From assembly GCA_018302225.1 (NCBI GenBank), contig JAGVZY010000007.1, forward strand, positions 13,700 to 77,699: a stretch of 64,000 bases of DNA, written 5' to 3'. The DNA is from Candidatus Woesearchaeota archaeon. GTDB taxonomy: Archaea > Nanobdellota > Nanobdellia > SCGC-AAA011-G17 > JAGVZY01. The notes under the pieces are model-generated. The model had not been told where the DNA came from and ran no database searches. It saw nothing but the letters and a program-made list of their open reading frames with translations. Position 1 is the first letter of the stretch, and every line of letters starts with the position of its first letter. A program made the translations under genes and the position numbers. This document shows, piece after piece, positions 1 through 64,000 of the stretch.

Positions 1-3
1 TTT

Positions 4-261
4 TTATTGTAAGACTTTTAACAAATCTTCATTAAAAGAAAGAACTAAAGAGTAATGATCTGGAAAAAACCTTAAGGTATTATGTTTACATTTTTTTCCA
101 TTATTAATTAATATATTTCCCTCACCCATCATAAATCCACAAATTCTTGACTTTAATCCAAAATATTTATTTTGATTTCTTTGGATATATATCTCATCGA
201 CACCATGTCTTTTTTTCCAAGCAGATAAGATATTTTGTTTATTTCTTTTTGAAATATTCAT
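4..261 (-). CDS. hypothetical small basic protein
   Basis: Complete 85-aa ORF, no recognisable motif. Confidence 0.3.
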   Translation of the reverse strand: MNISKRNKQNILSAWKKRHGVDEIYIQRNQNKYFGLKSRICGFMMGEGNILINNGKKCKHNTLRFFPDHYSLVLSFNEDLLKVLQ

Positions 262-383
262 TCTAAGATTAAAGATTTTTCTATTTAAAAAGGGTGCGTC
301 AAGATGTCAACATGTCATAAGTCGTATTTTTATAAAGCAAACTTTATAAATAACAATCAGATTAAGACTTTAAAAGAGGGATT

Positions 384-2069
384 ATGTCGCAAACACTATT
401 CTTAGAATTAGGGCTTTTAATTATTGTTGCAACAATATTCTCAGGAATAATGCGTGCTTTGAAACAACCTTTAATTATAGGTTATATTCTAACAGGTTTA
501 GTTGCAAGTACTTATTTTTCAAATATTATCCAACACTCAGAAACAATTTCTATACTTTCACAAGTAGGAATAATCTTCTTATTATTTATAATAGGTTTAA
601 GTCTAAATCCAAGAATTATAAAAGGAATAGGATTTATCACTTTACTAATAGGAGTTTTACAAGTAGTTATAACCTTTGGAGTTTCATTAATACTAGAAAA
701 ATTTATTTCAATCCCTTTCCCAAGCTCAATATTTATTGCTGCAGCAATCTCATTTAGTAGTACGATTATAGTTCTAAAATTATTATCAGATAAACAAGAA
801 ACAGGAACTCTTCACGGAAAAATTTCAGTCAGCATATTAATAATTCAAGATTTATTCGCAATTATTTCATTAATATTAATAGCTGCAACCGCAAAAAATT
901 CGGATATAATAAGTATTGCACTTTCTGGATTTTTAAAAGGAGCAATTTTAGTTTTAATTTTGTTTTTAATTGCAATTTATTTACTTCCAAAACTAAACCA
1001 AAGAATATCAAGTTCACAAGAATTTTTGTTTCTATTCTCAATAAGTTGGTGTTTTGCACTAGCAATATTATTCAAACTAGCAGGTTTATCAGGTGAAATA
1101 GGTGCTTTAATAGCTGGAATTACATTATCTCTTTCACCCTATCACTATGAAATAAGTTCCAAAGTAAAACCCCTAAGAGATTTTTTTATAATAATCTTTT
1201 TTGTTTTACTAGGCTCACAAATAAATCTAGCAAACATTTCAACTATAATTATACCTGCAATTATTATCTCTGCATTTGTAATTTTAATAAAGCCAATAAT
1301 CATCTTAATTATTATGGGTATTTTAGGATATACTAAAAAAACTAGTTTTATAACCGGTTTAAATCTCGCACAAGTAAGTGAATTTTCATTAATCTTATGT
1401 GCCCTAGCTTTTGAATCCGGAAGACTTTCAGAAAGTTTATTATCTATGATTACTTTAGTTGCACTTATTACAATTGCAATCTCAACGTATATGATTACTT
1501 ACTCAAATTCAATTTATAACATTTTTTCCTCAGTTTTAAGCACTTTTGAAAGAAAAGGAAAAAAACGTAATGAAGGTAATTTCGATGAAAATATCTCTTA
1601 TAAAACAATAATATTTGGATTCAATAGAACAGGCTCAGCATTACTTTCTGCAATTAAAAAATTATCTAAAAAATATTTAATTATAGAATTTAATCCTGAA
1701 ATCATAAAAGAACTAGAAAAGAAAAAAATTCATTGTAGATATGGAGATGCACAAGATGTAGAACTATTAAATGAATTAAATCTTTCAAAAACAAAATTAA
1801 TAATTTCAACAATTCCAAACTTAGAAACAAATATGTTACTAGTTAAAAAAGCAAGAAATTCGGAAAGTAATCCAATAGTGATTGTTGTTACACATCACCA
1901 CGAAGATACTATTAAGTTATATGAAGAAGGTGCAGACTATGTTATCATGCCTTATACACTTAGTGGAGAGCATGCTGCAAATTTAATAAATAAAATAAAA
2001 TTCAATAAAAAACTTTTAGAAAAAGAAAGAAAATCTCATTTAAAAAAGATAAGTTTAAATAGTATATAA
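384..2069 (+). CDS. CPA2-family monovalent cation:proton antiporter with C-terminal RCK/TrkA-N (NAD-binding) domain, KefB-like
   Basis: About 12 hydrophobic helices in the N-terminal 380 aa. C-terminal Rossmann GxGxxG (IIFGFNRTGSALL) in the typical TrkA-N layout. Confidence 0.7.
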   Translation: MSQTLFLELGLLIIVATIFSGIMRALKQPLIIGYILTGLVASTYFSNIIQHSETISILSQVGIIFLLFIIGLSLNPRIIKGIGFITLLIGVLQVVITFGVSLILEKFISIPFPSSIFIAAAISFSSTIIVLKLLSDKQETGTLHGKISVSILIIQDLFAIISLILIAATAKNSDIISIALSGFLKGAILVLILFLIAIYLLPKLNQRISSSQEFLFLFSISWCFALAILFKLAGLSGEIGALIAGITLSLSPYHYEISSKVKPLRDFFIIIFFVLLGSQINLANISTIIIPAIIISAFVILIKPIIILIIMGILGYTKKTSFITGLNLAQVSEFSLILCALAFESGRLSESLLSMITLVALITIAISTYMITYSNSIYNIFSSVLSTFERKGKKRNEGNFDENISYKTIIFGFNRTGSALLSAIKKLSKKYLIIEFNPEIIKELEKKKIHCRYGDAQDVELLNELNLSKTKLIISTIPNLETNMLLVKKARNSESNPIVIVVTHHHEDTIKLYEEGADYVIMPYTLSGEHAANLINKIKFNKKLLEKERKSHLKKISLNSI

Positions 2070-2082
2070 ATAAGTAATTGGC

Positions 2083-3009
2083 ATGAAAATATTAAGTCTT
2101 ATAAAAGGGGCTGAAGCTAAAAAAGTAGCAAAATTATTAAAAACTATTTCTACCAAATCAGCACTAACAAGAAGTACAAATATAAATATTAACAAAACAA
2201 AGTTTAGAATATTTATTAACCTAAAAAACAAAAAAATAAATAATAATCAAGGTGTAGCCGATTTTTTAGAACTTCTAAATCTTCAAGAAAAGATGTTTGA
2301 AGTAGTTGAAGGACTTATAGCCCAAACCTTTTTACAGTTAAATAATCTTTATCCTGAACTAAAACAAGGACAAGGAAAAATTATTCAAACTAAAGTTTAT
2401 TCTATTTTAGTAAATTTAAATTTATATATAAAACAGCTTAATGAAAAAATTGGAGAAGAAAGGAACCTTATAAAGAATGATAATATTAATACTTTGGAAA
2501 AAGTTATTCATGAAGAAATTAAAATATATAAATCAATTGAAGCACTTGGAACATCAAAACTAGAAAACATCCAGGAGATTAGACAAAATCTTACTGCTTG
2601 TATAAATTCAACCAATAATGGGGAATCTATTGAAAGAATTTGTGCAAATACAGGGGCTATTCTCTTAGGAATAGGTGCTATTTTTACTATTTTCCAAGGA
2701 ATCTATCAAACAGCCACATTTAATTTTGTGGTTAAGCCGATATTTACAGGATATTTACCCTACGTTGATGATTGCGAGTGTGCTATTCTTGAAAATGGGG
2801 GGATCATCCCTCAACAACCAGAAATAGTCGGTGGATTTGTTAGAGGTTTACCCAATCAATGTTTGCCAAATCAATTAGGTAAATTAATTTTAATTTTATC
2901 TGCCACGGGATTAATTTTCTTAAGTATAAAATATTTAAGTAATATTTCTAAAGTTTTAAATTATTCAGATATGGATAAAAGAGTTGATAGAATAAGAAAA
3001 AGATATTAA
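2083..3009 (+). CDS. hypothetical protein; helical N-terminal region, two C-terminal TM helices flanking a Cys-containing loop
   Basis: ORF with hydrophobic segments AILLGIGAIFTIF and LILILSATGLIFL; no family recognised. Confidence 0.4.
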   Translation: MKILSLIKGAEAKKVAKLLKTISTKSALTRSTNININKTKFRIFINLKNKKINNNQGVADFLELLNLQEKMFEVVEGLIAQTFLQLNNLYPELKQGQGKIIQTKVYSILVNLNLYIKQLNEKIGEERNLIKNDNINTLEKVIHEEIKIYKSIEALGTSKLENIQEIRQNLTACINSTNNGESIERICANTGAILLGIGAIFTIFQGIYQTATFNFVVKPIFTGYLPYVDDCECAILENGGIIPQQPEIVGGFVRGLPNQCLPNQLGKLILILSATGLIFLSIKYLSNISKVLNYSDMDKRVDRIRKRY

Positions 3010-3014
3010 ATTCT

Positions 3015-3386
3015 CTAAAATAATGATGCTTCTTGATTTAGATTCATAACTAAATTATATAATCTACCCCCATTAGGTGCAAAATGATATCTAACTTTTT
3101 TTCCTTTAAATGTTTCTTCTTTATATGCTCCTAAACTAACTATATATTCCAACAATTCTAGTTCCTTATCATCAGCTAAGCACATATTAGGTAAATAAAG
3201 TTTAGGACGAATACGCAATTTATTTGAAATGTTGTATTTTCTTGAATTAGTTAATTTCACTCTACCCATATTAAAATAAAAATCTCTAGCAAGAAGTATA
3301 TCTTCCGCATGGATATAATATAAAACATCTAAAGATTTACCTTTACCAACATGTCCCAAATATCCTTTAACTCTATACCAATTCAT
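3015..3386 (-). CDS. hypothetical protein
   Basis: 123-aa ORF, no confident motif. Confidence 0.3.
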   Translation of the reverse strand: MNWYRVKGYLGHVGKGKSLDVLYYIHAEDILLARDFYFNMGRVKLTNSRKYNISNKLRIRPKLYLPNMCLADDKELELLEYIVSLGAYKEETFKGKKVRYHFAPNGGRLYNLVMNLNQEASLF

Positions 3387-3490
3387 AAACTAACAACCAA
3401 GTTTTACAATTTTAAATACTTTCGATTTCGTATCTAATAAGTAGTATCAACTCGATAGTTTTATAAATCTAATATATTAAAAAAGAAAAT

Positions 3491-4093
3491 ATGAAATTAG
3501 GCACAAAAATCTTAACTTATGTAGCTGCAGGTTGGTTATTACTAAATCCAAATAATTTCAATTCAGAAAATAAGCCACAACAATTATCTGATTTAGAACA
3601 AAAAGTAGAAGAAATAGTTAAAAAACAAGAGCGTGTAATAGTAATTGATAAATCTGATTTTTTACTTTATTATTATAATAATGGAAAAGTTGAAGACAAA
3701 TATACTGTTGCAATAGGGAAAAATACTTCTGGAAAAAATAAATCAAAAATAGGAGATAATCTAACTCCTGAAGGCATATTTAAAATCCAAGAAAAATCAA
3801 AAATAGATGAAAATTATTTAGGCAAATATAAAACAGATTTAATAAGGGAATTAGAATATTCATTATTTAACATAATAAGAAGTCCATTTGGAACAAGGTG
3901 GATGCGTTTAAAATCTCAAAGTTATAAGGGATTTAAAACCCCTGATTGGAAAGGTATTGGGATACACGGGTTAAGACATAGTCCAAAGATATTTAAATAT
4001 CAAACAGAAGGATGTGTTGGACTTAACGTCAAAGATGCTCAAAAGTTATACAATAAAGTTGATATTGGTGATTATGTTATAATTAAACCTTAA
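3491..4093 (+). CDS. exported L,D-transpeptidase (YkuD) catalytic-domain protein
   Basis: N-terminal hydrophobic signal/anchor. C-terminal GIHG...(17 aa)...TEGCVGL matches the L,D-transpeptidase His/Cys active-site signature. Confidence 0.7.
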   Translation: MKLGTKILTYVAAGWLLLNPNNFNSENKPQQLSDLEQKVEEIVKKQERVIVIDKSDFLLYYYNNGKVEDKYTVAIGKNTSGKNKSKIGDNLTPEGIFKIQEKSKIDENYLGKYKTDLIRELEYSLFNIIRSPFGTRWMRLKSQSYKGFKTPDWKGIGIHGLRHSPKIFKYQTEGCVGLNVKDAQKLYNKVDIGDYVIIKP

Positions 4094-5878
4094 TTATAAA
4101 TTTGCATGAGTTCTAAGAACTATACGTGGTTCTAATATAAAATTTTTTGATAAATTGTCAATTCTATCACCTTTATCAGAATTTAAAAGAGGTGAATGAA
4201 ATAAGTGAGCTATTAAAGGGGTCTTCCCATCAAACCCTACAACTAAAACCACGTGAGTGAAATCTTGTCCTGCCTTTTGTGCAAGAGGTAAATACTTGCT
4301 CATCCTGTATCTTACTCCAATAATATCTCCTTTCTTAAGAAGAGAATAATCTAAATCACCAGTACCTTTCCAAATTACTTTACCCCCTTTAGCTAAAATA
4401 TTTGCAGGCATATGCCAAGCATTACCATAAACCCCATTTTTTTGTGCTGAACTAGAACCATACATTTTTTCATAAGCCATTTTTACATAACCAGCACATA
4501 CCACTTCAGAAGATTTAAAATCCATATAAGATATATCTCCTGTATCTTTGTTAATAATTATTTTAGATGCTAAATCTGGATTTGACTTCAAACTTTCAAC
4601 AGAAGCAGTATCTTCCTTAAGCAAATAACCATAAGTAGAATAACCTTTTTGAGCAAATCCCGCACCAGCAAAAACAGAGGTAACTAATACTGCTGTAGCC
4701 ACAGCTTTCTTAAATCTACTACTAAACATACCAATTCTTTTAACATCTTGATGAAGTTGCTTTTCCTCAATCTTTAATTCTTTAATCTCTTTCTTTTCTA
4801 CTTTCTCAACTTTTAATTCAAATTCTTTTTCAAAACTTCTAATTAATAATTCTAATTCTTTTTTATATTCATCAAATTCTTCAATTCGTTTAGATGCTTG
4901 CTGAACTTTAATTTTATTTTTTTCATTTTCTTTAATCCTTTCCTGTTCAACAATAAATTGTTTATAAAAATCTTTTAATTCTTGTTTAATCATTTCTAAT
5001 TCTCTATACTTATCTTTCTGCATTACTGCTGATTCTATAATCATATGATTTGCTATATCTACCCTACTAATACAAACCTGTATAAGTTCCTTAAACTGAG
5101 TCTCAAAATAAGAAAGTCCTCTTATAACCTCAAAAGCAACATTTTGATCTATCTTTTTATTATCTTTTAAAGAAATAAATCTCTTTTCTAATTGTTGGAT
5201 TTGTGAAATTATCCACTGAACTTTTCCATTTATTTGTTGTTTAGACTTAGCTCTATTCTTTAAATGAGTAACTAAAGCATAATCAGTTTCTAAATTAGGG
5301 TTAATTTTATCAAATTCTAATCCTATACTTTTAAAATATTTAAAATCATTTTCTATAAACTGAATTGTTCTTCCAATTAGAGATTCATATTCTTTTTCTA
5401 TTCCTAATAAAATCATTTGAATTTTTCCAGCAGTAGTTTTATCTAATTGAATTCCTTTCATAACTACTTTTAACCTATTAATAAACTCCTCAAAAATAGT
5501 TAAAGGTTGTCTAATATCATACATTAATTCTAAATCTTCATCTTCAATTAATTTTTTAAGAGAATTTATTATTTTTACAATATCATAAATTTGTTTTCTT
5601 AATTGCTTTTCATAGCTTCTTATGTCTTTAACAGAAGTTCTTTCTATACTTTTCATTGTGTTAAAATCTAATTCATTAACTCTTTCTAATGCTTTTTGTA
5701 AGCTTATAATTTCATTCCGATTCTTAATTCTTGATTGCTTGACTTTTTGATAGTCATATTCAAATCCACCTATTAAATTAGAAATCCGCTGATCTGTATT
5801 AGTAATTGTTTTTGGATTTAAAATTTGATCAGCTAATATAGTATTACTTAACTTTAACTTTAAACCAAATAAGTCCAT
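4094..5878 (-). CDS. membrane-anchored protein: about 380 aa cytoplasmic coiled coil, one TM helix, C-terminal papain-fold (NlpC/P60/CHAP-like) putative peptidase/amidase domain
   Basis: Long K/E-rich heptad-like N-terminal part and TM segment AVATAVLVTSVFAGAGFA. C-terminal region has Cys (EVVCAGYV) ... GDIIGV ... His (THVVLVVGF) in the spacing of NlpC/P60-type Cys-His hydrolases. Confidence 0.45.
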   Translation of the reverse strand: MDLFGLKLKLSNTILADQILNPKTITNTDQRISNLIGGFEYDYQKVKQSRIKNRNEIISLQKALERVNELDFNTMKSIERTSVKDIRSYEKQLRKQIYDIVKIINSLKKLIEDEDLELMYDIRQPLTIFEEFINRLKVVMKGIQLDKTTAGKIQMILLGIEKEYESLIGRTIQFIENDFKYFKSIGLEFDKINPNLETDYALVTHLKNRAKSKQQINGKVQWIISQIQQLEKRFISLKDNKKIDQNVAFEVIRGLSYFETQFKELIQVCISRVDIANHMIIESAVMQKDKYRELEMIKQELKDFYKQFIVEQERIKENEKNKIKVQQASKRIEEFDEYKKELELLIRSFEKEFELKVEKVEKKEIKELKIEEKQLHQDVKRIGMFSSRFKKAVATAVLVTSVFAGAGFAQKGYSTYGYLLKEDTASVESLKSNPDLASKIIINKDTGDISYMDFKSSEVVCAGYVKMAYEKMYGSSSAQKNGVYGNAWHMPANILAKGGKVIWKGTGDLDYSLLKKGDIIGVRYRMSKYLPLAQKAGQDFTHVVLVVGFDGKTPLIAHLFHSPLLNSDKGDRIDNLSKNFILEPRIVLRTHANL

Positions 5879-5913
5879 AAAATTAAGAACATTTAAGGAA
5901 TATATAAACTTTT

Positions 5914-6222
5914 TTAATCAATTAATTCAATTTCAATATTAACTTCTTCAGGAATAGGAACCCTCATTACTAATCTTAATGCTCTTTCATCAGCAGCTAA
6001 ATCGATTAATCTTTTATGAATTCTCATTTCAAAATTATCCCAAGAAGCAGTTCCCTTACCACAAGGAGACTTTCTAGTTGTTAATTTAAGCTTTTTAGTT
6101 GGTAATGTAATTGGTCCAGAAATATCTACTCCAGTCTTACTGGCTACATCCTTTATTGATTCACAGATTTGATTTAGCTTATCAATATCTGCACTTGCTA
6201 AGTTAATTCGTGCTTTTGGCAT
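5914..6222 (-). CDS. rps10: 30S ribosomal protein uS10
   Basis: Strong match to the archaeal S10 consensus (SGPITLPTKKLKLTTRKSP.G.G...WDNFEMRIHKRLIDL). Confidence 0.9.
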   Translation of the reverse strand: MPKARINLASADIDKLNQICESIKDVASKTGVDISGPITLPTKKLKLTTRKSPCGKGTASWDNFEMRIHKRLIDLAADERALRLVMRVPIPEEVNIEIELID

Positions 6223-6247
6223 AGTCTCTTTGATTAAACACTTATAT

Positions 6248-6673
6248 TTAAATTTTATCTTCAGAAGGGTTTTTAAATGTTTCTAAATGTTCAAATAGAC
6301 TTTCTAAAGAATTTCCTAAATTTCGATTACCTCCATAAATAGACTTTATAGTCTTTATGGGGTCTAAATTCTCTCCTGAATTATCAACTTTTTCAAGCTT
6401 TAAATTATAAAAAAAGCCAAAAACTCCATCTCTTAAACTTCTCTGATTAAACATAGCACTAATACTTTTTGGAAACCTTAAAACTAATCTAGTTAATCCC
6501 TCATCTTTTAGTTCAAAACCATCCATTACATAAATATTGCCTCCAGCAAAATTTCCACCAAAAATCTTTAAAGAATAAATTGAACCTTTTTTTAAAGAAT
6601 ACATTTTCTTAATAGATTTTTTAAATTTATAATCATTAGGTTCATACTCCAGAATTAAAATATAATTAATCAT
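6248..6673 (-). CDS. hypothetical protein inserted between tuf and rps10
   Basis: 141-aa ORF with normal codon usage, tightly packed between conserved neighbours; no motif recognised. Confidence 0.35.
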   Translation of the reverse strand: MINYILILEYEPNDYKFKKSIKKMYSLKKGSIYSLKIFGGNFAGGNIYVMDGFELKDEGLTRLVLRFPKSISAMFNQRSLRDGVFGFFYNLKLEKVDNSGENLDPIKTIKSIYGGNRNLGNSLESLFEHLETFKNPSEDKI

Positions 6674-6696
6674 AAAAAAGAAAAATTGAGAAGGTT

Positions 6697-7980
6697 TTAA
6701 GCCTTCTTTACATAATCAATACACATACCAGCCGCTACTGTTGAACCAGCATCTCTAATAGCAAATGAACTCATATGAGGTATATCTGATTTCTTTTCAA
6801 TTACTATTGGCCTTGTTGGAACAATTCTTACAATTGCGGCATCTCCATTTTTAAGCATGTCTGGACTTTTCTGTAAAACTTGTCCTGTTGCAGGATCTAA
6901 TTTACTTACTAATTCCTCAAATCTACACGCTACTTGTGCTGTATGTATATGGAATACAGGTGTATAACCTACAGTCAACACAGTTGGGTGATTCAATACT
7001 ATTATCTGTGCAGTGAATTCTTGAACAACAGTTGGAGGTGAATCTACTCTACCTAATACATCTCCTCTTGCAATATCTTTCTTTGCAATACCTCTGACAT
7101 TAAATCCAATATTGTCACCCGGTTCTGCAACTTGAATTTGCTCGTGATGCATTTCAATAGTTTTAACTTCTCCAGTTACACCCTTACCATCTTTTCCAGG
7201 TAAAATTATAACTTTGTCTCCAAGTTTTAATTGTCCAGTTTCAACTCTACCAACAGGAACAACACCAATACCAGTAATGTTATAAACATCTTGTATTGGA
7301 AGTCTTAATGGTAAGTTTGTTAATTTTTCTGGTTCTTTGAATGTATCTAATTGTTCAAAGATTGTTGGACCAGTATACCAAGACATATTAGTTGATTTCT
7401 TGAAAACATTATCTCCAAGCTGTGCACTTGTTGGAATAAAATTAACATTTGCTGGATTGTAACCAACAGTTTTCAATAATTTTGTTACTTCTTCTTTAAC
7501 AGCATTAAACTTTGCTTGATCGTACTTTACAGTATCCATCTTATTAACAGCAATAGCTAATTGTTTTACACCTAAAGTTTTACACAAGAATAAGTGTTCT
7601 TTAGTTTGAGCCATAATACCTTCACTTGCAGCCACAACTAAAACTGCAGCATCAGCTTGTGAAGCACCAGTAATCATATTTTTTATGAAATCTTTATGCC
7701 CTGGAGCATCTATGATACTTAACTCATATTTAGGAGTCATAAGTTTTTTATAAGAAAGATCTATTGTAACTCCTCTTGCTCTTTCTTCTTTAAGATTATC
7801 CATAACAAATGCAAACTCAAACCCTGCTTTACCTACTTCTTGAGCTTTTTCTTTTAATTTTCTCATTGTTTGCTCATCAATTATACCTGAATCGTAGAAC
7901 AATCTACCTACAGTTGTACTTTTACCGTGGTCTACATGACCTACAAATACTACATTTAAATGTGGTTTTTCTTTTGCCAT
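6697..7980 (-). CDS. tuf: translation elongation factor aEF-1 alpha
   Basis: [10 protein letters not shown]-loop, NKMD, SA motifs and full-length EF-1A/Tu architecture. Confidence 0.95.
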
Positions 7981-8040
7981 ATTAAAATATCCTCCTATTT
8001 AAGTATGAACAGATATTGGAATAAAAGCGCCTTTTATAAA

Positions 8041-8174
8041 GGTTTCGTTAACCCAAAGGTTAACAACCATAACCTACAAGGTTATGTTTCGTTGACTCAA
8101 GTCTACGAACTCAAACCAAAGGTTTGATTTTCGTTAACCAAATGTTAACAACCATAAAAAGATTATGTTTCATT
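8041..8174. promoter_or_regulatory. two tandem copies of a ~53-bp motif (8041-8093 and 8121-8174), each with a GTTAACC-N4-GGTTAAC palindrome, in the divergent tuf / ORF8271 promoter region
   Basis: Direct comparison: ggtttcgttaacccaaaggttaacaaccataacc...ggttatgtttcgtt versus ggtttgattttcgttaaccaaatgttaacaaccataaaaagattatgtttcatt. Confidence 0.5.
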
Positions 8175-8270
8175 AAATCAAGCCTTAAAATCTTCCCCAA
8201 AAAAAGGCTTCAAATAAGTCAAAATCTTAATAAGAAAACCTTTAAAGACTTAAAGCTTTTTAAGTAAAAT

Positions 8271-8855
8271 ATGCAAAATACAGAAGAAATCTTTGAAACA
8301 GTAATGCACTGGGGAAATGAAGCTAAATATAATCATTCAAACTTTCCAGATATAATAACAAATAAAGACAAAATTAGAGGTTTCTTTATAGGAACAAGTT
8401 ATAAAAAAGAAGAAAATAGAAATAATCTTGATTTAATTTCTTTTCTTAAACCTATTACAATATATTCAGACCTTTTTATACAAAATGAAGTATTTGATAA
8501 AGCTAAAGATATAACAGAACTTTTCAAAGATTATTCTCCAAAAAGCCAAGTTAAAATAGAGATGGAATCTTTTTTTATAAATGTTGTAAAAATGGGAATA
8601 TATATTACAGGCTGTTTAACTGAAATCCCTGAATCTATTGTTTTAAAAAGTGAAAACAACTCAAATAAACAAAAAATAGAAGAATTATTCAACATTTTTA
8701 ATTATTTTTCTTCATTAACTTACCTTAACTATAAGATGAAAAATTCAAAAACCCCCGTAATTGCTTTATTAAATCATGAAAATGTGAAAAAACCTTATGT
8801 TTATGAAAATCTTTTTGATAAAGATAATTTAGTTCTAAGACTTTGGAGAGAATAA
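8271..8855 (+). CDS. hypothetical protein, antisense insertion between fusA and tuf
   Basis: 194-aa ORF, no motif recognised. Confidence 0.4.
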   Translation: MQNTEEIFETVMHWGNEAKYNHSNFPDIITNKDKIRGFFIGTSYKKEENRNNLDLISFLKPITIYSDLFIQNEVFDKAKDITELFKDYSPKSQVKIEMESFFINVVKMGIYITGCLTEIPESIVLKSENNSNKQKIEELFNIFNYFSSLTYLNYKMKNSKTPVIALLNHENVKKPYVYENLFDKDNLVLRLWRE

Positions 8856-8908
8856 AAATCTTCAAATATTATTTCTAAAAAATATCAAAACAAAAAGAAA
8901 ACTAAGAC

Positions 8909-11110
8909 TTACTCTTGAGGTTGTAAATCTTCATCAACTTTAAGACCTTTTCTTTCTCTAACTTGTCTTACAACTTTATCTTGAAGATCAAATGGTAACT
9001 TCTCAAATACTTGATCAACAACAAAGTAGTTTCCACGACCACCAGTTGCGCTTCTTAAATCATTACTTAATCCAAACATATTTGCAACAGGCATTTTTGC
9101 TTTAACAGTTATGTGCTCTCCTTCTTGATGCATATCTAATAATTGTCCTCTTTTGTTTGAAACTAATTTTGAAATTTCACCCATAAAACTTGCAGGTGCT
9201 TCAATTTGTAAAACTTGTAAAGGTTCGTAAATTACTGCACCACCAGCTAACATAGCTTGTTTTACTGCAGACCTTACAGCAGGTAATACTTGTGCAGGTC
9301 CTCTGTGAATAGCATCCTCATGAAGTTTAGTATCTAAAAGTCTAATTAACATTTTGTTACCTGGTTCTCTTGCTAAAGGACCATTAACAATTACTTGTTC
9401 TATACCTTCTATAACTAATTCTATAACTTCTCCAATGTGTACAACACCTCTTGTATTTTCTACAAATACACATCCATTAATTATGTCTTTAATTTTTCTT
9501 GCTTCTTTTGCGTCCCAACCAAATTCCATAAATTTCTGTGCAATTTCTAATTCATTTTTCTTAGTTACTTTTCCAGATGGGATTTCTCCAGCTTTTATAG
9601 ATTCGTAAATCTCTTCAGGTAAAGGTTCTACTGTGAAATAAAATTTGTTATGTTTATTTGGAGATTTTCCTTCAACTTCAGGTGATGTTTTTGTAACTGA
9701 TTCTCTATAAACAACTATAGGTGGACTTGTTACAATTTCCAAACCTTTTTCACTTTTAATTCTATTTTCAATAACATCTAAATGAAGTTCACCCATACCA
9801 TGCATTAAGTGTTCTCCAGTTTCTTCATTAATTTCAATTGTAATGCTTGGATCTTCTTTGTTAACCTGTCTTAAAACTTCAACTAATTTTGGTAAGTCAC
9901 TTGGTTTTTTAGCTTCAATAGCTTTTGTAACTACAGGTTCAAAAATATGTTTAAGAGCTTCGAAGGGTTCTATTGGATCTGAACTAATTGTTTCTCCAGC
10001 AAATACATCTTTTAATCCCATCAAACCAATTATATTTCCAGCAACTGCTTCTTCAACCATTTCTCTCATTGGTCCTTTGTAAACAACAACTTGCTGAATT
10101 CTTACTCTTCTCTTAGCTTGATTCATATAAAGTTCCATTCCCTGTCTTACTCTTCCAGAGAATAATCTTCCTGCTGCAATTTCTCCAGCATTTCTATCAA
10201 TAGTAATTTTTGTACAAGTAAAAGCAACTGGACCTTCAGAATCACAAGTCATTAATGCCTTTCCTTCAACACTTTCTTTATCACCATGCCAAATTTGTGG
10301 AATTCTATATATTTGAGCAAATTTTGGATTTGGATGATGTATAACAACCATGTCTAAAACAACAGCATGTAATGGTGCCCAGTCTGCTAATTCCTTATAT
10401 TTTTCCATATTAGTTTCATCAGAATAATGTTCAATTACAGTTTTAAAAGAAAGATTATGTTCTTTCATGTATGGAAAACTTAATGCCCATTTATGAACAG
10501 CAGAACCAAATGCAACTCCACCTTTCTGAACATCTACATTCCAAGTATCTTTAAATTCTTTAGGTGTAATAGAAGAAATGAATTTATTAACATCAGTTAT
10601 AATCTTTAAAAATCTTTTTTGCATATCTTCAGGAGTTAATTTAACTTCTCTAATTAACCTATCAACTTTATTTATAAATAGAACAGGTTTTACTCTTTCT
10701 CTAAGTGCTTGTCTTAAAACAGTTTCAGTCTGAGGCATCATACCTTCAACAGCATCTACTAATACAATAGCACCGTCTACAGCCCTCATAGCTCTTGTTA
10801 CATCTCCACCAAAATCAACATGACCAGGAGTATCAATTAAATTAATTAAATATTCATCATTTTTATATTGATGAACCATATTTACATTAGCAGCATCAAT
10901 TGTAATTCCTCTTGCAATTTCATCTTCTCTAAAATCTAAGAAACATTGCTGTCCTGCTAATTGTTTTGAAATCATACCAGCACCAGCCAATAAATTATCT
11001 GAGAATGTAGTTTTACCATGATCAATATGAGCACAAATAGCAATATTTCTAATCTTCTCAGGAGTATTCATAATCCTCTTGATTTTATCAATCATTTTTT
11101 CGTCTGCCAT
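8909..11110 (-). CDS. fusA: translation elongation factor aEF-2
   Basis: AHIDHGKTT G-domain; full EF-2/EF-G domain series, 733 aa. Confidence 0.95.
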   Translation of the reverse strand: MADEKMIDKIKRIMNTPEKIRNIAICAHIDHGKTTFSDNLLAGAGMISKQLAGQQCFLDFREDEIARGITIDAANVNMVHQYKNDEYLINLIDTPGHVDFGGDVTRAMRAVDGAIVLVDAVEGMMPQTETVLRQALRERVKPVLFINKVDRLIREVKLTPEDMQKRFLKIITDVNKFISSITPKEFKDTWNVDVQKGGVAFGSAVHKWALSFPYMKEHNLSFKTVIEHYSDETNMEKYKELADWAPLHAVVLDMVVIHHPNPKFAQIYRIPQIWHGDKESVEGKALMTCDSEGPVAFTCTKITIDRNAGEIAAGRLFSGRVRQGMELYMNQAKRRVRIQQVVVYKGPMREMVEEAVAGNIIGLMGLKDVFAGETISSDPIEPFEALKHIFEPVVTKAIEAKKPSDLPKLVEVLRQVNKEDPSITIEINEETGEHLMHGMGELHLDVIENRIKSEKGLEIVTSPPIVVYRESVTKTSPEVEGKSPNKHNKFYFTVEPLPEEIYESIKAGEIPSGKVTKKNELEIAQKFMEFGWDAKEARKIKDIINGCVFVENTRGVVHIGEVIELVIEGIEQVIVNGPLAREPGNKMLIRLLDTKLHEDAIHRGPAQVLPAVRSAVKQAMLAGGAVIYEPLQVLQIEAPASFMGEISKLVSNKRGQLLDMHQEGEHITVKAKMPVANMFGLSNDLRSATGGRGNYFVVDQVFEKLPFDLQDKVVRQVRERKGLKVDEDLQPQE

Positions 11111-11148
11111 TTTAATTCCTTAATTATTTAAATAAATATTAATTAGAT

Positions 11149-11940
11149 TTATCTTGAACTATCAGCCTGTCTTTCTACTTCTGATTTCTTTGCAATGGCA
11201 TTACTTACAGTATTCATTTGATAAGCTGCAATTAATTCTTCTGCTAAGGCATCTGAAGCTTTTTTCTTTTTCATAAAGGATTTTGCATAAGTTCCTGTAG
11301 CAATATTTCTCAAAGCTAAATCTACTCTTCTTTGAGGTGAACATTCGACAGCTTTTGGATATCTTGCTCCACCGTATTCAATTGCAGTAACTTCTTCTCT
11401 TGGAGCGGAGTTTTCAACTGCCCTAAGTAAAACTTCAATTGGATTTTTTCCAAGCTTCTTCTCAATTTTTTCAAAAGCTTCTTTTACAGTATGAAATAAA
11501 CTTTCTGTTTTTCCTACATTTCTTCCAGAACTATATCTGTGAGATTTACCTTTATGACCAACAACCATTAGTTTGTTAATTAATCTTTCAACAAGGTGCA
11601 TTTTATTTCTCCAGAATTGAGTACTTACATTTCTCCCTTGTGTTTTTGGAATTACTATAGGATTCAAATTAATATATCTCTTTAAACCAGGATCTTTAAC
11701 TTCAAAATTAGATTCCCACAAATTAAATAATTTAATATTTTTATTTGTTAATTTAGGAATTTCTTTAATTTCAATTTTCTGCTCAGGCCTTCTAGGCATA
11801 GATCTGAAATCTCTTCTAAATCTTTGACCCCCTGAACTGCCTGAACTATTTCTATTATAATTATCTCTTCTTTCAAAACTTCTTGGAGCACTATTACTTC
11901 TTTTATCACTATTTCTAGATCTAGAATTATCTCCGCTCAT
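11149..11940 (-). CDS. rps7: 30S ribosomal protein uS7 with about 60-aa R/S/N-rich N-terminal extension
   Basis: Core (KLFNLWESNFEVKDPGLKRYINL ... C-terminal helix) matches archaeal S7. N-terminal low-complexity extension; alternative internal start at Met48. Confidence 0.85.
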   Translation of the reverse strand: MSGDNSRSRNSDKRSNSAPRSFERRDNYNRNSSGSSGGQRFRRDFRSMPRRPEQKIEIKEIPKLTNKNIKLFNLWESNFEVKDPGLKRYINLNPIVIPKTQGRNVSTQFWRNKMHLVERLINKLMVVGHKGKSHRYSSGRNVGKTESLFHTVKEAFEKIEKKLGKNPIEVLLRAVENSAPREEVTAIEYGGARYPKAVECSPQRRVDLALRNIATGTYAKSFMKKKKASDALAEELIAAYQMNTVSNAIAKKSEVERQADSSR

Positions 11941-11941
11941 T

Positions 11942-12379
11942 TTATCTTCTACCCTTCTCTATCTTACCTTTAATTAAAGCATGTAAAGATTGATCATTAA
12001 CTTTTATAACTGCCCATCTAACACCCGGAATATCTCCCTTACTTCTTCCTTGCTTTCCACCAATACATTCTACTATAACTTCATCGTGTTCATCAATCAT
12101 TTTAATAGCACCCATACCTGGTGCAAAAGCAGTAATTTTTTTACCATTTTTTAATAATTGACATTTAACACATTTTCTCATAGCAGAATTTGGTTGTTTA
12201 GCTTCTTTTTGAATTTTTTCAAGAACAATTGCTCTTGCTTGAGAACTTCCTCTTAATGGATCAGCTTTAATTCTTAGTCTTCTAATTCTTCTAATATATG
12301 TCTTATTAAGCCATCTACTTTGATTTCTTCTCTTTTTCAGCTTTTTTGCTGAATATAAGCCTTTACTTTTATTACCCAT
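11942..12379 (-). CDS. rps12: 30S ribosomal protein uS12
   Basis: [13 protein letters not shown]...[15 protein letters not shown] matches the S12/S23 consensus. Confidence 0.9.
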
Positions 12380-12783
12380 TTTCTTAATTTTGGGGTTTAA
12401 GTATAGTATTTAAAGCTTTCGCTGTTGGCTGCCAATCTCTGGATTTTATTCAATACTTCAAATTTACTACTAAAATTAACAAAAATTATTCAAAAGCTTT
12501 TTAAATTAGCACACTAAAAAGATTTAAAATTAAAAATTACTTGAAATAGAACTGAAAAAACCGAAATAACTCTTTAAAACAAAAAAACAGAGCATATTTC
12601 CAAAAAAAGTAAAAACTCAAAAATTAACAAATAGTTATAACTTTCTAAATTCTTAAGCAAAAGCTACAACAATAAAAACAAACCTAAGGAAAATCTGGGA
12701 ATAACCAAAAAAAAGAATTTAAAAAATGAAAAGTGATTTATAAAATTCATAAATTTTTAAGCTTTCGGGATTCTCTTTTTATA

Positions 12784-12835
12784 GGGGGCAGTATAAAATT
12801 ACCTAAGTTGCCCGTAATCTTAGGAATCTGCCCCC
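12784..12835. other. GC-rich nested hairpin: GGGGGCAG-N36-CTGCCCCC enclosing CCTAAG/CTTAGG
   Basis: Perfect 8-bp and 6-bp inverted repeats read directly, inside an 800-bp noncoding AT-rich region. Confidence 0.5.
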
Positions 12836-13057
12836 CATTTTTATTCCACTTTTTTTAACTTTTTTTTATTAAATTTGATAATTAAAATTTTAGTTTAATA
12901 ATATTATTATAAATTCATTATAATTCCCCTCGCAGAATTATTAATGAAACCTGGCTTGTAAAATTTTTGATAGTTTATTTTAAACTGTTAAGAAAAACAA
13001 GCCAATCTTTTTGAAATTAACTTTTTAATATATATAAGGATAAGGGGCACATTTATA

Positions 13058-13139
13058 GGCTGCATCCTAAAGAAAGCTTATAGAAATCCTAGGAATAGCA
13101 CCTCCAAAAGATTTTCAATCCAATTGTTGCCATGCAGCC
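13058..13139. other. second hairpin-like element: GGCTGCAT-N66-ATGCAGCC, shares the 12-mer AATC[CT]TAGGAAT with the 12784 element
   Basis: Perfect 8-bp inverted repeat; the shared internal 12-mer is at 13084-13095 versus 12816-12827. Confidence 0.45.
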
Positions 13140-13183
13140 CTTTTTAAAAAATTTTTAATTTAAAAATTAAAAGGAGAAAATCT

Positions 13184-13459
13184 ATGCTCAACAAACTTTT
13201 CTTTAAGATTTTTACTTTTTTAATGGGAATGTTTATTTTATGGAATCTTACAATATTACTCATATGTCTTGCCATAAATCTAAACTCAACAAACACGAAC
13301 GAAGAAAAAGGTTTAGTTTATGGCTTACTCATTGCATGCATCTTTTTGATAATAACCAGTATAATAAACTTAAATAGAATTTTAAAGTTCATATTCCAAA
13401 AATGTATTAATGAAATAAAACAGACCCATCAAACTGAAAATATCAAAGAATTATCCTAA
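13184..13459 (+). CDS. small membrane protein (two TM helices)
   Basis: 91-aa ORF with two hydrophobic helices. Confidence 0.3.
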   Translation: MLNKLFFKIFTFLMGMFILWNLTILLICLAINLNSTNTNEEKGLVYGLLIACIFLIITSIINLNRILKFIFQKCINEIKQTHQTENIKELS

Positions 13460-13695
13460 AGGATTCTTCTATTTTAATACCTTCTAAAACGAAGACGGGT
13501 TCTATTTATCTGAAGTTAACCTTAATCTTTAGTAAATATTATCTCTGCCTTGTTTTTTTTTGAATTTAAATTTAGGGATTGCTCCTTGCATCTTAAAGCA
13601 TGTAACACAACCTTTTCTGATAGTAGATTGAAATCATATGCAGGGGGCTTTCCCGACCAAATAGACTAAAATTTTAAAAAAGAGGTGATTTCCCC

Positions 13696-14025
13696 ATGCC
13701 AAGAAATTTGAATCTTCAAGTTTGTAGTGATACTGATTCAGGAGGCATAAACATTAATAATTTACTTACTCACAAAGTTCTTTATGATCAAATCCAAATC
13801 AGTGGAACAGTAACTGTAGAATGTATTATTCTAATTTCTGATATACCTGAAAAGCTAAATGAAATAGATCTCACCAAAGCAAAAGTTACTTTATTCAAAA
13901 GTTACTTAAGACCTCCACAAATACACGCAACTTGTGAAGATTATAAAGGTAAATTAAGCTGCCTTGATGCATTAAAAACTCTACTTCATCAACCAAACCT
14001 TAGCATTCCACCCCTTAAAATCTAA
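13696..14025 (+). CDS. hypothetical protein
   Basis: 109-aa ORF followed by a hairpin plus T-run. Confidence 0.35.
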   Translation: MPRNLNLQVCSDTDSGGININNLLTHKVLYDQIQISGTVTVECIILISDIPEKLNEIDLTKAKVTLFKSYLRPPQIHATCEDYKGKLSCLDALKTLLHQPNLSIPPLKI

Positions 14026-14032
14026 ATTTAAA

Positions 14033-14057
14033 GGCCATTATTTTGGCCTTTTTTTCT
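14033..14057 (+). terminator. hairpin (GGCCA-ttattt-TGGCC) followed by T7 run
   Basis: Read directly; lies immediately after the ORF 13696-14025 stop. Confidence 0.5.
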
Positions 14058-14064
14058 CTCTCAA

Positions 14065-14146
14065 ATATTAACTATAGTTTATTAAAAATAAACTTAGTTT
14101 AATTTTAAGTTAATAAAAACTTTAAAATTAAACTATAGTTAATATT
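14065..14146. promoter_or_regulatory. 18-bp perfect inverted repeat (AATATTAACTATAGTTTA ... TAAACTATAGTTAATATT) with 46-bp spacer, upstream of tRNA-His/hisS
   Basis: Arms at 14065-14082 and 14129-14146 are exact reverse complements. Confidence 0.45.
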
Positions 14147-14286
14147 CATAGCAAGGTTTAAATACTATTTATAAAACAAAATAAGTATGATAAACTCAAG
14201 AGTTGATTATATTCATTGATGGTCTTTTTCTTAGTTACAAAACTTTTAAAATAAACAACTTATTATCACAATTAAATATAGGAGAT

Positions 14287-14358
14287 GGCGGTGATAGTTC
14301 ATTGGTAGAATGCGGGCCTGTGGAGCCTGGGAGCCGAGTTCGATTCTCGGTCACCGCC
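14287..14358 (+). tRNA. tRNA-His (anticodon GTG) with genomically encoded G-1 pairing C73 (8-bp acceptor stem)
   Basis: Manual fold: G-1 + GCGGTGA/TCACCGC acceptor, U8A9, D stem GTTC/GAAT, anticodon stem CGGGC/GCCTG with loop CTGTGGA, T arm CCGAG-TTCGATT-CTCGG, discriminator C. No encoded CCA. Confidence 0.8.
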
Positions 14359-14366
14359 CTAAAAAT

Positions 14367-15608
14367 ATGATACAAAAACAAAAAGGAACAAGAGATTTTT
14401 ATCCAGAAGAAAAACGTACTCAAAACTATATTTTTGAAATCTGGAAATCAGTTGCAGAATCTTTCGGTTATGAAGAAATAAATGGTCCAACAATGGAGCC
14501 AATAGATTTGTACAAAAAATCCGGTTCTGAAATTCCTGAACAAATTTATACTTTAAAAGATAAATCAGATAATGAATTTGCTCTACGTCCAGAATTAACT
14601 CCAACTATAGCAAGAATGATTTCTCAAAAACAAGGAATTAAAAGACCCATAAAATGGTATGCAATTCCAGATTGTTACAGATACGAAGCACCTCAATCAG
14701 GAAGATTAAGACAATTTGCACAATTTAATTTAGATTTACTTGGAACAGAAACTACAACTTCTGATGCAGAAGTCATCACCGTTTTAGTTGAACTACTAAA
14801 AGCATTTGGATTTACAAAAAATGATGTGTTTGTAAGAATTTCAAATAGAAAGGTCATAGAATCATTCTTAGATTATCTAACAATTTCAAACAAAAAAGAA
14901 ATTGCAAAACTAATTGATAAATACGATAAATTATCTCCAGAAGGATTTCAAGAATCTCTTACAGAATTAATTGGATCTAAAAAAGCACAAGAAATAAGTT
15001 CATTCTTAAAAATAAGAAATATTTCAGATATTAAATTTGATTTTGATGAAAAAGGAAAACAAGGATTAAAGGAATTAAACGAACTATTTACAAAATTAAA
15101 AGCATTCGGAGTTTTAGAATATTGTAGACTTGATTTAAGTATTATGCGTGGATTTGATTATTACACAGGAACAATCTTTGAAGCTTATGATACTAATAAA
15201 AAATTCAGAGCCTTAGCAGGTGGTGGAAGATATGATAATTTAGTTGATTTCTTAGGCGGAGAACCCTGTCCAGGAATAGGATTTGGTATGGGTGATGTTA
15301 TCTTGGAACTATTATTACAATCTAAAAATAAACTTCCACAGTTAAAAAAAGAAATAAAATATTACATTGCGCCTGTTAATGATTTTGTGCTCAATACAGC
15401 AATAGAAATTGCTCAAAAACTAAGAAAATATAACAATGTTGAGCTCGAAGTTACTTCAAGAAAACTTTCTAAACAATTTGAATATGCTTCTGAAATAGGT
15501 GCAGAAAAGATAGTTATTGTTGGTGAAAAAGACTTAGAAAACAAACAAGTAACAATTAGAGATTTAGAAAATGGTAAAGAAGAAAAAGTAAATATAAAAA
15601 ATTTGTGA
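14367..15608 (+). CDS. hisS: histidyl-tRNA synthetase
   Basis: GTRDFYPEE motif, class II motifs 2 and 3 (FRALAGGGRYD), C-terminal anticodon-binding domain. Start moved to ATG 14367 because the ORF-track start at 14310 overlaps the tRNA. Confidence 0.9.
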   Translation: MIQKQKGTRDFYPEEKRTQNYIFEIWKSVAESFGYEEINGPTMEPIDLYKKSGSEIPEQIYTLKDKSDNEFALRPELTPTIARMISQKQGIKRPIKWYAIPDCYRYEAPQSGRLRQFAQFNLDLLGTETTTSDAEVITVLVELLKAFGFTKNDVFVRISNRKVIESFLDYLTISNKKEIAKLIDKYDKLSPEGFQESLTELIGSKKAQEISSFLKIRNISDIKFDFDEKGKQGLKELNELFTKLKAFGVLEYCRLDLSIMRGFDYYTGTIFEAYDTNKKFRALAGGGRYDNLVDFLGGEPCPGIGFGMGDVILELLLQSKNKLPQLKKEIKYYIAPVNDFVLNTAIEIAQKLRKYNNVELEVTSRKLSKQFEYASEIGAEKIVIVGEKDLENKQVTIRDLENGKEEKVNIKNL

Positions 15609-16319
15609 TTAATTCACTCTAATCTCAATCTCACCAAAATGTTCTACTTGTTCAAGATTTATTTTTCGATCATTAGATAAGTGTAGTAAAGGAATAAATG
15701 TAGCAATCTTATCTTCTTTCCTATCACTTTTAACTAAATCAGTAAATACTAATTTCTTTCCACCATCACTAAAGAAACTCATAATCTTATTATAAACATC
15801 TCTCATTATTTTAGTTAAATCTACTTTTCTTTCAGGTATTTTAACTTCGGGGAAATCTAAATCATCTATTCTTCTCAAATATCTTCTTTGATTTACATCT
15901 AAAGCTTTTTCAAGTGCTGCAACTAAATCATTAACATTAACTTTTCTTCTTCTTGGTTGAGGAGTTTTTGGAATAATTGTAACTTTATTATCTTTTAAAT
16001 TTTTCAATTCTATATCATCAAAAGGAATTTCATCATATTCTTCAGGTGGTGCAAACATAGCATCTAACATAGAAATATCTTCTTCAACTAATTTATTGGA
16101 TTTTATTCTTAACAAAATTGCAGAGGCTAATAATACTTTACCAGAAACCATAAAATTTGCTTCTTTTAATTTCTTAATAGTATCTATATATCTTTTAGTT
16201 AAAATAGAAATATCAATATCCCAAGGATTCATCTTTTCAGATTTAATTAATTCATAAATAATTGTCTGCCAAGTAATCTCATCTTGTTGCACTAATAGAT
16301 TAAATATCTCATCTTGCAT
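15609..16319 (-). CDS. scpA: segregation and condensation protein A (ScpA/kleisin)-like
   Basis: N-terminal NPWDIDISILTKRYIDTI...KVLLASAILLRIKS matches the ScpA signature; winged-helix-like C-terminus. Confidence 0.55.
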   Translation of the reverse strand: MQDEIFNLLVQQDEITWQTIIYELIKSEKMNPWDIDISILTKRYIDTIKKLKEANFMVSGKVLLASAILLRIKSNKLVEEDISMLDAMFAPPEEYDEIPFDDIELKNLKDNKVTIIPKTPQPRRRKVNVNDLVAALEKALDVNQRRYLRRIDDLDFPEVKIPERKVDLTKIMRDVYNKIMSFFSDGGKKLVFTDLVKSDRKEDKIATFIPLLHLSNDRKINLEQVEHFGEIEIRVN

Positions 16320-16357
16320 TTTATATATAAATAAAAAAGAAAGAATATAAACCTTAT

Positions 16358-16687
16358 CTATTCAAGGTCTTCTTTTATCTTTTTAAGCTCATCTCTCTTA
16401 GCCTGTAGAGCCAATCTTTTTGCATCTTCTTCAGCTGTTAAAATCTCTAGTTCTGCAATATCTAAATGCTTTTTCTGGAGTTTTTTCTTTTCAGGAAGTT
16501 CAACTGCTACGCTAATTTTCTCTTTAGGAGTTTTAAATTCTGTATATCCACACTTTCCACAAGTTTCCCTATCTTTATGTATTGCTAAATATACTCCAGC
16601 ACCACACTTTGGACAAGTTCTTGCTTTTGCTTTGGATTTTAACCATTTTTTACTTGAAATTTTATTTTTCTTCTTCTTTTTAGTCAT
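16358..16687 (-). CDS. ribosomal protein eS31 (S27ae) zinc-ribbon with about 50-aa K/E-rich C-terminal extension
   Basis: [27 protein letters not shown] matches the S27a C4 zinc ribbon; conserved position after eS24. Confidence 0.7.
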
Positions 16688-16697
16688 CTTTAATCAC

Positions 16698-17036
16698 TTA
16701 TTTCTTTTCTTCCTTTTTTTCTTCTTTCTTTTCAGTTTTTTTCTCTTCTACTTTAAGACCCATTTTTTTAGCATCCATTTTTTTGTTTGCTATGGATTCA
16801 TATTTATTAAAATCATCTTTACTTCCATAAACATTAACTTTTAAAACAGAGTTATTTTGTCCATTACCTGTTCTTATTTCAGAAATAACAAAATGTTCTT
16901 TATCTACCTTTAAATTTTCAGAAAGCTTTTCTTTTAAATGTTTATAACTTGGTGTAGCCATCTTTGGATGCTCCACACTAAAAGTCAAAACTTTTCTTTT
17001 CAATAATGGAATTTCTTGTGTGTGTATCTGCTTCAT
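16698..17036 (-). CDS. ribosomal protein eS24 with lysine/glutamate-rich tail
   Basis: S24e-like core (LLKRKVLTFSVEHP...ATPS...VISEIRTGNGQN) and conserved neighbourhood. Confidence 0.7.
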   Translation of the reverse strand: MKQIHTQEIPLLKRKVLTFSVEHPKMATPSYKHLKEKLSENLKVDKEHFVISEIRTGNGQNNSVLKVNVYGSKDDFNKYESIANKKMDAKKMGLKVEEKKTEKKEEKKEEKK

Positions 17037-17037
17037 T

Positions 17038-17223
17038 TTACCTAGACTTTATTGCATATTCTCCTTTTACAGTTATTCCAACTTTCTTTGCAATCTCTGA
17101 TTTCTCAGCATTAATAACATTAATTCTTCCTTGCCATGTTTCAGTAAACTGACCTTCTTTACATAAAGGACATATATCTCCTTCAACAAAGATTCTGCAT
17201 TTCTTACAAACTTTTTTCTTCAT
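17038..17223 (-). CDS. spt4: transcription elongation factor Spt4 / RNAP subunit E''
   Basis: CxxC...CxxC zinc ribbon, 61 aa, directly downstream of rpoE'. Confidence 0.75.
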   Translation of the reverse strand: MKKKVCKKCRIFVEGDICPLCKEGQFTETWQGRINVINAEKSEIAKKVGITVKGEYAIKSR

Positions 17224-17227
17224 TTTC

Positions 17228-17800
17228 TTACTTTTCCTTTTCAGTAGTTTTTGTTTTTAATTTTTTTGTTTTTTCTTGATCAATAAATTGTAAACTTCCT
17301 AAAAATGGTTGTCTCATTGTTAAACCAATTTTTGGATTTGCCATATCTTTAAATGAAATTGCAACTATTCTTGCTCTACACATATCTCCAGCTTTTAAAG
17401 TTCTTTTAGAATCTTTTCCAGTTAATACTCCGGTTTTTTGAAAAGTTACAAAATCATCCATAGTTTGTGAAACGTGAATCATTCCATCAATTGCACCCAT
17501 ATCAAAGAAAGCACCAAAATCTGTAATCTCAGTTATCTTTCCAAGTACAACTTCAGAAATTTCTGGTTTAAATGAAATTACTTTAAAATTAGTTGAATAA
17601 TATGCAGCACCATCTCCAGGAATTATTACTCCTTCACCAACTTTAGAAACTTCATTAACACAAACAATTATTCCAAAGTGTTTTGAGATTACACCTTCAT
17701 ATTTTAATTTAAGATTTTCTAGAACTGCCTTTTCAACATCCTCTTGAAATGATTTTGGAGGCACTCTTATGTGACTTTTTAATTCTAATTCATAAAACAT
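17228..17800 (-). CDS. rpoE: DNA-directed RNA polymerase subunit E' (Rpo7) with S1 domain
   Basis: N-terminal Rpb7-like fold plus S1-like beta-barrel segment (VVLGKITEITDFGAFFDMG...GMIHVSQ). Confidence 0.8.
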   Translation of the reverse strand: MFYELELKSHIRVPPKSFQEDVEKAVLENLKLKYEGVISKHFGIIVCVNEVSKVGEGVIIPGDGAAYYSTNFKVISFKPEISEVVLGKITEITDFGAFFDMGAIDGMIHVSQTMDDFVTFQKTGVLTGKDSKRTLKAGDMCRARIVAISFKDMANPKIGLTMRQPFLGSLQFIDQEKTKKLKTKTTEKEK

Positions 17801-17803
17801 TTT

Positions 17804-18181
17804 TTACACCATTTTTACATATTTTTTTTGTCTTAAGGTTAAAACATGTATATCAACTTCTTTTAACCTATTTTTAAGCTCTCTATCTTGGGTTGCAACA
17901 ACAAAGTTATGCTTTACTGCAGCCTCCAAAAGTAAAGTATCAACATTTTTAATGCTTTCTGTTTTTACGACTTTTGCTTTTTTTACCAGCTCTAAACCAA
18001 TTCTAGCAGCTGTTCTATCTCTCATTTTACCAGTCTTAGACACCTTTTCCAGTTCTTTTAATGAAACATCCAAAACATAAAAATCAACCTTTTCTTCAGT
18101 TGCCTTATCTATGCTTTCAAAGATGTCTACTCTAAACTGCCCCGGAATTAACAAAAAATTAGTATCTAGCAGCACTTTCAT
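17804..18181 (-). CDS. PIN-domain protein (conserved partner upstream of rpoE')
   Basis: LDTNFLL N-terminal acidic motif, about 125 aa; conserved archaeal PIN-rpoE'-spt4 arrangement. Confidence 0.65.
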   Translation of the reverse strand: MKVLLDTNFLLIPGQFRVDIFESIDKATEEKVDFYVLDVSLKELEKVSKTGKMRDRTAARIGLELVKKAKVVKTESIKNVDTLLLEAAVKHNFVVATQDRELKNRLKEVDIHVLTLRQKKYVKMV

Positions 18182-18281
18182 CTTATTTATTTAAAAATCG
18201 CAGCCTTATATTTATAAAGATTTTGCTTTAAAATCCCTAAAAAACGACAATATTTTAAACGATGCTTATTAATTTAGATAT

Positions 18282-18698
18282 ATGTCTTATAAATACCTAG
18301 AACATGAAGCTGATTTAGGATTAGAAGCTAAAGGTTCTTCTTTAAATAAAATGTTTGAATATGGTGCTATTGGGTTATTTAATGCTATGTCTGATATTAA
18401 AAAAGTAAAACCTCTAAAATCGATTAATATAAAATGTACCGCCGATGAGATTTCAACTTTATATATAGAATTCTTAAACGCTTTATTAGCCCAAAAAGAC
18501 ATAACTGGAATGTTATTTTCAAAATTTGAAGTAAAAGTTTCTGAAAAAAAGCCTTTTTCATTAAAAGCAAAATGTTATGGTGAAAAATTTGATGCTAAAA
18601 AACATAAAGCAAAAACAGAAGTTAAAGCTGCGACTTATTTTGGATTAAAATATGTTCATGATAAAGATTATAAAATCATTTGTGTATTGGATTTGTAA
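18282..18698 (+). CDS. archease
   Basis: YLEHEADLGLEAKG N-terminal archease signature, about 140 aa, immediately upstream of rtcB. Confidence 0.75.
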   Translation: MSYKYLEHEADLGLEAKGSSLNKMFEYGAIGLFNAMSDIKKVKPLKSINIKCTADEISTLYIEFLNALLAQKDITGMLFSKFEVKVSEKKPFSLKAKCYGEKFDAKKHKAKTEVKAATYFGLKYVHDKDYKIICVLDL

Positions 18699-18699
18699 A

Positions 18700-20154
18700 A
18701 TGGAAAAAATAGAAGTTAAAAAAATAAATGAATATCTTTGGGAAATTCCAAAGCATGGAGAAATGCTAGTTCCGGGTAGAATCTATGGGGATAAACCAAT
18801 TATTAATCATTTACTTAAAGATATTAAAGAAGGTAAAGAATGGAATGCATTACAACAAATAAAGAATGTTGCATGCCTTCCTGGAATACAAAAAGCTTCT
18901 CTAGCCATGGCAGATATTCATCCAGGTTATGGTTTTCCAATTGGGGGAATTGGTGCTTTTGATTTAGACTCTGGAGTAATTGCGGTAGGAGGAGTTGGAT
19001 TTGATTGTAATTGTGGTGTTAGAGTTTTAAAAACACCTTATGTAAGAAAAGATATAGAAAAAATAAAAGAAAAACTAGCAGATATTTTATTTAAAATAAT
19101 TCCTGCAGGTTTAGGTTCTGAAGGAGAAATAAAATTAACAATGTCTGAAATTGATGAATTACTAATCAAAGGCTCAGAATTTGCAATAAAAAAAGGTTAT
19201 GGTACTAAAGATGATTTAGAATTTACAGAAGATGAAGGTAAAGTAAAAAATGCTAATCCTAAAGATGTTAGTAATCTAGCAAAAAAACGTGAATTAAAAC
19301 AAATAGGAACTTTAGGTTCTGGGAATCATTATTTAGAAGTTCAATATGTAAATGAAATTTATGATGAAAAAGCTGCTAAAAAATTTGGTTTATTCAAAGA
19401 TCAAATTTTAATTGCAATTCATTGTGGCTCAAGAGGTCTTGGACACCAAATAGGAACAGATTATCTAAAAACTTTAGATCAAGCAAGTAAAAAATATAAT
19501 ATTCCTATAAGCGAAAAAGAATTAGTCTGTGCTCCAATTAAAAGTCCTGAAGGACAAGCTTATTTCTCTGCAACTTGCTGTGGAATAAATTGTGCATTTG
19601 CAAATAGACAAGTTTTAACACATCTAACAAGAGAAGCTTTCAAAGAAGCAGATTTAGATAATTCAGAAATAAAAACTTTTTACGATATTGGACATAATAC
19701 TGCAAAATTAGAAAAGCACGATGTAGATAAAAAGAAAAAAGAATTAATGGTTCTAAGAAAAGGATGTACTCGGGCTTTTGGTCCAGATAGAGAAGAAGTT
19801 CCAGAACAATATAGAAGTGTTGGACAACCAGTTTTAGTTGGTGGTACAATGGGAACTTCATCCTATATATTACATGGAACTTCAAAAGGAATGCAAGAAA
19901 CTTTCGGAAGTGCAATTCATGGTGCAGGACGTTCAATGTCAAGAGCACAAGCAACTAAATCTTGGAGAGGTTCTGAAATTATTAATTCTCTAAAAAATAA
20001 AGGAATTATAATCAAAGGCCATAGTTTAGCAGGAGTTGCCGAAGAATCTCCTGGTGCATATAAAAATGTAGATGAAATTGTAAATGTAATGCATAATGCA
20101 GGAATAGCAATGAAAGTTGTAGATGTAAAACCATTAATTTCTATTAAAGGTTAG
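18700..20154 (+). CDS. rtcB: tRNA-splicing ligase RtcB
   Basis: Full-length RtcB-like (GNHY, HNTAKLEKH, HGAGR motifs). Likely start ATG 18700 (MEKIEVKK) overlapping the archease stop; no intein. Confidence 0.9.
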   Translation: MEKIEVKKINEYLWEIPKHGEMLVPGRIYGDKPIINHLLKDIKEGKEWNALQQIKNVACLPGIQKASLAMADIHPGYGFPIGGIGAFDLDSGVIAVGGVGFDCNCGVRVLKTPYVRKDIEKIKEKLADILFKIIPAGLGSEGEIKLTMSEIDELLIKGSEFAIKKGYGTKDDLEFTEDEGKVKNANPKDVSNLAKKRELKQIGTLGSGNHYLEVQYVNEIYDEKAAKKFGLFKDQILIAIHCGSRGLGHQIGTDYLKTLDQASKKYNIPISEKELVCAPIKSPEGQAYFSATCCGINCAFANRQVLTHLTREAFKEADLDNSEIKTFYDIGHNTAKLEKHDVDKKKKELMVLRKGCTRAFGPDREEVPEQYRSVGQPVLVGGTMGTSSYILHGTSKGMQETFGSAIHGAGRSMSRAQATKSWRGSEIINSLKNKGIIIKGHSLAGVAEESPGAYKNVDEIVNVMHNAGIAMKVVDVKPLISIKG

Positions 20155-20215
20155 TTTTATATATTTTTTTAGATAAAACAAGAATAGGGATCAATTAGAA
20201 ATAACTGATAAAATA

Positions 20216-20658
20216 TTGGCTATTGCAAATTCTGAAGAAGAAATAAATTTAGCAATCAATTTAAGAAATAAAATATATGGATATCTAAAATTTAGGCCTT
20301 ACAATTCGAAGACAGAAAGGCATGAAAAAATTATAAGATGGAAAAGAACAGCCCATTAAATATTTGAAGATGGTTATGTATATCAAGGAAAAGCTTGCAC
20401 AGATTTAGTCATAGCCTTTTTAGCTTTAGCTAAAGTAAAAAAATTTAATACTAAATTTGTAAAATTATATAATTCTAAACAAACACATTCTGTTGCAGAA
20501 ATATATATTAATAATAAATGGTATATTTATGATATTTCTTCTAATAACTCAGAACCTTATGTTGGAAGATATACTCAAAATAAAAAGATTAATGATTGGG
20601 GCTTATGGAAAAAAGGAAAAGATGCTTGGGATATAAATCTAACAGAATATAAATAAAA
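20216..20658 (+). pseudogene. transglutaminase-like cysteine-peptidase core gene interrupted by an in-frame TAA (20357-20359); no ATG start (possible TTG 20216)
   Basis: Conceptual translation ...KIIRWKRTAH*IFEDGYVYQGKACTDLVIAFLALAKV...HSVAEIYINNKWYIYD shows a Cys-His-Asp transglutaminase-like core split by a stop. Confidence 0.4.
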
Positions 20659-20735
20659 TTTTACCTAAATAATCTTAAATTCACACCCCCTAAAATATAA
20701 AATGACTAAATTCTTCCTTTTATAAAATTTATTAT

Positions 20736-21182
20736 TTAATTAGTATTTGTGGCTCTTTTTTCAGAAGTAGAAACCTTAAATGATTTCCTAAAATAATTCA
20801 TATATAAACCCATTGTTGGACCTATTAGAGGAGATAATAAAGCTAAGTTTTTGTATCCTTTTATCATTTTATTAAAGTTTAATTCTCCATCTTGAACTAA
20901 ACCACCAATTCCTACTGCAAGCCCATATATTGGAACCTGAAATATATTAAATGCCACTAAGTCTACGAGATATTTTTTAATTTTAGAACTTTTTTCAGTT
21001 GTTTTTGTTTTTTTATATAAAAAATCTCTCCACAACCCATAAGGCCCCCCAGTAACACTATTCATTAACGTAGCCGAAGCCCTTGAACCAATTATTCCTT
21101 TAAGAGTTTTTAATCCAGTATAATAATCTAATCCTGCACCCAATATTAAAGAATAACTTATACTCCCTAAAGTATCAACCAA
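20736..21182 (-). CDS. hypothetical membrane protein
   Basis: 148-aa ORF, Gly-rich hydrophobic segments. Confidence 0.35.
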   Translation of the reverse strand: MVDTLGSISYSLILGAGLDYYTGLKTLKGIIGSRASATLMNSVTGGPYGLWRDFLYKKTKTTEKSSKIKKYLVDLVAFNIFQVPIYGLAVGIGGLVQDGELNFNKMIKGYKNLALLSPLIGPTMGLYMNYFRKSFKVSTSEKRATNTN

Positions 21183-21371
21183 ACCTGTATAACCTAAAGA
21201 ATCTTTATTATTGAAAAATGTCGGTTTTTTTAATTTAAAATTATCTTATCCAATTAAATTAGGTTTATTTATCATACCTCATTTTTATTCTTTAAACTTA
21301 TATTAAATTTACTTCAAAAATATTGCTAAAAATAAGAATATTTATATATTTATTCTTACTTTTGTTAAATT

Positions 21372-22331
21372 ATGGACAATATAGATAAAAAAATCCTTTT
21401 TGAATTAGATAAGAATGCTAGGAAGAGTATTAAGAAAATGGCTCATGAGCTTAAAATGAAAAGGAGTACATTAGCTTATAGAATCAAACAATTAGAAAAA
21501 AATAAGATTATTCAAAGTTATTACGCAGTTATAGATTATTCTAAATTAGGTTATAATATTTTAGTTAGGATTTATATCAAATTTCAAAATACTTCATTAG
21601 AAATAGAAAAAGAATTTATTGATTATGTTTTATCTCAGAATGAAACGTTTACTGTTTACAAGACAGAAGGAGATTGGGATCTTACGATTGGTTTTCTTGG
21701 AAAAAAATTAAGTGAATTTGATAGATTTTATAAAAAAATTAAAGAAAAATATAAAATTTATATTCACTCCCAAAATATTTCTCTTTTTAGGCAATATATT
21801 CAATATTATAGAAATTATTTAGTTGATAAAAAAGTGAGAGACTATTCTTCTTTGATTACAGGAGAAGGAGAATTAGTAAAAGTTGATGAAATTGACCTTA
21901 AACTCTTAAATCTTATATCCGAAAATGCAAGAATTTCCCTATTAGATTTGTCTAAACAACTTAAAATGACTTCTATGACAACAAGATATCGATTAAAAGG
22001 ATTAGAGAAAGAAAGGATTTTAATAGGGTATAGAGTTTTGTTAAATCTTTCAAAATTAGACTATGAATATTATAAAATTGATTTAGAAATAGAGGATATC
22101 AAAAAGATTAAATTACTCCAACAATTCGCAAAACAGCATCCAAGTATTATCTATGAAGATAGAACTGTGGGAGGATCTGATTTTGAGTTTGATGCTGAGT
22201 TACAAGGATATGATGCGTTTTATTCACTAATTGAAGAATTAAAAAAGGAATTTCCTGGGTTAATAAAAACTTATAGGTATTATAAAGCAAAAAAGATTTT
22301 CAAATATTCTTTTTTTCCTAAATTTAATTGA
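21372..22331 (+). CDS. tandem-duplicated (fused) Lrp/AsnC-family transcription regulator
   Basis: Two HTH_AsnC-like segments (DKKILFELDKNARKSIKKMAHELKM...; DLKLLNLISENARISLLDLSKQLKM...), each followed by a RAM-like domain. Confidence 0.6.
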   Translation: MDNIDKKILFELDKNARKSIKKMAHELKMKRSTLAYRIKQLEKNKIIQSYYAVIDYSKLGYNILVRIYIKFQNTSLEIEKEFIDYVLSQNETFTVYKTEGDWDLTIGFLGKKLSEFDRFYKKIKEKYKIYIHSQNISLFRQYIQYYRNYLVDKKVRDYSSLITGEGELVKVDEIDLKLLNLISENARISLLDLSKQLKMTSMTTRYRLKGLEKERILIGYRVLLNLSKLDYEYYKIDLEIEDIKKIKLLQQFAKQHPSIIYEDRTVGGSDFEFDAELQGYDAFYSLIEELKKEFPGLIKTYRYYKAKKIFKYSFFPKFN

Positions 22332-22435
22332 ACCATTTTTATAATTGAAATTAACCATATTTTGGGTCTTTTTAAGAATCTTCTAAGATTTTTATCAAAA
22401 TCTTTAAAAATCTTACCCTCTTTTCTAAACAGATT

Positions 22436-23131
22436 ATGAATCAAAAATTAAAATTAGATGATGATGTAAGACCCATTTTAGTGAGGATGGAAGATAGTAT
22501 AATTCTTGATTTATTTGAAAGGGCACAATTCAAAACTAATGATATTGCTTATACTATTGGTGGATTAGAAATTCCTGAATTTAAGGTAAGCTTTTTTGAA
22601 TATCTTTTCAGAGGTATAGAAGAAGTACATGCAAAAGCTGGAAGATATGAACATCCCGAAGAACATTCTTTTTTCGATAAAATGCCTAAACCCATTGTTA
22701 AAAGAAAGAAAGTAGTTTCACCCATTAAAATCTTTGACATAAATGTAAATGAAAAAATAAAGGAAATATATTTAGAAGCATTAAAAAGTATTTGTATTCC
22801 AGGGGATGATGACCATTATGGTTCTAGTATTGTTTTAGATATTAAAACATTACAAGACCTATCAAGAAGAGTTCACTATGGCAATTATGTAGCTGAAGCT
22901 AAATTCCAAGAAGATCCAGAAGGATATTCTGAGTTAATTAAAGCGAGAAACACAGAAGGTATTATGGAAAGATTAACTAATTTAAATGTTGAAAGAGACC
23001 TTCTCGAAAGAGTGAGAACTAAAGGTAAAAGATATAATGTTAATCCAGTTTTAATAGAATCTTTTTTTAAAGATAAAATAATTCCCTTAACTAAAGAAGT
23101 AGAAATTGAATATTTTTATAAATTAGAATAA
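22436..23131 (+). CDS. hypothetical protein (weak chorismate-mutase-like N-terminal helix)
   Basis: 231-aa ORF; only a weak R..L.R.ED.I..L.ER pattern. Confidence 0.3.
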   Translation: MNQKLKLDDDVRPILVRMEDSIILDLFERAQFKTNDIAYTIGGLEIPEFKVSFFEYLFRGIEEVHAKAGRYEHPEEHSFFDKMPKPIVKRKKVVSPIKIFDINVNEKIKEIYLEALKSICIPGDDDHYGSSIVLDIKTLQDLSRRVHYGNYVAEAKFQEDPEGYSELIKARNTEGIMERLTNLNVERDLLERVRTKGKRYNVNPVLIESFFKDKIIPLTKEVEIEYFYKLE

Positions 23132-23133
23132 AA

Positions 23134-23874
23134 TTAAATTAATTCTTCTGGCGTTATTATTTTAGTAGCTAAACATAAAATATTTTTATAGCTTTTTTCA
23201 TTTACAAAAATTGGAATAAAATCTTTTTCTGCAAAATATTCTTTATTTCCTTTTGCAATAAGATCTCCTTTTTTTACTTCTTTAAAATTAATCATAAAAG
23301 GATTAGCATTATCTTCACCATAAATAATATCTATAACCTGGTAAATAATTAAAGGCTCCCTATTAGAAGAATGCTCTTCATTGATATTATTTAACGCCCC
23401 CATAACCTCATCAACAATTTCTTTTTTTTCATGAGGTCCAACTTCTAAACTTATCCCACAAGAGACATGATCAATCAATGCTTTACCGCTTGCAAGATTT
23501 GAGGGCATAATCACTAATTTACTTAACCCCAATTTTTGTACTAAATTTATTTTTTCTTTACTAAATTGAGTAATAATTCCAAATAAGTCTGTATCACCAG
23601 AAGAAGAATGAATATCTATAATATATTTAAAGTCTTTTAGTTTTTCTAAAAGAAAAAAAGCTCTTTTTTCTTCTTCATCTCCAAAAGGATTACCGGGAAA
23701 AACCCTATTTAAATCAGAATCGATAGATCTTGTTTTATGTTCAATTGCTTTTGGATTTCCAATAAAAATAGGAATCTCTTTTGAAATCTTATCTATTACT
23801 TCTAATCCAAAGAGCTCGTCTCCATGCAAACACACTACGACCGCATAATCTTTCATTATATCATCCCAATACAA
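23134..23874 (-). CDS. succinylglutamate desuccinylase / aspartoacylase (AstE/AspA) family zinc hydrolase
   Basis: HGDE...G, DLNRVFPG and the second His/Glu region typical of the family. Confidence 0.6.
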   Translation of the reverse strand: MYWDDIMKDYAVVVCLHGDELFGLEVIDKISKEIPIFIGNPKAIEHKTRSIDSDLNRVFPGNPFGDEEEKRAFFLLEKLKDFKYIIDIHSSSGDTDLFGIITQFSKEKINLVQKLGLSKLVIMPSNLASGKALIDHVSCGISLEVGPHEKKEIVDEVMGALNNINEEHSSNREPLIIYQVIDIIYGEDNANPFMINFKEVKKGDLIAKGNKEYFAEKDFIPIFVNEKSYKNILCLATKIITPEELI

Positions 23875-24557
23875 ACAATAGAATCACCTGCAAGATAGTC
23901 TAATTTAAGTATTTTATTAAATAATTTACTTGATTTAGAATGGAAGGGTATATTATTAGCATAAAGAGACTTTCCGTAAGCTCCCCTTACAACCCCCAAT
24001 TCATCAATATTTGCATTAATTTCTTTTGCAAAATTATTTCTTATATTATATAATTTATTAGAAATTTTACAATCTTCCCCATTTTTACTTGAACATATAA
24101 TCTCACAATCTAAACTAGGACAAATAGTAGAACATATTTTTTCTAATGCTCTATGCATTCTTGGATTTTGAGTTTTTAAACCTAAAAATTTTTCTTCCCC
24201 TCTTTTAACTTGGTTTGTTAAATTTCTAAAAACATCATGTCCTTGCATATCTGGATGAAAAGCTACGCCTTCTACATAAAGTAAGGGTTCGCTAATTATT
24301 TTTTTATGCGTATAAAAACCAACTCCTCCAACTTTTTGACCTAAAAATAAAATATAGGTTTCATCAGGACAAATAAAATGAGTTTTAATATCCTCTTCAG
24401 TCATTTCACTTCCAAAAGCAGCTCTTACAACATAAATCACCTCTTGAAAAACCTGAGGATTTTTATTAATAAATGAAATAGGTTTGATAATTTTCTCTAA
24501 TACTCCCCCACAAATTTCTGCAACTTTCAATTTTTCATCCTTAATTGGTAGACTCAT
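23856..24557 (-). CDS. hypothetical protein, possibly acyl-CoA N-acyltransferase-like
   Basis: ORF track gives 23856-24680. Start trimmed to Met42 (MSLPIKDEK) to avoid an 83-nt overlap with the upstream gene. No strong motif. Confidence 0.35.
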   Translation of the reverse strand: MSLPIKDEKLKVAEICGGVLEKIIKPISFINKNPQVFQEVIYVVRAAFGSEMTEEDIKTHFICPDETYILFLGQKVGGVGFYTHKKIISEPLLYVEGVAFHPDMQGHDVFRNLTNQVKRGEEKFLGLKTQNPRMHRALEKICSTICPSLDCEIICSSKNGEDCKISNKLYNIRNNFAKEINANIDELGVVRGAYGKSLYANNIPFHSKSSKLFNKILKLDYLAGDSIVCIGMI

Positions 24558-24597
24558 ATTATACCAAATCAAGAAAAAACTATTTAAAAGTTTCCAT

Positions 24598-25194
24598 TTA
24601 TGCAGGGGATATAAGAATGTGATTTTTTTGGGTGATTTTTTTAGGAATTTCTTGCCAATAACATTTTCTTTTATTCTCAATTATATACCTTTGCCTAACC
24701 AAATCAAAATAATCCGCTTTTTCTTTATAAAGCATTAATCTTGAATCGGGAGGATTCTGAAGATGATATTTAAGGTTTTGATTTTTATGACAACAAGGCA
24801 TAATTGCAAAAGAGATTTCATTTTCTAAACCTATTTCAATAATTTTATCCCCTAATTCAGAACAAGGATGAATAGCTACTATAAAACTTTTTTCGGTAGA
24901 AAGATCCAATTTTTCATAAATACTTTTTTCAATATATTCAATTTCATATTTATCAAATAGTTTTTGCAATTTATGAAATCTTAACGGAATTTTTTTATCC
25001 ACCATCAAACTCTGCTTAACTAATCCGTTATACAAAAAACCTAAACTACATAATCCACTCCCTGCACACAAATCAATAAGAAGATTATAATTTAAAAAAA
25101 AAGGATTAATAGCAGAAATAAAATAAGTAACCTTTTGTAGCTCTTGATTCTTAAAACCTAAATCGAGAAGTTCTCGGGTAGGCAAAGAAATCAT
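24598..25194 (-). CDS. class I SAM-dependent methyltransferase
   Basis: Motif I LIDLCAGSGLCSLGF; small Rossmann-fold size. Confidence 0.5.
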   Translation of the reverse strand: MISLPTRELLDLGFKNQELQKVTYFISAINPFFLNYNLLIDLCAGSGLCSLGFLYNGLVKQSLMVDKKIPLRFHKLQKLFDKYEIEYIEKSIYEKLDLSTEKSFIVAIHPCSELGDKIIEIGLENEISFAIMPCCHKNQNLKYHLQNPPDSRLMLYKEKADYFDLVRQRYIIENKRKCYWQEIPKKITQKNHILISPA

Positions 25195-26252
25195 TTTTTA
25201 GTATAGTCAAAAAGCATATGGGATTTTACTTTACTTAATGTAACAGCTGCAACTTCTCTTGCCTTAACACTACCTTCTTCCAAAATATCTAAAATTTCAT
25301 TATCTTTATTTTCATAAAAAGTTCTTTTATCTTTATATTCTTCAAATCTTTCTGCTAAAGCTTTTGAAGCCATTTTTTTACAATCTCCACACCCCATATT
25401 AGCAGTACGACATTTCTGAGAAATATTTAAGTATTCATCATTTTTTAAATTAAATGCGAAATGCAAATCATAAACAGTACACTTTTCAGGATCTCCCGGG
25501 ATTATTAAAGATTGTCGAGTAAGGTCTATTTTCATCTTTTTAACGCCAGCCATAATAGTTTCTAAATCATCAGTAGGTAAAATTACATTTCCAAAACTTT
25601 TGCTCATTTTTCTTCCATCTGTACCCAAAATTCGTGGAGATTGAGTTAAACTATAATTAGGAATTGTAAAAACCTCCCCATAAAGATTGTTAAATCTTCT
25701 AGCTAATTCTTTAGTTAATTCTATGTGAGGAATTTGATCTCCTCCCACAGGAACTAAAGTAGTATTATATAATAAAATATCTGCAGCTTGAAGAATAGGA
25801 TATGCTAAAAATCCGAGAGAAATTTGACCTTTGGCCATTGCAATTTCTGCTATATCAAATTCCAATTTTTCTTCCTCTCCTTCTTCATAATTTTTTTGTA
25901 AAATAGTTGCAACATATCCTTTAAAGGTAGGAACCCTTTCAGCTCTTCCTAAATTAACTAACCTTTCAAGAATTAAACTTAATTCTGCATGTTGAGGCAC
26001 TTTTGATTGAATAAATAAAACGCTCTTTTTTGGATCAACCCCTGCGGCCAACCAATCCTTAACCATTTCAATAGTATCCTCTCTAATATCTTTTGTATCT
26101 GTTTGGGTAGTTATAGCGTGCCAATCAGCAACAAAATAAAAAGTTTTGTTTCCCCCATTTTGCATTTTAACCCAATTATCTAAAGCTCCAACAACATGAC
26201 CAATATGCAATCTTCCTGTTGGCCTCATCCCGCTTAAAATTCTTTCAACCAT
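25191..26252 (-). CDS. trpS: tryptophanyl-tRNA synthetase, bacterial type, with C-terminal C-x22-C-x6-C-x2-C motif
   Basis: SGMRPTGRLHIGH (HIGH), GGDQ, KMSKS motifs; 353 aa bacterial-type architecture. Cys258/281/288/291 spacing counted directly. Confidence 0.9.
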   Translation of the reverse strand: MVERILSGMRPTGRLHIGHVVGALDNWVKMQNGGNKTFYFVADWHAITTQTDTKDIREDTIEMVKDWLAAGVDPKKSVLFIQSKVPQHAELSLILERLVNLGRAERVPTFKGYVATILQKNYEEGEEEKLEFDIAEIAMAKGQISLGFLAYPILQAADILLYNTTLVPVGGDQIPHIELTKELARRFNNLYGEVFTIPNYSLTQSPRILGTDGRKMSKSFGNVILPTDDLETIMAGVKKMKIDLTRQSLIIPGDPEKCTVYDLHFAFNLKNDEYLNISQKCRTANMGCGDCKKMASKALAERFEEYKDKRTFYENKDNEILDILEEGSVKAREVAAVTLSKVKSHMLFDYTKK

Positions 26253-26333
26253 TTAATATTAAGAATTATAAAGATTTAAAAAACTTTCCTATATTCAATA
26301 TTTTAAACATTTAAAAGAGCCAACTGATTTATT

Positions 26334-26951
26334 TTAAATTCCTGACCAGACATAAATTCTAGCCACTTTTGCATCTGTTAAAGGGTTTACTGAATCATCA
26401 GTTGCAACAGCTAACACAACTGACCTTGAAAATATTTGAGCAGTTTGAGACATTTTTGCAGGAACACAATTATCTCCAACTGGATTAACAACAAAAGCAT
26501 AACTAAACTGAGGTGGGAGTGCTGCACCTTGTTCTGAAATAACTTCTTTAATTTTAGCTTCAACATATTCTCCAAATTCATGAGACGGCGGGGGATTTGT
26601 TAAAGGAGTTTTAAGATTTATTTTTTGACAAATACTTAAAAATTCATTATTTTGAATAATTTTATCTGCATTTGGGGGATTATCTTTCTTCCCATCAGGA
26701 TAATCTACTATTACATTAGAATAAATATAACATTTGTCAGTGTCAAAATCAGTTTTCAAAAAACATTCTCTCATACCTTCATCTTTCAAAATATCATCAA
26801 GTATTTTTGTATGAATCTCGCTCACAGCTTCAGAATTTCTAAAACCTAAATTATTAAACTCTTGTGGAGAAATTGAATAAATAAACATAAAAACTAAAAT
26901 AATTGAAATCACTGCTTCCAATGTCCTAATTACACCTTTTTTATTTGTCAC
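26334..26951 (-). CDS. putative type IV pilin-like (class III signal peptide) protein
   Basis: N-terminal KKG|VIRTLEAVISIILVFMFI: basic residues, Gly, then a hydrophobic helix. 4-nt overlap with the upstream paralogous-style gene. Confidence 0.35.
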   Translation of the reverse strand: MTNKKGVIRTLEAVISIILVFMFIYSISPQEFNNLGFRNSEAVSEIHTKILDDILKDEGMRECFLKTDFDTDKCYIYSNVIVDYPDGKKDNPPNADKIIQNNEFLSICQKINLKTPLTNPPPSHEFGEYVEAKIKEVISEQGAALPPQFSYAFVVNPVGDNCVPAKMSQTAQIFSRSVVLAVATDDSVNPLTDAKVARIYVWSGI

Positions 26952-27613
26952 GAATCTTTACCAACCCTACCAGTAGATCTTGATTTACCATTATTTTTAA
27001 CTTCAACTTTGTCTGTTGCATCTTTTTTAAATGCAATTATAACTATACTTATAGAAAGTTCACATTTATTTGGAGCATCACAAATTATATCTGCGTTTTC
27101 AGTCTTGAGTCCAGAATTCTCTTTTAAATCTTCAAGATCAACTTCTCCAACACCTTGAGCATAATTAAACTTAAAATGTCCAGAAGAAATATCTTTATCC
27201 CTGCCAATGGGCAGATTATTTATACCAATCTTTGCTTCAATCTTTTCTTTATTTCCAGCAAGATATCTTTTTTTTCCTTGCGTAATAATATAAACTCCTT
27301 GCTCTAAATTATTTACAACTGTAGTTGCACCTGTACCTTCATCTTTCATAATCAAAGCACCAGTATCAGGATTACTTCTTTCCATATAACTTACTAAACT
27401 TTGAACAGTTGCATAAAAATTAGTTTCAACACCAGGTAAATCTAAATCAACAGCTCTTGATGTTTCAATATCAACATTCTCAATTAGTCCATTTAAATTA
27501 GAAATTGTTTTTGTTCTTGAAATAGAATTTGTAGTTACTAAAACACTATAGACAGCTAAACAAATAACAATAGACATAATCAAATACATCTGACCTCTTT
27601 TAGATATAAACAT
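26948..27613 (-). CDS. putative type IV pilin-like (class III signal peptide) protein
   Basis: N-terminal KRGQ|MYLIMSIVICLAVYSVLV resembles archaeal prepilin peptidase substrates. Confidence 0.35.
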   Translation of the reverse strand: MFISKRGQMYLIMSIVICLAVYSVLVTTNSISRTKTISNLNGLIENVDIETSRAVDLDLPGVETNFYATVQSLVSYMERSNPDTGALIMKDEGTGATTVVNNLEQGVYIITQGKKRYLAGNKEKIEAKIGINNLPIGRDKDISSGHFKFNYAQGVGEVDLEDLKENSGLKTENADIICDAPNKCELSISIVIIAFKKDATDKVEVKNNGKSRSTGRVGKDS

Positions 27614-27710
27614 AAATTAAATTAAAATCATTTTATTTATAAAGATACCCTCAAATAAATAAAAAAAGAGACATAAATTTTATAAAGCCTCTTTTAAATC
27701 TCTAACTTAA

Positions 27711-27842
27711 CCCATCCTAGCTCAATGGTAGAGCACTCGGCTGTAGCTTTAGAGCGCAGGCAAAGTTAATGTCCAAAAGACTAACAATGAAGACCTGACA
27801 GCCGATACCGAGTGGTTCCTGGTTCGAGTCCGGGGGATGGGA
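27711..27842 (+). tRNA. tRNA-Tyr (anticodon GTA) with 60-nt intron (27747-27806) at the canonical 37/38 position; C1:G72 base pair
   Basis: Manual fold: acceptor CCCATCC/GGATGGG, D arm GCTC-AATGGTA-GAGC, anticodon stem CTCGG/CCGAG interrupted by 60 nt after CTGTAG, T arm CCTGG-TTCGAGT-CCGGG, discriminator A. Confidence 0.75.
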
Positions 27843-27885
27843 CTAAATACATAAATAATAGTTTTTGCTTATCCAAGTATAAACT

Positions 27886-28212
27886 TTAAATGAGCACAAG
27901 AATAAAAGAGGTGTTTTTTTCGACTTTTAATGAGTGAACTGCATTTTTATCCATACTAATAAACACCCCAGGTAACATGGATATGTCTTTCCCCCCAAGA
28001 TTAAAAACTCCTTTCCCTTCAGTTATATAAATAAGACCTTGCTTTATTGAAGTATGCTCTAATATCTCAGCACCCCCAGCCATACAAAACAAAGTAACAT
28101 TTAGTTTGCTATTTTTTATAATTTCTTTACTCAAAATCCCTTGCTTAGGGTATTCAATCATTTTTAAGATATTTTCTGAACTCATTTTTATTTCCTCCAA
28201 ATTATTTCTCAA
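27886..28212 (-). CDS. cupin-domain protein
   Basis: Small beta-barrel protein with G(X)5HXH-like and PG...H motifs, weak. Confidence 0.45.
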   Translation of the reverse strand: MRNNLEEIKMSSENILKMIEYPKQGILSKEIIKNSKLNVTLFCMAGGAEILEHTSIKQGLIYITEGKGVFNLGGKDISMLPGVFISMDKNAVHSLKVEKNTSFILVLI

Positions 28213-28228
28213 ATAATATTATTAAATT

Positions 28229-28744
28229 TTATTTTTTATTAGCGAAATTCTCAAAATTTTTAATTTCATCTTTTCTATCAGAGTTTATTTTTTCAAATTT
28301 CTTAAGCATATCTTCTTTAGTTTTATTATCTAAAATCTCGTCAACCATAGGATATAAAATAGTGTCTTCCTTAAAAATATGTTCTCTTATCAAAGAGGTA
28401 TAATTCTGAGCATTTTCAATAACCTTTTTATTATCTTCTTTATTTATTCCCTCTTCAATACCTTTAACAAATCCTCTTCCAAGCTCATGTTCATATAACA
28501 TCTGCTCAACTGGATTACAATGCAATTTTTCTTCATTTTTGCAAAACTCTTTAAATAAAATATCTTCTTCTTTTGCATGATGAAATTTATCAGCATAATT
28601 TCTTATAAAATTAACAATTTCCAAAATCATTTTTTTATCGATTTTTTTATTTTGCTTTAAAAGCGTACATTCATTATCTAATATATCTGCAACTTTTAAA
28701 ATATTTTTATGCTCATCAGTTAAAATCTGTATAATTTTACTCAT
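28229..28744 (-). CDS. hemerythrin-like (HHE cation-binding) domain protein
   Basis: H...E / FHHAKEEDILF / HELGRG spacing typical of hemerythrin-like domains. Confidence 0.55.
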   Translation of the reverse strand: MSKIIQILTDEHKNILKVADILDNECTLLKQNKKIDKKMILEIVNFIRNYADKFHHAKEEDILFKEFCKNEEKLHCNPVEQMLYEHELGRGFVKGIEEGINKEDNKKVIENAQNYTSLIREHIFKEDTILYPMVDEILDNKTKEDMLKKFEKINSDRKDEIKNFENFANKK

Positions 28745-28830
28745 TATTAATCACTCCTTGATTTATATATTTTATATTAAGTATAAAAAAGATACTTATT
28801 TAAATAAGTTTAAGTTTCTAAAAAGATACC

Positions 28831-29190
28831 ATGGAATGCACACTTTATAAAACAATGAATTTCATTGCCAAACGTTGGAATTTGCTAATAATTCTTGAGC
28901 TTTATAAGGGTGATAAAGAATGGAAAAGATATTCAGAAATTAAAAGACAATTAAACAATATCACTCCAAAAATTCTGTCACTACGTCTTAAAGAACTTCA
29001 AATTGAAGGTTTAATACAAAGAAGAGAAGATACCACACATCATCCCATAAAATCAGAATACAAACTGACTTCTTCTGGAAACAATTTTATTCAAGTAATT
29101 CAGCAGATAAAAGAATGGACATTAAAAAATAAATTATCAAATCAAACATGCAAAGAAACAGATTGTAAATACTGCACAATATCAAAATAA
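28831..29190 (+). CDS. HxlR-family winged-helix transcription regulator
   Basis: CTLYKTMNFIAKRWNLLIILELYKGDKEWKRYSEIKRQL...LRLKELQIEGLIQRRE matches the HxlR core. Confidence 0.7.
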   Translation: MECTLYKTMNFIAKRWNLLIILELYKGDKEWKRYSEIKRQLNNITPKILSLRLKELQIEGLIQRREDTTHHPIKSEYKLTSSGNNFIQVIQQIKEWTLKNKLSNQTCKETDCKYCTISK

Positions 29191-29232
29191 ATCATTAAAT
29201 TAATATTACAAATAATACCTTAAAAACAAACC

Positions 29233-29282
29233 TTACCTCAAATTTTAACACTTCCAAACCTGTTTTAACTCGGTTTTGACAA
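29233..29282. repeat. 50-bp direct repeat, copy 1 (island left boundary); contains tandem GTTTT[AG]AC half-sites
   Basis: ttacctcaaattttaacacttcCaaacctgttttaacTcggttttgacaa is 48/50 identical to 34021-34070. Confidence 0.8.
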
Positions 29283-29327
29283 AAACTTAGCCTACCGACG
29301 GTGGCTAGTGTTGATAAGGGTTCGCAT

Positions 29328-29464
29328 ATTTACGAAGCATTGCGTCAAACCTTAAACCCTATAAACGCTGAATTCTAATTTTTGTCTATCAAGCCTAACG
29401 CAATCCACAGTTTTACGAAAGCATTGCGCCAGTTTATTTATATATAAATTAACTGATATTTAAG
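29328..29464. repeat. 137-bp conserved module repeat, copy 1; weaker similarity continues to about 29521
   Basis: Gap-free alignment with 30710-30846 at roughly 93% identity. Contains two TTACGAA(A)GCATTGCG boxes and a TTTATATATAAA TATA-like box. Confidence 0.8.
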
Positions 29465-29545
29465 CTCTTCCCTACTAAAGCGAAAGTGATGCGCTTTCAA
29501 TTTTAGAAAAGTTTATATATTTGAAGTTATATCTGTTGATATAAC

Positions 29546-29833
29546 ATGACAGAATTATTATTAAATCAAGAAAATGTATTAAGATACCCAAGATTAGACA
29601 CTTTGCTCAATGTAGAAGAATTCATAAGAGTGCATGATGGAGAATTTAAAAAAAGAAAATTATGGGAATCTTTGCCAAAAAAGATGATGTATCAAACATT
29701 TTGTGTAATAATTAACTACCTTCTTTACTCAAGAAAAATTTCAATAGACACAGAAGGAAAAATTGGATGGATATACTATCCTGAAGTTGCAAGAGAATAT
29801 TATTCAAAAACACGTTTAGGTAGAAAGAAATGA
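29546..29833 (+). CDS. hypothetical protein, candidate antitoxin partner
   Basis: 95-aa ORF overlapping the next ORF by 4 nt (ATGA). Confidence 0.25.
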   Translation: MTELLLNQENVLRYPRLDTLLNVEEFIRVHDGEFKKRKLWESLPKKMMYQTFCVIINYLLYSRKISIDTEGKIGWIYYPEVAREYYSKTRLGRKK

Positions 29834-30162
29834 AATTACCTTCAGAAATAAGATTTGTAGATGATAATCTAAAAGAAGCATTTTATAGGTTAGAAAAAGG
29901 AGATGAACAAGAAAAAGAATTATTTAAATTGTTAAATCAAGCTATGGACAATATAGAAGAAAGTGCATTTTGTGGAATTCAAATTCCAAAAAGATTAATT
30001 CCTCAAGAATACTCTAAAAAGGAAATTAAAAATCTGTGGAAATATGATTTGCCTAGAGGCTGGAGATTGGTTTATTCTATTGTAAATGAGGAATTAGTGG
30101 TTGTAAGTATAGTCCTTGAATGGTTTGATCATAAAGATTATGAAAGAAGATTTAAGTATTAA
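29830..30162 (+). CDS. candidate RelE/ParE-superfamily-like toxin
   Basis: C-terminal LPRGWRLVYSIVNEELVVVSIVLEWFDHKDYERRF resembles the RelE/YoeB-type toxin C-terminus; small size and translational coupling. Confidence 0.3.
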   Translation: MKLPSEIRFVDDNLKEAFYRLEKGDEQEKELFKLLNQAMDNIEESAFCGIQIPKRLIPQEYSKKEIKNLWKYDLPRGWRLVYSIVNEELVVVSIVLEWFDHKDYERRFKY

Positions 30163-30216
30163 AAAATATATTCTAAAAAACCGATATATATATACATCTT
30201 TAGTTTATTTAATCCG

Positions 30217-30576
30217 ATGTCAATATTTAAAAAAAGTCCTGAGCAAATTCGCAAACAGGTATTAGAACTTGAGAATCAAGCCACTAAGAGTTTTAATGCA
30301 GAGTTTAACGCTTTGAAACAAGAGTCTATAGATTTTGCAAATGTTATGGAGAGTTACGCTATGTTTAAGAGTATATGGATGGAATTTAACATACACCCAA
30401 ATGAAGATAAGTTTAATCTTGCTATGATTCATTTCGAAAGTTTAAAAAAAGACTTTGAAAAGATTAAAACAAAACGACATAATATAGAACAATTATTTGA
30501 CTGGCTTAAAGCTCAACTAAACTCCCAAGAATTATTGATTATGAAGATTAAAGCTGCGAGTATGACTATTAAATAA
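30217..30576 (+). CDS. hypothetical helical protein
   Basis: 119-aa ORF. Confidence 0.3.
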   Translation: MSIFKKSPEQIRKQVLELENQATKSFNAEFNALKQESIDFANVMESYAMFKSIWMEFNIHPNEDKFNLAMIHFESLKKDFEKIKTKRHNIEQLFDWLKAQLNSQELLIMKIKAASMTIK

Positions 30577-30635
30577 GTAAAAGTATAAAAAATTATTTGT
30601 AAACCCCTTTAATAAACAAAATTGTCAATTTTAAA

Positions 30636-30676
30636 CCTCAAAACAGGTTTTGATACGGTTTTGACAAGAATTCAGC
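30636..30676. repeat. degenerate internal copy of the 50-bp boundary repeat (deletion variant)
   Basis: cctcaaaacaggttttgatacggttttgacaagaattcagc versus 34024-34076 cctcaaa...cctgttttaacccggttttgacaagaattcaac. Confidence 0.6.
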
Positions 30677-30709
30677 TATTTTCGACGCCGCACTTTCACT
30701 TTGCCTGCT

Positions 30710-30846
30710 ATTTACGAAGCATTGCATTAAACCTTAAACCCTATAAACGCTGAATTCTAATTTTTATCTATCAAGCCCGACGCAATTCACTTTTTTACGA
30801 AAGCATTGCGCCAGTTTATTTATATATAAATCAACTGATATTTAAG
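30710..30846. repeat. 137-bp conserved module repeat, copy 2; weaker similarity to about 30909
   Basis: See copy 1. Confidence 0.8.
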
Positions 30847-31162
30847 TTCTTCCCCCTTTTATGAAACTAGTGCGCTCGGGGGTTTATAAAAGATAGAAAG
30901 ATTTATATAGTAGTTATGACTACATAATTGTAGTAGGATTGATATTATGGTTTATTTTATAGAAATACAACCAACAGAACATTATATTGAAGAACATGAA
31001 CAGGCTGTTCCATGGGATAAAGTTATTGAAATAATTTTTAGAACAAAAAAATCCAAAAAAGAAAGGAAATAAATTCGAAATTGAGAAGGATGGATATTAT
31101 ATCCTTTTTGAAATAAAAAATAGTATTTTGTATGTAATAAATGCTAAAAAAGGTGATTAAAA

Positions 31163-31531
31163 ATGAAACAACAAAAATTTGAGAAATTTTTGGGTAATCC
31201 AAAATCTAAAAGATCTTTGACATGCCCAAATTGTAGCTCAGAACTAAAAAAAGTGGAAGTTAAAGTACAAGGTGCTAAAAACAAAGCTATTAGTTATCAA
31301 TGTCCTGATTGTGATTACTTTGAGTTTGAACCAATATCTTCTGAAAAAGTTATACAAGAATTAAAAGACACCCCCTTAAAAATCAAACAGAAAATAATAA
31401 AATTATCTCAAGATAGATTAGGGATGTATATTAATCGAGATGTTGCTCGAAGCTTAAATCTTAAAGGCGGAGAAGAAGTATATATCTCTGTACCCGATAA
31501 AAAACATTTGGTTGTTAATCTAGCCGATTAA
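31163..31531 (+). CDS. Zn-ribbon (CPNC...CPDC) plus AbrB/MazE-like swapped-hairpin C-terminal domain protein, putative regulator
   Basis: Four Cys in a CxxC-N19-CxxC arrangement; C-terminus LGMYINRDVARSLNLKGGEEVYISV resembles SpoVT/AbrB-type domains. Confidence 0.3.
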   Translation: MKQQKFEKFLGNPKSKRSLTCPNCSSELKKVEVKVQGAKNKAISYQCPDCDYFEFEPISSEKVIQELKDTPLKIKQKIIKLSQDRLGMYINRDVARSLNLKGGEEVYISVPDKKHLVVNLAD

Positions 31532-31779
31532 TAAACTTAAGGCATAAAACCTATAAAAATTACATTAGTTTTTTAAACATTCTAAGGTTTTTAAGCTTAA
31601 AATTAAATATTATGTATCTAAAGACTTGGTCTAACCAAAAACCCTAAAAGGAGGTTATTCCCTAGCTTTTTGTTTTTTGTTAGTTTTTACTTTATTGATT
31701 TTGGATTAATTTTACTGATTCTTTGAAATATCCTTGGAGAAGCTTGGATGATTTAATATTTTAAAAAAGAGGTGCTATC

Positions 31780-32502
31780 ATGAAAAGATTATTTTTTGTT
31801 TTGATTTTGGGGGCATTAATTTTAGTAACAGGTTGTACGGAAAAAAATCCGATTTCATCTACACCCGCAGTAAATACACAACCCCTATTGCCTTATGAAG
31901 AAGGCTCTGACACGTGGATAATTCATATTTATAAGTATCAAATGGGCTTTAAAATGGTGGCCGGCTATACTTTTACTTCGCCCCTTACACAAGTTGATAT
32001 GGGCGAAAAGATTTATATCAGCCAGCCCTATTTTGAAGCTTCTGAAACAGTCTCTGTAAAAGTTACATTGACTAACTGTATGAACATTTCTAACACGGGA
32101 ATAATCTCACTTATCGTTGGAGGGTGTAACGAAGAAGTTCCTTTCATTCTCAGACCTATTTCTTATGAAAATGAATTCTCTTTTGAATTACCTGCAGATA
32201 AAATTGGGATAGGAAAACACTCCTTCAGTTTTTCAATTTTAGAAAATCCTAACTGGCAAGCAGATGCTTTCACTGGAAGAGTAAGCATAGGAAAAAAATA
32301 TTCTATTACTGATGGAAGTGTCATCTCGTTTCAAGAAAAAAAACTAACAATAAAAGAAATTTTAGAAACTGGGGAGATTATCATTTCTTATCTAAATGAA
32401 GAAAAGGTTATTAATAAAGACTCAATCAAAGCAGTAAAAGATTTGATAATAAAAGTAGGGGCAGATTCTACCCTTGTAGTTTGGGAAAGTATTCTTCCCT
32501 AA
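31780..32502 (+). CDS. predicted secreted lipoprotein (lipobox LVTG|C)
   Basis: Signal peptide MKRLFFVLILGALILVTGC with a bacterial-type lipobox; GC-richer than the flanks. Confidence 0.5.
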   Translation: MKRLFFVLILGALILVTGCTEKNPISSTPAVNTQPLLPYEEGSDTWIIHIYKYQMGFKMVAGYTFTSPLTQVDMGEKIYISQPYFEASETVSVKVTLTNCMNISNTGIISLIVGGCNEEVPFILRPISYENEFSFELPADKIGIGKHSFSFSILENPNWQADAFTGRVSIGKKYSITDGSVISFQEKKLTIKEILETGEIIISYLNEEKVINKDSIKAVKDLIIKVGADSTLVVWESILP

Positions 32503-32553
32503 TCCATGGCAATGAGAATTTTAATCGAAAAGAGTTATTTATTCAAAATCAAA

Positions 32554-32598
32554 CTGCCTTGTATAAGTTAAATTATGCAAGGCAGTTTTTTCTTTTTT
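32554..32598 (+). terminator. hairpin CTGCCTTG-N16-CAAGGCAG followed by T-rich run
   Basis: Read directly; downstream of the lipoprotein gene. Confidence 0.5.
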
Positions 32599-32625
32599 CA
32601 AATCAACTAAATCCAAAGGAGGATT
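32588..32625 (+). promoter_or_regulatory. duplicated leader with GGAGG Shine-Dalgarno (copy 1), identical to 33392-33429
   Basis: ttttcttttttcaaatcaactaaatccaaaggaggatt is shared by the two loci, each 6-8 nt upstream of an ATG. Confidence 0.6.
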
Positions 32626-32631
32626 TATTTT

Positions 32632-33348
32632 ATGAAAAAGATACTTTTTGTTTTATCAATTTTTGTTTTACTCTTTGCGGTTCAGAACGCAGAAGCAGAA
32701 AATCTCCTTCAAAAGATAACAGAAAAGATGATGAATCTCTATTCTGCAGAAACAGACGTTTACATTAAAAATCGCTTAATCGAAGAGGTTTGTAGCATTC
32801 AACAAAAAGAAATAGATTGGGAGTTATTCAATAAAGCTGCTGAATTCTTTACTGATTATAAGTCTGCCTATCCGTTTGGTACAATTCCTATACATACCTG
32901 GGAAATATGCAGATTTATGAATAAAAGTGAACAATTAGCACTTATTGCTAATTTTGAGTCATTTGTTCTCTTTCGTATAAACGCGGCCTTACCTAAAGAG
33001 GTTTTATTCAGAGAAGAAAATAGATTAGATACTTCTCCCCTCTTTATTGACATATTTATTGATACATTATATGAATTTGATATTGTATTAATCAATAATA
33101 TTTCTTTATCTGATAGCTGGATTGAATGGACCGATGATAGTAGCACGGAAATTATCAACAGAGACGATTTGCGAGAAGTCGCAAACGTAGCGAGTAATAA
33201 ACTAATTGCTTATGAGCCTAAGTATTCCGATTGGATTCTTCGAGATAAAGAAAATTTTCCTCGAGGGATTAGATGGCCTATGGAAAAAGAAAACTTACCT
33301 TATTTCTTCAGACAATATGAACGCATAAAGCAGTATGCAGGGAAATAA
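32632..33348 (+). CDS. secreted protein (cleavable signal peptide), unknown function
   Basis: MKKILFVLSIFVLLFAVQNAEA signal; 238 aa. Confidence 0.45.
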   Translation: MKKILFVLSIFVLLFAVQNAEAENLLQKITEKMMNLYSAETDVYIKNRLIEEVCSIQQKEIDWELFNKAAEFFTDYKSAYPFGTIPIHTWEICRFMNKSEQLALIANFESFVLFRINAALPKEVLFREENRLDTSPLFIDIFIDTLYEFDIVLINNISLSDSWIEWTDDSSTEIINRDDLREVANVASNKLIAYEPKYSDWILRDKENFPRGIRWPMEKENLPYFFRQYERIKQYAGK

Positions 33349-33391
33349 ATATTTTAAGGTCGACTCTTTTCTTAATTGATTAAAGCTGACT

Positions 33392-33429
33392 TTTTCTTTT
33401 TTCAAATCAACTAAATCCAAAGGAGGATT
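33392..33429 (+). promoter_or_regulatory. duplicated leader with GGAGG Shine-Dalgarno (copy 2)
   Basis: See 32588-32625. Confidence 0.6.
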
Positions 33430-33433
33430 ATTT

Positions 33434-33874
33434 ATGTTAGAAAGAGGAAGTTTGCTTTTAGGTCTTTCTTTGTGGGCAGTCGAGCTGATAAAAGCCAATA
33501 AAACAGCTAGCCTTCTGGATTTTATTGAGAACTCAAGGGAAACACCAATTATTTCTCCTGAAGATCTCGGTGAAATCTATATTACTTTAGCCCAGCAGGG
33601 GAGAATGGAAGAAATAGAATTTCTTCACACAAAAACCCCTTATAAGCTTTTTGGAACCCACCCCGGGATTGTTGAGCGAGTCTTAATCATCCTTACTGAA
33701 AAGCTGGATTTAAAAAAGCCGTTCTTGGAAGCGTTTAGGGACAGGCTTAATATTTCTAATAATATCAGTAAAGAAATCTGGCAGATTCTTGAGATTATAA
33801 TCCTCGCAAAAAACGGGAATTATAAGGTGGTTAGAAAGAAACTTCTACCTTTACAAGTACGGGACAAAATCTGA
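33434..33874 (+). CDS. hypothetical protein with hydrophobic N-terminus
   Basis: 146-aa ORF, GC-richer. Confidence 0.35.
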   Translation: MLERGSLLLGLSLWAVELIKANKTASLLDFIENSRETPIISPEDLGEIYITLAQQGRMEEIEFLHTKTPYKLFGTHPGIVERVLIILTEKLDLKKPFLEAFRDRLNISNNISKEIWQILEIIILAKNGNYKVVRKKLLPLQVRDKI

Positions 33875-33886
33875 AAAAACTAATTG

Positions 33887-33916
33887 AAGGCCAATTAATT
33901 TTGGCCTTTCTTTTTG
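33887..33916 (+). terminator. hairpin AAGGCCAA-ttaatt-TTGGCCTT followed by T-rich run; near-identical in style to the 14033 terminator
   Basis: Read directly. Confidence 0.5.
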
Positions 33917-34020
33917 TATCTAATGTTAACAATAGTTAATATATTAACCTGATTGTATAAAAAATAAAATAAAGAAACGCATCAGTTTCGTTTTATCTTT
34001 CAACCAAAGATTAATAAGGA

Positions 34021-34070
34021 TTACCTCAAATTTTAACACTTCTAAACCTGTTTTAACCCGGTTTTGACAA
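34021..34070. repeat. 50-bp direct repeat, copy 3 (island right boundary), about 110 bp upstream of L7Ae
   Basis: See 29233-29282. Confidence 0.8.
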
Positions 34071-34179
34071 GAATTCAACAAAAATTTATGTACTACTTTC
34101 ATTTTACAGTCTTATATGGAAAAGTATTTAAACATACCACTTATTTTCTTTTCAAAACCAATGAAACGAGGTAAATAAA

Positions 34180-34527
34180 ATGATTCTAGAAAAAGAAACA
34201 CCTAAACAAACTGCTGAAAAGGCTTTAGAAGCAATAGAGTTAGCAAGAACAACAGGAAAATTAAAAAAAGGCGGCAATGAAGTTACAAAAGCTGTAGAAA
34301 GAGGCACTGCAAAATTAGTTGTAATAGCTTCAGATACAAACCCTATAGAAATTGTAATGCATTTGCCAGCATTATGTGCTGAAAAAAAGATTCCAATAGT
34401 TGAAGTATCTAAAAAAGAAGAATTAGGAACTGCGGCTGGACTTCCTGTATCAACAACTGCTGTAGCAATTACAGAAGAAGGAAATTCTAAAGAATTAATA
34501 AGTGAAATTTCAGAAGACTTAAAGTAA
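34180..34527 (+). CDS. ribosomal protein L7Ae (eL8; kink-turn binding)
   Basis: [27 protein letters not shown]...[27 protein letters not shown] matches L7Ae. Confidence 0.85.
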
Positions 34528-34528
34528 A

Positions 34529-34816
34529 ATGGGTAGCAAAATAATAAGAAAGAGAAAGGACGAAGAAAATACCGAACAACAACAAGCAGGTAATGTAAAT
34601 TTTAAAGATGCAGTTGCCGCGCAAGTTGAAGAAGTTGTTGGAAGAACAGGTATGCGTGGAGAAGTTACCCAAGTCAGATGTAAAATTCTTTCTGGTGAAG
34701 ATCAAGGAAAAGTAATAAGAAGAAATACTAAAGGTCCTGTAAGGCTTGGAGATATATTAATGCTTCGTGAAACTGAAATTGAAGCTAGAAAATTAATCCA
34801 GTCAAGGAGAAAATAA
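34529..34816 (+). CDS. ribosomal protein eS28
   Basis: [19 protein letters not shown]...[22 protein letters not shown] matches S28e. Confidence 0.85.
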
Positions 34817-34980
34817 TGAGATGTTCCTTTTGCGATTCAGAATTTGAATATAATGGTAAAGTCTTTGTAAAAAAAGATGGAAAACCTTTATTTTTTTGTT
34901 CAGGTAAATGTCAAAAAAATATGCTTAAATTAAATAGAAAAAGTCGTGACTTAAAATGGGTTACGAGCAAAAAGAAATAA
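34816..34980 (+). CDS. ribosomal protein eL24 (54 aa; below the ORF-track size cutoff)
   Basis: Manual translation [54 protein letters not shown]: C4 zinc-finger L24e. Confidence 0.8.
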   Translation: MRCSFCDSEFEYNGKVFVKKDGKPLFFCSGKCQKNMLKLNRKSRDLKWVTSKKK

Positions 34981-34992
34981 AAACATTCCAAA

Positions 34993-35493
34993 ATGATTGA
35001 ACAAACCTTAGTTATCATCAAACCAGATGGACTTCTTAGGTCTTTAACAGGAAATATAATAACTGCGCTTACAGAAACAAGATTAAAAATTGTTGGTGCA
35101 AAAATAGTTAAGGTTTCTGACGAACTTGCAAAAGAACATTATAAAGAACAAATAGGAAAACCTTTCTTTAATGAACTTGTGCAATATATTAGAGGGCAAT
35201 TGCACAATCAACCAAGAGTACTTGCAATGGTCTATCAAGGGGAAGGTGCAATTAAAAAAGTAAGAGATATTTTAGGTTCAACAAATCCAGAAAATGCAGA
35301 TACAGATACTATTAGAGCAAGATATGGCAGAGTAAGAACCTCTGGCCTATGGGAAAATGTAGTTCATGCATCTGATTCTCCACAAACAGCAGAACGTGAA
35401 ATTAAATTATGGTTCAAACCAAATGAATTAGCAGAAACCATATATCCTTCAAAAGAAGTTTCCCAAATAACTAAAGTCTATCTTTGGGATTAA
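34993..35493 (+). CDS. ndk: nucleoside diphosphate kinase
   Basis: TLVIIKPDG..., NVVHASDS active-site His region. Confidence 0.9.
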   Translation: MIEQTLVIIKPDGLLRSLTGNIITALTETRLKIVGAKIVKVSDELAKEHYKEQIGKPFFNELVQYIRGQLHNQPRVLAMVYQGEGAIKKVRDILGSTNPENADTDTIRARYGRVRTSGLWENVVHASDSPQTAEREIKLWFKPNELAETIYPSKEVSQITKVYLWD

Positions 35494-35546
35494 ATCCTTA
35501 ATAAAGTTTTATAAGCCTTACACCTCTATATTTAAAAGGAGTTAAA

Positions 35547-37151
35547 ATGACTGATAAACAACCGGTATATATTTTATCTGAAAACACACAAAGAAGTTCA
35601 GGAAGACCAGCTCAAAGAAACAATATTCTAGCTGCAAAAATAGTTGCAGAAACTGTTAGAACTACATTAGGTCCTAAAGGCATGGATAAAATGTTGGTTA
35701 GTGCTATGGGTGATGTAGTTATTACAAATGATGGTGTTACAATTCTAGAAGAAATGCAAATTGAACATCCTGCTGCAAAAATGATAGTTGAAGTTGCAAA
35801 AACTCAAGAAAATGAAATTGGTGATGGAACAACTACTGCAGTAGTAATAGCAGGAGAATTATTAAAAAATGCTGAGAAATTAATTGATGATAATATTCAC
35901 CCAACTGTAATAATTAAAGGTTTTAGAATCGCTTCAGAAAAAGCGATTATTATTCTTAATAATATAGCTGAAGATATTTCTAAAGATAATCTAGATCTAC
36001 TTAAAAAAATTGCAATAACTGCAATGACTGGAAAAGGTGCAGAAGCTTCAAAAGAAGTTCTTTCTGAAATCGTAATTAAATCTGTAAAAGCAATTGCAGA
36101 GGGAGATGATGCAGACATTGAAAATATAAAAATAGAAAAGAAAATTGGTGGTGGAGTTGAAGAATCAACTTTAATTTCTGGAATTGTTTTAGACAAAGAA
36201 AGAGTTCATTCAAATATGCCAAAGAAAATTAAAAATGCAAAAATCGCTTTGTTAGATTGTGCAGTAGAAATTAAAAACACAGAAACAGACGCAAAAATAC
36301 AAATTAATGATCCTATGCAAATGCAAGCTTTCTTAGATCAAGAAGAAAGAATGATTAAAAATATGGTTGATGCTATAGTAAAAACAGGTGCAAATGTAGT
36401 TTTCACTCAAAAAGGAATTGATGATTATGCCCAACATTTACTTGCAAAAGCAGGAATTTACGCTTCAAGAAGAATTAAGCAATCAGATATAAATAAAATA
36501 GCAAGAGCAACAGGTGCTAGAATAGTTTCTAACATAAAAGAAATAAGAAAAGAAGATTTAGGAGAATCAGGTTTAGTTGAAGAACAAAAAACAGGTGATG
36601 AAGAAATGACCTATATTAAAGAATGTAAAAATCCTAAAGCTGTAACTATACTTATTAGGGGTGGAACAGAGCATGTTATTGATGAAGTTGAAAGAGCAAT
36701 TAAAGATGCACTTGGAGATGTAATCGCAGCAGTTAAATACAAAAAAGTAGTTGCTGGTGCAGGAGCTCCAGAAGTAGAAGTTGCAAGAAACTTAAGAGAA
36801 TTCTCAAACACTTTAAGTGGTAGAGAACAATTGGCAGTTTTAGCCTTTGCAGATGCAATGGAAATTATTCCAAAAACACTTTCAGAAAATGCAGGTTTAG
36901 ATCCCATAGATATTTTAGCAAACTTAAAACAAAAACACGACGAAGGAAAAAAATGGGCAGGAATTGATGTTTATACAGGTAAAATCTGGGATGCTTGGAA
37001 TGCTGGCGTAATTGAACCTCTAAAAATTAAAACTCAAGCAATAAAATCTGCATCAGAAGTTGCAACTTTAATCTTAAGAATTGATGATGTTATTGCCGCT
37101 TCATCATCAAAAAATATGCCTTCTCCAGGCGATATGCCTGAAATGATGTAA
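35547..37151 (+). CDS. thermosome subunit (group II chaperonin)
   Basis: [18 protein letters not shown]-binding motifs, 534 aa. Confidence 0.95.
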
Positions 37152-37154
37152 GAA

Positions 37155-38267
37155 CTAGATTTTATAATTCAACCTTTCTTCTAATTTTTTTGTATGTTCA
37201 GAAGTAATAGGTTCCATTACACTCATATAAGATTTATTAGAATTAAAATATTCTATAAATTCTTTTGATTTTCTAAGAGGTATCCACCATCCAGGATTTT
37301 TAACATACCAATCTACAACTTTTCCCAACATTTCAAAAAAATCAAGTTTACTTTGTATACTTGGTTTAAAATTAAATGTCCTTTCAATTTTAGTCGTATC
37401 TACGGAATATCTTCTATCATGATCTTGTCTATCCAAAGTATTAACAGTTTCAGCTTTAATACCATAATTTTTATCTAAATAATTTAAAATATAATTTAAT
37501 ACATCTATATTTTCTAATTCATTCTTTCCACCCATATTATAAATTTCATAAGGTTTCCCTTTCTTAACAACTTCCCATATTCCTCTACAATGATCTTCTA
37601 CAAAAAGCCAATCTCTAATTTGCTTTCCATCCCCATATATAGGAACTTTTAATCCGCATACAGCATGAGTTATTGCAGTAGGAACAAACTTCTCAGGATA
37701 TTGGTGGGTTCCAAAATTATTTGTTCCTCTTGTAATATTCCAAATTAAATTTGGAAATTCTTCAACTAAAACTAATTCACCCTTCATTTTAGAAACAGCA
37801 TAATTACTTGATTTAGTTGGATTTACTAAATCAATTTCTTTACTAGAATGAAGAATTTGAACAGGGCCATAAACTTCATCAGTTGAAACTTGTAAAAATT
37901 TCTCAATACCTACTTTAGAAGCTTGCTCAGCCAAATTTCTCACACCCTCTACATTTGTTTTATAAAAAATATCTGCTTCTTGCAAACTTCTGTCAACATG
38001 AGACTCAGCAGCAAAATTGATTATAGCATTAATATAATAATCTTTTAAAATTTGAACTACTCCCTTATCATCAGTTATATCTCCATTTAAGTCAATAAAT
38101 TTTTCTTTGTTTAAAACAACAAATCTGTTAAAATTTCCACCTCTACCAGCATAAGAATGATTGTCTAAACCAACAACTTTGATATTCTCATCTTTATCTA
38201 AGATATACTTGACAAAATGACTTCCAATAAAGCCATGATGTCCTGTAACTAAAATATTTTTAGACAT
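37155..38267 (-). CDS. NAD-dependent epimerase/dehydratase, dTDP-glucose 4,6-dehydratase-like
   Basis: N-terminal GxxGxxG (VTGHHGFIGSHF), YAVSK catalytic YxxxK, 370 aa. Confidence 0.6.
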   Translation of the reverse strand: MSKNILVTGHHGFIGSHFVKYILDKDENIKVVGLDNHSYAGRGGNFNRFVVLNKEKFIDLNGDITDDKGVVQILKDYYINAIINFAAESHVDRSLQEADIFYKTNVEGVRNLAEQASKVGIEKFLQVSTDEVYGPVQILHSSKEIDLVNPTKSSNYAVSKMKGELVLVEEFPNLIWNITRGTNNFGTHQYPEKFVPTAITHAVCGLKVPIYGDGKQIRDWLFVEDHCRGIWEVVKKGKPYEIYNMGGKNELENIDVLNYILNYLDKNYGIKAETVNTLDRQDHDRRYSVDTTKIERTFNFKPSIQSKLDFFEMLGKVVDWYVKNPGWWIPLRKSKEFIEYFNSNKSYMSVMEPITSEHTKKLEERLNYKI

Positions 38268-38294
38268 ATTAGTATAAAAATAATAAGGTTTAAA

Positions 38295-39401
38295 TTAGTT
38301 TTGATTAGATTTATTAACTAATTGAACAGCTTCTTTCCCATAGGTTTTGGCATACCACTCTTTATACTTAGAACTACAAAGTTCATTTTCCCAAAACCAA
38401 GTATTATCCCTATACCAATCTAAAGTTTTGTTAAGAAATTTATTAAATTCTTCTCTGTTATCTGAATTTGGATTCCAGCCCAAAAGTTTAAGATTATCTG
38501 AATTGATAGATCTTTTCGCTCTATATTCCCTTCTTTTATTCTTACTTAAATTAAAAGTGGATACATTACTTGAATAGTAATTAGAAATATAATCTAAAAG
38601 CATACTATGAGTTATTCTTGATTCTTTATCGCTTCTTCCTGCCAAATTATAAACCTCGGCTTTAAATTCTTTACAATATTTTTGCCCAATACCCTTCTTT
38701 ACAACTAGACTTAATCCATCAAGAACATCATCTAAATACACCCAATCCATCCAAGTGCCCTCCGGATATAATGGTGCTTCCTTATCTACCAAAGTATTCA
38801 CTGCATAAATTGGAATTAAATAATATAATGGTTGAGCAGGACCAAAATAATTAGAAACTCTAACTATGGCTGCATTTTCATAATCTCCATCAAGCAAAAT
38901 TTTTTCTCCTTCATATCTTGAATAAGCATAAGGAGATTCTGGATTACAAAAACTCTCTTCTTTACATTGAAGATCTTCTTCTCCTTCAAAATCAAGTCTA
39001 CCATACACTTCTGCAGTAGAAACATGAATCAATTTAATTCCAGTTCTCTTAGCGATTCCATACAAATTTATAACACCATATTTATTTGTTCTACCCAAAG
39101 GTGAAGAATCTAAAAAATCATAATCTATTTGACCACCTAATTTTTTTGATAGGGGATTACTTCGCACTGCAGCAAAATTAATTAGGGTATTATACTTACC
39201 ATTTTTAACTATATTTTCTATATTTTTATCATTTATATCTCCAGAATAAAAATTATCCATAGAACCTAACAAATCAGGTTGAATAGGAGAAACTTGATCA
39301 TAAACAGCCACTTTAAACTGAGGATTCTCACTTTTAAACTTCTTAGCAAAATTACTTCCAAGATATCCTGAGCCACCAACAACTAAAAGATTATTAATCA
39401 T
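38295..39401 (-). CDS. NAD-dependent epimerase/dehydratase family protein (extended SDR)
   Basis: VVGGSGYLGSNF Rossmann motif, YxxxK. Confidence 0.55.
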   Translation of the reverse strand: MINNLLVVGGSGYLGSNFAKKFKSENPQFKVAVYDQVSPIQPDLLGSMDNFYSGDINDKNIENIVKNGKYNTLINFAAVRSNPLSKKLGGQIDYDFLDSSPLGRTNKYGVINLYGIAKRTGIKLIHVSTAEVYGRLDFEGEEDLQCKEESFCNPESPYAYSRYEGEKILLDGDYENAAIVRVSNYFGPAQPLYYLIPIYAVNTLVDKEAPLYPEGTWMDWVYLDDVLDGLSLVVKKGIGQKYCKEFKAEVYNLAGRSDKESRITHSMLLDYISNYYSSNVSTFNLSKNKRREYRAKRSINSDNLKLLGWNPNSDNREEFNKFLNKTLDWYRDNTWFWENELCSSKYKEWYAKTYGKEAVQLVNKSNQN

Positions 39402-39634
39402 ACAAATTTTCCACTCAATTTGCTTTATTAAGATTATTATTCTCTATTAGCTACTTTCAACAATATAAAAAAGTAGAAAACGACATAATTTGGTTATATA
39501 ATCTACCGTTTTCTAGTTAATAAATAACTTAATTCTTTTTATATCTTAATTTAAAAGCATTTGATATTATAATTTACTTAAGTCGTTTACTAAAGAATAT
39601 AAACCTTTATAAATATCATTAAAAATGTATAATC

Positions 39635-40174
39635 ATGAACTTAAATATTATAATCTATGGGCGCGGAGGTCAAGGCGCAAAAAGTGCAGGACAAGTACTT
39701 GCAGAAGCATTTGCTCTAGAAGGAAAATATATCAAAGCTTTCCCAGAATATGGTCCTGAAAGAACAGGTGCGCCAGTAAGAGCATACATAAAAGTTTCAA
39801 ACAATTTTATAAAAGATTATGAACCCATAACCTCTGCAGATTATATCCTTGTAATAGATAAATTTATTGCACATTCAGAAAATTTTTATCAAAAAACAAA
39901 AAAAGAAACTAAATTTATTTTAAATTCTACAAAGATTCCAAAAAATAAAGAATTTAAAAATTATTTAATAAATGCAAACAAAATTTCACAAGAAAAATTA
40001 GGAGATATAAAACCAAATACAATCATGTTAGGTGTATTTATAAAAATAAGCAATTCAGTAAAATTAGATTCAGTAAAAAAAGCATTCACAAACTTATTTA
40101 AAGACAAATTAGATGAACAAAAGATAAAAGCGAATTTAGATTTAATAGATTTAGGATATAATTCAATAAAATAA
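39635..40174 (+). CDS. porG: pyruvate/2-oxoacid:ferredoxin oxidoreductase gamma subunit
   Basis: IYGRGGQGAKSAGQVLA...PEYGPERTGAPV matches POR gamma. Confidence 0.85.
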   Translation: MNLNIIIYGRGGQGAKSAGQVLAEAFALEGKYIKAFPEYGPERTGAPVRAYIKVSNNFIKDYEPITSADYILVIDKFIAHSENFYQKTKKETKFILNSTKIPKNKEFKNYLINANKISQEKLGDIKPNTIMLGVFIKISNSVKLDSVKKAFTNLFKDKLDEQKIKANLDLIDLGYNSIK

Positions 40175-40179
40175 ACAAA

Positions 40180-40461
40180 ATGATACTAAAAAAATCATCA
40201 GAAATGGAAATTGGAGGTTTGCTTAACTCAAACACTTCTAAAGAATTTAAAACAGGAGATTGGAGAACAAAAAAACCAATTTATAATAAAGCAAAATGTA
40301 CTAAATGTCTAAAATGCGTAGTTTACTGTCCAGAGTCATGCATTTTACAAAAAAAAGGAGTTATCACAAAAATAGATTATGATTATTGTAAGGGTTGTGG
40401 AATTTGTGTTACTGTTTGTAGTTCTGGGGCCTTAACAATGCAAGAAGAGGATTTTGAATAA
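40180..40461 (+). CDS. porD: POR delta subunit (2x[4Fe-4S] ferredoxin)
   Basis: Two CxxCxxCxxxCP clusters. Confidence 0.85.
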   Translation: MILKKSSEMEIGGLLNSNTSKEFKTGDWRTKKPIYNKAKCTKCLKCVVYCPESCILQKKGVITKIDYDYCKGCGICVTVCSSGALTMQEEDFE

Positions 40462-41584
40462 AATGGTAAACAAAATATTAACTGGTGCAGAAACCAGTGC
40501 AGAAGCAATGCGTCAAATAGCCCCAGATGTAGTTTCAGCCTATCCTATCACTCCTCAAACCCATATAATTGAAAAATTCTCAGAATTTATTGCAGATGGT
40601 TTAATAGACACAGAATTGATTAGAGTAGAATCAGAACATAGTGCCCTAAGTGCTTGTGTTGGTGCTTCAGCAACAGGTGCAAGAACAATGACTGCAAGCT
40701 CATCAGCAGGCTTAGCCTTAATGTTTGAAATATTAGGAGTTACCTCGGGATTAAGACTTCCAGTAATTATGAACATTACAAATAGAGCATTATCTTCACC
40801 AATAAATATTCATTGTGATCATTCAGATTCTATGAATTGCAGAGATTCTGGTTGGATTCAAATATATTCTGAAAACTGTCAAGAAGTTTATGATTTCAAT
40901 TTAATAGCAGTAAAACTTGCAGAGTCGATAAATCTTCCAGTAATGATCATGCAAGATGGTTTTATTGTTTCTCATGGTGTGGAAAATTTATGCATTCTAG
41001 AAGACAAAAAAGCAAAATTATTTATAGGAAATTATAAACCAAAGTTTTCTTTACTTGAATTTAAAAAACCGAAAACCTTTGGTGCCTTACAACTAACAGA
41101 CTATAATTTTGAAACAAAAATTCAAATTTCGCAAGCAATGGAAAAAGCAAAACAAAAATATTTAGAAATTTCAAAAGCATATTCAAAAATCTCAGGAAGA
41201 AATTATAATTTCTTTGAATATTATGGAAATAAAAATACAAAAGATGTAATTGTGGCTTTATCTTCAACAGCAGGAACAATAAAAAGTATGATTGATGAAG
41301 GTTTAAATCTTGCCCTATTAAAAATTAACTTATTTAGACCATTCCCCCATGAAGAAATAAAAAATATTCTAAAAGATAAAAAAAGAATTATAATCTTAGA
41401 TCGTTCAGAAAGCTATGGTTCTTATCCACCCCTATATTCAGAAATCAAATCTGCACTTTATGATCTAAAAGAAAAACCTGAATTAATAAGTCATGTATTT
41501 GGAATTGGTGGAAGAGAAATTTACAAACAAGATATAAAAAATATTTTAAATAATTCAAAAAAATATATAGGTGTAAGAGAATGA
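40454..41584 (+). CDS. porA: POR alpha subunit
   Basis: Full-length match to POR alpha pattern; overlapping starts/stops with neighbours. Confidence 0.85.
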   Translation: MNKMVNKILTGAETSAEAMRQIAPDVVSAYPITPQTHIIEKFSEFIADGLIDTELIRVESEHSALSACVGASATGARTMTASSSAGLALMFEILGVTSGLRLPVIMNITNRALSSPINIHCDHSDSMNCRDSGWIQIYSENCQEVYDFNLIAVKLAESINLPVMIMQDGFIVSHGVENLCILEDKKAKLFIGNYKPKFSLLEFKKPKTFGALQLTDYNFETKIQISQAMEKAKQKYLEISKAYSKISGRNYNFFEYYGNKNTKDVIVALSSTAGTIKSMIDEGLNLALLKINLFRPFPHEEIKNILKDKKRIIILDRSESYGSYPPLYSEIKSALYDLKEKPELISHVFGIGGREIYKQDIKNILNNSKKYIGVRE

Positions 41585-43623
41585 AAGATTTAACAATAAA
41601 AGAACTGGCTCAAAAGGATACTCAGTTTATATCAGGGCATAGAGCTTGTGCGGGGTGTGCATTCCCAATTATCGTGAAAACTATTCTCGCATCAACAGAT
41701 AAAAAAGTAGTTGTCTGTGCTGCAACAGGTTGTTTAGAAGTTGTCTCAACAATTTACCCTTATTCTTCATGGAAAGTTCCATTTATTCACAGTGCATTTG
41801 AAAATGCAGGTGCAACAATTTCAGGTGTAGAAACTGCATTTAAAGCATTAAAGAAAAAGGATCCAAAATTAAAAAAAGAAGACGTTAAATTCATTGCCTT
41901 TGCTGGAGACGGTGGATCTTACGACATTGGACTTCAGTCTTTATCAGGAACATTAGAACGTGGGCATGATATAGTATTTGTAGTTTATGACAATGAAGCT
42001 TATATGAATTGTCTAAGCTTAGATAGCCTAATTATGACTAAAGAAGGGTTAAAAAAAGTAATGGATGTTAAAGTTGGAGAATTGATCTATGCTTTTGATG
42101 AAAATGCTCATAAACTGATTACTAAAAAATGTATAGGTAAATTTAATAATGGTATTAAAAAAGTGTATGAACTTAACACATTTCATCATTCAATAAAAAC
42201 AACAGATAATCACCCTTTTCTAATATTAAAACGAAATGGGCGAGGTAAAAAAGCTCAATTTATTTGGAAGAAATTAAAAGATTTAAAAGTAGGCAATGAA
42301 ATTATAACTTTAAAGAAAATAAATAATGAAAAAAGTTTCAGTTTTGATAAAATAAAAATATCTAAAAAAGGAGATTACAAAGTAAATAAAATAAATGAGA
42401 TAAATTTACCAAAAATAAGTTCTACAAATTTAATGGAATTTTTAGGATTATATATGGGCGATGGATGGATAAGAGAATCTAAGGCAGAAGTAGGTTTTGC
42501 ACTACCCCGCAATAAAAAAGGGCGCGAGAGGTTAATAACTCTCTATAAAAAAATATTTAATATATCGCTTAAACCAAAAGATAAAAACTATGTTTATATT
42601 TATTCTTTAAATTTAGTAAGATTTATAGAATCTTTAAAATTTAATAAAGGTGCAAAAAATAAAATAGTGCCTGCTTGGATATTCACTCTGCCACTTAAAG
42701 AAAAAGAAGCTTTTATACAAGGATTAATGCTTTCAGATGGATATCAAATAAAAAATAGTAAAAGATATATATCTGCGAGCATCGATCTTTTAAAAACCTT
42801 AAGATTACTTCTGCAAACCTGCAATTATAGAGTAGGAAAAATACATTTACAAAAAAAATTAAAAGGAACGCATGTAGTTTATAGAAAATTGTTAAAAGAT
42901 TCTACTTATGGTTATATCTGTTTTAGTAAAAAAAAGAGGTTATTAATTGATAAATATATCTCTCAAACAAAACAAAAAGACTTTTTTGCAGGAAATAAAA
43001 ATTTTGGAACTGAAAAAATAATTTCTATTAAATTTATAAAAGAAGAATCAACAATTGATTTAAGTGTTGAAGGAGCACATAATTTTATAGCCGACGGAAT
43101 TGTAGTCCACAATACAGGGGTTCAAGGATCAAGTTCAACTCCTTTCGGTGCTACAACTACAACAACACCAGATGGAAAAATTCATCATGGTAAAGAACAA
43201 ATCAAAAAGAATTTAATGGAAATTGTAATCGCACATAAAATACCTTATGCTGCACAAGCAAGTGTCTTTGATTTGGAAGATCTTTCAAGAAAAGCAAAAA
43301 AAGCATTTGAAACAAAAGGCCCTAGTTTCTTAAATGTTTTATCACCCTGTAATTTAGGTTGGAAACATCCACCAAACATAACAATTACAATTGCAAAACT
43401 AGCAACAGAAACAAATTTCTGGCCATTATATGAATATGAAAATGGAAATTATATCTTAAATTATAAACCACAAATTCAAAAGAGTGTAAATTCTTATTTA
43501 AGACTTCAAGGTAGATTTAAGCACCTTTTTAAACCAGAAAATAACTTACTTCTTGAAAAACTGCAAAAATCAACTGATGAACAGTGGGAAAAACTGTTAA
43601 AAGTCTCTAAAAACCTTAAATAA
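41581..43623 (+). CDS. porB: POR beta subunit (TPP-binding) interrupted by a 368-aa intein
   Basis: CAGCAFP cluster-ligand motif, GDG-x25-N TPP motif; exteins sum to about 312 aa, typical PorB size. Confidence 0.85.
   Translation: MKDLTIKELAQKDTQFISGHRACAGCAFPIIVKTILASTDKKVVVCAATGCLEVVSTIYPYSSWKVPFIHSAFENAGATISGVETAFKALKKKDPKLKKEDVKFIAFAGDGGSYDIGLQSLSGTLERGHDIVFVVYDNEAYMNCLSLDSLIMTKEGLKKVMDVKVGELIYAFDENAHKLITKKCIGKFNNGIKKVYELNTFHHSIKTTDNHPFLILKRNGRGKKAQFIWKKLKDLKVGNEIITLKKINNEKSFSFDKIKISKKGDYKVNKINEINLPKISSTNLMEFLGLYMGDGWIRESKAEVGFALPRNKKGRERLITLYKKIFNISLKPKDKNYVYIYSLNLVRFIESLKFNKGAKNKIVPAWIFTLPLKEKEAFIQGLMLSDGYQIKNSKRYISASIDLLKTLRLLLQTCNYRVGKIHLQKKLKGTHVVYRKLLKDSTYGYICFSKKKRLLIDKYISQTKQKDFFAGNKNFGTEKIISIKFIKEESTIDLSVEGAHNFIADGIVVHNTGVQGSSSTPFGATTTTTPDGKIHHGKEQIKKNLMEIVIAHKIPYAAQASVFDLEDLSRKAKKAFETKGPSFLNVLSPCNLGWKHPPNITITIAKLATETNFWPLYEYENGNYILNYKPQIQKSVNSYLRLQGRFKHLFKPENNLLLEKLQKSTDEQWEKLLKVSKNLK
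42010..43113 (+). mobile_element. intein with LAGLIDADG homing endonuclease, inserted right after the conserved Asn of the PorB TPP motif (...YDNEAYMN|C...VVHN|TG...)
   Basis: N-terminal Cys, C-terminal His-Asn followed by Thr. Two LAGLIDADG motifs: LGLYMGDGWI and IQGLMLSDGYQI. Confidence 0.8.
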
Positions 43624-43674
43624 AGCCAAATAAAACAAAAAGTTTAAAAACAAATAATTTATTTTTCTATATAG

Positions 43675-44256
43675 ATGGCATTAAAAGTTAAAATTGAAAT
43701 TTCAAATAGGCACATACATTTATCAGAAGAAGATTTAGATTCTTTATTTGGAAATAATTATAAACTAAAAATAAAAAGAAAACTATCTCAACAAAATGAT
43801 TTTGCAGCAGAAGAAACAGTTACTATTTCTAATTTATTAGATTCTGAAAAACAAATAAAAGAAATTAGAATTGTAGGTCCTGCAAGAGCCCAAACTCAAG
43901 TTGAAATTTTAAAATCTGATTTATCTAAATTAGGATTAAACGAAGTTCCATTAAGAATTTCTGGAGACATAACAGACACGCCAGGAATTTTTATTGATGG
44001 CCCAAAATCAGGAATTGCAATTGATGAAGGTTTAATAATCGCAAAACGCCATATTCATGTTTCTCCTGAAGATGCACAAAAACATCATTTAACTGAAGGT
44101 TCAAGAGTAAGCGCAAAAGTACTTAGCTCAGGAAGAATAATAGAACATTTAAATGTAAGAATAAAAAAAGGATTTACAACCGTAATTCATATAGATAAAG
44201 ATGAAGCATTAAAATTTGGTGTTGGAACTAACGAAGAAACAGAAATAATAAATTAA
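43675..44256 (+). CDS. PduL-type phosphate acyltransferase (phosphotransacetylase analogue)
   Basis: Two PduL repeats with SNRHIHLS and AKRHIHVS signatures, about 190 aa. Confidence 0.65.
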   Translation: MALKVKIEISNRHIHLSEEDLDSLFGNNYKLKIKRKLSQQNDFAAEETVTISNLLDSEKQIKEIRIVGPARAQTQVEILKSDLSKLGLNEVPLRISGDITDTPGIFIDGPKSGIAIDEGLIIAKRHIHVSPEDAQKHHLTEGSRVSAKVLSSGRIIEHLNVRIKKGFTTVIHIDKDEALKFGVGTNEETEIIN

Positions 44257-44328
44257 TTCTCTTCTAAATAAGATCTAAACATAGAATTGATTTTACTTCT
44301 ATCCAAATAATAATCTGAATTATCCACA

Positions 44329-46227
44329 CTATTTGATTCTAATAGCCTCTAAATCTTTAGGTGCATTAGTTTCAACATTTCTCAACTTATGCAAACTTGA
44401 AGCCAAGTCTAAACATCTTGAGGATTCTCCATGATTAATGATTATTTTTTTGGGCTGTGGTTCTAATGAACTCACAAATTTGACTAATTCACTTCTTCCT
44501 GCATGTCCAGACAAGCCATCTATAGTTACAACTTCCATTCTAACTCTAATCATTTCAGTTTTTCCATCACTAGAAATATTAATATCTTTTTCTCCACTCT
44601 GAACTCTTCTACCTAAAGATCCAACACCTAAATAAGAAACAAATATAATTGCATGTCTTGCATCTTCAGCCATTTCTTTGAAAAACTCAACTGAAGCTCC
44701 ACCAGTTAACATACCCGATGTTGCTAAAATAACGCAAGGACCTTCATCTTTTATAATATCTTGTCTTTCTTTTGCACTTCCAACTCTCTTAAATATAGGT
44801 GATAAAAAAGGATTATGATCTTTATGGAAAATTCCTTTTCTGATATTTTTATCTAAGAAATCAGGATATGCTGTATGAATTGCAGTAACATCCCAAACCA
44901 TTCCTTGAACGTAAATTGGAATTTCTTTTATTTTTCCCGCTTTGATTGCTTCTTCTAAAATTAACATAATTTCTTGTGCTCTTCCTGTTCCCAAAACTGG
45001 GACTAAAGCTTTTCCGCCCCTCTCAAGAATTCTATTTATAGTCTCAATTAATTGTTGTTCTGATTCTTTTCTTGGCAATAAATTATTATCTTTTCCACCA
45101 TAAGTACTTTCAATTATTAAAGTCTCTAACCTTGGGAAAGTTGAAACAGCTGGCTCAAGAGCCCTGGTTCTTACATATTTAAAATCTCCAGTGTATAACA
45201 AATTATGTAAACCATTTCCTATATGAAGATGGACCATTGCTGAACCTAAAGTATGTCCAGCATTATACAAAGTTATTCTTACATCAGGAGTAATATCATA
45301 AACTTCTTCATAGTCTAAACAAATAGTATGCTTTACCATTTCTTTAACATCTGTAACAGTAAACAAACCTTCTTTAGCCTCTTTGTATGCAACACCTATA
45401 AAATCTAAAGCCAATAAAGACATGGTATCTCTCGTTGGCGCAGTACAATATATTGGGCCTGTATATCCAAACTTAAATAATAAAGGAACCATACCACAAT
45501 GATCCAAGTGAGCATGACTTATTACAACTGCATCAATATCATTTATATTAAATTCAGGCGCATCAAAAAAAGGATACGCATTCTGTTGATCTGCAGCAGT
45601 GTTAATTCCACAGTCTAATAATATTTTAGACTCAGGAGTTTGTAATAATAAACAAGATCTTCCTACTTCTCTTGCTCCACCCAAGAAAGTAACTCTTACC
45701 CATTCATTTCTTCTTTCATGAGTATATCCTGCATAAATTCTTTCTCCAACAGAGTTTAAGAATTTTTTTCTAAAATCATTATTTTCATAAAGAACAGTTC
45801 TAATATTTTCAATAATTTTTGATCTTATTGCAGGTGTTCTTTTTACAGTTGGCACCCACATAGTATTTTTTCTTATTTCTCTTAGTAATTCACCAGTTTT
45901 TCCAATTGCAACTCCTGGTTTATCTGTTTCAATTATAACTCTTGATCTTGTTGGATCAAATGTAATCTCATTTATTCCCGCTTCTTCAGGAATAATTTTT
46001 CTTATTTCTTTTTCTGCTGCTTCTAACCCTAATGCCAAAGAAGGGTCGGGTCTTACTTCTATTCTTTTTTTAATTTTATTTACTATTTCTTTAATTATTC
46101 CATTATTATCCAGAAAAAATTCTCTATTCTTAGTATACAAAACAATATTTGCACCTTCAAACAAAGCTTCAGATATTTCTGCCTTATTAGGAACTTCTTT
46201 TAAGATTTCTTTTAAAATTGATATCAT
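44329..46227 (-). CDS. aCPSF1/FttA beta-CASP ribonuclease with N-terminal KH domains
   Basis: HAHLDHCG metallo-beta-lactamase motif, beta-CASP region, N-terminal KH repeats, 632 aa. Confidence 0.85.
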   Translation of the reverse strand: MISILKEILKEVPNKAEISEALFEGANIVLYTKNREFFLDNNGIIKEIVNKIKKRIEVRPDPSLALGLEAAEKEIRKIIPEEAGINEITFDPTRSRVIIETDKPGVAIGKTGELLREIRKNTMWVPTVKRTPAIRSKIIENIRTVLYENNDFRKKFLNSVGERIYAGYTHERRNEWVRVTFLGGAREVGRSCLLLQTPESKILLDCGINTAADQQNAYPFFDAPEFNINDIDAVVISHAHLDHCGMVPLLFKFGYTGPIYCTAPTRDTMSLLALDFIGVAYKEAKEGLFTVTDVKEMVKHTICLDYEEVYDITPDVRITLYNAGHTLGSAMVHLHIGNGLHNLLYTGDFKYVRTRALEPAVSTFPRLETLIIESTYGGKDNNLLPRKESEQQLIETINRILERGGKALVPVLGTGRAQEIMLILEEAIKAGKIKEIPIYVQGMVWDVTAIHTAYPDFLDKNIRKGIFHKDHNPFLSPIFKRVGSAKERQDIIKDEGPCVILATSGMLTGGASVEFFKEMAEDARHAIIFVSYLGVGSLGRRVQSGEKDINISSDGKTEMIRVRMEVVTIDGLSGHAGRSELVKFVSSLEPQPKKIIINHGESSRCLDLASSLHKLRNVETNAPKDLEAIRIK

Positions 46228-46280
46228 TTTACTTTTATTTCCAAAATTTTTAGTTTACTAGAAAATGTTTAATATAAAAT

Positions 46281-46937
46281 TTAACTTAATTTACTTTCTA
46301 CTATTTTAGTTAAAACTTTTTTTACTCCGTCTTTAGTTATTGTTACTATATCTATTCCCTCTCCAGTTGCAGTATCTCTTTGCATTGCTGCACTTATTGT
46401 TTTAACTGCTAAATCTGTTCCCTCACTTATGCTTAAATCCGGTTTGTATAAAGTGTCTAATACACCCCAACACATCATCATGCCTGAACCATCAACAGCA
46501 TATTTTTCATGCAACATTACTGAACCATCTGGACCAATTTCATACAATGCAAAACCAGATCTATCTTTTCCACCAAGTAAAAATCCAGTTACTCCTAAAA
46601 TAGGACTGAATTTTCTAATATTTTGATAAACTATTCCTGAAAACAAATTTGCAGCTTCTCTCACAGTAGCATCACTACCTGTTCTTATTCTTCTTAATGA
46701 AAGTTCTGCTTTAATTAATTTGGTAATTAATTGAACATCTGAAACAGTTCCTGCAGTGGTTATTGCAAGATTTTCTGTAATTTTATAGACTTTATCAAAA
46801 GATTTATGAGAAACATAAGCTCCGCCCAAAGTAACTCTTTTATCTGCTCCAAGAACGATTCCTTCTTTACATACTATTCCAACAGTTGTTGTTCCCTTGT
46901 TTATGTGCTCTTCCGCTTTATTCATTCTTATTAACAC
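46281..46937 (-). CDS. psmB: proteasome subunit beta
   Basis: Propeptide then TTTVGIV catalytic Thr. Confidence 0.9.
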   Translation of the reverse strand: MLIRMNKAEEHINKGTTTVGIVCKEGIVLGADKRVTLGGAYVSHKSFDKVYKITENLAITTAGTVSDVQLITKLIKAELSLRRIRTGSDATVREAANLFSGIVYQNIRKFSPILGVTGFLLGGKDRSGFALYEIGPDGSVMLHEKYAVDGSGMMMCWGVLDTLYKPDLSISEGTDLAVKTISAAMQRDTATGEGIDIVTITKDGVKKVLTKIVESKLS

Positions 46938-47008
46938 CTTTTTCAGAAGTCTTAATTTAATCTAAAAGAAGCTTATTTATAAACCTTTCGTTCAAACATA
47001 AACCCAGA

Positions 47009-48205
47009 TTAACCATAATATCTCTTACTTAATCTTATTTGAGTGTTATTTACTTTGTCTACAAACTTTTCAAGAAGTTTCATAATTTCGGGATGCAACT
47101 CATGATTATTAATTCTTTTTGCTAATTCATAAACATCAACTGTTCCTAATTCATCCCACAGGCCTAAAGTTTTTATTAAAGTTTCAAATTCTGCTCTATT
47201 CAAATCATTTTTCTTTGGAAAACTCAAACTTTGCCTTGAACTTATTGAAATTTTATTATCTTCACCATAAATAGTAGTTAATTCATTTTCTAAAGCATAT
47301 TTAATTATTCTATTTTTTAAATCTTCAATTTTCTTTTCAGTTTCTTCTTTTAATTGATTTAATTCGGAATATTCGTCAACTAAATCTTTTCCAGAATTTA
47401 CAACTCTATCAGTTACTTCCAATTTTCCATCTTGCATATAAAGATGTTTAAAACCGGGGCAAAGCTGTTTAAATGGACACCAACCACAAAGTGGAGACAT
47501 CTTAGGATTAAAATCATTTGTGGATTCTATTTTTCTAATTACTGCAATAATATTTTTCTTTAACTCTTCTAATTCTTCTTCAGTTTTTTCTGTTGAAACT
47601 TCTTTATCGAAAGCCAAATAATGCCAAATTAATTTTACCCTTTTACAATCCTTATACATTTGTCTTACTGCAATAGAATATAATGCTAATTGCCTATCAT
47701 CTTCTATCTTATCTTGTGTAGGTAAACTTCCTGAAGTTTTATAATCATGAATTATATAAGTTCCATCATCTAAACAAGAAAGTCTATCAATAAAACCAGT
47801 TAATAAAAATTCTTCACCATCATAAAATCTAATTTGAATCTGTTTTTCCAATTCAATCGTTTTATCTTGATTAAATGGAAAATAATGATTATAATAATCT
47901 ACTATACACTTCTCACCAATTTTTTTATAATCTTCAGATGTATATTCTTGCCTTATTACTGCAATCTCATTACTCCATTCTTGATCCCATCTAGAATTAT
48001 AAAATAAAATTAAGTCTTTTAATTCATTTAATCTTTGATATTTTAAATCTAAATATAATTTCTCAAGAGCTTCATGAACCCTATTACCCATAAACCCTTC
48101 AATATTTTGTTTTACTTCTGGTTCTATTTTATCAATATATACAAACTTAAACTTTAAAGGACACTGTTCAAAAGTATTTAATCTAGAATGTGAATAAATT
48201 ACCAT
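47009..48205 (-). CDS. PD-(D/E)XK nuclease, Cas4/RecB-like with 4-Cys cluster, solitary
   Basis: N-terminal Cys (FEQCPLKF), IHDYKTS and QLALYS motifs, C-terminal CGWCPFKQLC. No cas genes nearby. Confidence 0.6.
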   Translation of the reverse strand: MVIYSHSRLNTFEQCPLKFKFVYIDKIEPEVKQNIEGFMGNRVHEALEKLYLDLKYQRLNELKDLILFYNSRWDQEWSNEIAVIRQEYTSEDYKKIGEKCIVDYYNHYFPFNQDKTIELEKQIQIRFYDGEEFLLTGFIDRLSCLDDGTYIIHDYKTSGSLPTQDKIEDDRQLALYSIAVRQMYKDCKRVKLIWHYLAFDKEVSTEKTEEELEELKKNIIAVIRKIESTNDFNPKMSPLCGWCPFKQLCPGFKHLYMQDGKLEVTDRVVNSGKDLVDEYSELNQLKEETEKKIEDLKNRIIKYALENELTTIYGEDNKISISSRQSLSFPKKNDLNRAEFETLIKTLGLWDELGTVDVYELAKRINNHELHPEIMKLLEKFVDKVNNTQIRLSKRYYG

Positions 48206-48244
48206 AAAAAGAAAAAGAAAAAAGACTTTATTAAACTTCTGAAT

Positions 48245-48526
48245 TTAAGAATCCACGAGAACTTCTTCATTAACTTGTTTTGCTAAGCCTAATTCCCTTG
48301 AGCCTGCTTCAACAATTTTAACTAAATCTGAAGATTCTCTAATTAGTTTAGGCGCACCAGGCCATGGAATTCCTGCATGTGCGCAAGCCCTTGCATATAA
48401 ACTATCTGATTCTCCATCTGGATTAAAATCATAAACTTGTTGGGTATTTCCAGTTAAATTATTCCCATCTAACGCACCCACAATCACACTACCTTTCATC
48501 AAATTATAATTGCTTTCTTCACACAT
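48245..48526 (-). CDS. hypothetical protein in GC-richer patch
   Basis: 93-aa ORF; local GC visibly above the flanks. Confidence 0.3.
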   Translation of the reverse strand: MCEESNYNLMKGSVIVGALDGNNLTGNTQQVYDFNPDGESDSLYARACAHAGIPWPGAPKLIRESSDLVKIVEAGSRELGLAKQVNEEVLVDS

Positions 48527-48623
48527 TTTAACCCTCCTTTATTTTAAATTTCGAAAATTAGATTTTGAATAGTCTTTGCTTTTAAACATTTCTATTTTTA
48601 AAGAAACCTTTATAAAGACACGC

Positions 48624-48722
48624 ATTATAACCTCTAAAAGTAGGCAAGACATCCAACTGACGGTTTGTCCGCAAGGATTTAAGCTGAGGAAAGTCCGCCC
48701 ACCACAGGAAATCAAATGATTG
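48624..48722 (+). repeat. orphan perfect 99-bp copy of the RNase P RNA 5' region (upstream sequence + P1/P2 + CR-I)
   Basis: Identical to 49110-49208 base for base; diverges abruptly at both ends. Confidence 0.85.
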
Positions 48723-49047
48723 AAGCAATTTGTACACGCCCCAAAAGGAAAATTAAAATTCCAACTATATTAAGCACAAAAGCTGTAGCTACAGTGCTAG
48801 TAAACCACCCGAAATTATCCCAAAATTTAACCTCTTTTCTATAAGCAACCTTAGTATAAGCAAGACCAGAAACATATAAAAGAGGAATTGCAAGAACAAA
48901 CTGTAATAAAATTGGGCCATTTAGTCTATCAGGAGAAAAAGCCCACATAATGCCAAAAATCGTCAAACACACGGCCATTATATTATTCATACTTTCTAAT
49001 TTGGCTTGAGATTTGTGGGGGTTTGTCTTAACATAATTCACAACCAT
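48712..49047 (-). CDS. small membrane protein (3 TM) located between the RNase P 5' duplicates
   Basis: 111-aa ORF with three hydrophobic helices. Confidence 0.4.
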   Translation of the reverse strand: MVVNYVKTNPHKSQAKLESMNNIMAVCLTIFGIMWAFSPDRLNGPILLQFVLAIPLLYVSGLAYTKVAYRKEVKFWDNFGWFTSTVATAFVLNIVGILIFLLGRVQIASII

Positions 49048-49123
49048 ATTTTAACTTAATTTAACGAGTTATATAAAGATTTCGTAAAGTAAGATTTATA
49101 AACCTACTAATTATAACCTCTAA

Positions 49124-49495
49124 AAGTAGGCAAGACATCCAACTGACGGTTTGTCCGCAAGGATTTAAGCTGAGGAAAGTCCGCCCACCACAGGAAATCA
49201 AATGATTGTTACCAATTACTTGAAACTGAAGCAATACCACTCTAGTTTACTAGAGATCCTGAAAAGGATGGCAACAGCTCAGAAAAGACACGGCCTATTA
49301 GTTTGTGATGATGTTTGCGAATGGCTTAGTAATAAGCTCAGAGCTAACCAACTGAATTTGCTAATAGGATGCGATGAAACTGCTAGTCCCGGAATGGTGC
49401 AAGTCTTGTATTAGACGCTTAGTTAAATGTTGGAAAAGTTTGGCTTTAAGTTAAACTTACAGAAGGCGGCTTATCTCTTGCCTACAATTTTTTCT
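49124..49495 (+). ncRNA. rnpB: RNase P RNA (archaeal type A-like)
   Basis: CR-I GAGGAAAGTCCGCCC near the 5' end and CR-V ACAGAAGGCGGCTTA near the 3' end, with compensatory CCGC/GCGG covariation in P4. 5' AGGCAAGA pairs with 3' TCTTGCCT (P1); T-rich tail after 49495. Ends approximate (plus or minus 10 nt). Confidence 0.7.
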
Positions 49496-49731
49496 TATTT
49501 CAAAAACTATATAAATACTTCCCACTTAAAAAAAGACTGCAATGGCAGATAATACAATAAGACTACCTTCAGGATCTGGAGGTCTTGTAAGATATTTTGA
49601 TGAATTCAAAAGCAAAATCGAAATTTCTCCAGTAGCATTTATGATTATTACAGGAATTATAATTATAGTTTACCTTTTCTTATATTTCTTAATAACTAAA
49701 AAAACAATTATAGTAGGTTAAAGGTATTAAA

Positions 49732-50061
49732 ATGTTTCAAGGTATAAATCCCAAGATGTTAAAACAAGCTATGAAGCAGATGGGAATAAAACAAGAAGAA
49801 CTTGATGCTTCAGAAGTAATAATAAAATTAAAAGATAAAAATATTACAATTGCTCAACCTTCAGTTCTAAAAGTAAATATGTCTGGGCAAGAATCATTTC
49901 AAATTTCAGGTAATATTATTGAAACTTCAAAAGAATTATTTACAAATGAAGATGTTGAACTAGTAATTCAGCAAACATCTTGTGATAAAAAAGAGGCAGT
50001 AAAAGCACTTGAAGATTCAAGAGGTGATATTGCAGAAGCTATACTTAAACTTAAAGATTGA
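49732..50061 (+). CDS. nascent polypeptide-associated complex protein (archaeal NAC alpha with UBA-like C-terminus)
   Basis: NAC domain pattern and C-terminal UBA-like helix bundle (AVKALEDSRGDIAEAILKL). Confidence 0.8.
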   Translation: MFQGINPKMLKQAMKQMGIKQEELDASEVIIKLKDKNITIAQPSVLKVNMSGQESFQISGNIIETSKELFTNEDVELVIQQTSCDKKEAVKALEDSRGDIAEAILKLKD

Positions 50062-50129
50062 AATTAGTTTAAAAACAGAATCTTTAAACTTAGGTAATAT
50101 TTAAAAACTTCAATACCTATACTACTAAA

Positions 50130-50600
50130 ATGGAACGCTATCTCGAACTTTTTCAGAAAGCAAATGATTATTTTAAGACAGCAGACCATTTAGCATATGT
50201 AACCTATGAACTTGTGCAAGAACCAAAATTATTGCTAACAATATTAGATAATTTAAATCTCGCACTAAAACACAAAACAGATTCACTTTTGGAATATGAA
50301 CGATTATACAAAAGAATTTCACCCATACCCCAAAATCAAGAATTAAAATTAAATCTCGCAGAAAAATGCCTGCGAAGGTATAATCTTTCAAACGAAATGA
50401 TACATTTAATACGTGAGGTCAATAGTATATTGGAACAACATAAAAAAAGCCCTATTGCGTTTGGCAAAGGAGAAAAATTTGTAATCTGTTCTGAGAATTA
50501 TAGAACTAAAACAATTAATATTCAAGAAGTAAAGGAATATATTGTCTCTGCAAGAGAATATCTTTCTAAACTTGATAAGGTGCTTCTAAAGAATGAGTGA
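50130..50600 (+). CDS. hypothetical alpha-helical protein, apparent paralogue of the next ORF
   Basis: Shares an A.HL..VT...(K/E)...L motif with ORF 50593; overlaps it by 8 nt. Confidence 0.4.
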   Translation: MERYLELFQKANDYFKTADHLAYVTYELVQEPKLLLTILDNLNLALKHKTDSLLEYERLYKRISPIPQNQELKLNLAEKCLRRYNLSNEMIHLIREVNSILEQHKKSPIAFGKGEKFVICSENYRTKTINIQEVKEYIVSAREYLSKLDKVLLKNE

Positions 50601-51141
50601 ACGTGCAGTAAGTGAAATGAAAAGAGCAGAACATCTTATAGATGTGACTCTAAAATATACTAGAACTGCAGAAGTAATCAAAAATGTAGTAAAAAAATTA
50701 ATAGATATTTATAATGTAGCTATAGAAGACGCATTAATTAGTGCAAAAGAAAAAGGCCTATTAGAAGAAGTTCCAAAATCACCTAAAGAACGTGCAAGAG
50801 AATTAATCAAACTTATGGAAAGGAGCGAATTTATTATGCAACACATTAGCTTCTATTTCTTATTAAAAAATGTTGATAAAGCTTATTATAACAAAGAACA
50901 AGAATTTAGGAAAAATGTTACACTTATAGTGCCCCTAAATGAAAAAGACCAAAAGATTGTAGATAAAATACTTAATCAATATAAGATAGACAGCCTTGAA
51001 AAAGGCAAAGATTACAAGGGGGGAGTAAACATAGACGTTTTAAAGATATTTTATGCTTTCACCGGAGAATTTATAAAATTTATACATAGTTATATAACTG
51101 GAGAACCCATGGAAGACTCAGGTGACTCATACGATGACTAA
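50593..51141 (+). CDS. hypothetical alpha-helical protein (contains R-x6-H, weak HEPN-like)
   Basis: 182-aa ORF overlapping minD by 20 nt. Confidence 0.4.
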   Translation: MSERAVSEMKRAEHLIDVTLKYTRTAEVIKNVVKKLIDIYNVAIEDALISAKEKGLLEEVPKSPKERARELIKLMERSEFIMQHISFYFLLKNVDKAYYNKEQEFRKNVTLIVPLNEKDQKIVDKILNQYKIDSLEKGKDYKGGVNIDVLKIFYAFTGEFIKFIHSYITGEPMEDSGDSYDD

Positions 51142-51913
51142 AATTATAGGTATAATCTCTGGAAAAGGGGGTGTAGGTAAAACTACTAGTGCTATTAATC
51201 TTGGTTCTGCTTTAAATTTCTTTGGAAAAGATGTTACCGTGGTTGATGCTAATTTAACTACACCCAACATAGGTGTTTATTTAGGCGTTCCAGTTGCTCC
51301 GGTAACAATACACCACGTTTTACAAGGAAAAAACCATATTTCCGATTCTATTTATTTACATCCATCAGGAACAAAAATAGTTCCTGGAAGTATTGCTCTA
51401 AAAGATTTAAGTAATATTGATCCTGGAAAATTAAAAAATAAAATGTTAGATTTAGTAGGTTTAACAGATATTTGTTTAATTGATGGTGCTGCAGGTTTAG
51501 GTAAAGAAGCAATCTCGGCGATAGAAGCAAGTGATGAATTATTAATAGTTACAAATCCAGAATTACCAGCAATTACTGATGCACTTAAAGCAGTAAAACT
51601 TGCTGAAAAAGTTGGAATTCCGATTATAGGTGCAATTTTAACAAGAGTAAAATTAGATGGTTTAGATATGACTATAACCAATGTTGAAGAGATGCTTGAA
51701 GTTCCTGTTTTGGGTGTTATACCTGAAGATACTGCAGTAAGAAAAGCAATGGTATCTAAAAATACAATTATAGACTCTTATCCCAAATCTAGTTCTTCAA
51801 TTGCATACAAAAAATTAGCTGCAAAATTAATTGGTGAAGATTACCAAGAAGATATAAATCAGAAAAAAACAAAAACAATCATAGACGCAATTCTTTCCAT
51901 ATTTAGAAAATAA
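51122..51913 (+). CDS. minD: MinD/ParA-family P-loop ATPase
   Basis: Deviant Walker A GKGGVGKTT, Walker B DGAAGLG. Confidence 0.8.
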   Translation: MTHTMTKIIGIISGKGGVGKTTSAINLGSALNFFGKDVTVVDANLTTPNIGVYLGVPVAPVTIHHVLQGKNHISDSIYLHPSGTKIVPGSIALKDLSNIDPGKLKNKMLDLVGLTDICLIDGAAGLGKEAISAIEASDELLIVTNPELPAITDALKAVKLAEKVGIPIIGAILTRVKLDGLDMTITNVEEMLEVPVLGVIPEDTAVRKAMVSKNTIIDSYPKSSSSIAYKKLAAKLIGEDYQEDINQKKTKTIIDAILSIFRK

Positions 51914-52012
51914 TTATTTAATTAAATTAAGTAATTCTAAAGGACTATCTGCAATTTTATTTTGACCTAGTTTACGAAACATTTATATACTATAGCCAGT
52001 TATACACTTGAT

Positions 52013-52231
52013 ATGGCTACAACTATACAAGTAAGTGAACAACTCGTAGACACATTAAAACAAAGAAAACAATATGATAAAGAAAGCTACGAAGAAATAA
52101 TCTGGAATTTAGTAGAAGATACATTAGAAATAAATGAAGAAACTAAAAAAGAAATAGAACAAGCAAGAAAAAATATTAAAACAGGGAAAAGTTATACACA
52201 CGAACAAGTTAAAAAGAAACTGGGGTTCTAA
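52013..52231 (+). CDS. type II antitoxin (RHH / Phd-YefM-like) partner of RelE
   Basis: 72 aa, stop immediately followed by the toxin ATG. Confidence 0.5.
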   Translation: MATTIQVSEQLVDTLKQRKQYDKESYEEIIWNLVEDTLEINEETKKEIEQARKNIKTGKSYTHEQVKKKLGF

Positions 52232-52483
52232 ATGTACGAGTTAATATATTCTCCTTCTGCATTAAAACAATTAGAAAAATTAGACCTTAATTTAAAAAAA
52301 AGGATTATTTTTGCATTAGAAAGATTAAGAATCAGACCAGAATCATGCGATATAAAAAAATTAATTGGAATGCAAGGTTATAGATTTAGAGTAGGAGATT
52401 ATAGAATAATTTTTGATATGGAAAAAGATAAGCTATGGATTTTAGTTCTTAAAATAGGACATAGAAAAGAGATTTATAATTAA
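52232..52483 (+). CDS. RelE/ParE-family toxin
   Basis: GYRFRVGDYRIIFDMEKDKLWILVLKIGHRKEIY matches the RelE/ParE C-terminal signature. Confidence 0.7.
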   Translation: MYELIYSPSALKQLEKLDLNLKKRIIFALERLRIRPESCDIKKLIGMQGYRFRVGDYRIIFDMEKDKLWILVLKIGHRKEIYN

Positions 52484-52487
52484 ATAA

Positions 52488-53171
52488 TTATTTAATTAAA
52501 CTAAGTAGTTCTAAAGGATTATCAGCAATTTTATTCTGACCTAATTTTATAAAATCTTCTTTCAAAGAATAACCATATGAAACTGCAATCATAGGCAAAG
52601 CTGTATCACAATAAGCCCCAACATTCCTTGCAGCAAAAAAATCAGAAGTATGATCGCCTATATACACAGCATTTTGTGGCTCAACATTTAATCTTTTTAA
52701 AGTTATAAGTAAACATACAGGATGAGGTTTAATCAAAGAATCCCCATTCACTTTAGGTAAATCTTCTCTACCTACAATTGATTTAAAATAATCAGACAAA
52801 CCAAACTTCTTAAGGTAAGGTTCCATAGCTGAATGTGTATTAGATGAAGCTAAAGCAAGAATTTTTCCACTTGTAGAAATCTCTTCTATAACTTTATCAA
52901 TATTTTCAAATATTTTAAGTTCGCCTTTAGATTTATGTTTGTGATATTCTTCCCAAATTAAAGATTTTTCTTTTTCATCATCCCAATTAAAACCTAAGAA
53001 TTCATATAAATTTGGATAAACAGGTTCAACATAAACTTTCTTAAATTCATTCAAAGTTTTGTAAGAAAAAGGTTTATCAAAAAGATTACAAATATGTTTA
53101 AACCAATTAAACTGATCTTCAAAAGAGTCTAAAATAACTCCATCAAAATCAGTTATAATTAAATCAACCAT
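52488..53171 (-). CDS. HAD-superfamily hydrolase
   Basis: N-terminal DFDGVILDS motif I and downstream HAD motifs. Confidence 0.7.
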   Translation of the reverse strand: MVDLIITDFDGVILDSFEDQFNWFKHICNLFDKPFSYKTLNEFKKVYVEPVYPNLYEFLGFNWDDEKEKSLIWEEYHKHKSKGELKIFENIDKVIEEISTSGKILALASSNTHSAMEPYLKKFGLSDYFKSIVGREDLPKVNGDSLIKPHPVCLLITLKRLNVEPQNAVYIGDHTSDFFAARNVGAYCDTALPMIAVSYGYSLKEDFIKLGQNKIADNPLELLSLIK

Positions 53172-53213
53172 AAACTAAAAAGCTTGTCAGGTTTTATAAA
53201 ACTAACCTAAATC

Positions 53214-53489
53214 TTACAAATCATCCTTAACCGTTTTCTTTTTAAAATTTGGTTGTTTTGCAAGAACCTTATTTATTTTCTCGACTAATTCCTTAACATC
53301 TTTTTCAGACATTCCATGAGCTAAACAACCTTCTTCTAAACTTTCACTATGACTAACATGGCAACCAACACAATGCAAACCTGCTTCAAATAATAATGCA
53401 ACCACATCTGGATGTGTTCTGGTTATATCTCCAATTTTTGAATCTTTAGTTATTTTTACCATTTTTCCCCCTATATATGCGTGTAACAA
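53214..53489 (-). CDS. DUF1858-type redox-disulfide (CxxC) domain protein
   Basis: ITRTHPDVVALLFEAGLHCVGCHVSHSESLEEGCLAHG matches the hybrid-cluster-protein-associated disulfide domain. Confidence 0.5.
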   Translation of the reverse strand: MLHAYIGGKMVKITKDSKIGDITRTHPDVVALLFEAGLHCVGCHVSHSESLEEGCLAHGMSEKDVKELVEKINKVLAKQPNFKKKTVKDDL

Positions 53490-55135
53490 AATACTAATTT
53501 GTTCTTTGACTTTTCATCTAATTTACAAAATGCAAATCTTTCAAATTGAATCATATCTCCGACTTCTAATTCATTTAATAATTCTTCACCCAAACCTTTC
53601 TTAATTGTACCATCAGGCATCAAAACTTCAACTTTAACTAGTTTATCCGATTTAGGTAACCAATGTATCATCTTTGCATTTAAATTTTGATCGTGCTCTA
53701 AACTTACAAATTTATTATTTTTAAAATTAAATAAATGCATAAATCTATAAACAATATTTCCACCTATATCATCTTGGATATAAAATTCTTTACTAGTTTT
53801 TACTTTTCTATTTCCTCTTTCTTTAAAATCAGGATGTAAAGGCATCTCAGCTTCTAAATTTGGAGCACCTTCTATAATTATCAATTTAGGATTTTCTATA
53901 AAGAAATATCTGTTTGCCATTTTTTCTATAATCTCTCTATTAAAGAAATAAATTAATTTCATAAACTCATCATAAGCAACAGTCTTATCTCTTTTTGACA
54001 TTCCAATTTCAATTACAAATCTTCTAAATGCTTCTGGAAGAATTCCTCTTCTTTTTAATGCTAATAATGTAGGTAATCTAATATCATCCCACCCAGTATA
54101 TTTCCCTTCTTCAATTCCTTTTCTAAATGCACTTGCACTTATTTTTAAATCAGTAAAATTAATTCTTAATAAATGATAAAATTCAGGTAATTTCCAATTA
54201 AAATAACTATATAAGAATTTTTGTCGCTCTACATTAACTATATGATCTTTACCCCGAATTACATGCGTAATCTCAAAATCATGATCATCTACTGTAGTAG
54301 AAAAATTCATTAATGGCCACACCCTATATTTTTTACCTGTTCTTGGATGCTCGGCATCATTAATTCTAAATGCCGGCCATTCCCTTATAGCAGGATTTTT
54401 GTGTTTTAAATCAGTTTTTATTCTTAAAACCGCATCTCCTTCTTTGTAAGTTGTAAACATATTATTCCATTTAGTTAAATTATCTTCGGGAGTATTATCT
54501 CTACAAGGACAAGCTTGGCCTTTATCAACTAAAATTTTAAATTTCTCAGAACTACAAGTACAAACATAAGCAAATCCTTTTGTAATTGCTTTAATTGCAT
54601 AATTATAATAAGCTTCTAATCTATCTGATTGTACAACAATTTTGTCTATTTTTCCACTTGTTGCCCAGATTCCATCTTGTTCTAATAATTCATAAGCATT
54701 GGGATCTATATTTTCAGAATTTGTATCTTCTATCCTTAAAATAAATTCACCATTATATTTTTTACTATACTCTGCATTTAACAACATATAAAAAACATGT
54801 CCTATATGCATTGGTCCAGATGGTGAAGGTGCAAATCTAAATATAGGTTTATTTAAAATATTTAACAATTCTGGAAGTTCTCTTGGTTTTTCTTCTTGTT
54901 TTTCTTCAAGCAAACCAGGTGCAACTTTAACCAATTCTTGCTCTTGCTCATCTAATTTCATTGAATTTACTTTAGAAATAATTTCATTAATTTGCTTACG
55001 AATATCCTTTAATTGAGATTTTAATTCAGGTTTATCACCTAGAATTTTACCTACAATTGCTCCTGCCTGTGCCTTTCCCTTATGTTTTACAGCATTTTGC
55101 AATACAAAAGCATATATCTCTTCTTTTAAATCCAT
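53471..55135 (-). CDS. gltX: glutamyl-tRNA synthetase, archaeal type
   Basis: PSGPMHIGH (HIGH), class I catalytic core and archaeal-type C-terminal anticodon-binding domain, 554 aa. Confidence 0.85.
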   Translation of the reverse strand: MDLKEEIYAFVLQNAVKHKGKAQAGAIVGKILGDKPELKSQLKDIRKQINEIISKVNSMKLDEQEQELVKVAPGLLEEKQEEKPRELPELLNILNKPIFRFAPSPSGPMHIGHVFYMLLNAEYSKKYNGEFILRIEDTNSENIDPNAYELLEQDGIWATSGKIDKIVVQSDRLEAYYNYAIKAITKGFAYVCTCSSEKFKILVDKGQACPCRDNTPEDNLTKWNNMFTTYKEGDAVLRIKTDLKHKNPAIREWPAFRINDAEHPRTGKKYRVWPLMNFSTTVDDHDFEITHVIRGKDHIVNVERQKFLYSYFNWKLPEFYHLLRINFTDLKISASAFRKGIEEGKYTGWDDIRLPTLLALKRRGILPEAFRRFVIEIGMSKRDKTVAYDEFMKLIYFFNREIIEKMANRYFFIENPKLIIIEGAPNLEAEMPLHPDFKERGNRKVKTSKEFYIQDDIGGNIVYRFMHLFNFKNNKFVSLEHDQNLNAKMIHWLPKSDKLVKVEVLMPDGTIKKGLGEELLNELEVGDMIQFERFAFCKLDEKSKNKLVFCYTHI

Positions 55136-55211
55136 AACCTTAGAAAAACACCATCTATATTTAAAGCTTTTTTAATATAAATTTAAATACCTCTCTTATT
55201 TACCTTTAGAT

Positions 55212-55676
55212 ATGAACTTCCTAAACTCAAAAGACAAAAAGAGACTTTTTGAGCAGATTAAAGAGCTCTATGGAGTAGATTTCAAACCTCACTCAGAAGG
55301 TTTAATTTTTTACAGAAAAGATAATAATTTATTTATAATTTCAGGAGAATATAGTGGAATTAAAGATAGTTATAATGAAGGTTTAGAATTTGGATATTAT
55401 GAATCTGAATTTAAATCAAATAAACTTTTACTAACAATTGAAGGATTGAATCTTGTAAAACCTAAAAAAGATTTGCTTGAACTTGATGAAGAAGATTTAA
55501 GTTTATTCTTACAAGCAAAACCTTTCATTCTAGAAGAACCCAACCTTCCAGATGGAGATTATGTAATAAAATTAAAAACAAATAAAAAAGGTTTCTTTGG
55601 AATTGCAAAATTAAGAAATTCTATTATTCATAGCACAATCCCAATAAAAAGAAGATTAAAAACAGATGCTTACTAA
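55212..55676 (+). CDS. hypothetical protein (weak Nip7/PUA-like resemblance)
   Basis: 154-aa ORF, weak pattern only. Confidence 0.25.
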   Translation: MNFLNSKDKKRLFEQIKELYGVDFKPHSEGLIFYRKDNNLFIISGEYSGIKDSYNEGLEFGYYESEFKSNKLLLTIEGLNLVKPKKDLLELDEEDLSLFLQAKPFILEEPNLPDGDYVIKLKTNKKGFFGIAKLRNSIIHSTIPIKRRLKTDAY

Positions 55677-56536
55677 ATAAAGAACACTAGAAGGATACTT
55701 GAACCAATTGCCAATGCTGCTCCAAGATACTGATGCCAATTTACTTTCTCTCTATTTAACCAAACCCCTAAAAACACAGCAACAGCAGGATAACTTTCTG
55801 TAATTGCCGTAATAATCCCTACATGTTTATCAAAAACAGCAAAGGAATAAAATAACCAAGCAGCAGTATCTATTATTCCCATCCAAATAAGCAACCATTT
55901 ATACTTAGAAACATCTTTTGCTAATTTAGAAAAACCTTTTCTCTTAATTAATACTATAACACAAAATAAAGTAAATATTACCCAAGGAGCCCAAATAGCC
56001 ATAATTGGGGAAATACTTCTAGATGACGCAGATGTTAAAAAATTAACTAAACCCATTCCAACCGCAGCCAAAATTGCCATTAAAAGTCCTTTTTCCCATT
56101 TGATTTTCCAGTGTGCAAAAGATTCTGTTGCAACAAGAATTATACCTATAAAAATTAAAGAAATAATAACAAATTGTATAATCGACAATCCTTCTCTAAA
56201 GAAAATATAACCTAATGAAATTGTTATAGGCAATTCTAATTCCATAATAATGTCTGCAGTAGATAACTTAGCAATCTTTAAAGCTTCAAAATCAAAAATC
56301 GCAGCTACAAAAGTTATTACTCCTAAGACCAATAATAAAATTAAATTAGGCAAAGTAAAAATTAAATTAAAATCCTTTAATATTAATGGAAACAAAACAA
56401 TTGTACCTATCGCTCCAATAACAACAAGAGATTCTATATCGCCTATTTTCCTTGTTGATTTCTGTATAAGAAAATCTCCAACAGCCCAACACAACATTGC
56501 TCCAAAAGCAAATACAATTGCAATTTCTAGACCCAT
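55673..56536 (-). CDS. EamA/DMT-family transporter
   Basis: Ten TM helices in two EamA-like halves. Confidence 0.6.
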   Translation of the reverse strand: MGLEIAIVFAFGAMLCWAVGDFLIQKSTRKIGDIESLVVIGAIGTIVLFPLILKDFNLIFTLPNLILLLVLGVITFVAAIFDFEALKIAKLSTADIIMELELPITISLGYIFFREGLSIIQFVIISLIFIGIILVATESFAHWKIKWEKGLLMAILAAVGMGLVNFLTSASSRSISPIMAIWAPWVIFTLFCVIVLIKRKGFSKLAKDVSKYKWLLIWMGIIDTAAWLFYSFAVFDKHVGIITAITESYPAVAVFLGVWLNREKVNWHQYLGAALAIGSSILLVFFI

Positions 56537-56619
56537 ATTTTAAGAATATTTCTTACTCTTAATAAAGATTCTTATCTAAATAAAATAAGGCTAAAAAAAT
56601 TAAAACTTGCCAAAAAAGA

Positions 56620-58092
56620 TTAAGTATTATATTTTTTTCTTGCAAATCTTCTCTTACTTGAAAATCTATTACCTTCAGATCTATTTTCAGATCTACCTTC
56701 AGAACTTCTTTCATTAGAAGAATGATTACCAAATCTTCTTGGCCCATCAAACCTTCTTGGTCTATTATCTCTGCCTTCAATCTCTTCAGGTTTTCTTTGA
56801 CCAAAGCCATATCCAACAGATTGATTACCTCTAGGTTCTTCTCTTCTATTATCTCTTCTTGAATCACTTCCAAATCTTCTTCCACTATATGAATGTCCGC
56901 CAGATCTTGATCCACCAAATCTTGAACCTCTAAAATTTGATCTTCCACGACTATCTCCACCTCTTGAATGTGCTTGGAAAGCGATTCTTTCAAAATTCTC
57001 TTTAGGTAGCTTTTCAATTTTAACTCTGAACCTATCTAAAATTTGTGCAAATATATCATATTCATTAGGTTCTAAAAGTGTAATTGCTTTTCCTGTTTCT
57101 CCTGCTCTTGCAGTTCTTCCCACTCTATGTATATATTCTTGTGGATCTTTTGATAATCCATAATTAAATATGTGTGTAATTCCTTTAATATCTAATCCAC
57201 GAGCAGCAACTGCTGAAGCAATTAAAATATTACAATCCCCACCATTAAATTCCCTTATAATTCTCAGACGAGTACTTTGTGTTAATCTTCCATGAATTTT
57301 TTCTACTTTAATTCCTTGTCTACTAAGATTTCTTTCAAGTGCATCTACACCATGTCTTGTTGGACAAAATACAATTGCTCTTTTCATATCTTCTTTCTTC
57401 AACAAATGAACTAACAAAGAAAACTTTTCATGTGGTTGAACTTCTATATAATATTGTTCTAATAAATCTTCTTGAACTTGTAATTCTGTTTTTGCAACTA
57501 AAGGTGATTTCATATGTTTATGTTTAATATGATTTATCTCATCTGAAATTGTTGCTCCAAATAATATAACTTGTCTTGTCTTTGGAATTTTTGAAAGCAT
57601 ATATTCTATATCTTCTATAAATCCCATCTCAATCATTTTATCGGCTTCATCTAAAACTAAACATATTAATTTTGATAAGTTTAGATTTCCTCTATTCAAA
57701 TGATCCACTAATCTTCCTGTAGTTCCAACCACAATCTCTGCGTCTCTAAGTTCTTTTGTTTGTGGAAGTAAAGAAACACCACCATACACAGTTGCTAATT
57801 TACAATGCAAATATTTTGCATATTTCTTCATTTCTGTAGTAATCTGTACTGCTAATTCTCTAGTAGGTGTTAAAATTAGAATTTGTAAACCTCTTCCTGG
57901 AACTGCTTTTTCTAACATAGGAATTCCGAAAGCAATTGTCTTTCCTGATCCTGTGTTGGACATACCAATTACATCTTGTCCTGTTTTTATCATAGGTATG
58001 GCTAGTTTCTGAATCTTAGTAGGACTAACTATACCATGCTCTTTCAAAGCCTTAATTATCTCTGGCTTTATATTTAATAACTCAAATGTCAT
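56620..58092 (-). CDS. DEAD-box ATP-dependent RNA helicase with RGG/RG-rich C-terminal tail
   Basis: Q motif, GSGKT, DEAD (VLDEADKM), SAT, HRVGRTAR. Last about 110 aa is a low-complexity G/R/S/F tail. Confidence 0.9.
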   Translation of the reverse strand: MTFELLNIKPEIIKALKEHGIVSPTKIQKLAIPMIKTGQDVIGMSNTGSGKTIAFGIPMLEKAVPGRGLQILILTPTRELAVQITTEMKKYAKYLHCKLATVYGGVSLLPQTKELRDAEIVVGTTGRLVDHLNRGNLNLSKLICLVLDEADKMIEMGFIEDIEYMLSKIPKTRQVILFGATISDEINHIKHKHMKSPLVAKTELQVQEDLLEQYYIEVQPHEKFSLLVHLLKKEDMKRAIVFCPTRHGVDALERNLSRQGIKVEKIHGRLTQSTRLRIIREFNGGDCNILIASAVAARGLDIKGITHIFNYGLSKDPQEYIHRVGRTARAGETGKAITLLEPNEYDIFAQILDRFRVKIEKLPKENFERIAFQAHSRGGDSRGRSNFRGSRFGGSRSGGHSYSGRRFGSDSRRDNRREEPRGNQSVGYGFGQRKPEEIEGRDNRPRRFDGPRRFGNHSSNERSSEGRSENRSEGNRFSSKRRFARKKYNT

Positions 58093-58407
58093 TTTTATTT
58101 CTCCTTAGATTAACATTAATTCCCTTTAGACATTTAATTGCCTTGTAAACTGCCTTGCAAAGTCTTATTTTAAAGCAAACTTCTACTTTAAGACTAAATT
58201 TAAGGTTATTTTACCTTATTAGGGGCTATATTGAAACAGAATGAGTATTTTTTGCGAAAATTCCCCTGTTTCCAGCTTTTTTAATGCTTTTATCTTATTT
58301 ATACCTATAAATTAAGCCCTTGGTTTATATATGTTTTGATTTATAAACTTCTAAAACGACCAAAATAAAACAATAATTCTTATAAACTTGAACCCCCCCA
58401 TAACACT

Positions 58408-59025
58408 ATGTCAAGCCAAAATAAGACATTAAAAGCAAAGGATTTCTTCAATAAGTTTGCAGAGCAACATAAAAATCTTTCTGAAGAAAGACTTATGCAA
58501 TATGAATTAAATCATTTTATTTCTCTAATTGCTAAAGAACAAGCCCAAATTTTAGATGCAGGATGTGCTGCAGGTAGAGATGCTAAATATCTAACAGATT
58601 ATGGTTTAAATGTTACAGGGATTGATATTTCTGAAGAATTAATAAAAAAAGCAAGTGAAAGAAAAATAAAAAATGCTGCATTCAAACTTGGAGATATTTC
58701 AATAGTTAAACTAGATGAAAGTCAATTTGATGGTGTATGGGCAATGGATATTCTTTCATACACAGAAAAAGAAAATATACGCACAATTCTTAAAAATTTA
58801 AACTCTTCAATTAAAAAAGGGGGGGTATTATTCCTTTCAGTTAGAGAAGGCAATGGTTTAAACTCAGTAAAATATTCTAATATGGAAGATTCTGAAGTAA
58901 ATATAAACTTTTTTAGTATATCTGAGCTAGAAGACGCACTTCAAAAAGCAGGATTTTGTGTTCTAAAGAGTTATACTCGTGAAGGAAAAAATCACGAATG
59001 GATTAATATCTTTGCTCAAAAATAA
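58408..59025 (+). CDS. class I SAM-dependent methyltransferase
   Basis: ILDAGCAAGRDAKYL motif I; small MTase fold. Confidence 0.6.
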   Translation: MSSQNKTLKAKDFFNKFAEQHKNLSEERLMQYELNHFISLIAKEQAQILDAGCAAGRDAKYLTDYGLNVTGIDISEELIKKASERKIKNAAFKLGDISIVKLDESQFDGVWAMDILSYTEKENIRTILKNLNSSIKKGGVLFLSVREGNGLNSVKYSNMEDSEVNINFFSISELEDALQKAGFCVLKSYTREGKNHEWINIFAQK

Positions 59026-59040
59026 TTACTCCTAATTATA

Positions 59041-59619
59041 ATGATAATTGGATTAACAGGAACTATCGGCTCTGGAAAAGGAGATTTAGCAAGATACTTA
59101 GAAAATAAAGGTTTTCAAAGAATAGTTTTCTCAGATATTTTAAAAGATGAATTAATTAAAAGAGGAATAGAAATAACTAGAGAAAATTTGCAATTGATGG
59201 GAGATGAATTTAGAAAACAAGGAGATTTAAATGTACTTGCAAGAAAACTTTTAGAAAAAATAACCAGAGAAAATGTGGTCTTAGATGGAATAAGAAATCC
59301 TGGTGAAGTTGATTATCTTAAAAAAAATTCACGATTTGTTTTAATAGGCATAGATGCAGATGAACACACAAGGTTTGAAAGAACAATTTCAAGAGGAGAT
59401 GCTAGAGATCCTAAAACTTATAGAGAATTTAGAGAACGTGACGAAAAAGACAGACGTAGTATTAATCCAGAAGGCCAACAAGTCGATTTATGTTTACAAC
59501 AAGCAGATTATAAAATCTTTAATAACACAACAATAGAAGAGTTTCACGCTCAAATAGAAAGCGTTCTAATCCAAATTAAAAATAAGAAATATCAGCATAC
59601 AGGCGCCGATGAATATTGA
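59041..59619 (+). CDS. P-loop nucleotide kinase, dephospho-CoA kinase (CoaE)-like
   Basis: IGLTGTIGSGKG Walker A at the N-terminus in CoaE-like context. Confidence 0.4.
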   Translation: MIIGLTGTIGSGKGDLARYLENKGFQRIVFSDILKDELIKRGIEITRENLQLMGDEFRKQGDLNVLARKLLEKITRENVVLDGIRNPGEVDYLKKNSRFVLIGIDADEHTRFERTISRGDARDPKTYREFRERDEKDRRSINPEGQQVDLCLQQADYKIFNNTTIEEFHAQIESVLIQIKNKKYQHTGADEY

Positions 59620-60042
59620 AGCATCTGCCAAATTAAATACAGGAAACATCCAAATACTGATATAATCTCTTACATAGCCATAAACAACCCTATCGACCAG
59701 ATTAGCTATTGTTCCAGCAAACAATAAAATCAAAGATAAATTAAATAATTTTTTGTGTTTACTGCTTACTATTTTCTTAACAAATTTATATTTTAATATT
59801 TCATTTAGATAAATATAACATAACAATAAGATTATTGCAAATATAATAGAACAAATAATAATTCCAACTAAATGCCCTTCAAACAATCCAAATAAAGCCC
59901 CCCCATTTTTTAAATAAGTAAATAATAGCAAATCTTTATTATAAAAAAGATTTTTAAAAATAAAATCAAAAATAAAAACAAAAAAAGTAATTAAAATTAG
60001 AATAGGAAATTTATATAATTTAGTTCTGAAATTATTTACCAT
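59566..60042 (-). CDS. lspA: lipoprotein signal peptidase (signal peptidase II)
   Basis: NGGALFG and NLVDRVVYGYVRDYISIW..FPVFNLADASIFIGA match the LspA catalytic-Asp motifs; four TM helices. Confidence 0.8.
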   Translation of the reverse strand: MVNNFRTKLYKFPILILITFFVFIFDFIFKNLFYNKDLLLFTYLKNGGALFGLFEGHLVGIIICSIIFAIILLLCYIYLNEILKYKFVKKIVSSKHKKLFNLSLILLFAGTIANLVDRVVYGYVRDYISIWMFPVFNLADASIFIGACMLIFLIFNLD

Positions 60043-60392
60043 CTTGTAGATTTTTGTTTTGTTTCTAAAGCATTAATTCTATTAATTAAATTATCTAATT
60101 TTGCACTTATAACATCAAGCTTTGCATTAACTAATTCTAGCTCTTGCCCACGCATAGATTCTTGTCTTGGATTTGGAACTTCAAAACGGGGTCTAGAAAA
60201 TTCCATTTCATTTCTTTCATTACCAAATCTTTTATCTAAATATCCTTTATCTAACGGATTATTTTGATTTAATCCTAAATTGTTATTCATTCCAAACGAA
60301 TCAGTTTTATTCTGAGAAGGCATAGAAAAATCATCATCTAACTTAAGATTTTCCAAAGGATCCTTTTTTTTAAATAATCCGAAAATACTCAT
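60036..60392 (-). CDS. hypothetical protein with C-terminal coiled coil
   Basis: 118-aa ORF. Confidence 0.3.
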   Translation of the reverse strand: MSIFGLFKKKDPLENLKLDDDFSMPSQNKTDSFGMNNNLGLNQNNPLDKGYLDKRFGNERNEMEFSRPRFEVPNPRQESMRGQELELVNAKLDVISAKLDNLINRINALETKQKSTRW

Positions 60393-60485
60393 TTTTTTAC
60401 CTCTTTTTTCTTATATTGGGCTTTTAACCCACCGAAACCTTTAAAAGTAGTCTTAATTTATATAAATTACGGAAAGAGGTGCTGC

Positions 60486-62021
60486 ATGGGTTCTGTTATA
60501 GAAAAAGCAATAAAATATAACGCCAAAACAATCGCAAAAAGAAAAGGTGCTTCAGACAAAGAAGCAGATGATATAGCAAAAAAAGCAGTTTCTTCTTGCC
60601 TGGGAATAAATGAAAATTACCCTGAAAAAGGTTTTCTTTTAATTTATGATTCTTATATGGAAGGTTTAGAACCAATTTACTTCCAAATATTAGATATGAT
60701 GAGAGACAAGTATTGGGGTTTAGGATTGGATGTAAGCAAAACTCTAGACGAATTCGAAGCTTCAGTAGGTGGAGGATTTTACGGAGATCTAGGCTCCAAA
60801 GCAGGAATCATTCAAGATAGAGCAATGAAACACATTGCAACTATTAACACAATAATAAAAAGTGTTCTTAATTTAATTTATAGTTTAAAGGAATTTGATA
60901 ATCGTCTTTTAATGTATGATAGACTAAAATCAACAAATAAAAGTGATAAAGAAGCAGGACTCCTCGCGCTAAAATCCTTATGGATGGATAAAGTTGACAT
61001 GCAAAAAGGTAATGGAAGTATAAACATGCTCACCCAAAAATTGGGATTTGTTACACTTAGAGATGCTTTCATGAAAATAAAAGATGTAAATGAAGCTAAA
61101 AAAGCAGATTTAAATGAAAGAGTTCAAAGAATCTTAATGCAAAGAATTGCAGAATTTAATGACTGGTTAACATTAAGTGATAATGAATTAAGAAGAAGAT
61201 ATAGAATAGAAAGATTATACCTGAAAAGCCAAATTGAAAGTTTAAAATTATATTCTCAATGGGCCAAACCCTATTTAATCGCAGCACAAAAACTTCAAAT
61301 GGTTAGTTTTAATTCTCCAGATTTAGTAAATTTATTTGATAATCTTAGAATGGAAGTAAATCTTTTTGGGAAAAAAGTAACTGATTCGCCTATTGAAAAT
61401 ACTGCTTCTTCAAAAAAATATTATTCTTGCCTCGAAGTTATATTTTCATTCAGAAGTATACCCCACATTACAAGAAGCCAACAAGGAGGTTCACACTATT
61501 CACAAGGAGGACGTATAGAACTTAGATTTATGGGATTTGGATTAGATGAAGACCAAGTAAATGCAGTTGAAGAAGTTCAATTAAAAGATAGTCTTTCTAT
61601 GATAGCTGGAGTTACAGATGAAACAATTAATGAAATAATTGCTGCCGCAGAAACTTACACAAAAGATAAAGAAGAAACATTTGATTTTAATGAAAGATTA
61701 ACATTCTTAGAAGATTTAGAAAAAACTTCTAAAGATCCAGAAGTAAGAAAAAGAATAAAAGAACATATTTCACAAATGAAAAAGTCTCCACAAAAAAAGA
61801 TAGAATATTCAAATCCTTTTTCAGGTGTATTTGTAGGATTTTCAGAATTATTCAAACCGGTTAAAGGTTTTATGACTTCATTTTCAAAAAAAAGTAAATT
61901 GCAGACACAACAAACTTATATTGATTCAGAAACAAAAAAAGCTGCAAGAACAGCTGCAGGAAAAATGGCTTTCATTGCATATGATGTCTTCAAAAAAACA
62001 AGGAGGATGCTTGCCTGGTAA
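60486..62021 (+). CDS. large hypothetical protein (511 aa), first gene of a two-gene unit
   Basis: Long ORF with normal composition; no motif recognised. Confidence 0.4.
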   Translation: MGSVIEKAIKYNAKTIAKRKGASDKEADDIAKKAVSSCLGINENYPEKGFLLIYDSYMEGLEPIYFQILDMMRDKYWGLGLDVSKTLDEFEASVGGGFYGDLGSKAGIIQDRAMKHIATINTIIKSVLNLIYSLKEFDNRLLMYDRLKSTNKSDKEAGLLALKSLWMDKVDMQKGNGSINMLTQKLGFVTLRDAFMKIKDVNEAKKADLNERVQRILMQRIAEFNDWLTLSDNELRRRYRIERLYLKSQIESLKLYSQWAKPYLIAAQKLQMVSFNSPDLVNLFDNLRMEVNLFGKKVTDSPIENTASSKKYYSCLEVIFSFRSIPHITRSQQGGSHYSQGGRIELRFMGFGLDEDQVNAVEEVQLKDSLSMIAGVTDETINEIIAAAETYTKDKEETFDFNERLTFLEDLEKTSKDPEVRKRIKEHISQMKKSPQKKIEYSNPFSGVFVGFSELFKPVKGFMTSFSKKSKLQTQQTYIDSETKKAARTAAGKMAFIAYDVFKKTRRMLAW

Positions 62022-62040
62022 TTAAGCAAGTTTAATATAA

Positions 62041-64000
62041 ATGGCATTTACTATGAATGATTATTATTCTTCCATTGATTTCAAAAGAGATAATCCAGTT
62101 AAAGATATTACTATAAAAGAATTTGGAAGTGCAATTGTAACTGATTTTACAGGTTCCAATGTTGCTGCTTCTATGAGTCAAAGTGCAAGCACAGGTCAAG
62201 GTGCATTTGAACTTGGAAGTCTACAAAGACAAAAATTTGAAGAAATCCCACAACAACAATGGGATGAAGTAAGAAGACTAGGAAAGTTAACAGGTGTTAA
62301 ACCTTCATTACATGCACCTATGGTGGATGTCTTAGGAAAAACAGTTTCAGGAGAATTCTCAGAGAAAAAAAGAAAAGAAGTTGTTAATGAAATGATGGAA
62401 TATCTTAAAACTGGAAACACTATAGATCCAGACAACAATACTCCTGTAAACTTTCACTCCAGTGTTGGAGTTGGTGGAGAAAACAGTTTCTCGGGTGTTT
62501 ATTATCAAAAAGGATTATACAAAGGTCCAAAAGACGAAGATATAGAACTTGCAAAAATAAGAGCTGAAAAAATGGGTTTACCAGATTGGAGAGTTCTTGT
62601 TCCAGAAGCAACTGAAAAATTAGCTGCAGCCGCAGTTGATGTTAACACTGGAAGAATTGAACCTTTAATTTACAAAGAAGTTAAACAACTTCCTAGAACT
62701 TTTGAAGAAGAAAAAAGAGGATACCATCTTGAAGTTTATACTCCTGAATCAAGGATAACAAGTTTAAATAAAAATGCTTGGGATCAAGAAATGGAAAAAA
62801 TTCTTGGAAGTGAACACCAGATTTTCAAAATCAAAAGAAATTTTGAGGGTATAAATAGAGATATAGAAGAGGCAGGAGAAACTTTTGTAAAAATAAACCA
62901 AGATTTAAAAGAAAAAAAGATTGAAGAAAGCTACGCTAAATATGAAAAACTAAAATTAATACAAACAATTGAACAAAAAAAGCGTGAAATGTCATTAATG
63001 TCTGCCAACATACAACAAATAGACGAAGCAATGGATTCACAAGTTAATTCTATATATGATAATCTAAATAAAAGTTGTGAAAATGCCTCAGAAGAACTAA
63101 AAGAAGTATATCAAGATAAAATAAAGAGTCTCTCAAACATTTCTGCAAAATATAGCGAAGACAAAATGGCTATAAGAAAAATTATGAATGAAATCAGAGG
63201 AGAATTAAATAAACGGTATGGGGAAAAAGTTTCACGTGATAAACTGGATCAACTTGCGAAACAAGGAGATCAAACAGCAATAGCCTATTTAGAAGCAAAT
63301 AATAGATTAATAAACATTGACGCTGACAAAATAAAAGAAGTAGCAGATTCTATGCAAAATCTTCCAGACGAACTTCAATATGCTTCAAATGGAAAAATTA
63401 CTTATCCAGAAAGATTTAGATTATTCGAAGACTTTGCAATAGAAAAAGGCTCAGAAACTTTTTCAGATCTAGCAGAAAGAGCTTACGAAGAGTGGACTTC
63501 TAAAGGAAAAAACGCACCCTTAATTACAATTGAAAACCCACCAGTCGGACAATTTGCAATTTCACGTGCAGATGAATTAAAAAAACTAATTGAAGACTCT
63601 AGAAGTAAGTTTGCAGAAAAATTAATTAAAAATAAACATCTTGATGAAAAAAAAGCAAAAAAACTTGCTGAAGAAATGATTTCTGCTACTTGGGATGTTG
63701 GACATATTAATTTCTTAAAGAGTATGGGTTATGATGATAAAGATATTATTAAAGAAACAGAAAAAATTGCAAAATATGTTAAACATCTTCATATTACAGA
63801 TAATTTTGGAACAAGCGATTCACACCTTGCTCCAGGTATGGGCAATGTTCCAATAGAAGAGATAATGAAAAGTTTAGATAAAGCCGGTTTTGAAGGAAGA
63901 AAAATTATAGAAGCAGGAAAATTTATATCTGATTTTAAAGAAAGCGATATTCCTTATGCAATGGATTATTTTAAATCACCATTATATTCAGGAGAAATGG
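62041..64000 (+). CDS. large protein, partial (runs off window): unknown about 520-aa N-terminal region fused to a xylose-isomerase-like TIM-barrel (sugar-phosphate isomerase/epimerase, AP endonuclease 2 family) domain
   Basis: Open frame from ATG 62041 to the window end, missing from the ORF track because no stop. C-terminal TWDVGHINFL ... KHLHITDNFGTSDSHLAPGMGNVPIEEIMKSLDKAGFEG matches the metal-binding pattern of the xylose isomerase-like fold. Confidence 0.45.
   Translation, partial: MAFTMNDYYSSIDFKRDNPVKDITIKEFGSAIVTDFTGSNVAASMSQSASTGQGAFELGSLQRQKFEEIPQQQWDEVRRLGKLTGVKPSLHAPMVDVLGKTVSGEFSEKKRKEVVNEMMEYLKTGNTIDPDNNTPVNFHSSVGVGGENSFSGVYYQKGLYKGPKDEDIELAKIRAEKMGLPDWRVLVPEATEKLAAAAVDVNTGRIEPLIYKEVKQLPRTFEEEKRGYHLEVYTPESRITSLNKNAWDQEMEKILGSEHQIFKIKRNFEGINRDIEEAGETFVKINQDLKEKKIEESYAKYEKLKLIQTIEQKKREMSLMSANIQQIDEAMDSQVNSIYDNLNKSCENASEELKEVYQDKIKSLSNISAKYSEDKMAIRKIMNEIRGELNKRYGEKVSRDKLDQLAKQGDQTAIAYLEANNRLINIDADKIKEVADSMQNLPDELQYASNGKITYPERFRLFEDFAIEKGSETFSDLAERAYEEWTSKGKNAPLITIENPPVGQFAISRADELKKLIEDSRSKFAEKLIKNKHLDEKKAKKLAEEMISATWDVGHINFLKSMGYDDKDIIKETEKIAKYVKHLHITDNFGTSDSHLAPGMGNVPIEEIMKSLDKAGFEGRKIIEAGKFISDFKESDIPYAMDYFKSPLYSGEM

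Follow-up and report, generated by a model that had tools for sequence, protein, structure and literature searches.

A convergent gene pair of a Woesearchaeota archaeon encodes a YkuD enzyme without the transpeptidase Arg and a divergent NlpC/P60-like peptidase with a predicted role on bacterial peptidoglycan

The window (the whole 64-kb stretch of DNA that was analysed) contains two adjacent, convergent genes whose stop codons abut, with 0 bp between them. ORF A (positions 3491-4093, forward strand) encodes a putatively exported YkuD-fold enzyme of 200 residues, which is identical to an NCBI protein (P0001) labelled as L,D-transpeptidase of Candidatus Woesearchaeota archaeon, and ORF B (4094-5878, reverse strand) encodes a predicted type-II membrane protein of 594 residues, present at NCBI under the same source as the hypothetical protein MBS3166798.1. 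An earlier note on this DNA had described two convergent proteins with a shared end and signatures of peptidoglycan-active enzymes; both reading frames and the motifs that it quoted were recovered, and its overall interpretation is supported. The signals behind this gene pair far exceed chance. The host of the pair is an archaeon, since the window contains an archaeal RNase P RNA, the translation genes of EF-1alpha, EF-2, S10, S7 and S12, and genes encoding the thermosome, the proteasome, FttA and RtcB, and the NCBI name agrees with this. No murein-synthesis gene was found within the 64 kb, no peptide transporter adjoins the pair, and FtsEX genes were not seen near it.

ORF A and ORF B are separately promoted. 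A TATA-like box (TTTATAAA, 3460-3467, forward strand) begins 31 nt ahead of the start codon of ORF A, and the ORF A mRNA is probably leaderless, with this box as its promoter. The box of ORF B (TTTATATA, 5901-5908, reverse strand) starts 30 nt upstream of its start codon, in the 35-nt gap that follows the rps10 gene on the same strand. The TATA-like octamers have their maximum between -29 and -32, where 17 of the 66 window genes carry one, compared with a background frequency of 0.0015 per nt, and the genome-typical distance of the ORF B box argues for an own promoter; read-through from rps10, 35 nt away on the same strand, was considered and may occur beside it. A secreted short isoform starting at Met384, suggested by the likeness of the membrane span to a signal peptide with the terminus AGFA|Q, is not supported, as no TATA-like box lies about 30 nt upstream.

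ORF A matches the Pfam YkuD model (PF03734) with an E-value of 2.7e-23 and 83.6 bits, above the gathering cut-off of 23.4. Its catalytic domain (residues 48-198, 3632-4084, forward strand) contains the motifs GIGIHG, with His159 (codon 3965-3967), and TEGCVGL, with Cys175 (codon 4013-4015); both residues are invariant in an 18-sequence alignment and show the spacing of about 15-17 residues of the YkuD fold. The N-terminal hydrophobic segment ILTYVAAGWLLLN (residues 7-19, 3509-3547, forward strand) is the top Kyte-Doolittle window of the protein and would be a signal peptide or signal anchor; the archaeal relatives likewise begin with a hydrophobic segment, and ORF A is predicted to be exported. 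The previous description as an exported L,D-transpeptidase stands for the YkuD fold and the His/Cys pair; the transpeptidase Arg at Cys+2 is missing. L,D-transpeptidases proper carry Arg or Asn at this position of the [S/T]HGCh[R/N] motif, while ORF A has Gly (T-E-G-C-V-G), the archaeal neighbour YkuDs show C-I-G, C-V-G, C-I-H and C-I-E, and the bacterial relatives carry Ser (C-I-S). Since this Arg is missing from DpaA-like amidases/proteins and from L,D-carboxypeptidases (PMC8263019), the Gly at Cys+2 suggests that ORF A would be an Arg-less, hydrolase-type YkuD enzyme, like DpaA or Csd6/Pgp2. ORF A resembles E. coli DpaA (YafK/LdtF), Csd6 and Pgp2 in being a small, single-domain, putatively exported YkuD protein with His and Cys and no Arg at Cys+2, and JGI gives the label YafK to its nearest relatives in bacteria. 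Identity to the bacterial relatives is only 26-33%, and the archaeal clade differs from them in an insertion of about 20 residues (the ENYLGKYKTDLIRELEYSLFN region) and in a Glu that replaces the usual residue ahead of Gly-Cys. To our knowledge archaea have no Lpp, so the substrate of DpaA is missing from the producer.

ORF B consists, on the reverse strand, of an N-terminal helical, heptad-periodic domain (residues 1-388, 4715-5878), a single membrane span (389-409, 4652-4714) and a divergent NlpC/P60-like cysteine peptidase domain (410-594, 4097-4651). The span, FKKAVATAVLVTSVFAGAGFA, is the lone hydrophobic span of the protein (Kyte-Doolittle 19-residue maximum of 1.6), and the three K/R on its N-side suggest an N-in/C-out topology, with the N-terminal domain inside and the peptidase domain outside; an N-terminal signal peptide was not found in ORF B. 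The claim that both proteins face outside is consistent with the single span, the K/R bias and the N-terminal segment of ORF A, at the level of a prediction, and the coiled coil of about 380 residues ahead of the anchor was borne out. The first 380 residues contain just 3 Pro and show a 3.5-residue hydrophobic periodicity (power 1.78 versus 0.23 +/- 0.23 in shuffled sequences, a value reached by one of 1000 shuffles), and the coiled coil should be cytoplasmic because it precedes the only membrane span. The N-terminal domain has no match in Pfam or NCBIfam, its PDB matches are GCN4-type coiled coils only, and its only homologues (phmmer E 7e-38 and 1.7e-12) are P0058 and P0062, full-length orthologues of ORF B with 31% (E 2e-100) and 28% identity. 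It is unrelated to the neighbouring 308-aa membrane protein and to the N-termini of P0059 and P0061, which are shorter. In another locus (L011), ORF B looks split into 402 aa and 211 aa, but this is an artefact of a scaffold gap, with an N run and mis-joined sequence. In CwlO, PcsB and RipC, which are controlled by FtsEX, the coiled coil is extracellular, follows a signal peptide and contacts FtsX, whereas that of ORF B stands before its only span, and no sequence similarity between them was detected; ORF B does not have the arrangement of FtsEX hydrolases.

The C-terminal domain of ORF B shows no match to NLPC_P60 (PF00877) or CHAP (PF05257), even up to E 1, so the profile searches proposed in the earlier note failed here, and no peptidoglycan-binding domain is recognisable in ORF B with Pfam. 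Its homologues came from exhaustive search only; word-index searches with the domain and with the family profile retrieved nothing, or one protein. Among 39 relatives only sub-threshold Pfam matches were found, to Peptidase_C92 (nine), Amidase_6 (four), CHAP (four) and NLPC_P60 (two), all confined to the NlpC/P60 clan. The structure search that had also been proposed gave CHAP and NlpC/P60 matches with Foldseek against PDB and BFVD, but weak ones (E 1e-3 or higher), and a single-sequence AlphaFold2 model (pLDDT 36) was set aside. Cys461 (codon 4496-4498, reverse strand), Gly517-Asp518, His542 (4253-4255) and His558 (4205-4207) are invariant or nearly so in a 39-sequence alignment, and 75 full-length relatives all share both His and conserve the Cys to at least 90%; the Cys...GD...His pattern that had been seen after the membrane anchor is thus present, and its catalytic residues are retained among the homologues. 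The domain shows a papain-like alpha+beta fold, in which the Cys sits at the N-terminal end of a helix that lies against a His-bearing beta-sheet. It also follows the non-permuted order of the NlpC/P60 superfamily, where Cys comes first, then His, then another polar residue, here again His; hhalign pairs the family Cys and first His with their counterparts in MepS. Membership in Peptidase_C92 (YaeF/YiiX permuted amidase) was rejected because the Cys precedes the His residues in the ORF B family, and the match to YiiX (2if6) requires two separate, order-swapped segments. The nearest known kind is that of the NlpC/P60 (MEROPS C40) DL-endopeptidases T. vaginalis NlpC1 (6bim) and E. coli MepS, with B. 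subtilis LytE/CwlO and E. faecium SagA as further members, and the domain appears to be a divergent, previously unrecognised NlpC/P60 relative (clan CA, MEROPS C40 and relatives).

The 75 relatives show as partner domains PG_binding_1 (19), DUF1615 (13), PG_binding_3 (five), SLT (four) and LysM (three), and further GH3, SH3_3 and Phage_lysozyme. As relatives are fused to PG_binding_1, SLT, DUF1615, LysM and GH3, the ORF B domain would cleave murein stem peptides, for example at the gamma-D-Glu-mDAP bond; the NlpC/P60 superfamily also includes enzymes that act on other amide bonds. The NlpC/P60-like family is present in several archaeal lineages, and one archaeal contig carries a protein with SLT, the NlpC/P60-like domain and DUF1615 (P0075). 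A search with a three-sequence alignment retrieved only Woesearchaeota SO_2017_GW3_46 in genome contigs, and two already known lineages and a 96%-identical strain variant in metagenomes; a single-protein scan of the genome contigs found no related locus. For relatives with PG_binding_1, the domain and an SLT-like region, tblastn against 50,697 phage records gave no match, and a phage origin for them is not supported. A YkuD gene adjoins the NlpC/P60-like domain gene in the window and in SO_2017_GW3_46, where the flanking genes differ, and it also adjoins a gene encoding LysM, the domain and DUF1615, and a gene encoding GH3 and the domain. This adjacency extends over four architectures, with different flanks and YkuD members just 26-38% identical. 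No YkuD neighbour was found within the contigs of P0062, P0059, P0061 and P0060, and the two closest YkuD relatives of ORF A (L001 and L002) show no NlpC/P60-like domain nearby. The suggestion that the convergent pair is a functional unit gains from the recurrent adjacency, but it does not extend to the four related loci without YkuD.

Woesearchaeota and Pacearchaeota have been proposed to attack or bind bacterial walls via large murein transglycosylase proteins (PMC8204110, PMC9723730). ORF B shares with these proteins (fam00969 of Castelle et al. 2021, AR20 and the Lake A MAGs) the lineage and the presumed target, and at least one of them, P0075, contains its NlpC/P60-like domain, a peptidase domain that the published descriptions consulted do not mention. 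Unlike them, ORF B is much smaller and membrane-tethered, contains a cytoplasmic domain by prediction, and shows no glycan-cleaving or wall-binding domain. Both proteins also resemble the modular peptidoglycan hydrolases of bacteria-killing archaea (PLoS Biol 2025, PMC12352652), prominent in Nanoarchaeota (DPANN), in being archaeal, putatively exported and presumably murein-directed. That survey required a Pfam catalytic domain and a Pfam wall-binding domain, and ORF B would have been missed by it because neither is recognisable by Pfam in ORF B.

The reading that we favour, with a modest balance of probability on its side, is that of a two-enzyme module at the outer face of the Woesearchaeota membrane which would cut the stem peptides of bacterial peptidoglycan. 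The bond targeted by ORF A would be the one at the L-centre of stem residue three, for instance to strip tetrapeptides of their terminal D-Ala or of any other group bound at that position. ORF B, anchored in the archaeal membrane through its single span, would display its peptidase (Cys461-His542-His558) outside and cut inside the stem, typically at the gamma-D-Glu-diamino-acid bond, whichever of the two reactions would come first. The conserved 388-residue helical domain in the cytoplasm probably serves to oligomerise the enzyme or to set its position from within, and because ORF B is tethered it would reach only wall that touches the archaeon, so its activity would be limited to cell-cell contact or to fragments close to the surface. 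The substrate would be bacterial, since no murein synthesis is known for this archaeon; this comes from the literature, in which DPANN archaea are described as murein-less (PMC8204110), and not from the 64 kb of genome in the window. Of the targets suggested in the earlier note, the wall of a host or partner cell, here a bacterial one, is preferred to pseudomurein. Against this, a tethered enzyme would have to pass any archaeal S-layer, and in diderm bacteria the outer membrane, to reach the murein.

The same biochemistry would also serve scavenging, in which the pair trims soluble muropeptides or debris of dead bacterial walls near the surface, not breaching a living host, and feeds D/L-Ala, Glu and diaminopimelate or Lys to a metabolically reduced archaeon; this is a real but minor possibility. 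Bacteria trim and recycle stem peptides by the same logic, an L,D-carboxypeptidase and then a DL-peptidase (Pgp2 and after it Pgp1, as cited in PMC8263019). Published work reports muramoyltetrapeptide carboxypeptidases as abundant in Pacearchaeota and proposes that dead-cell peptidoglycan supplies amino acids (PMC11537232), and ORF B is without a wall-binding domain. However, a membrane tether with a large conserved cytoplasmic domain makes an elaborate arrangement for a simple nutrient hydrolase, the relatives carry fused domains of the lysin type that bind walls and cleave glycans, and the pair has no adjoining peptide transporter. It is doubtful, though conceivable, that ORF B is the outward blade of a contact-site apparatus, assembled or positioned from the archaeal interior by its cytoplasmic helical domain, which with the YkuD enzyme would open or remodel host murein where the cells touch; at its boldest, this reading has YkuD covalently linking an archaeal surface protein to host stem peptides. 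That the pair works on the envelope of the archaeon itself, for example by maturing or turning over its S-layer, further surface peptides or a wall polymer with peptides that is still to be described, is improbable, because YkuD chemistry requires an L,D-peptide bond and we know of none in archaeal envelopes. Every detectable partner domain of the family binds or cleaves bacterial murein, murein-synthesis genes are absent from the window and DPANN archaea are described as murein-less (PMC8204110). Such a role would fit the position of both genes amid housekeeping genes with native archaeal promoters, the anchoring of ORF B in the membrane of its producer, and a cytoplasmic domain that could link it to growth or division. 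Pseudomurein of a methanogen partner (Methanobacteriales or Methanopyrales) is a very improbable target, as it is made of L-amino acids only and hence has no L,D bond for YkuD, the domains fused to the relatives (SLT, LysM, PG_binding_1 and GH3) are directed at murein, and the Pei enzymes (PeiW/PeiP/PeiR) are not the closest relatives, PeiR ranking 52nd, well below 18 NlpC/P60 murein hydrolases. That the two genes are chance neighbours with unrelated roles is scarcely credible: their convergence, their own promoters and the several related loci without the partner gene would allow it, but the adjacency recurs as described above, and by a rough estimate chance alone would place a YkuD gene directly beside a given gene with a frequency well below 1%.

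For most DPANN archaea there is neither a cultured representative nor a known host, and the evidence for interaction of Woesearchaeota and Pacearchaeota with bacteria has so far come mainly from large SLT-domain proteins. The module favoured here, as a conserved enzyme pair, offers a concrete handle on how such tiny, wall-less archaea deal with bacteria. New are a divergent NlpC/P60 peptidase family, missed by current Pfam models and also located inside at least one large SLT protein; its recurrent pairing with a YkuD enzyme that lacks the Arg, an arrangement that points to stem peptides of peptidoglycan being attacked in two defined steps; and the unusual design predicted for ORF B, with a cytoplasmic helical domain, a single span and a peptidase outside. 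Pfam-based surveys of archaeal peptidoglycan hydrolases will have undercounted such enzymes. Both soluble domains are small and easily expressed, so the choice between murein, pseudomurein and self substrates can be answered experimentally. The contact-site version, if true, would be the first molecular mechanism for episymbiosis of an archaeon on a bacterium.

The locus of ORF A and ORF B lies in DNA of low G+C (about 26-33% in the window), which encodes archaeal EF-1alpha, EF-2, S10, S7 and S12, as well as thermosome, a proteasome subunit, FttA, RtcB and Rpo7, and contains an archaeal RNase P RNA. ORF A (3491-4093, + strand, 200 aa) and ORF B (4094-5878, - strand, 594 aa) have exactly the coordinates assigned in the earlier note and, as described there, are convergent with abutting stop codons. 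The identical NCBI proteins are named "L,D-transpeptidase [Candidatus Woesearchaeota archaeon]" and "hypothetical protein J4403_01155" (MBS3166798.1), respectively. The locus was recovered in assemblies of many groundwater samples. In one of them (L011, 6319-8117) ORF B is split into genes of 402 and 211 aa; the break falls at a run of N and some 50 nt of wrongly joined sequence, and is a scaffolding artefact rather than a natural variant. Four ORFs flanking the pair show no Pfam match: 2083-3009 (+), 3015-3386 (-), 6248-6673 (-) and 8271-8855 (+). Of these, the 308-aa ORF is helical in its N-terminal part, with two hydrophobic spans in the C-terminal part. None of the four is kept beside the orthologous pair in contig L003. 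At the window edge, a short ORF (4-261, -) adjoins a 104-aa LAGLIDADG_3 fragment just outside (L010, 6097-6411), which may be what is left of a homing endonuclease.

The full ORF B has no Pfam or NCBIfam match, and a word-indexed homologue search with its C-terminal domain gave no matches. Exhaustive phmmer matched 76 representatives to aa 380-594, 12 of them below E 1e-10. In an alignment of 39 sequences of this family, Cys461, Gly482, Trp488, Gly499, Gly517, His542 and His558 are invariant, including the Cys and His residues expected to be catalytic. AlphaFold2 on the single sequence was unusable (pLDDT 36); with this alignment as input it gave pLDDT 91.6 and pTM 0.89, and the invariant Cys starts a helix while both His are on a beta-hairpin. 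The predicted fold agrees with three sequence-level results: a profile search of the PDB matched Tn916-type NlpC/P60 autolysins at their GD...THVG strand motif; individual family members show sub-threshold Pfam matches only to Peptidase_C92, Amidase_6, CHAP and NLPC_P60; and hhalign to E. coli MepS brought the Cys, the GD motif and the first His into register (probability 79.6%, E 1.5e-5). A permuted YiiX-type domain was ruled out because the Cys precedes the His in the ORF B family, the non-permuted order, in contrast to YiiX. The papain-fold, NlpC/P60-like assignment of the earlier note is supported by the model, the conserved residues and hhalign, although not by a Pfam match of ORF B itself, and the domain is a divergent NlpC/P60-superfamily peptidase that escapes current Pfam models.

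ORF A matches Pfam YkuD (E 2.7e-23) and its His/Cys motif, GIGIHG (His159) and T-x-G-C (Cys175), is invariant in the alignment with its relatives, which bears out its YkuD identity. Its most hydrophobic segment is the N-terminus (aa 7-19) and the archaeal relatives also start with such a segment, so ORF A is likely exported. The nearest relatives are unnamed metagenomic proteins (54% and 44% identity), followed by small bacterial proteins of about 30% identity, labelled YafK by JGI, and one protein from Cnuella takakiae. At Cys+2, ORF A has Gly, the other YkuDs of archaeal context have Gly, His or Glu, and the bacterial relatives have Ser, whereas transpeptidating LDTs have an Arg, which is absent from DpaA-like amidases and L,D-carboxypeptidases (Winkle et al., PMC8263019). 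This one motif suggests that ORF A is a YkuD-fold hydrolase rather than a cross-linking enzyme.

When 75 full-length relatives of the ORF B domain were scanned with Pfam, the partner domains were of one theme only: PG_binding_1 in 19, DUF1615 in 13, PG_binding_3 in five, SLT in four, LysM in three, TPM_phosphatase in two, and Glyco_hydro_3, SH3_3 and Phage_lysozyme in one each. In one relative (P0071), the SLT match is overlapped by DUF1615. The closest relatives are in archaeal gene contexts: P0058, named Woesearchaeota by NCBI, adjoins S4/S13; P0059 adjoins L18e/L13/S9; P0061, the rpoA''-L7Ae-NusA-S12-S7 cluster; P0062, TYW3; and P0075, which combines SLT, the ORF B-type domain and DUF1615, adjoins S8e and LSM. 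Judged from sequence, the ORF B-type peptidase domain belongs to the known murein-degrading toolkit of Woese- and Pacearchaeota; a literature search found no paper joining NlpC, DPANN and peptidoglycan. The short relative P0060, a membrane span plus the domain, is on a contig (L016) that has Shine-Dalgarno-like GGAGG sequences and a Gp49/HTH toxin-antitoxin pair. This contig may be bacterial, and the family therefore probably extends beyond archaea.

The earlier note took the convergent orientation as a sign of a functional unit, but orientation by itself is uninformative. Both genes show a TATA-like octamer 30-31 nt before the ATG; octamers 29-32 nt before an ATG are found, for example, at 3460-3467, 5901-5908 and 39606-39613. 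They occur at -29 to -32 in 17 of the 66 window genes (background 0.0015 per nt), the distance in ORF A and ORF B being the genome-wide mode, and no Shine-Dalgarno spacing was seen among window ORFs, which indicates that mRNAs in this genome are mostly leaderless. Since each has its own octamer at the mode distance, ORF A and ORF B are probably separate, leaderless transcripts. The L003, L022 and L023 promoters show the same archaeal TATA-at-minus-30 layout. What favours a unit is recurrent YkuD adjacency. For the ORF B orthologue P0058 the arrangement is again tail-to-tail: a YkuD gene whose product is 38% identical to ORF A lies 21 nt from it, and the genes flanking that pair are wholly different from those of the window. 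For P0067 (LysM, domain and DUF1615), the adjacent YkuD gene is convergent at a distance of 3 nt; next to P0074 (SH3_3, GH3 and domain) lies a co-directional YkuD gene. The neighbour YkuDs are only 26-38% identical to each other. However, no YkuD neighbour was found at four other ORF B-family loci, nor an ORF B-type domain near the two closest YkuD relatives of ORF A, so the association is frequent but not obligatory.

ORF B shows a single hydrophobic span (aa 389-409) with a K/R excess on its N-side and no N-terminal signal peptide, which should place the catalytic domain on the outside and the first 388 aa in the cytoplasm. Pro and Gly are scarce in this N-terminal part, which shows a significant 3.5-residue hydrophobic periodicity and matches only GCN4-type coiled coils in the PDB, in agreement with the proposed coiled coil of about 380 aa before the anchor. 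Over its whole length, ORF B can be aligned with P0058 (31% identity, E 2e-100) and P0062 (28%), and phmmer restricted to the N-terminal parts gave E values of 7e-38 and 1.7e-12, respectively, so the N-terminal part is a genuine conserved domain. The other 73 family representatives lack it; other archaeal members have an N-terminal extension that is shorter (about 125-165 aa) and unrelated, or just a membrane span. P0062 also shows a lipobox-like L-T-A-C directly after the membrane span, and the window encodes a bacterial-type lipoprotein signal peptidase II (59566-60042, -; Peptidase_A8, E 1.8e-22), which together hint at lipoprotein processing in this lineage.

Elsewhere in the window, the TPP-binding subunit of pyruvate:ferredoxin oxidoreductase (41581-43623, +; 680 aa) contains an intein (Intein_splicing match, aa 158-511) within its TPP_enzyme_C domain. 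An Rfam tRNA at 27711-27842 (+), for which ARAGORN made no call, is 132 nt long on a model of 71 positions, so that it should contain an intron of about 60 nt. tRNA-His(GTG) (14288-14359, +) adjoins its own synthetase gene: it lies directly before the start called mechanically for the histidyl-tRNA synthetase ORF (14310-15608, +) and overlaps that ORF. The gene probably starts farther downstream, as its Pfam match does not begin until aa 26.

The YkuD annotation of ORF A and the idea of murein-degrading proteins in Woese- and Pacearchaeota were already known, and archaea can make peptidoglycan hydrolases (PMC12352652). As far as checked, three elements are new: ORF B and its relatives make up an NlpC/P60 family that has no model of its own and several of whose members lie on archaeal contigs; this family is repeatedly paired with Arg-less YkuD enzymes; and in ORF B a cytoplasmic coiled coil is followed by a membrane span and a peptidase.

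The usual targets of NlpC/P60 enzymes are gamma-D-Glu-diamino-acid or related stem-peptide bonds, and the site of YkuD action is the L-centre of stem residue 3. Action on the archaeon's own envelope is a less likely alternative; the analysis covered 64 kb of the genome, and no murein-synthesis genes are within this window. Pseudomurein remodelling, raised in the earlier note, is disfavoured by its lack of D-amino acids, by the murein-type partner domains of the ORF B family and by the low similarity of PeiR to the domain. An AlaE-family L-alanine exporter homologue (20736-21182, -; E 4.5e-18), unusual for an archaeon, could be relevant if stem peptides release alanine. In the preferred reading, ORF A and ORF B would be a module on the surface of the archaeon that processes the stem peptides of bacterial murein in two steps; candidate purposes are attachment to or entry into a host, killing, and nutrient scavenging. 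The cytoplasmic domain of ORF B could serve in oligomerisation, positioning or control and, because ORF B is membrane-tethered, its activity would be confined to walls or fragments touching the archaeon.

What the first reader, a model, noticed from the sequence alone, without database searches (positions are those of the whole stretch)
25380..25481. Bacterial-type TrpRS carrying a C-x22-C-x6-C-x2-C motif (candidate [4Fe-4S] site) in an archaeon
The enzyme is bacterial-type: about 350 aa, SGMRPTGRLHIGH, GGDQ, KMSKS. The archaeal/eukaryotic type is longer. Its C-terminal anticodon-binding region has Cys258-x22-Cys281-x6-Cys288-x2-Cys291, counted directly. To my recollection this matches the iron-sulfur-binding motif described for Thermotoga maritima TrpRS. 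This suggests horizontal acquisition of an Fe-S-containing TrpRS.
Basis: partly seen in the sequence, partly recalled or inferred. Interest (0 to 1): 0.55.

Follow-up and report, generated by a model that had tools for sequence, protein, structure and literature searches.

The report
Bacterial iron-sulfur tryptophan-tRNA enzyme in archaeon
A tiny groundwater archaeon carries a bacterial-style enzyme for loading tryptophan onto tRNA, with the four cysteines known to hold an iron-sulfur cluster; it is a real member of a known enzyme type, always sits beside the same partner genes, and in related archaea lies next to the normal archaeal enzyme.

Summary
ORF 25191-26252 (-) encodes a 353-aa TrpRS whose only four cysteines (C258, C281, C288, C291; 25380-25481) form C-x22-C-x6-C-x2-C. 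They align one-to-one with the [4Fe-4S] ligands of Thermotoga maritima TrpRS (PDB 2G36, the best structural match). The second-sphere Arg and His are also present.

The host is an archaeon: archaeal RNase P RNA, an intron-bearing tRNA, aEF-2 and a thermosome. NCBI already lists the protein as a Woesearchaeota tryptophan--tRNA ligase.

The protein is bacterial-type. It belongs to a 57-sequence DPANN clade in which all four Cys are invariant. That clade branches among Fe-S bacterial TrpRS near the Thermotoga group. GC content matches the host, so the transfer is old.

- The gene heads a tight operon: trpS, a Methyltransf_32 methyltransferase, a divergent GNAT, and an AstE/AspA-like deacylase.
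- The methyltransferase neighbour recurs in 11 of 12 archaeal neighbourhoods and in none of 80 bacterial ones.
- Three related contig families carry a canonical archaeal-type TrpRS directly beside the bacterial-type gene.

It is therefore probably a second TrpRS. Whether this genome has both is unresolved.

Verdict: a new member of a known kind, in an interesting and undescribed context.

The parts
25191..26252 (-). trpS: bacterial-type, T. maritima-like TrpRS, 353 aa
   Evidence: PF00579 scores 208 bits and TIGR00233 scores 283.9 bits against a cut-off of 176.75. The best PDB sequence match is 2g36_A at 309.6 bits. The AF2 model has pLDDT 91.7 and its best fold match is 2g36, TM 0.84/0.91. 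NCBI lists the near-identical protein as MBS3166822.1, tryptophan--tRNA ligase.
25380..25481 (-). C258-x22-C281-x6-C288-x2-C291, the candidate [4Fe-4S] ligands in the anticodon-binding domain
   Evidence: Codons verified. They align with T. maritima Cys236/259/266/269. All four are invariant in 57 of 57 archaeal-clade sequences.
25515..25517 (-). R246, equivalent to T. maritima R224, which contacts a cluster sulfide
   Evidence: Alignment; the role of R224 is described in PMC2954223 and PMC4027196. In the archaeal clade the position is 55 R and 2 K.
25461..25463 (-). H264, equivalent to T. maritima H242 of the R-FeS-H motif
   Evidence: Alignment and PMC4027196. In the archaeal clade the position is 50 H and 7 Q.
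26196..26207 (-). HIGH signature (residues 16-19), part of the ATP site
25734..25745 (-). GGDQ (GxDQ) motif, residues 170-173
25596..25610 (-). KMSKS signature, residues 215-219
25824..25904 (-). Clade-typical insertion (residues 117-143) between PTFKG and the specificity helix
   Evidence: The G112-G147 spacing is 24-40 residues in 53 of 57 archaeal sequences. It is 15 residues in 122 of 144 bacterial sequences. This segment is unaligned to 2g36 and has lower pLDDT, 75-88.
26253..26333 (-). 81-nt A/T-rich intergenic region upstream of trpS, with TATA-like TTTTTAAA / TTTATAA 15-33 nt before the ATG (putative promoter)
   Evidence: Sequence read. The promoter assignment is an inference and was not tested.
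24598..25194 (-). Methyltransf_32 (PF13679) SAM methyltransferase, 198 aa; its ATG overlaps the trpS stop codon (ATGA)
   Evidence: Pfam 27.6 bits; overlap shown. It is adjacent to the bacterial-type trpS in 11 of 12 archaeal neighbourhoods and in 0 of 80 bacterial loci. NCBI accession MBS3166821.1.
23856..24557 (-). Divergent GNAT-like acyltransferase, 233 aa (third gene of the operon)
   Evidence: Homologous ORFs occur in L101, L088, L084, L086 and L128. The GNAT matches are weak: Acetyltransf_1 in 3 of 5 members with best E 5.6e-5, and PDB 3pp9 at E 0.015.
23134..23856 (-). AstE/AspA-like (succinylglutamate desuccinylase/aspartoacylase family) deacylase, 240 aa; its start overlaps the GNAT stop codon
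   Evidence: PF24827 scores 50 bits and NCBIfam aspartoacylase 60.7 bits, below cut-off. It is 48-49% identical to the N-terminal domain of the AstE::archaeal-TrpRS fusion proteins P0139 and P0148. It is present in 7 of 12 archaeal neighbourhoods.
22436..23131 (+). Chorismate mutase of the plant/yeast type, convergent with the operon
   Evidence: TIGR01802 scores 213.5 bits against a cut-off of 170.9. The same AstE<-CM_2 arrangement occurs in L132.
21372..22331 (+). AsnC/Lrp-type regulator with two HTH domains, next to the chorismate mutase
   Evidence: HTH_24 and HTH_AsnC-type score 76-77 bits. A link to the operon is inferred from position only.

Best explanation
The gene encodes a working class Ic tryptophanyl-tRNA synthetase of the bacterial type, belonging to the Thermotoga maritima-like subgroup that holds a [4Fe-4S] cluster in its C-terminal anticodon-binding domain.

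Mechanism, inferred from the family. As a homodimer it activates Trp with ATP using HIGH, KMSKS, GxDQ and the AAD specificity helix, then transfers Trp to tRNA-Trp. C258, C281, C288 and C291 ligate the cubane. R246, the C288 region and main-chain atoms form the rigid pocket that reads C34 of the CCA anticodon.

Origin. The gene descends from one old bacteria-to-archaea transfer into DPANN archaea (Woesearchaeota, Pacearchaeota and Nanoarchaeota by NCBI labels) and has since been fully adapted to the host.

Context. In this genome it is the first gene of a tightly packed operon: trpS, a Methyltransf_32 methyltransferase, a GNAT-like acyltransferase and an AstE/AspA-like deacylase. These sit next to a chorismate mutase. 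The neighbourhood was assembled inside the archaea.

Role. Most probably it is a second, accessory TrpRS working alongside a canonical cluster-free archaeal-type TrpRS, as part of a tryptophan-handling gene module. It is probably not the only TrpRS of the cell.

What is shown and what is inferred. Shown: sequence, motif equivalence, fold, archaeal host, clade membership and conserved neighbourhood. Inferred: cluster binding, aminoacylation activity, accessory status in this particular genome, and the roles of the partner genes.
For: Motif and catalytic signatures are exact.

Family assignment:
- PF00579 and TIGR00233 score above their cut-offs.
- The best solved relative is the Fe-S enzyme 2g36 at 309.6 bits. 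All four ligands plus R224 and H242 align (residue roles from PMC2954223 and PMC4027196).
- The AF2 model has pLDDT 91.7 and its best PDB fold match is 2g36, TM 0.84/0.91, rmsd 2.2 A.

Archaeal host:
- RNaseP_arch scores 118 bits, and tRNA-Tyr carries a 60-nt intron.
- aEF-1alpha, aEF-2, Rpb7, RtcB, thermosome, proteasome and FttA are present.
- The same locus is 99.98-99.99% identical in three independent assemblies.
- NCBI labels the organism Candidatus Woesearchaeota archaeon.

Phylogeny:
- There is a 57-sequence archaeal clade with 72-74% NJ bootstrap. The next branches are P0099, P0068 and the T. maritima group.
- The clade joining P0001 and T. maritima excludes E. coli in 67% and T. thermophilus in 64% of replicates.
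- All four Cys are invariant in the clade.
- trpS GC is 31.7% against 29% for the window and about 32% for EF-2 and the thermosome.

Host Fe-S capacity: the POR delta subunit has two ferredoxin-type Cys motifs.

Operon: the trpS stop and the methyltransferase start overlap as ATGA, and the GNAT stop overlaps the AstE start.

Neighbourhood: Methyltransf_32 is adjacent in 11 of 12 archaeal neighbourhoods, AstE in 7, GNAT-like in 6 and a PLP decarboxylase in 6. None of these occurs in 80 bacterial loci covering 1.3 Mb.

Accessory status:
- A canonical archaeal-type TrpRS lies directly beside the bacterial-type gene in L081/L082/L130, L110+L128 and L132/L133.
- The archaeal-type enzyme has at least 120 database clusters at 69% identity or more, against 10 for the bacterial type. 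Yet the bacterial type is the more conserved of the two between the same pair of organisms, 59% against 44%.
- Han et al. noted that organisms with several TrpRS genes have the motif in only one copy. The DPANN archaeal-type copies lack it.
Against: - There is no biochemical evidence. AlphaFold places no cofactor and model coordinates could not be inspected, so cluster binding rests on homology alone.
- No archaeal-type TrpRS and no tRNA-Trp lie in the 64-kb window. 'Second copy' is therefore extrapolated from relatives whose core proteins are only 37-58% identical.
- The only tRNA-Trp seen next to these genes (L081:7066-7136) has the archaeal identity set G1-C72/A73. Bacterial TrpRS normally pairs with G73 tRNA-Trp (PMC5370408).
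- The tree is a neighbour-joining tree with one distant outgroup, and support for nesting is moderate (64-74%).
- Nothing shows what the partner genes do. The methyltransferase fold search returned only generic class I methyltransferases.
Confidence: 0.78

Rival explanations
1. In this particular organism the bacterial-type Fe-S enzyme is the only TrpRS. It has displaced the archaeal-type enzyme. The relatives that carry both genes side by side represent the intermediate stage of that replacement.
For: - No archaeal-type TrpRS lies within 64 kb.
- At the position where L110 and L132 have the archaeal-type gene directly upstream of the bacterial-type gene, the window has pilin-like ORFs and tRNA-Tyr.
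- The bacterial-type gene keeps every catalytic and anticodon-domain feature.
- It is more conserved than the archaeal-type copy between the same organisms, 59% against 44%.
Against: - Three related contig families keep both genes.
- The archaeal-type enzyme is far more widespread in the lineage.
- 64 kb is a small part of the genome.
- The tRNA-Trp known in a relative carries A73, which suits the archaeal enzyme.
Confidence: 0.3
2. The four cysteines bind a structural Zn2+ or form disulfides, not a [4Fe-4S] cluster. The motif is then only a stabilising knuckle.
For: Four-Cys sites can bind Zn, and no metal analysis exists for any archaeal member. Some bacterial relatives have replaced the fourth Cys with D, R or N, so the site tolerates change.
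Against: - Spacing and alignment are identical to a site that crystallography, X-ray fluorescence and mass spectrometry showed to hold [4Fe-4S] (PMC2954223).
- The cluster-contacting Arg and the His of the R-FeS-H motif are conserved.
- C-x22 between the first two ligands is typical of the cubane site.
- The host encodes other 4Fe-4S proteins.
Confidence: 0.08
3. The enzyme is not primarily a translation enzyme. One version: it feeds Trp-tRNA or Trp-AMP to the linked GNAT-like transferase, methyltransferase, deacylase and, in relatives, PLP decarboxylase, to make or recycle a tryptophan-derived compound. Another version: it is an inhibitor-resistant spare copy.
For: - The linkage to a methyltransferase, GNAT, AstE/AspA deacylase, PLP decarboxylase and trp or chorismate genes is conserved and archaea-specific.
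- It coexists with a normal TrpRS in relatives.
- Dedicated or resistant second aaRS copies are a known theme (review PMC9437257).
Against: - No accessory gene other than the methyltransferase is present in more than 7 of 12 neighbourhoods.
- The anticodon-binding domain and every tRNA-charging signature are under strong conservation.
- The AstE domain is also fused to the ordinary archaeal-type TrpRS. That suggests a link to Trp supply for charging in general, not to a special product.
- No substrate could be assigned to any partner.
Confidence: 0.12
4. The gene is bacterial DNA wrongly joined or binned into an archaeal assembly.
For: The protein's nearest solved relatives are all bacterial.
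Against: - The gene lies in the middle of a 64-kb window with archaeal genes on both sides.
- The junctions are reproduced at 99.98% identity or more in three independent assemblies.
- GC content matches the host.
- Twelve archaeal neighbourhoods show the same clade of genes.
Confidence: 0.01

Closest known systems
Thermotoga maritima TrpRS TM0492 (PDB 2G36), the [4Fe-4S]-containing bacterial TrpRS (Han et al. 2010, PMC2954223)
   Same: - Bacterial-type class Ic fold.
- The same C-x22-C-x6-C-x2-C motif in the anticodon-binding domain, with all four ligands aligned.
- The same Arg and His second-sphere residues.
- 44% identity over the structural alignment, TM 0.84/0.91.
   Different: - The host is a DPANN archaeon, not a thermophilic bacterium.
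- It carries a 27-residue segment (residues 117-143) before the specificity helix that does not align to 2g36, where the archaeal clade is 9-25 residues longer than typical bacterial sequences.
- It heads an archaea-specific operon with a methyltransferase, a GNAT and an AstE/AspA deacylase.
- The tRNA-Trp seen next to these genes in one related contig (L081) has A73, whereas bacterial tRNA-Trp normally has G73.
- Cluster binding has not been tested.
Aeropyrum pernix TrpRS (PDB 3A04), an archaeal-type TrpRS with a cubane cluster (discussed in Stiebritz 2014, PMC4027196)
   Same: It is an archaeal organism whose TrpRS carries an Fe-S cluster at the anticodon-binding domain, with the C-x6-C-x2-C core.
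   Different: It belongs to the other TrpRS lineage: only 74.6 bits to the window protein, against 309.6 for 2g36. The archaeal-type TrpRS copies of the DPANN relatives lack the Cys motif altogether.
Organisms with two TrpRS genes: Deinococcus radiodurans TrpRS II, Streptomyces indolmycin-resistant TrpRS (review PMC9437257), and CPR bacteria with an extra archaeal-type TrpRS-A plus tRNA-Trp(A73) (Mukai et al. 2017, PMC5370408)
   Same: Two evolutionarily distinct TrpRS genes coexist in one genome, sometimes adjacent and linked to tryptophan-related genes. Only one copy carries the Fe-S motif. The CPR case is the mirror image of this cross-domain transfer.
   Different: Here the foreign copy is bacterial and the host archaeal. 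The partner genes (Methyltransf_32, GNAT-like, AstE/AspA, PLP decarboxylase) differ from ORF1 of the TrpRS-A system. No second tRNA-Trp has been seen. Coexistence is shown for relatives, not for this genome.

Membership tests
Class Ic aminoacyl-tRNA synthetase, TrpRS (PF00579 / TIGR00233) | HIGH, KMSKS and GxDQ signature motifs, and the AAD specificity helix | tested here: met
   HIGH at residues 16-19, GGDQ at 170-173, KMSKS at 215-219 and AAD at 156-158.
Class Ic aminoacyl-tRNA synthetase, TrpRS (PF00579 / TIGR00233) | Profile score above the curated cut-off | tested here: met
   PF00579 scores 208.4 bits against 21.1. TIGR00233 scores 283.9 bits against 176.75. TyrRS models score only 42-46 bits.
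Class Ic aminoacyl-tRNA synthetase, TrpRS (PF00579 / TIGR00233) | Trp-dependent ATP-PPi exchange and charging of tRNA-Trp | not testable with these tools
   This needs recombinant enzyme and tRNA.
Bacterial-type TrpRS, as opposed to the archaeal/eukaryotic type | Closer in sequence and fold to bacterial TrpRS than to archaeal TrpRS | tested here: met
   - Bacterial PDB chains score 145-310 bits. A. pernix scores 74.6 and P. horikoshii 51.7.
- It is 25% identical to a DPANN archaeal-type TrpRS.
- All top fold matches are bacterial or mitochondrial.
- TIGR00233 does not discriminate between the types: the archaeal-type L081 protein also passes it.
Archaeal/eukaryotic-type TrpRS (NCBIfam PRK12285.x) | Score at or above the family cut-off | tested here: not met
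   The best PRK12285 model scores 133.1 bits against a cut-off of 451. The others score 55-92 bits against cut-offs of 320-891.
[4Fe-4S] TrpRS of the T. maritima kind (Han et al. 2010) | C-x(21-24)-C-x6-C-x2-C in the anticodon-binding domain | tested here: met
   C258-x22-C281-x6-C288-x2-C291. These are the only Cys in the protein.
[4Fe-4S] TrpRS of the T. maritima kind (Han et al. 2010) | The four Cys occupy the same alignment columns as Cys236, Cys259, Cys266 and Cys269 of TmTrpRS | tested here: met
   HMMER alignment to 2g36_A, whose chain numbering is offset by +12. All four are invariant in 57 of 57 archaeal-clade sequences and 137-144 of 146 bacterial relatives.
[4Fe-4S] TrpRS of the T. 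maritima kind (Han et al. 2010) | Second-sphere R224 and H242 (the R-FeS-H motif of Stiebritz 2014) | tested here: met
   R246 and H264 align with them. In the clade R is 55/57 and H is 50/57.
[4Fe-4S] TrpRS of the T. maritima kind (Han et al. 2010) | Overall fold matches 2G36 | tested here: met
   The AF2 model has pLDDT 91.7. 2g36 ranks first with E 2.8e-28, TM 0.84/0.91 and rmsd 2.2 A. Cys-Cys distances could not be measured because coordinates are not exposed.
[4Fe-4S] TrpRS of the T. maritima kind (Han et al. 2010) | A cluster is actually bound (Fe and S content, UV-vis, EPR or a crystal structure) | not testable with these tools
   This needs anaerobically purified protein.
Horizontally transferred gene, bacteria to archaea | Host DNA is archaeal on both sides of the gene | tested here: met
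   Searches show archaeal genes on both sides. The locus is reproduced in three independent assemblies.
Horizontally transferred gene, bacteria to archaea | The archaeal sequences form a clade nested inside bacterial diversity | tested here: met
   The archaeal clade of 57 has 72-74% bootstrap. It nests with the T. maritima group to the exclusion of E. coli and T. thermophilus in 64-67% of NJ replicates. Support is moderate and no maximum-likelihood tree could be run.
Horizontally transferred gene, bacteria to archaea | Compositional anomaly, the signature of a recent transfer | tested here: not met
   trpS GC is 31.7%. The window is 29% and EF-2 and the thermosome are about 32%. This fits an old, ameliorated transfer.
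Auxiliary (second) aaRS copy | Another TrpRS gene in the same genome | tested here: inconclusive
   None lies in the 64-kb window. An archaeal-type copy is present and adjacent in L081/L082/L130, L110+L128 and L132/L133. The rest of this genome could not be searched.
Auxiliary (second) aaRS copy | Distinct expression condition, inhibitor resistance or substrate | not testable with these tools
   This needs expression data or enzymology.

The most novel reading that the evidence does not exclude
The bacterial-type Fe-S TrpRS may be the core of a DPANN-specific tryptophan module: trpS with a Methyltransf_32 methyltransferase, variably joined by a GNAT-like acyltransferase, an AstE/AspA deacylase, a PLP decarboxylase and trp or chorismate genes. 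This module would work beside the ordinary archaeal TrpRS.

Three versions of this reading are not excluded:
- The methyltransferase modifies tRNA-Trp so that the cluster-bearing anticodon pocket accepts it. That would give a natural second TrpRS/tRNA channel that crosses the A73/G73 domain barrier.
- The enzyme is an iron- or redox-sensitive alternative to the cluster-free archaeal enzyme.
- Trp-tRNA or Trp is passed to the acyltransferase, decarboxylase and methyltransferase to make an N-acyl or methylated tryptophan-derived compound.

The AstE::TrpRS fusion proteins would then mark a direct physical coupling of a deacylase to tryptophan charging.
Probability: 0.2. Interest if true: 0.7.

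Novelty: new member of a known kind. Interest (0 to 1): 0.38.

Why it matters
The Fe-S cluster of TrpRS is one of the few direct contacts between an iron-sulfur cofactor and the reading of the genetic code, and its purpose is still unknown.

This finding adds a well-sampled archaeal clade of 57 sequence clusters in which the four ligands never vary. In several members a cluster-free archaeal TrpRS sits next door, and the only tRNA-Trp seen next to these genes, in one related contig (L081), carries the archaeal A73 identity. Nature has thus set up a comparison: same cell, same amino acid, with and without the cluster, across the bacterial/archaeal tRNA-identity divide.

That makes two open questions directly testable:
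- What is the cluster for?
- How does a bacterial TrpRS cope with an archaeal tRNA-Trp?

The strictly conserved methyltransferase partner and the deacylase-TrpRS fusions point to unstudied proteins that act with TrpRS in genome-reduced, probably tryptophan-limited symbionts.

Tried and rejected
- **Genome-contig scan.** It returned only bacterial loci at 39-46% identity. These were useful as tree taxa and as the neighbourhood control, but gave no archaeal genomes.
- **Finding an archaeal-type TrpRS from the window's own organism.** P0229 looked promising because it has many contigs from the same study series. Its contigs are 42-43% GC against 29-30% for the window and share no DNA with it, so it is a different organism. 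Matching contig lengths between the two hit lists linked only L081. NCBI accessions were not available for the archaeal-type hits.
- **Methyltransferase substrate.** The AF2 model has pLDDT 84. The PDB fold search gave only generic class I methyltransferases; the top hit was TrmK at TM 0.53, with small-molecule O-methyltransferases close behind. NCBIfam gave nothing. No assignment was made.
- **PLP decarboxylases of related loci.** All NCBIfam matches are far below cut-off, so the substrate is unknown.
- **tRNA next to trpS.** It is tRNA-Tyr(GUA) with a 60-nt intron, not tRNA-Trp.
- **ARAGORN drawing of the L081 tRNA-Trp.** ARAGORN drew an 8-bp acceptor stem with U73. The Rfam tRNA model gives the canonical 7-bp stem with G1-C72 and A73, and the latter was adopted.
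- **Metagenome DNA-pattern scan for PR[IV]LGTDGRKM.** It returned 30 stretches, about two-thirds bacterial. It still yielded the L110/L128 locus.
- **Cys-Cys distances.** They could not be measured because model coordinates are not exposed.
- **Literature searches.** No paper was found that describes bacterial-type Fe-S TrpRS in DPANN archaea or its operon.
Full report
**1. The observation**

The ORF at 25191..26252 on the minus strand encodes a 353-aa protein. It has exactly four cysteines:
- C258, codon 25479-25481
- C281, codon 25410-25412
- C288, codon 25389-25391
- C291, codon 25380-25382

SGMRPTGRLHIGH (26196-26234), GGDQ (25734-25745) and KMSKS (25596-25610) are all present.

**2. What the protein is**

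- Pfam PF00579 scores 208 bits and NCBIfam TIGR00233 scores 283.9 bits against a cut-off of 176.75.
- The archaeal-type models PRK12285.x reach at most 133 bits against cut-offs of 320-891.
- Among solved structures the best sequence match is 2g36_A, the T. maritima TrpRS, at 309.6 bits. Other bacterial TrpRS score 145-197 bits. The archaeal enzymes of A. pernix (3a04) and P. horikoshii (3jxe) score 74.6 and 51.7 bits.
- In the printed alignment the four Cys fall on chain residues 248, 271, 278 and 281 of 2g36. These are native Cys236, Cys259, Cys266 and Cys269, the cluster ligands described by Han et al. (PMC2954223).
- R246 and H264 align with R224 and H242. R224 contacts a cluster sulfide, and R224 and H242 form the 'R-FeS-H' motif that Stiebritz proposed for reading C34 of the anticodon (PMC4027196).
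- An AlphaFold2 model built on 41 clade members has mean pLDDT 91.7. Its best PDB fold match is 2g36, with TM 0.84/0.91 and rmsd 2.2 A.

**3. The host**

The window is 29% GC. Its archaeal features include:
- an archaeal RNase P RNA at 49129-49482, 118 bits;
- a tRNA-Tyr(GUA) with a 60-nt intron at 27711-27842;
- aEF-1alpha, aEF-2, S7, Rpb7, RtcB, thermosome, proteasome, FttA and a POR operon.

The trpS locus is reproduced at 99.98-99.99% identity in three independent ENA assemblies. This rules out a chimeric join.

NCBI holds the near-identical protein as MBS3166822.1, 'tryptophan--tRNA ligase [Candidatus Woesearchaeota archaeon]', on a 135-kb contig. It sits next to MBS3166821.1. The gene is thus already deposited and correctly named, though without comment on its type or cluster.

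**4. Relatives and phylogeny**

A search of 5.8 billion proteins gave the following:
- ten clusters at 69-100% identity;
- about 45 at 46-58%, several labelled Pacearchaeota, Nanoarchaeota or Woesearchaeota;
- then bacterial sequences (Terriglobia, Rokubacteria, Schekmanbacteria and others) at 44-49%.

I built a neighbour-joining tree of 204 sequences. It comprised 120 database hits, 80 named bacterial genomes, E. coli, T. maritima, T. thermophilus and a DPANN archaeal-type TrpRS as root.
- It recovers an archaeal clade of 57 sequences with 72-74% bootstrap.
- The nearest outside branches are P0099 and P0068, followed by the T. maritima group.
- The clade joining the window protein and T. maritima excludes E. 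coli in 67% and T. thermophilus in 64% of 200 replicates.

Gene context confirmed an archaeal host for every clade member I looked up.

All four Cys are invariant in 57 of 57 sequences. R246 is R in 55 and H264 is H in 50. trpS has host-like GC, 31.7%.

The best reading is a single old transfer from a bacterium carrying the Fe-S type into a DPANN ancestor. Support for nesting is moderate because only a distance tree could be run.

**5. Literature**

- Han et al. already stated that homologues with the motif occur in 'proteobacterial and archaeal groups'. They also noted that in organisms with several TrpRS genes only one copy has the motif.
- Stiebritz noted that the archaeal-type A. pernix enzyme also binds a cubane.
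- Mukai et al. described the mirror case: CPR bacteria with an extra archaeal-type TrpRS-A and tRNA-Trp(A73). They also mention the motif in 'some bacterial and archaeal TrpRS'.

I found no paper describing bacterial-type Fe-S TrpRS in DPANN archaea or its gene context.

**6. Gene context in the window**

trpS is the first of four tightly packed genes on the minus strand.
- The trpS stop overlaps the start of a 198-aa Methyltransf_32 (PF13679) methyltransferase as ATGA (24598-25194).
- After a 40-nt spacer comes a 233-aa ORF (23856-24557). Pfam misses it, but it belongs to a small family that matches GNAT acetyltransferases weakly.
- Its stop overlaps the start of a 240-aa AstE/AspA-like deacylase (23134-23856).
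- Convergent with these genes lies a plant/yeast-type chorismate mutase (TIGR01802, 213.5 bits against 170.9), followed by an AsnC-type regulator.

**7. Gene context in relatives**

Across 12 distinct archaeal neighbourhoods of clade members:

| Feature | Neighbourhoods (of 12) |
|---|---|
| Methyltransferase adjacent | 11 |
| AstE/AspA gene | 7 |
| GNAT-like gene | 6 |
| Divergent 505-552-aa PLP decarboxylase (PF00282) | 6 |
| trpE/G or trpB/A genes | 3 |
| Chorismate mutase | 2 |

With the same HMMs, 80 bacterial loci covering 1.3 Mb around Fe-S-type trpS genes gave no hit to any of these families. The neighbourhood was therefore built within the archaea after the transfer.

Two database proteins, P0139 and P0148, are fusions. 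Their N-terminal AstE/AspA domain is 48-49% identical to the window's ORF. Their C-terminal part is an archaeal-type TrpRS. This ties that deacylase family to TrpRS function in general.

**8. One TrpRS or two**

Three related contig families carry a canonical archaeal-type TrpRS directly beside the bacterial-type gene.
- L081/L082/L130: the archaeal-type gene is 1.7 kb upstream and divergent, with a tRNA-Trp next to it.
- L110+L128 and L132/L133: it is immediately upstream and co-directional.

These are shown. The archaeal-type copies have no Cys motif.

The archaeal-type enzyme of L081 has at least 120 database clusters at 69% identity or more, against ten for the bacterial type. Yet between the same two organisms the bacterial-type copy is the better conserved, 59% against 44%. 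The bacterial type is therefore the rarer, accessory gene.

The tRNA-Trp in L081 (7066-7136, minus strand) has G1-C72 and A73, the archaeal identity set. Bacterial systems use G73.

The window itself has neither an archaeal-type TrpRS nor a tRNA-Trp. Its organism is distant from L081, with core proteins 37-58% identical. I could not search the rest of its genome. I rate 'second copy' as more likely than 'sole enzyme after displacement', roughly 55-60% against 30%.

**9. Mechanism**

Shown:
- a complete TrpRS catalytic core;
- a complete T. maritima-type cluster site;
- the fold;
- strict conservation of the ligands over a deep archaeal clade;
- a host that makes other 4Fe-4S proteins (POR delta subunit with two ferredoxin motifs).

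Inferred:
- the enzyme binds a [4Fe-4S] cluster;
- it charges tRNA-Trp;
- it uses the cluster-Arg pocket to read C34.

Open:
- why a cluster-bearing bacterial enzyme is kept beside a cluster-free archaeal one;
- how it deals with A73;
- what the methyltransferase does. One PF13679 protein, PA14_68100, has been reported as a tRNA 2'-O-methyltransferase (bioRxiv 10.1101/2024.07.01.601603). However, the fold search here was non-specific.

A clade-typical insertion before the specificity helix (residues 117-143) is a candidate for adaptation to the archaeal tRNA. The same site carries larger inserts in Aquificae, so this is only a lead.

**10. Verdict**

As stated, it is a new member of a known kind (Fe-S TrpRS, known since 2010) and is already correctly named in GenBank.

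The added value lies in the context: an archaea-specific operon, a strictly conserved methyltransferase partner, deacylase-TrpRS fusions, and side-by-side bacterial-type and archaeal-type TrpRS genes in relatives.

Interest is 0.38. The most novel reading not excluded is a dedicated DPANN tryptophan module or a second TrpRS/tRNA channel. I give it a probability of about 0.2 and an interest of 0.7 if true.

Noticed in passing
window 24598-25194 (-): A Methyltransf_32 (PF13679) methyltransferase is translationally coupled to trpS through an ATGA overlap. It is adjacent to the bacterial-type trpS in 11 of 12 archaeal neighbourhoods and never in 80 bacterial loci. Invariant D-x-C-x-G-x-G, HPC and CCH motifs are present. 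The substrate is unknown.
   Followed up: partly
window 23134-23856 (-); proteins P0139 and P0148: The AstE/AspA-like deacylase in the trpS operon is 48-49% identical to the N-terminal domain of two predicted fusion proteins (about 596 aa). The C-terminal part of those fusions is an archaeal-type TrpRS. This is a Rosetta-stone link between this deacylase family and TrpRS.
   Followed up: partly
window 23856-24557 (-): A 233-aa ORF with no Pfam hit at default thresholds belongs to a small family (TQNP and YG..L motifs) found beside the bacterial-type trpS in six archaeal neighbourhoods. It matches GNAT acetyltransferases weakly.
   Followed up: partly
window 22436-23131 (+): A chorismate mutase of the plant/yeast type (TIGR01802, 213.5 bits against a cut-off of 170.9) occurs in a DPANN archaeon, convergent with the trpS operon. 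The same arrangement occurs in L132. No other aromatic-pathway gene lies in the window.
   Followed up: no
L081:7066-7136 (-) and L081:7208-8269 (-); L110:576-1706; L132:8848-9936: Related DPANN contigs carry a canonical, Cys-motif-free archaeal-type TrpRS right next to the bacterial-type Fe-S TrpRS. In L081 there is also a tRNA-Trp(CCA) with G1-C72 and A73.
   Followed up: yes
L081:8306-9913, L083:2163-3701, L086:11038-12600, L087:11116-12633, L089:11083-12741, L101:3200-4723: A divergent 505-552-aa PLP-dependent group II decarboxylase (PF00282) lies beside the bacterial-type trpS in six archaeal neighbourhoods: directly adjacent in five, about 6 kb upstream in L083. All NCBIfam matches are far below cut-off. 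No homologue is in the window.
   Followed up: partly
L083:6705-13718; L084:13361-15600; L088:13314-15518: Tryptophan-biosynthesis genes (trpE, trpG, and in L083 trpB and trpA) flank the bacterial-type trpS in three DPANN contigs. This is unexpected for organisms usually regarded as amino-acid auxotrophs.
   Followed up: no
window 25824-25904 (-): The archaeal clade has a 9-25-aa insertion between PTFKG and the specificity helix, relative to most bacterial Fe-S TrpRS. Aquificae, WOR-3 and P0099 have 79-90-aa inserts at the same site.
   Followed up: partly
L037, L043, L047, L048, L051, L053, L056 (bacterial loci): Seven bacterial relatives did not match the four-Cys pattern. In six the fourth Cys is replaced by D, R or N; in L056 a longer first spacer, not loss of a Cys, caused the miss. 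The six are either three-Cys clusters or have lost the cluster.
   Followed up: no
window 27711-27842 (+): tRNA-Tyr(GUA) has a 60-nt intron at the canonical 37/38 position. Default ARAGORN settings miss it; Rfam finds it.
   Followed up: yes
window 14288-14359 (+) and 14310-15608 (+): tRNA-His(GUG) lies immediately upstream of, and overlaps the longest ORF of, the HisRS gene. This cognate tRNA/synthetase adjacency resembles the tRNA-Trp and archaeal TrpRS pair in L081.
   Followed up: no
window 41581-43623 (+); also L081:18609-20153: An intein with a LAGLIDADG homing-endonuclease domain interrupts the TPP-binding (beta) subunit of pyruvate:ferredoxin oxidoreductase. A related contig has an intein in a NifU-like Fe-S scaffold protein.
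   Followed up: no
window 3491-4093 (+): A YkuD-type L,D-transpeptidase domain protein (PF03734, 83.6 bits) occurs in an archaeon. This enzyme family normally acts on bacterial peptidoglycan.
   Followed up: no
window 43675-44256 (+): A PduL-type phosphotransacylase (PF06130, 188.6 bits) lies directly after the POR operon. This suggests acetyl-CoA to acetyl-phosphate conversion by a bacterial-style enzyme.
   Followed up: no
window 49129-49482 (+): Archaeal RNase P RNA (RF00373, 118 bits, full length). It is useful as a domain marker for the contig.
   Followed up: yes

Follow-up and report, generated by a model that had tools for sequence, protein, structure and literature searches.

How does a 4.8-kb islet of accessory genes come to adjoin the upstream side of a ribosomal-protein operon in an uncultivated groundwater Woesearchaeote, and was it delivered by a mobile element? 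In the window analysed here, a 64-kb (64,000-nt) stretch of that genome, three copies of one local DNA element split the islet into left and right segments. These hold two toxin-antitoxin modules (TA1 and TA2), ORF119, ORF240, ORF238 and ORF146, three orphan secreted-protein genes among them. As discussed below, this is most likely a genomic islet of an ordinary kind; a new mobile-element family is not demonstrated. We give a probability of roughly 40% to its being what remains of small integrase-less insertions, now fixed and decaying, and we describe it as lineage-specific and accessory with like reserve. The features are as follows (+, forward strand; positions are those of the window):

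29213-29326, no strand: U1, left boundary copy of element U, core R1 at 29233-29285; its flanks hardly resemble the other copies
29327-29472, no strand: 146-nt element, copy A; box 1 at 29330-29344, box 2 at 29413-29428, near-palindromic TATA-like sequence at 29430-29455; no ORF
29473-29503, +: weakly conserved extension of copy A; small hairpin (AAAGCG...CGCTTT), then a T-run
29504-29545, +: TA1 promoter/operator; TATA at 29509-29524, palindrome GTTATATC-N4-GATATAAC at 29526-29545, abutting the ATG
29546-29833, +: TA1 antitoxin candidate, 95 aa; 4-nt overlap with the toxin gene, with which it is paired in all homologous loci
29830-30162, +: putative TA1 toxin, RelE/ParE/YoeB-like, 110 aa
30217-30576, +: ORF119; 3' end lost in a population deletion variant
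30598-30708, no strand: U2, middle copy, core R2 at 30618-30670
30709-30854, no strand: 146-nt element, copy B
30947-31160, +: putative TA2 toxin pseudogene; a 41-aa ORF resumes in another frame after an A-rich run at about 31050-31070
31163-31531, +: TA2 antitoxin candidate, 122 aa; N-terminal CxxC...CxxC zinc ribbon, C-terminal MazE/AbrB-like segment
31532-31779, no strand: AT-rich spacer; contig ends or starts from several independent assemblies fall within 31560-31661
31780-32502, +: ORF240, lipobox lipoprotein (LVTGC), ORFan
32568-32654, +: duplicated leader/ribosome-binding-site segment (D3), second copy at 33372-33458; 76% identical overall, 39-nt core nearly identical
32632-33348, +: ORF238, signal-peptide-like N-terminus, ORFan
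33434-33874, +: ORF146; a terminator-like hairpin with a GC stem comes next, at 33886-33909
34001-34108, no strand: U3, right copy, core R3 at 34021-34073
34109-34179, +: L7Ae promoter and 5' leader; native sequence, outside the islet

The initial annotation placed a 50-nt direct repeat, 48/50 identical, at both islet ends, and this is correct. Taken as R1 and R3, the two copies match at 50 of 53 positions, and the 27-nt right half of the repeat occurs twice in the window (and not once in 100 shuffles). Identity is 94% inside the repeat and about 33%, the chance level, in the 20 nt on each side, a sharpness that is expected after Campbell-type insertion and so supports an insertion reading. 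The variant copy noticed near 30636 is also present, as the degenerate R2 (66% identical ungapped, 80-84% over 45-49 nt with one gap). All copies share one orientation, and the 50-bp repeat forms the centre of a longer unit of about 115 nt, element U, present at full length as the middle copy and as the right copy. Read from the sequence, R contains three phased boxes, ATTTTAAC, GTTTTAAC and GTTTTGAC, at offsets 10, 30 and 41.

These boxes bear on one possible route of entry, that of the IMEX elements, which lack an integrase and enter the chromosome dimer-resolution site (dif) in tandem via the host XerA recombinase. XerA is widespread in archaea (PMC2958812), and the islet is likewise integrase-less, tandem and bounded by direct repeats, but a recombinase core built of inverted repeats could not be discerned in U: for 11-bp inverted arms with a 4-10-nt spacer the best match was 7-8 of 11, equalled by 170-294 of 300 shuffles. 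The U boxes are direct, not inverted, and cumulative GC skew gives no sign of a replication terminus here, making this route very improbable.

A second repeat, always lying about 45 nt inside a U copy, is 93% identical without gaps (29327-29472 versus 30709-30854). Previously put at about 137 bp, it measures 146 nt; the identity, the lack of gaps and the weak similarity continuing for some 50 nt further all stand. The boxes described in it are present (TTACGAAGCATTGCG at 29330 and 30712, TTACGAAAGCATTGCG at 29413 and 30795), forming in each copy a direct pair 15 and 16 nt long and 83 nt apart, and the TATA-like sequence is part of a 26-nt near-palindrome around TTTATATATAAA. Contigs L008 and L010 begin at copy B, an assembly break at the repeat. 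Such conservation would stem from RNA function rather than recombination if the 146-nt elements were small non-coding RNA genes, or cis-acting leaders or attenuators, transcribed from the palindromic TATA-like box. Indeed, the 93% identity lies in non-coding DNA beside diverged flanks, a hairpin and T-run follow the palindrome by about 30 nt in both copies (with stem sequences that differ between them), and ATTGCG and CGCAAT segments may pair in alternative ways. That said, the element had no Rfam match even at E <= 10, folding against shuffled sequence was marginal for copy A (z = -1.97) and showed no gain for copy B (z = -0.52), and no structured RNA was detected in the islet. One difference between the copies also disrupts the best stem, uncompensated, as read from the sequence, and covariation is not assessable with two copies only. 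An RNA role is accordingly rated improbable.

Of the cargo, the intact TA1 module is demonstrably portable, judging from sequence comparisons. The whole unit, with its own promoter/operator, recurs in four other gene contexts on DPANN contigs, and the promoter/operator is 80-90% conserved upstream of TA1 homologues at unrelated loci (L052, L074, L075 and L076). Neither U nor the 146-nt element accompanies TA1 at these homologous DPANN loci. A close parallel to the islet is L052, whose TA1-like unit is 82% nucleotide-identical to ours (29504-30167) and forms a 799-bp insert between two copies of a tRNA-Pro 3' end; a further toxin-type gene, Fic, occupies the next slot, between the next two tRNA-Pro-derived att copies. 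Both loci thus carry the same TA family between direct repeats of a local site and have no integrase. They differ in that the L052 repeats derive from the tRNA 3' end (exact over 25 nt and, in degenerate form, reaching about 75 nt), show no similarity to U and are not accompanied by a 146-nt element.

The toxin of TA1 has 1,421 homologues, mostly in DPANN, at 70-86% identity, several of them named RelE/ParE or Txe/YoeB at source. Its proposed RelE-like nature is plausible but weak, since it scores under the curated cut-offs for the ParE, YoeB and RelE models while the homologue names agree. Compared with type II modules of the RelE/ParE superfamily, TA1 is unlike in these sub-threshold toxin scores and in an antitoxin that belongs to no described family; it is alike in its small overlapping genes with the antitoxin first, its palindromic operator overlapping the promoter, and its scatter across genomes. 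The TA2 toxin, which matched no family, is probably a frameshifted pseudogene. Its partner was described as a Zn-ribbon plus AbrB-like regulator, again plausible but weak (Zn_ribbon_8, E = 3.5e-4; MazE_antitoxin, E = 0.03), and the TA1 and TA2 antitoxins are unrelated. The two ORFans, ORF240 and ORF238, are the largest islet genes. ORF146 was considered as the counterpart of a 146-aa ORF upstream of L7Ae in L077 and rejected, there being no homology. The TA modules and ORFans support the accessory nature that had been claimed for the cargo.

Cargo of this kind invites comparison with the cassette arrays and CALINs (attC clusters without an integrase) of archaeal MAGs, which are enriched in TA genes, signal-peptide proteins and ORFans (PMC9668308). 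In the islet, too, all ORFs are co-oriented and repeated sequences separate the gene groups, so that U or other intergenic sequences might serve as attC sites. However, a search of both strands found no R'' (RYYYAAC) and R' (GTTRRRY) pair 50-150 nt apart, U has no hairpin or conserved structure, there is no IntI, and the modules consist of several genes with their own promoters. An integron-like origin is, on this showing, hardly credible.

The islet had also been described as GC-richer than its surroundings, which holds only for 31780-33900, where GC reaches 33.4%, the top of the window range. The window averages 29.0% (SD across 2-kb windows 1.8), the islet as a whole 30.7% and its left module 28.5%, and the adjoining L7Ae side is already at 31-32%. 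In tetranucleotide distance the islet does not stand out (z = -1.6 to +1.4). Composition is thus essentially native on the left half and only mildly GC-high on the right. Nor do bacterial-style GGAGG leaders mark the islet as foreign: such motifs occur on 19 of 71 window genes, including L7Ae, thermosome and hemerythrin.

The islet is fixed in the population. Among the fetched contigs (about 19 assemblies), the junction search returned 18 attL-type and 19 attR-type junctions and no empty site or circle. Variation exists within it: a 772-bp internal deletion joins 30362 to 31135 in L044 and L062, and in L043 the centre of 146-nt copy A has been converted to copy B sequence. The lack of an integrase, as first reported, stands, and the window ORFs tested, like the islet itself, encode neither an integrase nor a transposase. 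The initial annotation had counted a missing empty site or missing compositional deviation against insertion, and this is largely what was found: no empty site among the fetched contigs and no clear deviation.

The right boundary lies where it had been placed, the end of R3 being 110 nt from the L7Ae ATG (34180), and the leader at 34125-34178 is identical at 54/54 nt to that of the nearest relative found, L046, though the coding sequences are only about 79% identical. L046 carries a U-like element upstream of L7Ae. U2 is a full-length homologue of it (71% identical, gap-free over 117 nt; by BLAST, 74.5% over 106 nt), and U3, 64% identical, is collinear with it in an alignment that continues through the L7Ae gene. 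This element would suit a native element and an att site alike. In the more distant L047, a related tandem GTTTTGAC motif lies upstream of L7Ae, a hint of a native regulatory role for U.

The explanation that we prefer, on the estimate given at the outset, is that integrase-less cassettes entered U one after another by Campbell-type insertion and have since become fixed and are decaying. Small circular DNAs without a recombinase gene would have inserted serially by single crossover at U, an AT-rich target just upstream of the L7Ae-S28e-L24e-ndk promoter, every insertion regenerating one copy of the shared sequence. An older event may have produced the diverged full-length pair U2/U3 around copy B, TA2 and the ORFans; a younger one would account for the sharply bounded 53-nt pair R1/R3 (or R1 plus the middle site) and would have brought copy A along with TA1 and ORF119. 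The 146-nt element could be a conserved element-side arm, whose direct boxes and AT-rich palindrome would be bound by a recombinase or an accessory factor provided in trans, and the TA modules, with promoters of their own, may stabilise the insert. The TA2 frameshift and the circulating deletion variant would be signs of decay after fixation.

Insertion is supported by the R1/R3 match with its chance-level flanks and the common orientation of the copies, by the full-length homology of both U2 and U3 to the L046 element, by the TA1 unit lying between tRNA-Pro copies in L052 and in four gene contexts, and by the accessory and ORFan cargo with its decay and deletion variants. It is weakened by the lack of an integrase or transposase and of empty-site or circle junctions, by the near-native composition, by the failure to find U and the 146-nt element elsewhere, by TA1 moving without them, by the L047 motif, by the lack of an inverted-repeat core in U, and by U2, which looks like an intact site on both flanks, unlike a hybrid att site. 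The earlier tandem-insertion reading, then, is partly borne out by the sharp bounds, accessory cargo and portable TA; the lack of an integrase in the window tells against it, and its empty site, distinct composition and new family find no support. As to a new family, R/U and the 146-nt repeat were absent from the other genome, metagenome, viral, plasmid and phage sequences searched, although the genome and metagenome collections contain next to nothing from this organism (L028 alone was recovered). The portable TA1 unit excludes the repeats, and the largest genes are ORFans.

The main rival is endogenous and, in our estimate, rather unlikely. U and the 146-nt element would together be a native cis-regulatory module, its phased boxes binding a protein ahead of a promoter. 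Illegitimate or unequal recombination would have copied the module locally, with gene conversion keeping the copies alike; TA modules and ORFans would have arrived or arisen downstream later, and no discrete mobile element would ever have existed. It gains from the same register in both modules (start-to-start spacings of 1385 nt for U and 1382 nt for the 146-nt element), the L043 conversion, the local D3 duplication inside the same islet, the native composition, the U-like element upstream of L7Ae in L046 and the related motif there in L047, the box spacings of 20 and 11 nt in U, which seem to suit a DNA-binding protein, and the failure to find an empty site or integrase. Against it, identity is strongly mosaic (U1/U2 64%, 146-nt element 93%, extension about 55-60%, cargo unrelated), conversion would find no homology beside the 53-nt R1/R3 block from which to start, neither U or R nor the 146-nt repeat has additional copies within the 64 kb, and the TA antitoxins are unrelated, so that the shared boxes cannot be their operators.

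Serial insertion has archaeal precedents in AT-rich intergenic att sites, integrase gene loss after integration, and tandem accretion at one att site, as in the integrated plasmids of Methanococcales and the tandem elements of Thaumarchaeota and halophiles (PMC8371274). Compared with integrase-less archaeal integrated elements, the islet segments are tiny, at 1.4 and 3.4 kb, and lack genes for replication or structural proteins. Their candidate att site is no tRNA, neither polymorphism nor a second instance is seen, and there is the conserved 146-nt arm with its direct boxes. The likeness lies in direct site repeats that bound several co-oriented accessory segments in tandem, with no integrase gene, and in a site that is AT-rich and intergenic, as for psiM100.

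The islet of about 4.8 kb (29233-34073) lies in DNA that is archaeal, with an archaeal RNase P RNA, an intron-containing tRNA and a mean GC content of 29%, and the L7Ae protein encoded next to it is 100% identical to an NCBI protein assigned to a Candidatus Woesearchaeota archaeon. Three copies (R1 to R3) of a boundary repeat of 50-53 nt, the core of a larger element termed U, and two copies (A and B) of a second, non-coding repeat are distributed along it, as follows.

28831-29190, HxlR-family regulator gene, left flank
29233-29285, R1
29327-29472, second repeat, copy A, left module
29504-30167, portable toxin-antitoxin unit TA1
30598-30708, U2, with R2, a degenerate copy of the boundary repeat, at 30618-30670
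30709-30854, second repeat, copy B, right module
34001-34108, U3, with R3 at 34021-34073
34180 onward, L7Ae-S28e-L24e-ndk-thermosome cluster, right flank

The direct repeat at the boundaries, reported in the initial annotation, is real. R1 and R3 agree at 50 of 53 positions, and the right half of R has no other match in the window and does not occur in 100 shuffles. Only the 53-nt core is common to the two copies; their flanks are about 33% identical, the level expected by chance. A shared core with unrelated inner flanks is the direct-repeat hallmark of an att-bounded element, and identity of R1 and R3 without flanking homology is what a single-crossover insertion leaves.

The extent of U emerges from comparison with the nearest relative found, a 990-bp contig from Hainich groundwater (L046) whose L7Ae is 80% identical in protein and about 79% in nucleotide sequence. 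Within the 391 nt of upstream sequence in that contig there is one U-like copy, directly upstream of the L7Ae promoter. R2, together with about 30 nt to its left and about 38 nt to its right, aligns with it gap-free at 71% over 117 nt, and the R3 region aligns at 64%, the alignment continuing collinearly into L7Ae. By this homology, U is an element of about 115 nt, with U2 and U3 as its full-length paralogues. Three phased boxes recur in U (ATTTTAAC, GTTTTAAC and GTTTTGAC, at spacings of 20 and 11 nt), and in a relative at 70% identity (L047) a looser tandem-box version precedes L7Ae by about 165 nt. No conserved RNA structure was detected in U on either strand, and neither U nor the second repeat has an Rfam covariance-model match, even at E <= 10.

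We favor, at a probability of roughly 40%, a reading in which cassettes without an integrase would have been inserted serially at U by Campbell-type (single-crossover) events. The diverged full-length U2/U3 pair would be the trace of an older event of the same kind as that marked by R1/R3, and the islet would now be fixed and decaying. This preference stems from the sharp bounds of R1/R3, the divergence of U2 from U3, a parallel case at a tRNA gene described below, and archaeal precedent, which includes AT-rich intergenic att sites, tandem integration and loss of the integrase (PMC8371274). That relatives have a U-like element speaks for the main rival, somewhat unlikely in our judgment, that U and the second repeat constitute a native regulatory module that was duplicated in situ and homogenized by conversion; so does the collinear register that U and the second repeat keep. 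Against such an origin, gene conversion would hardly produce the sharp bounds of R1 and R3 in the absence of flanking homology.

The second repeat is likewise real, measuring 146 nt without gaps at 93% identity. It carries two boxes of the type TTACGAA(A)GCATTGCG, namely TTACGAAGCATTGCG and, 83 nt further on, TTACGAAAGCATTGCG, as well as a 26-nt near-palindrome centered on TTTATATATAAA. The ten differences between copies A and B (G>A, C>T, G>A, T>C, A>G, C>T, A>T, G>T, T>C and C>T) fall in sequence that is non-coding in both. A diversity-generating retroelement (DGR) was rejected, there being no reverse transcriptase and the mismatches not being confined to adenines of one copy. The element has no homology to the L7Ae promoter or leader, and it cannot be an operator shared by the two antitoxins of the islet, since these are unrelated. 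It lies outside the portable TA unit and is not a known RNA, and neither serial insertion nor in situ duplication accounts for its function.

The cargo of the islet includes two toxin-antitoxin modules. TA1 comprises a candidate antitoxin (ORF95) and a RelE/ParE-like toxin (ORF110) whose genes overlap by 4 nt, and this small two-gene operon, with a palindromic operator at its promoter, fits the type II layout. ORF110 scores just below the curated cut-offs of all three models concerned (ParE, 20.3 bits against 23; YoeB, 18.4 against 27; RelE_StbE, 20.0 against 27.9). It has 1,421 homologues, mostly DPANN archaeal proteins 70-86% identical to it, several of which carry a RelE/ParE or Txe/YoeB name at NCBI and JGI. 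TA2 consists of an apparently frameshifted small toxin-like ORF and a zinc-ribbon protein (ORF122) with a weak MazE/AbrB-like match. PDB sequence searches with the TA proteins gave no match, and PADLOC returned nothing meaningful. Among the remaining genes, ORF238 has no homologue beyond itself in 5.8 billion sequences and ORF240 none beyond itself in 1.8 billion. ORF146 was considered as a conserved neighbor of L7Ae and dismissed, the 146-aa ORF at that position in contig L077 not being homologous. ORF238 and ORF146 share a duplicated leader (32568-32654 and 33372-33458) with a nearly identical 39-nt core, TTTTTCTTTTTTCAAATCAACTAAATCCAAAGGAGGATT, and a hairpin with a 16-bp stem (32551-32588) stands just upstream of the first copy.

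TA1 travels as a unit made up of a TATA box, the palindromic operator and both genes. It is 82% identical to a segment of contig L052 and is also found in L057, L074 and L075/L076, between different housekeeping genes each time; four loci besides this one have retained the operator palindrome (29526-29545). The TA1 loci of all these contigs lack both U and the 146-nt element. Flanking direct repeats were seen only in L052, with nothing convincing in L074 and L075, and were dismissed as a feature of TA1 loci at large. L052 carries a tRNA-Pro gene and, in addition, four degenerate repeats of its 3' end together with the adjoining downstream sequence. These form an array (4841-11054) whose intervals hold, in order, a kinase/unknown pair, the TA1 homologue, a Fic gene and NIF3. 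Two of the repeats, sharing an exact 25-nt direct repeat, enclose the TA1 homologue as a 799-bp insert, and no integrase was found in the array. Such an array is a classical case of accretion in tandem at the att site of a tRNA gene, and it demonstrates that members of the TA1 family are carried on very small att-bounded segments that lack an integrase. Elsewhere in the same contig (14686-16254) a gene pair (255 + 83 aa) is perfectly duplicated in tandem (100% identity over at least 300 nt, with a period of 1269 nt), so recent segmental duplication does occur in these genomes.

If serial insertion is the correct reading, the islet would be a compact case of how tiny, integrase-poor DPANN genomes gain and keep accessory genes, small TA-stabilized cassettes accreting at a fixed intergenic site beside an essential operon while the same TA family does likewise at a tRNA gene of another lineage. 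Were the repeats instead a native module, U would be a conserved element that controls the archaeal L7Ae operon from upstream, copied before TA modules and of interest for the regulation of ribosomal-protein genes in DPANN archaea. Under either reading the finding is local, has no demonstrated family and opens no long-standing question.

Pfam searches revealed no integrase, recombinase or transposase domain in the islet, in the 10 kb on either side, or in any other ORF of the window that was tested. The best inverted repeat in U that could serve as a recombinase core, at 11 nt, is no better than those in shuffled sequence. Elements that exploit Xer (IMEX) use a dif-like site of two 11-bp inverted arms around a spacer of about 6 bp (PMC2958812), and they were rejected, as U holds no such inverted repeat above chance. 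Integron attC sites are imperfect palindromes of 55-141 nt, R''(RYYYAAC)...R'(GTTRRRY), and were searched for as motif pairs; neither strand has an R''/R' pair at a spacing of 50-150 nt, U shows no consensus structure and no IntI was found, so an integron or CALIN was likewise discarded. The islet repeats no part of the closest tRNA gene (27711-27842, intron-containing), which disposes of a tRNA-derived att site. It is very improbable, though conceivable, that an uncharacterized cassette-capture system of DPANN archaea is at work, one that would be functionally integron-like, with sites other than attC and a recombinase that the host provides or whose gene lies elsewhere. Such a system would stack promoter-bearing TA and secreted-protein cassettes at U upstream of the L7Ae operon, the 15/16-nt boxes acting as arm-type binding sites and the L052 array being a second manifestation.

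The proposal that the islet represents an undescribed mobile-element family gains no support beyond this single locus. Neither repeat was recovered from genome, metagenome, viral, plasmid or phage collections. Viral contigs gave nothing or chance matches of 18-26 nt. In genome and metagenome contigs, the right half of R returned chance matches and one contig of the same organism (L028), a weak negative given that these two collections hold almost none of this organism's DNA.

The islet had been described as a GC-richer island, which is true of 31780-33900 (33.4% GC) but not of the whole, at 30.7% against 29.0% (SD 1.8, 2-kb windows), nor of the left module, at 28.5%. The left 2.5 kb is native in composition (28.7% GC), tetranucleotide distances to the window mean are unremarkable (z = -1.6 to +1.4), and GGAGG-type leaders, described earlier as bacterial-style, are no foreign mark, being present on 19 of the 71 window genes, L7Ae included. 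The GC claim excepted, the original observation as a whole is sound. Native composition favors duplication in situ, and this rival gains further from the failure of any fetched contig to show an empty site. Junctions in these contigs comprise 18 of attL type and 19 of attR type, with no empty-site and no circle junction. The idea of tandem non-autonomous insertions is plausible but unproven, having direct repeats with unrelated flanks on its side and the missing integrase, empty sites and circle junctions against it. The locus is best regarded as a small intergenic islet that bears TA genes and lacks an integrase.

About 19 groundwater assemblies contain identical or near-identical contigs, and the arrangement is the same in every contig with an identical HxlR, toxin, ORF122 or L7Ae gene product. 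An assembly artefact was rejected because the same architecture recurs at 99.8-100% identity in these roughly 19 independent assemblies. Variants of the islet do exist in the population, and none has the repeats at its borders. In L044/L062, 30362 is followed immediately by 31135, a deletion of 772 bp (30363-31134) that takes away the 3' end of ORF119, U2, copy B of the 146-nt element and the toxin pseudogene of TA2. Its breakpoints do not coincide with repeats, and among the remaining contigs some stop at 30402 or begin at 30347. In a JGI contig (L043, 8177-8322), the center of copy A bears the variants of copy B and is 97% identical to it, a conversion patch that fits homogenization of a native module. 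The same contig follows the window up to 34123, where, right at the L7Ae TATA box, it gives way to 116 nt (12974-13089) matching nothing fetched; these anomalies reflect either gene conversion and rearrangement or assembly artefacts.

Contigs also break repeatedly in the AT-rich spacer (31560-31661) between the TA part and the ORFan part, ending at 31560, 31575 (twice) and 31613 and starting at 31570 and 31661 in at least five independent assemblies, which could reflect structural variation, a drop in coverage, or a repeat that has further copies beyond the window. A 1.4-kb contig of 1.4x coverage (L073) is 100% identical to 30941-31900, and its first 473 nt are unrelated, GC-richer DNA, with a minus-strand ORF lacking a Pfam match, joined to 30941. 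The junction falls 6 nt ahead of the start codon (ATG) of the toxin pseudogene, and the contig represents either an alternative context or a chimera. LCEI01000007.1 (GCA_000996265.1; L061/L072), binned as 'Parcubacteria group bacterium GW2011_GWA1_42_7', has bacterial FtsW/MurG genes joined to the archaeal region at about 26327 and ends at 31575. It appears chimeric, which accounts for the Parcubacteria name that the toxin bears in NCBI.

Several further features of the window were observed. The L7Ae promoter and 5' leader (34125-34178) are identical to L046 337-390 at 54 of 54 nt, the coding region at only about 79%. The leader contains CCAAUGAAACGAGG (34158-34171), overlapping the Shine-Dalgarno sequence, which from its sequence reads as a putative k-loop with a CC/GG C-stem, a 3-nt bulge and tandem G.A pairs. 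Translation of L7Ae is autoregulated through a k-turn in the 5'-UTR (PMC5539422, PMC6298567), a scheme that the predicted k-loop fits, and k-turn-like hairpins occupy the same leader position in L047 and L077. The tRNA at 27711-27842, 132 nt in total with its long intron, was found by Rfam and missed by ARAGORN. The TPP-binding subunit of pyruvate:ferredoxin oxidoreductase (41581-43623, 680 aa) carries an intein (Pfam Intein_splicing, precomputed annotation). Finally, L044 and L043 differ from the window by a 90-nt insertion/deletion polymorphism at 21247/21248, affecting an AsnC-type regulator that is called as one 319-aa protein or as two (139 + 165 aa).
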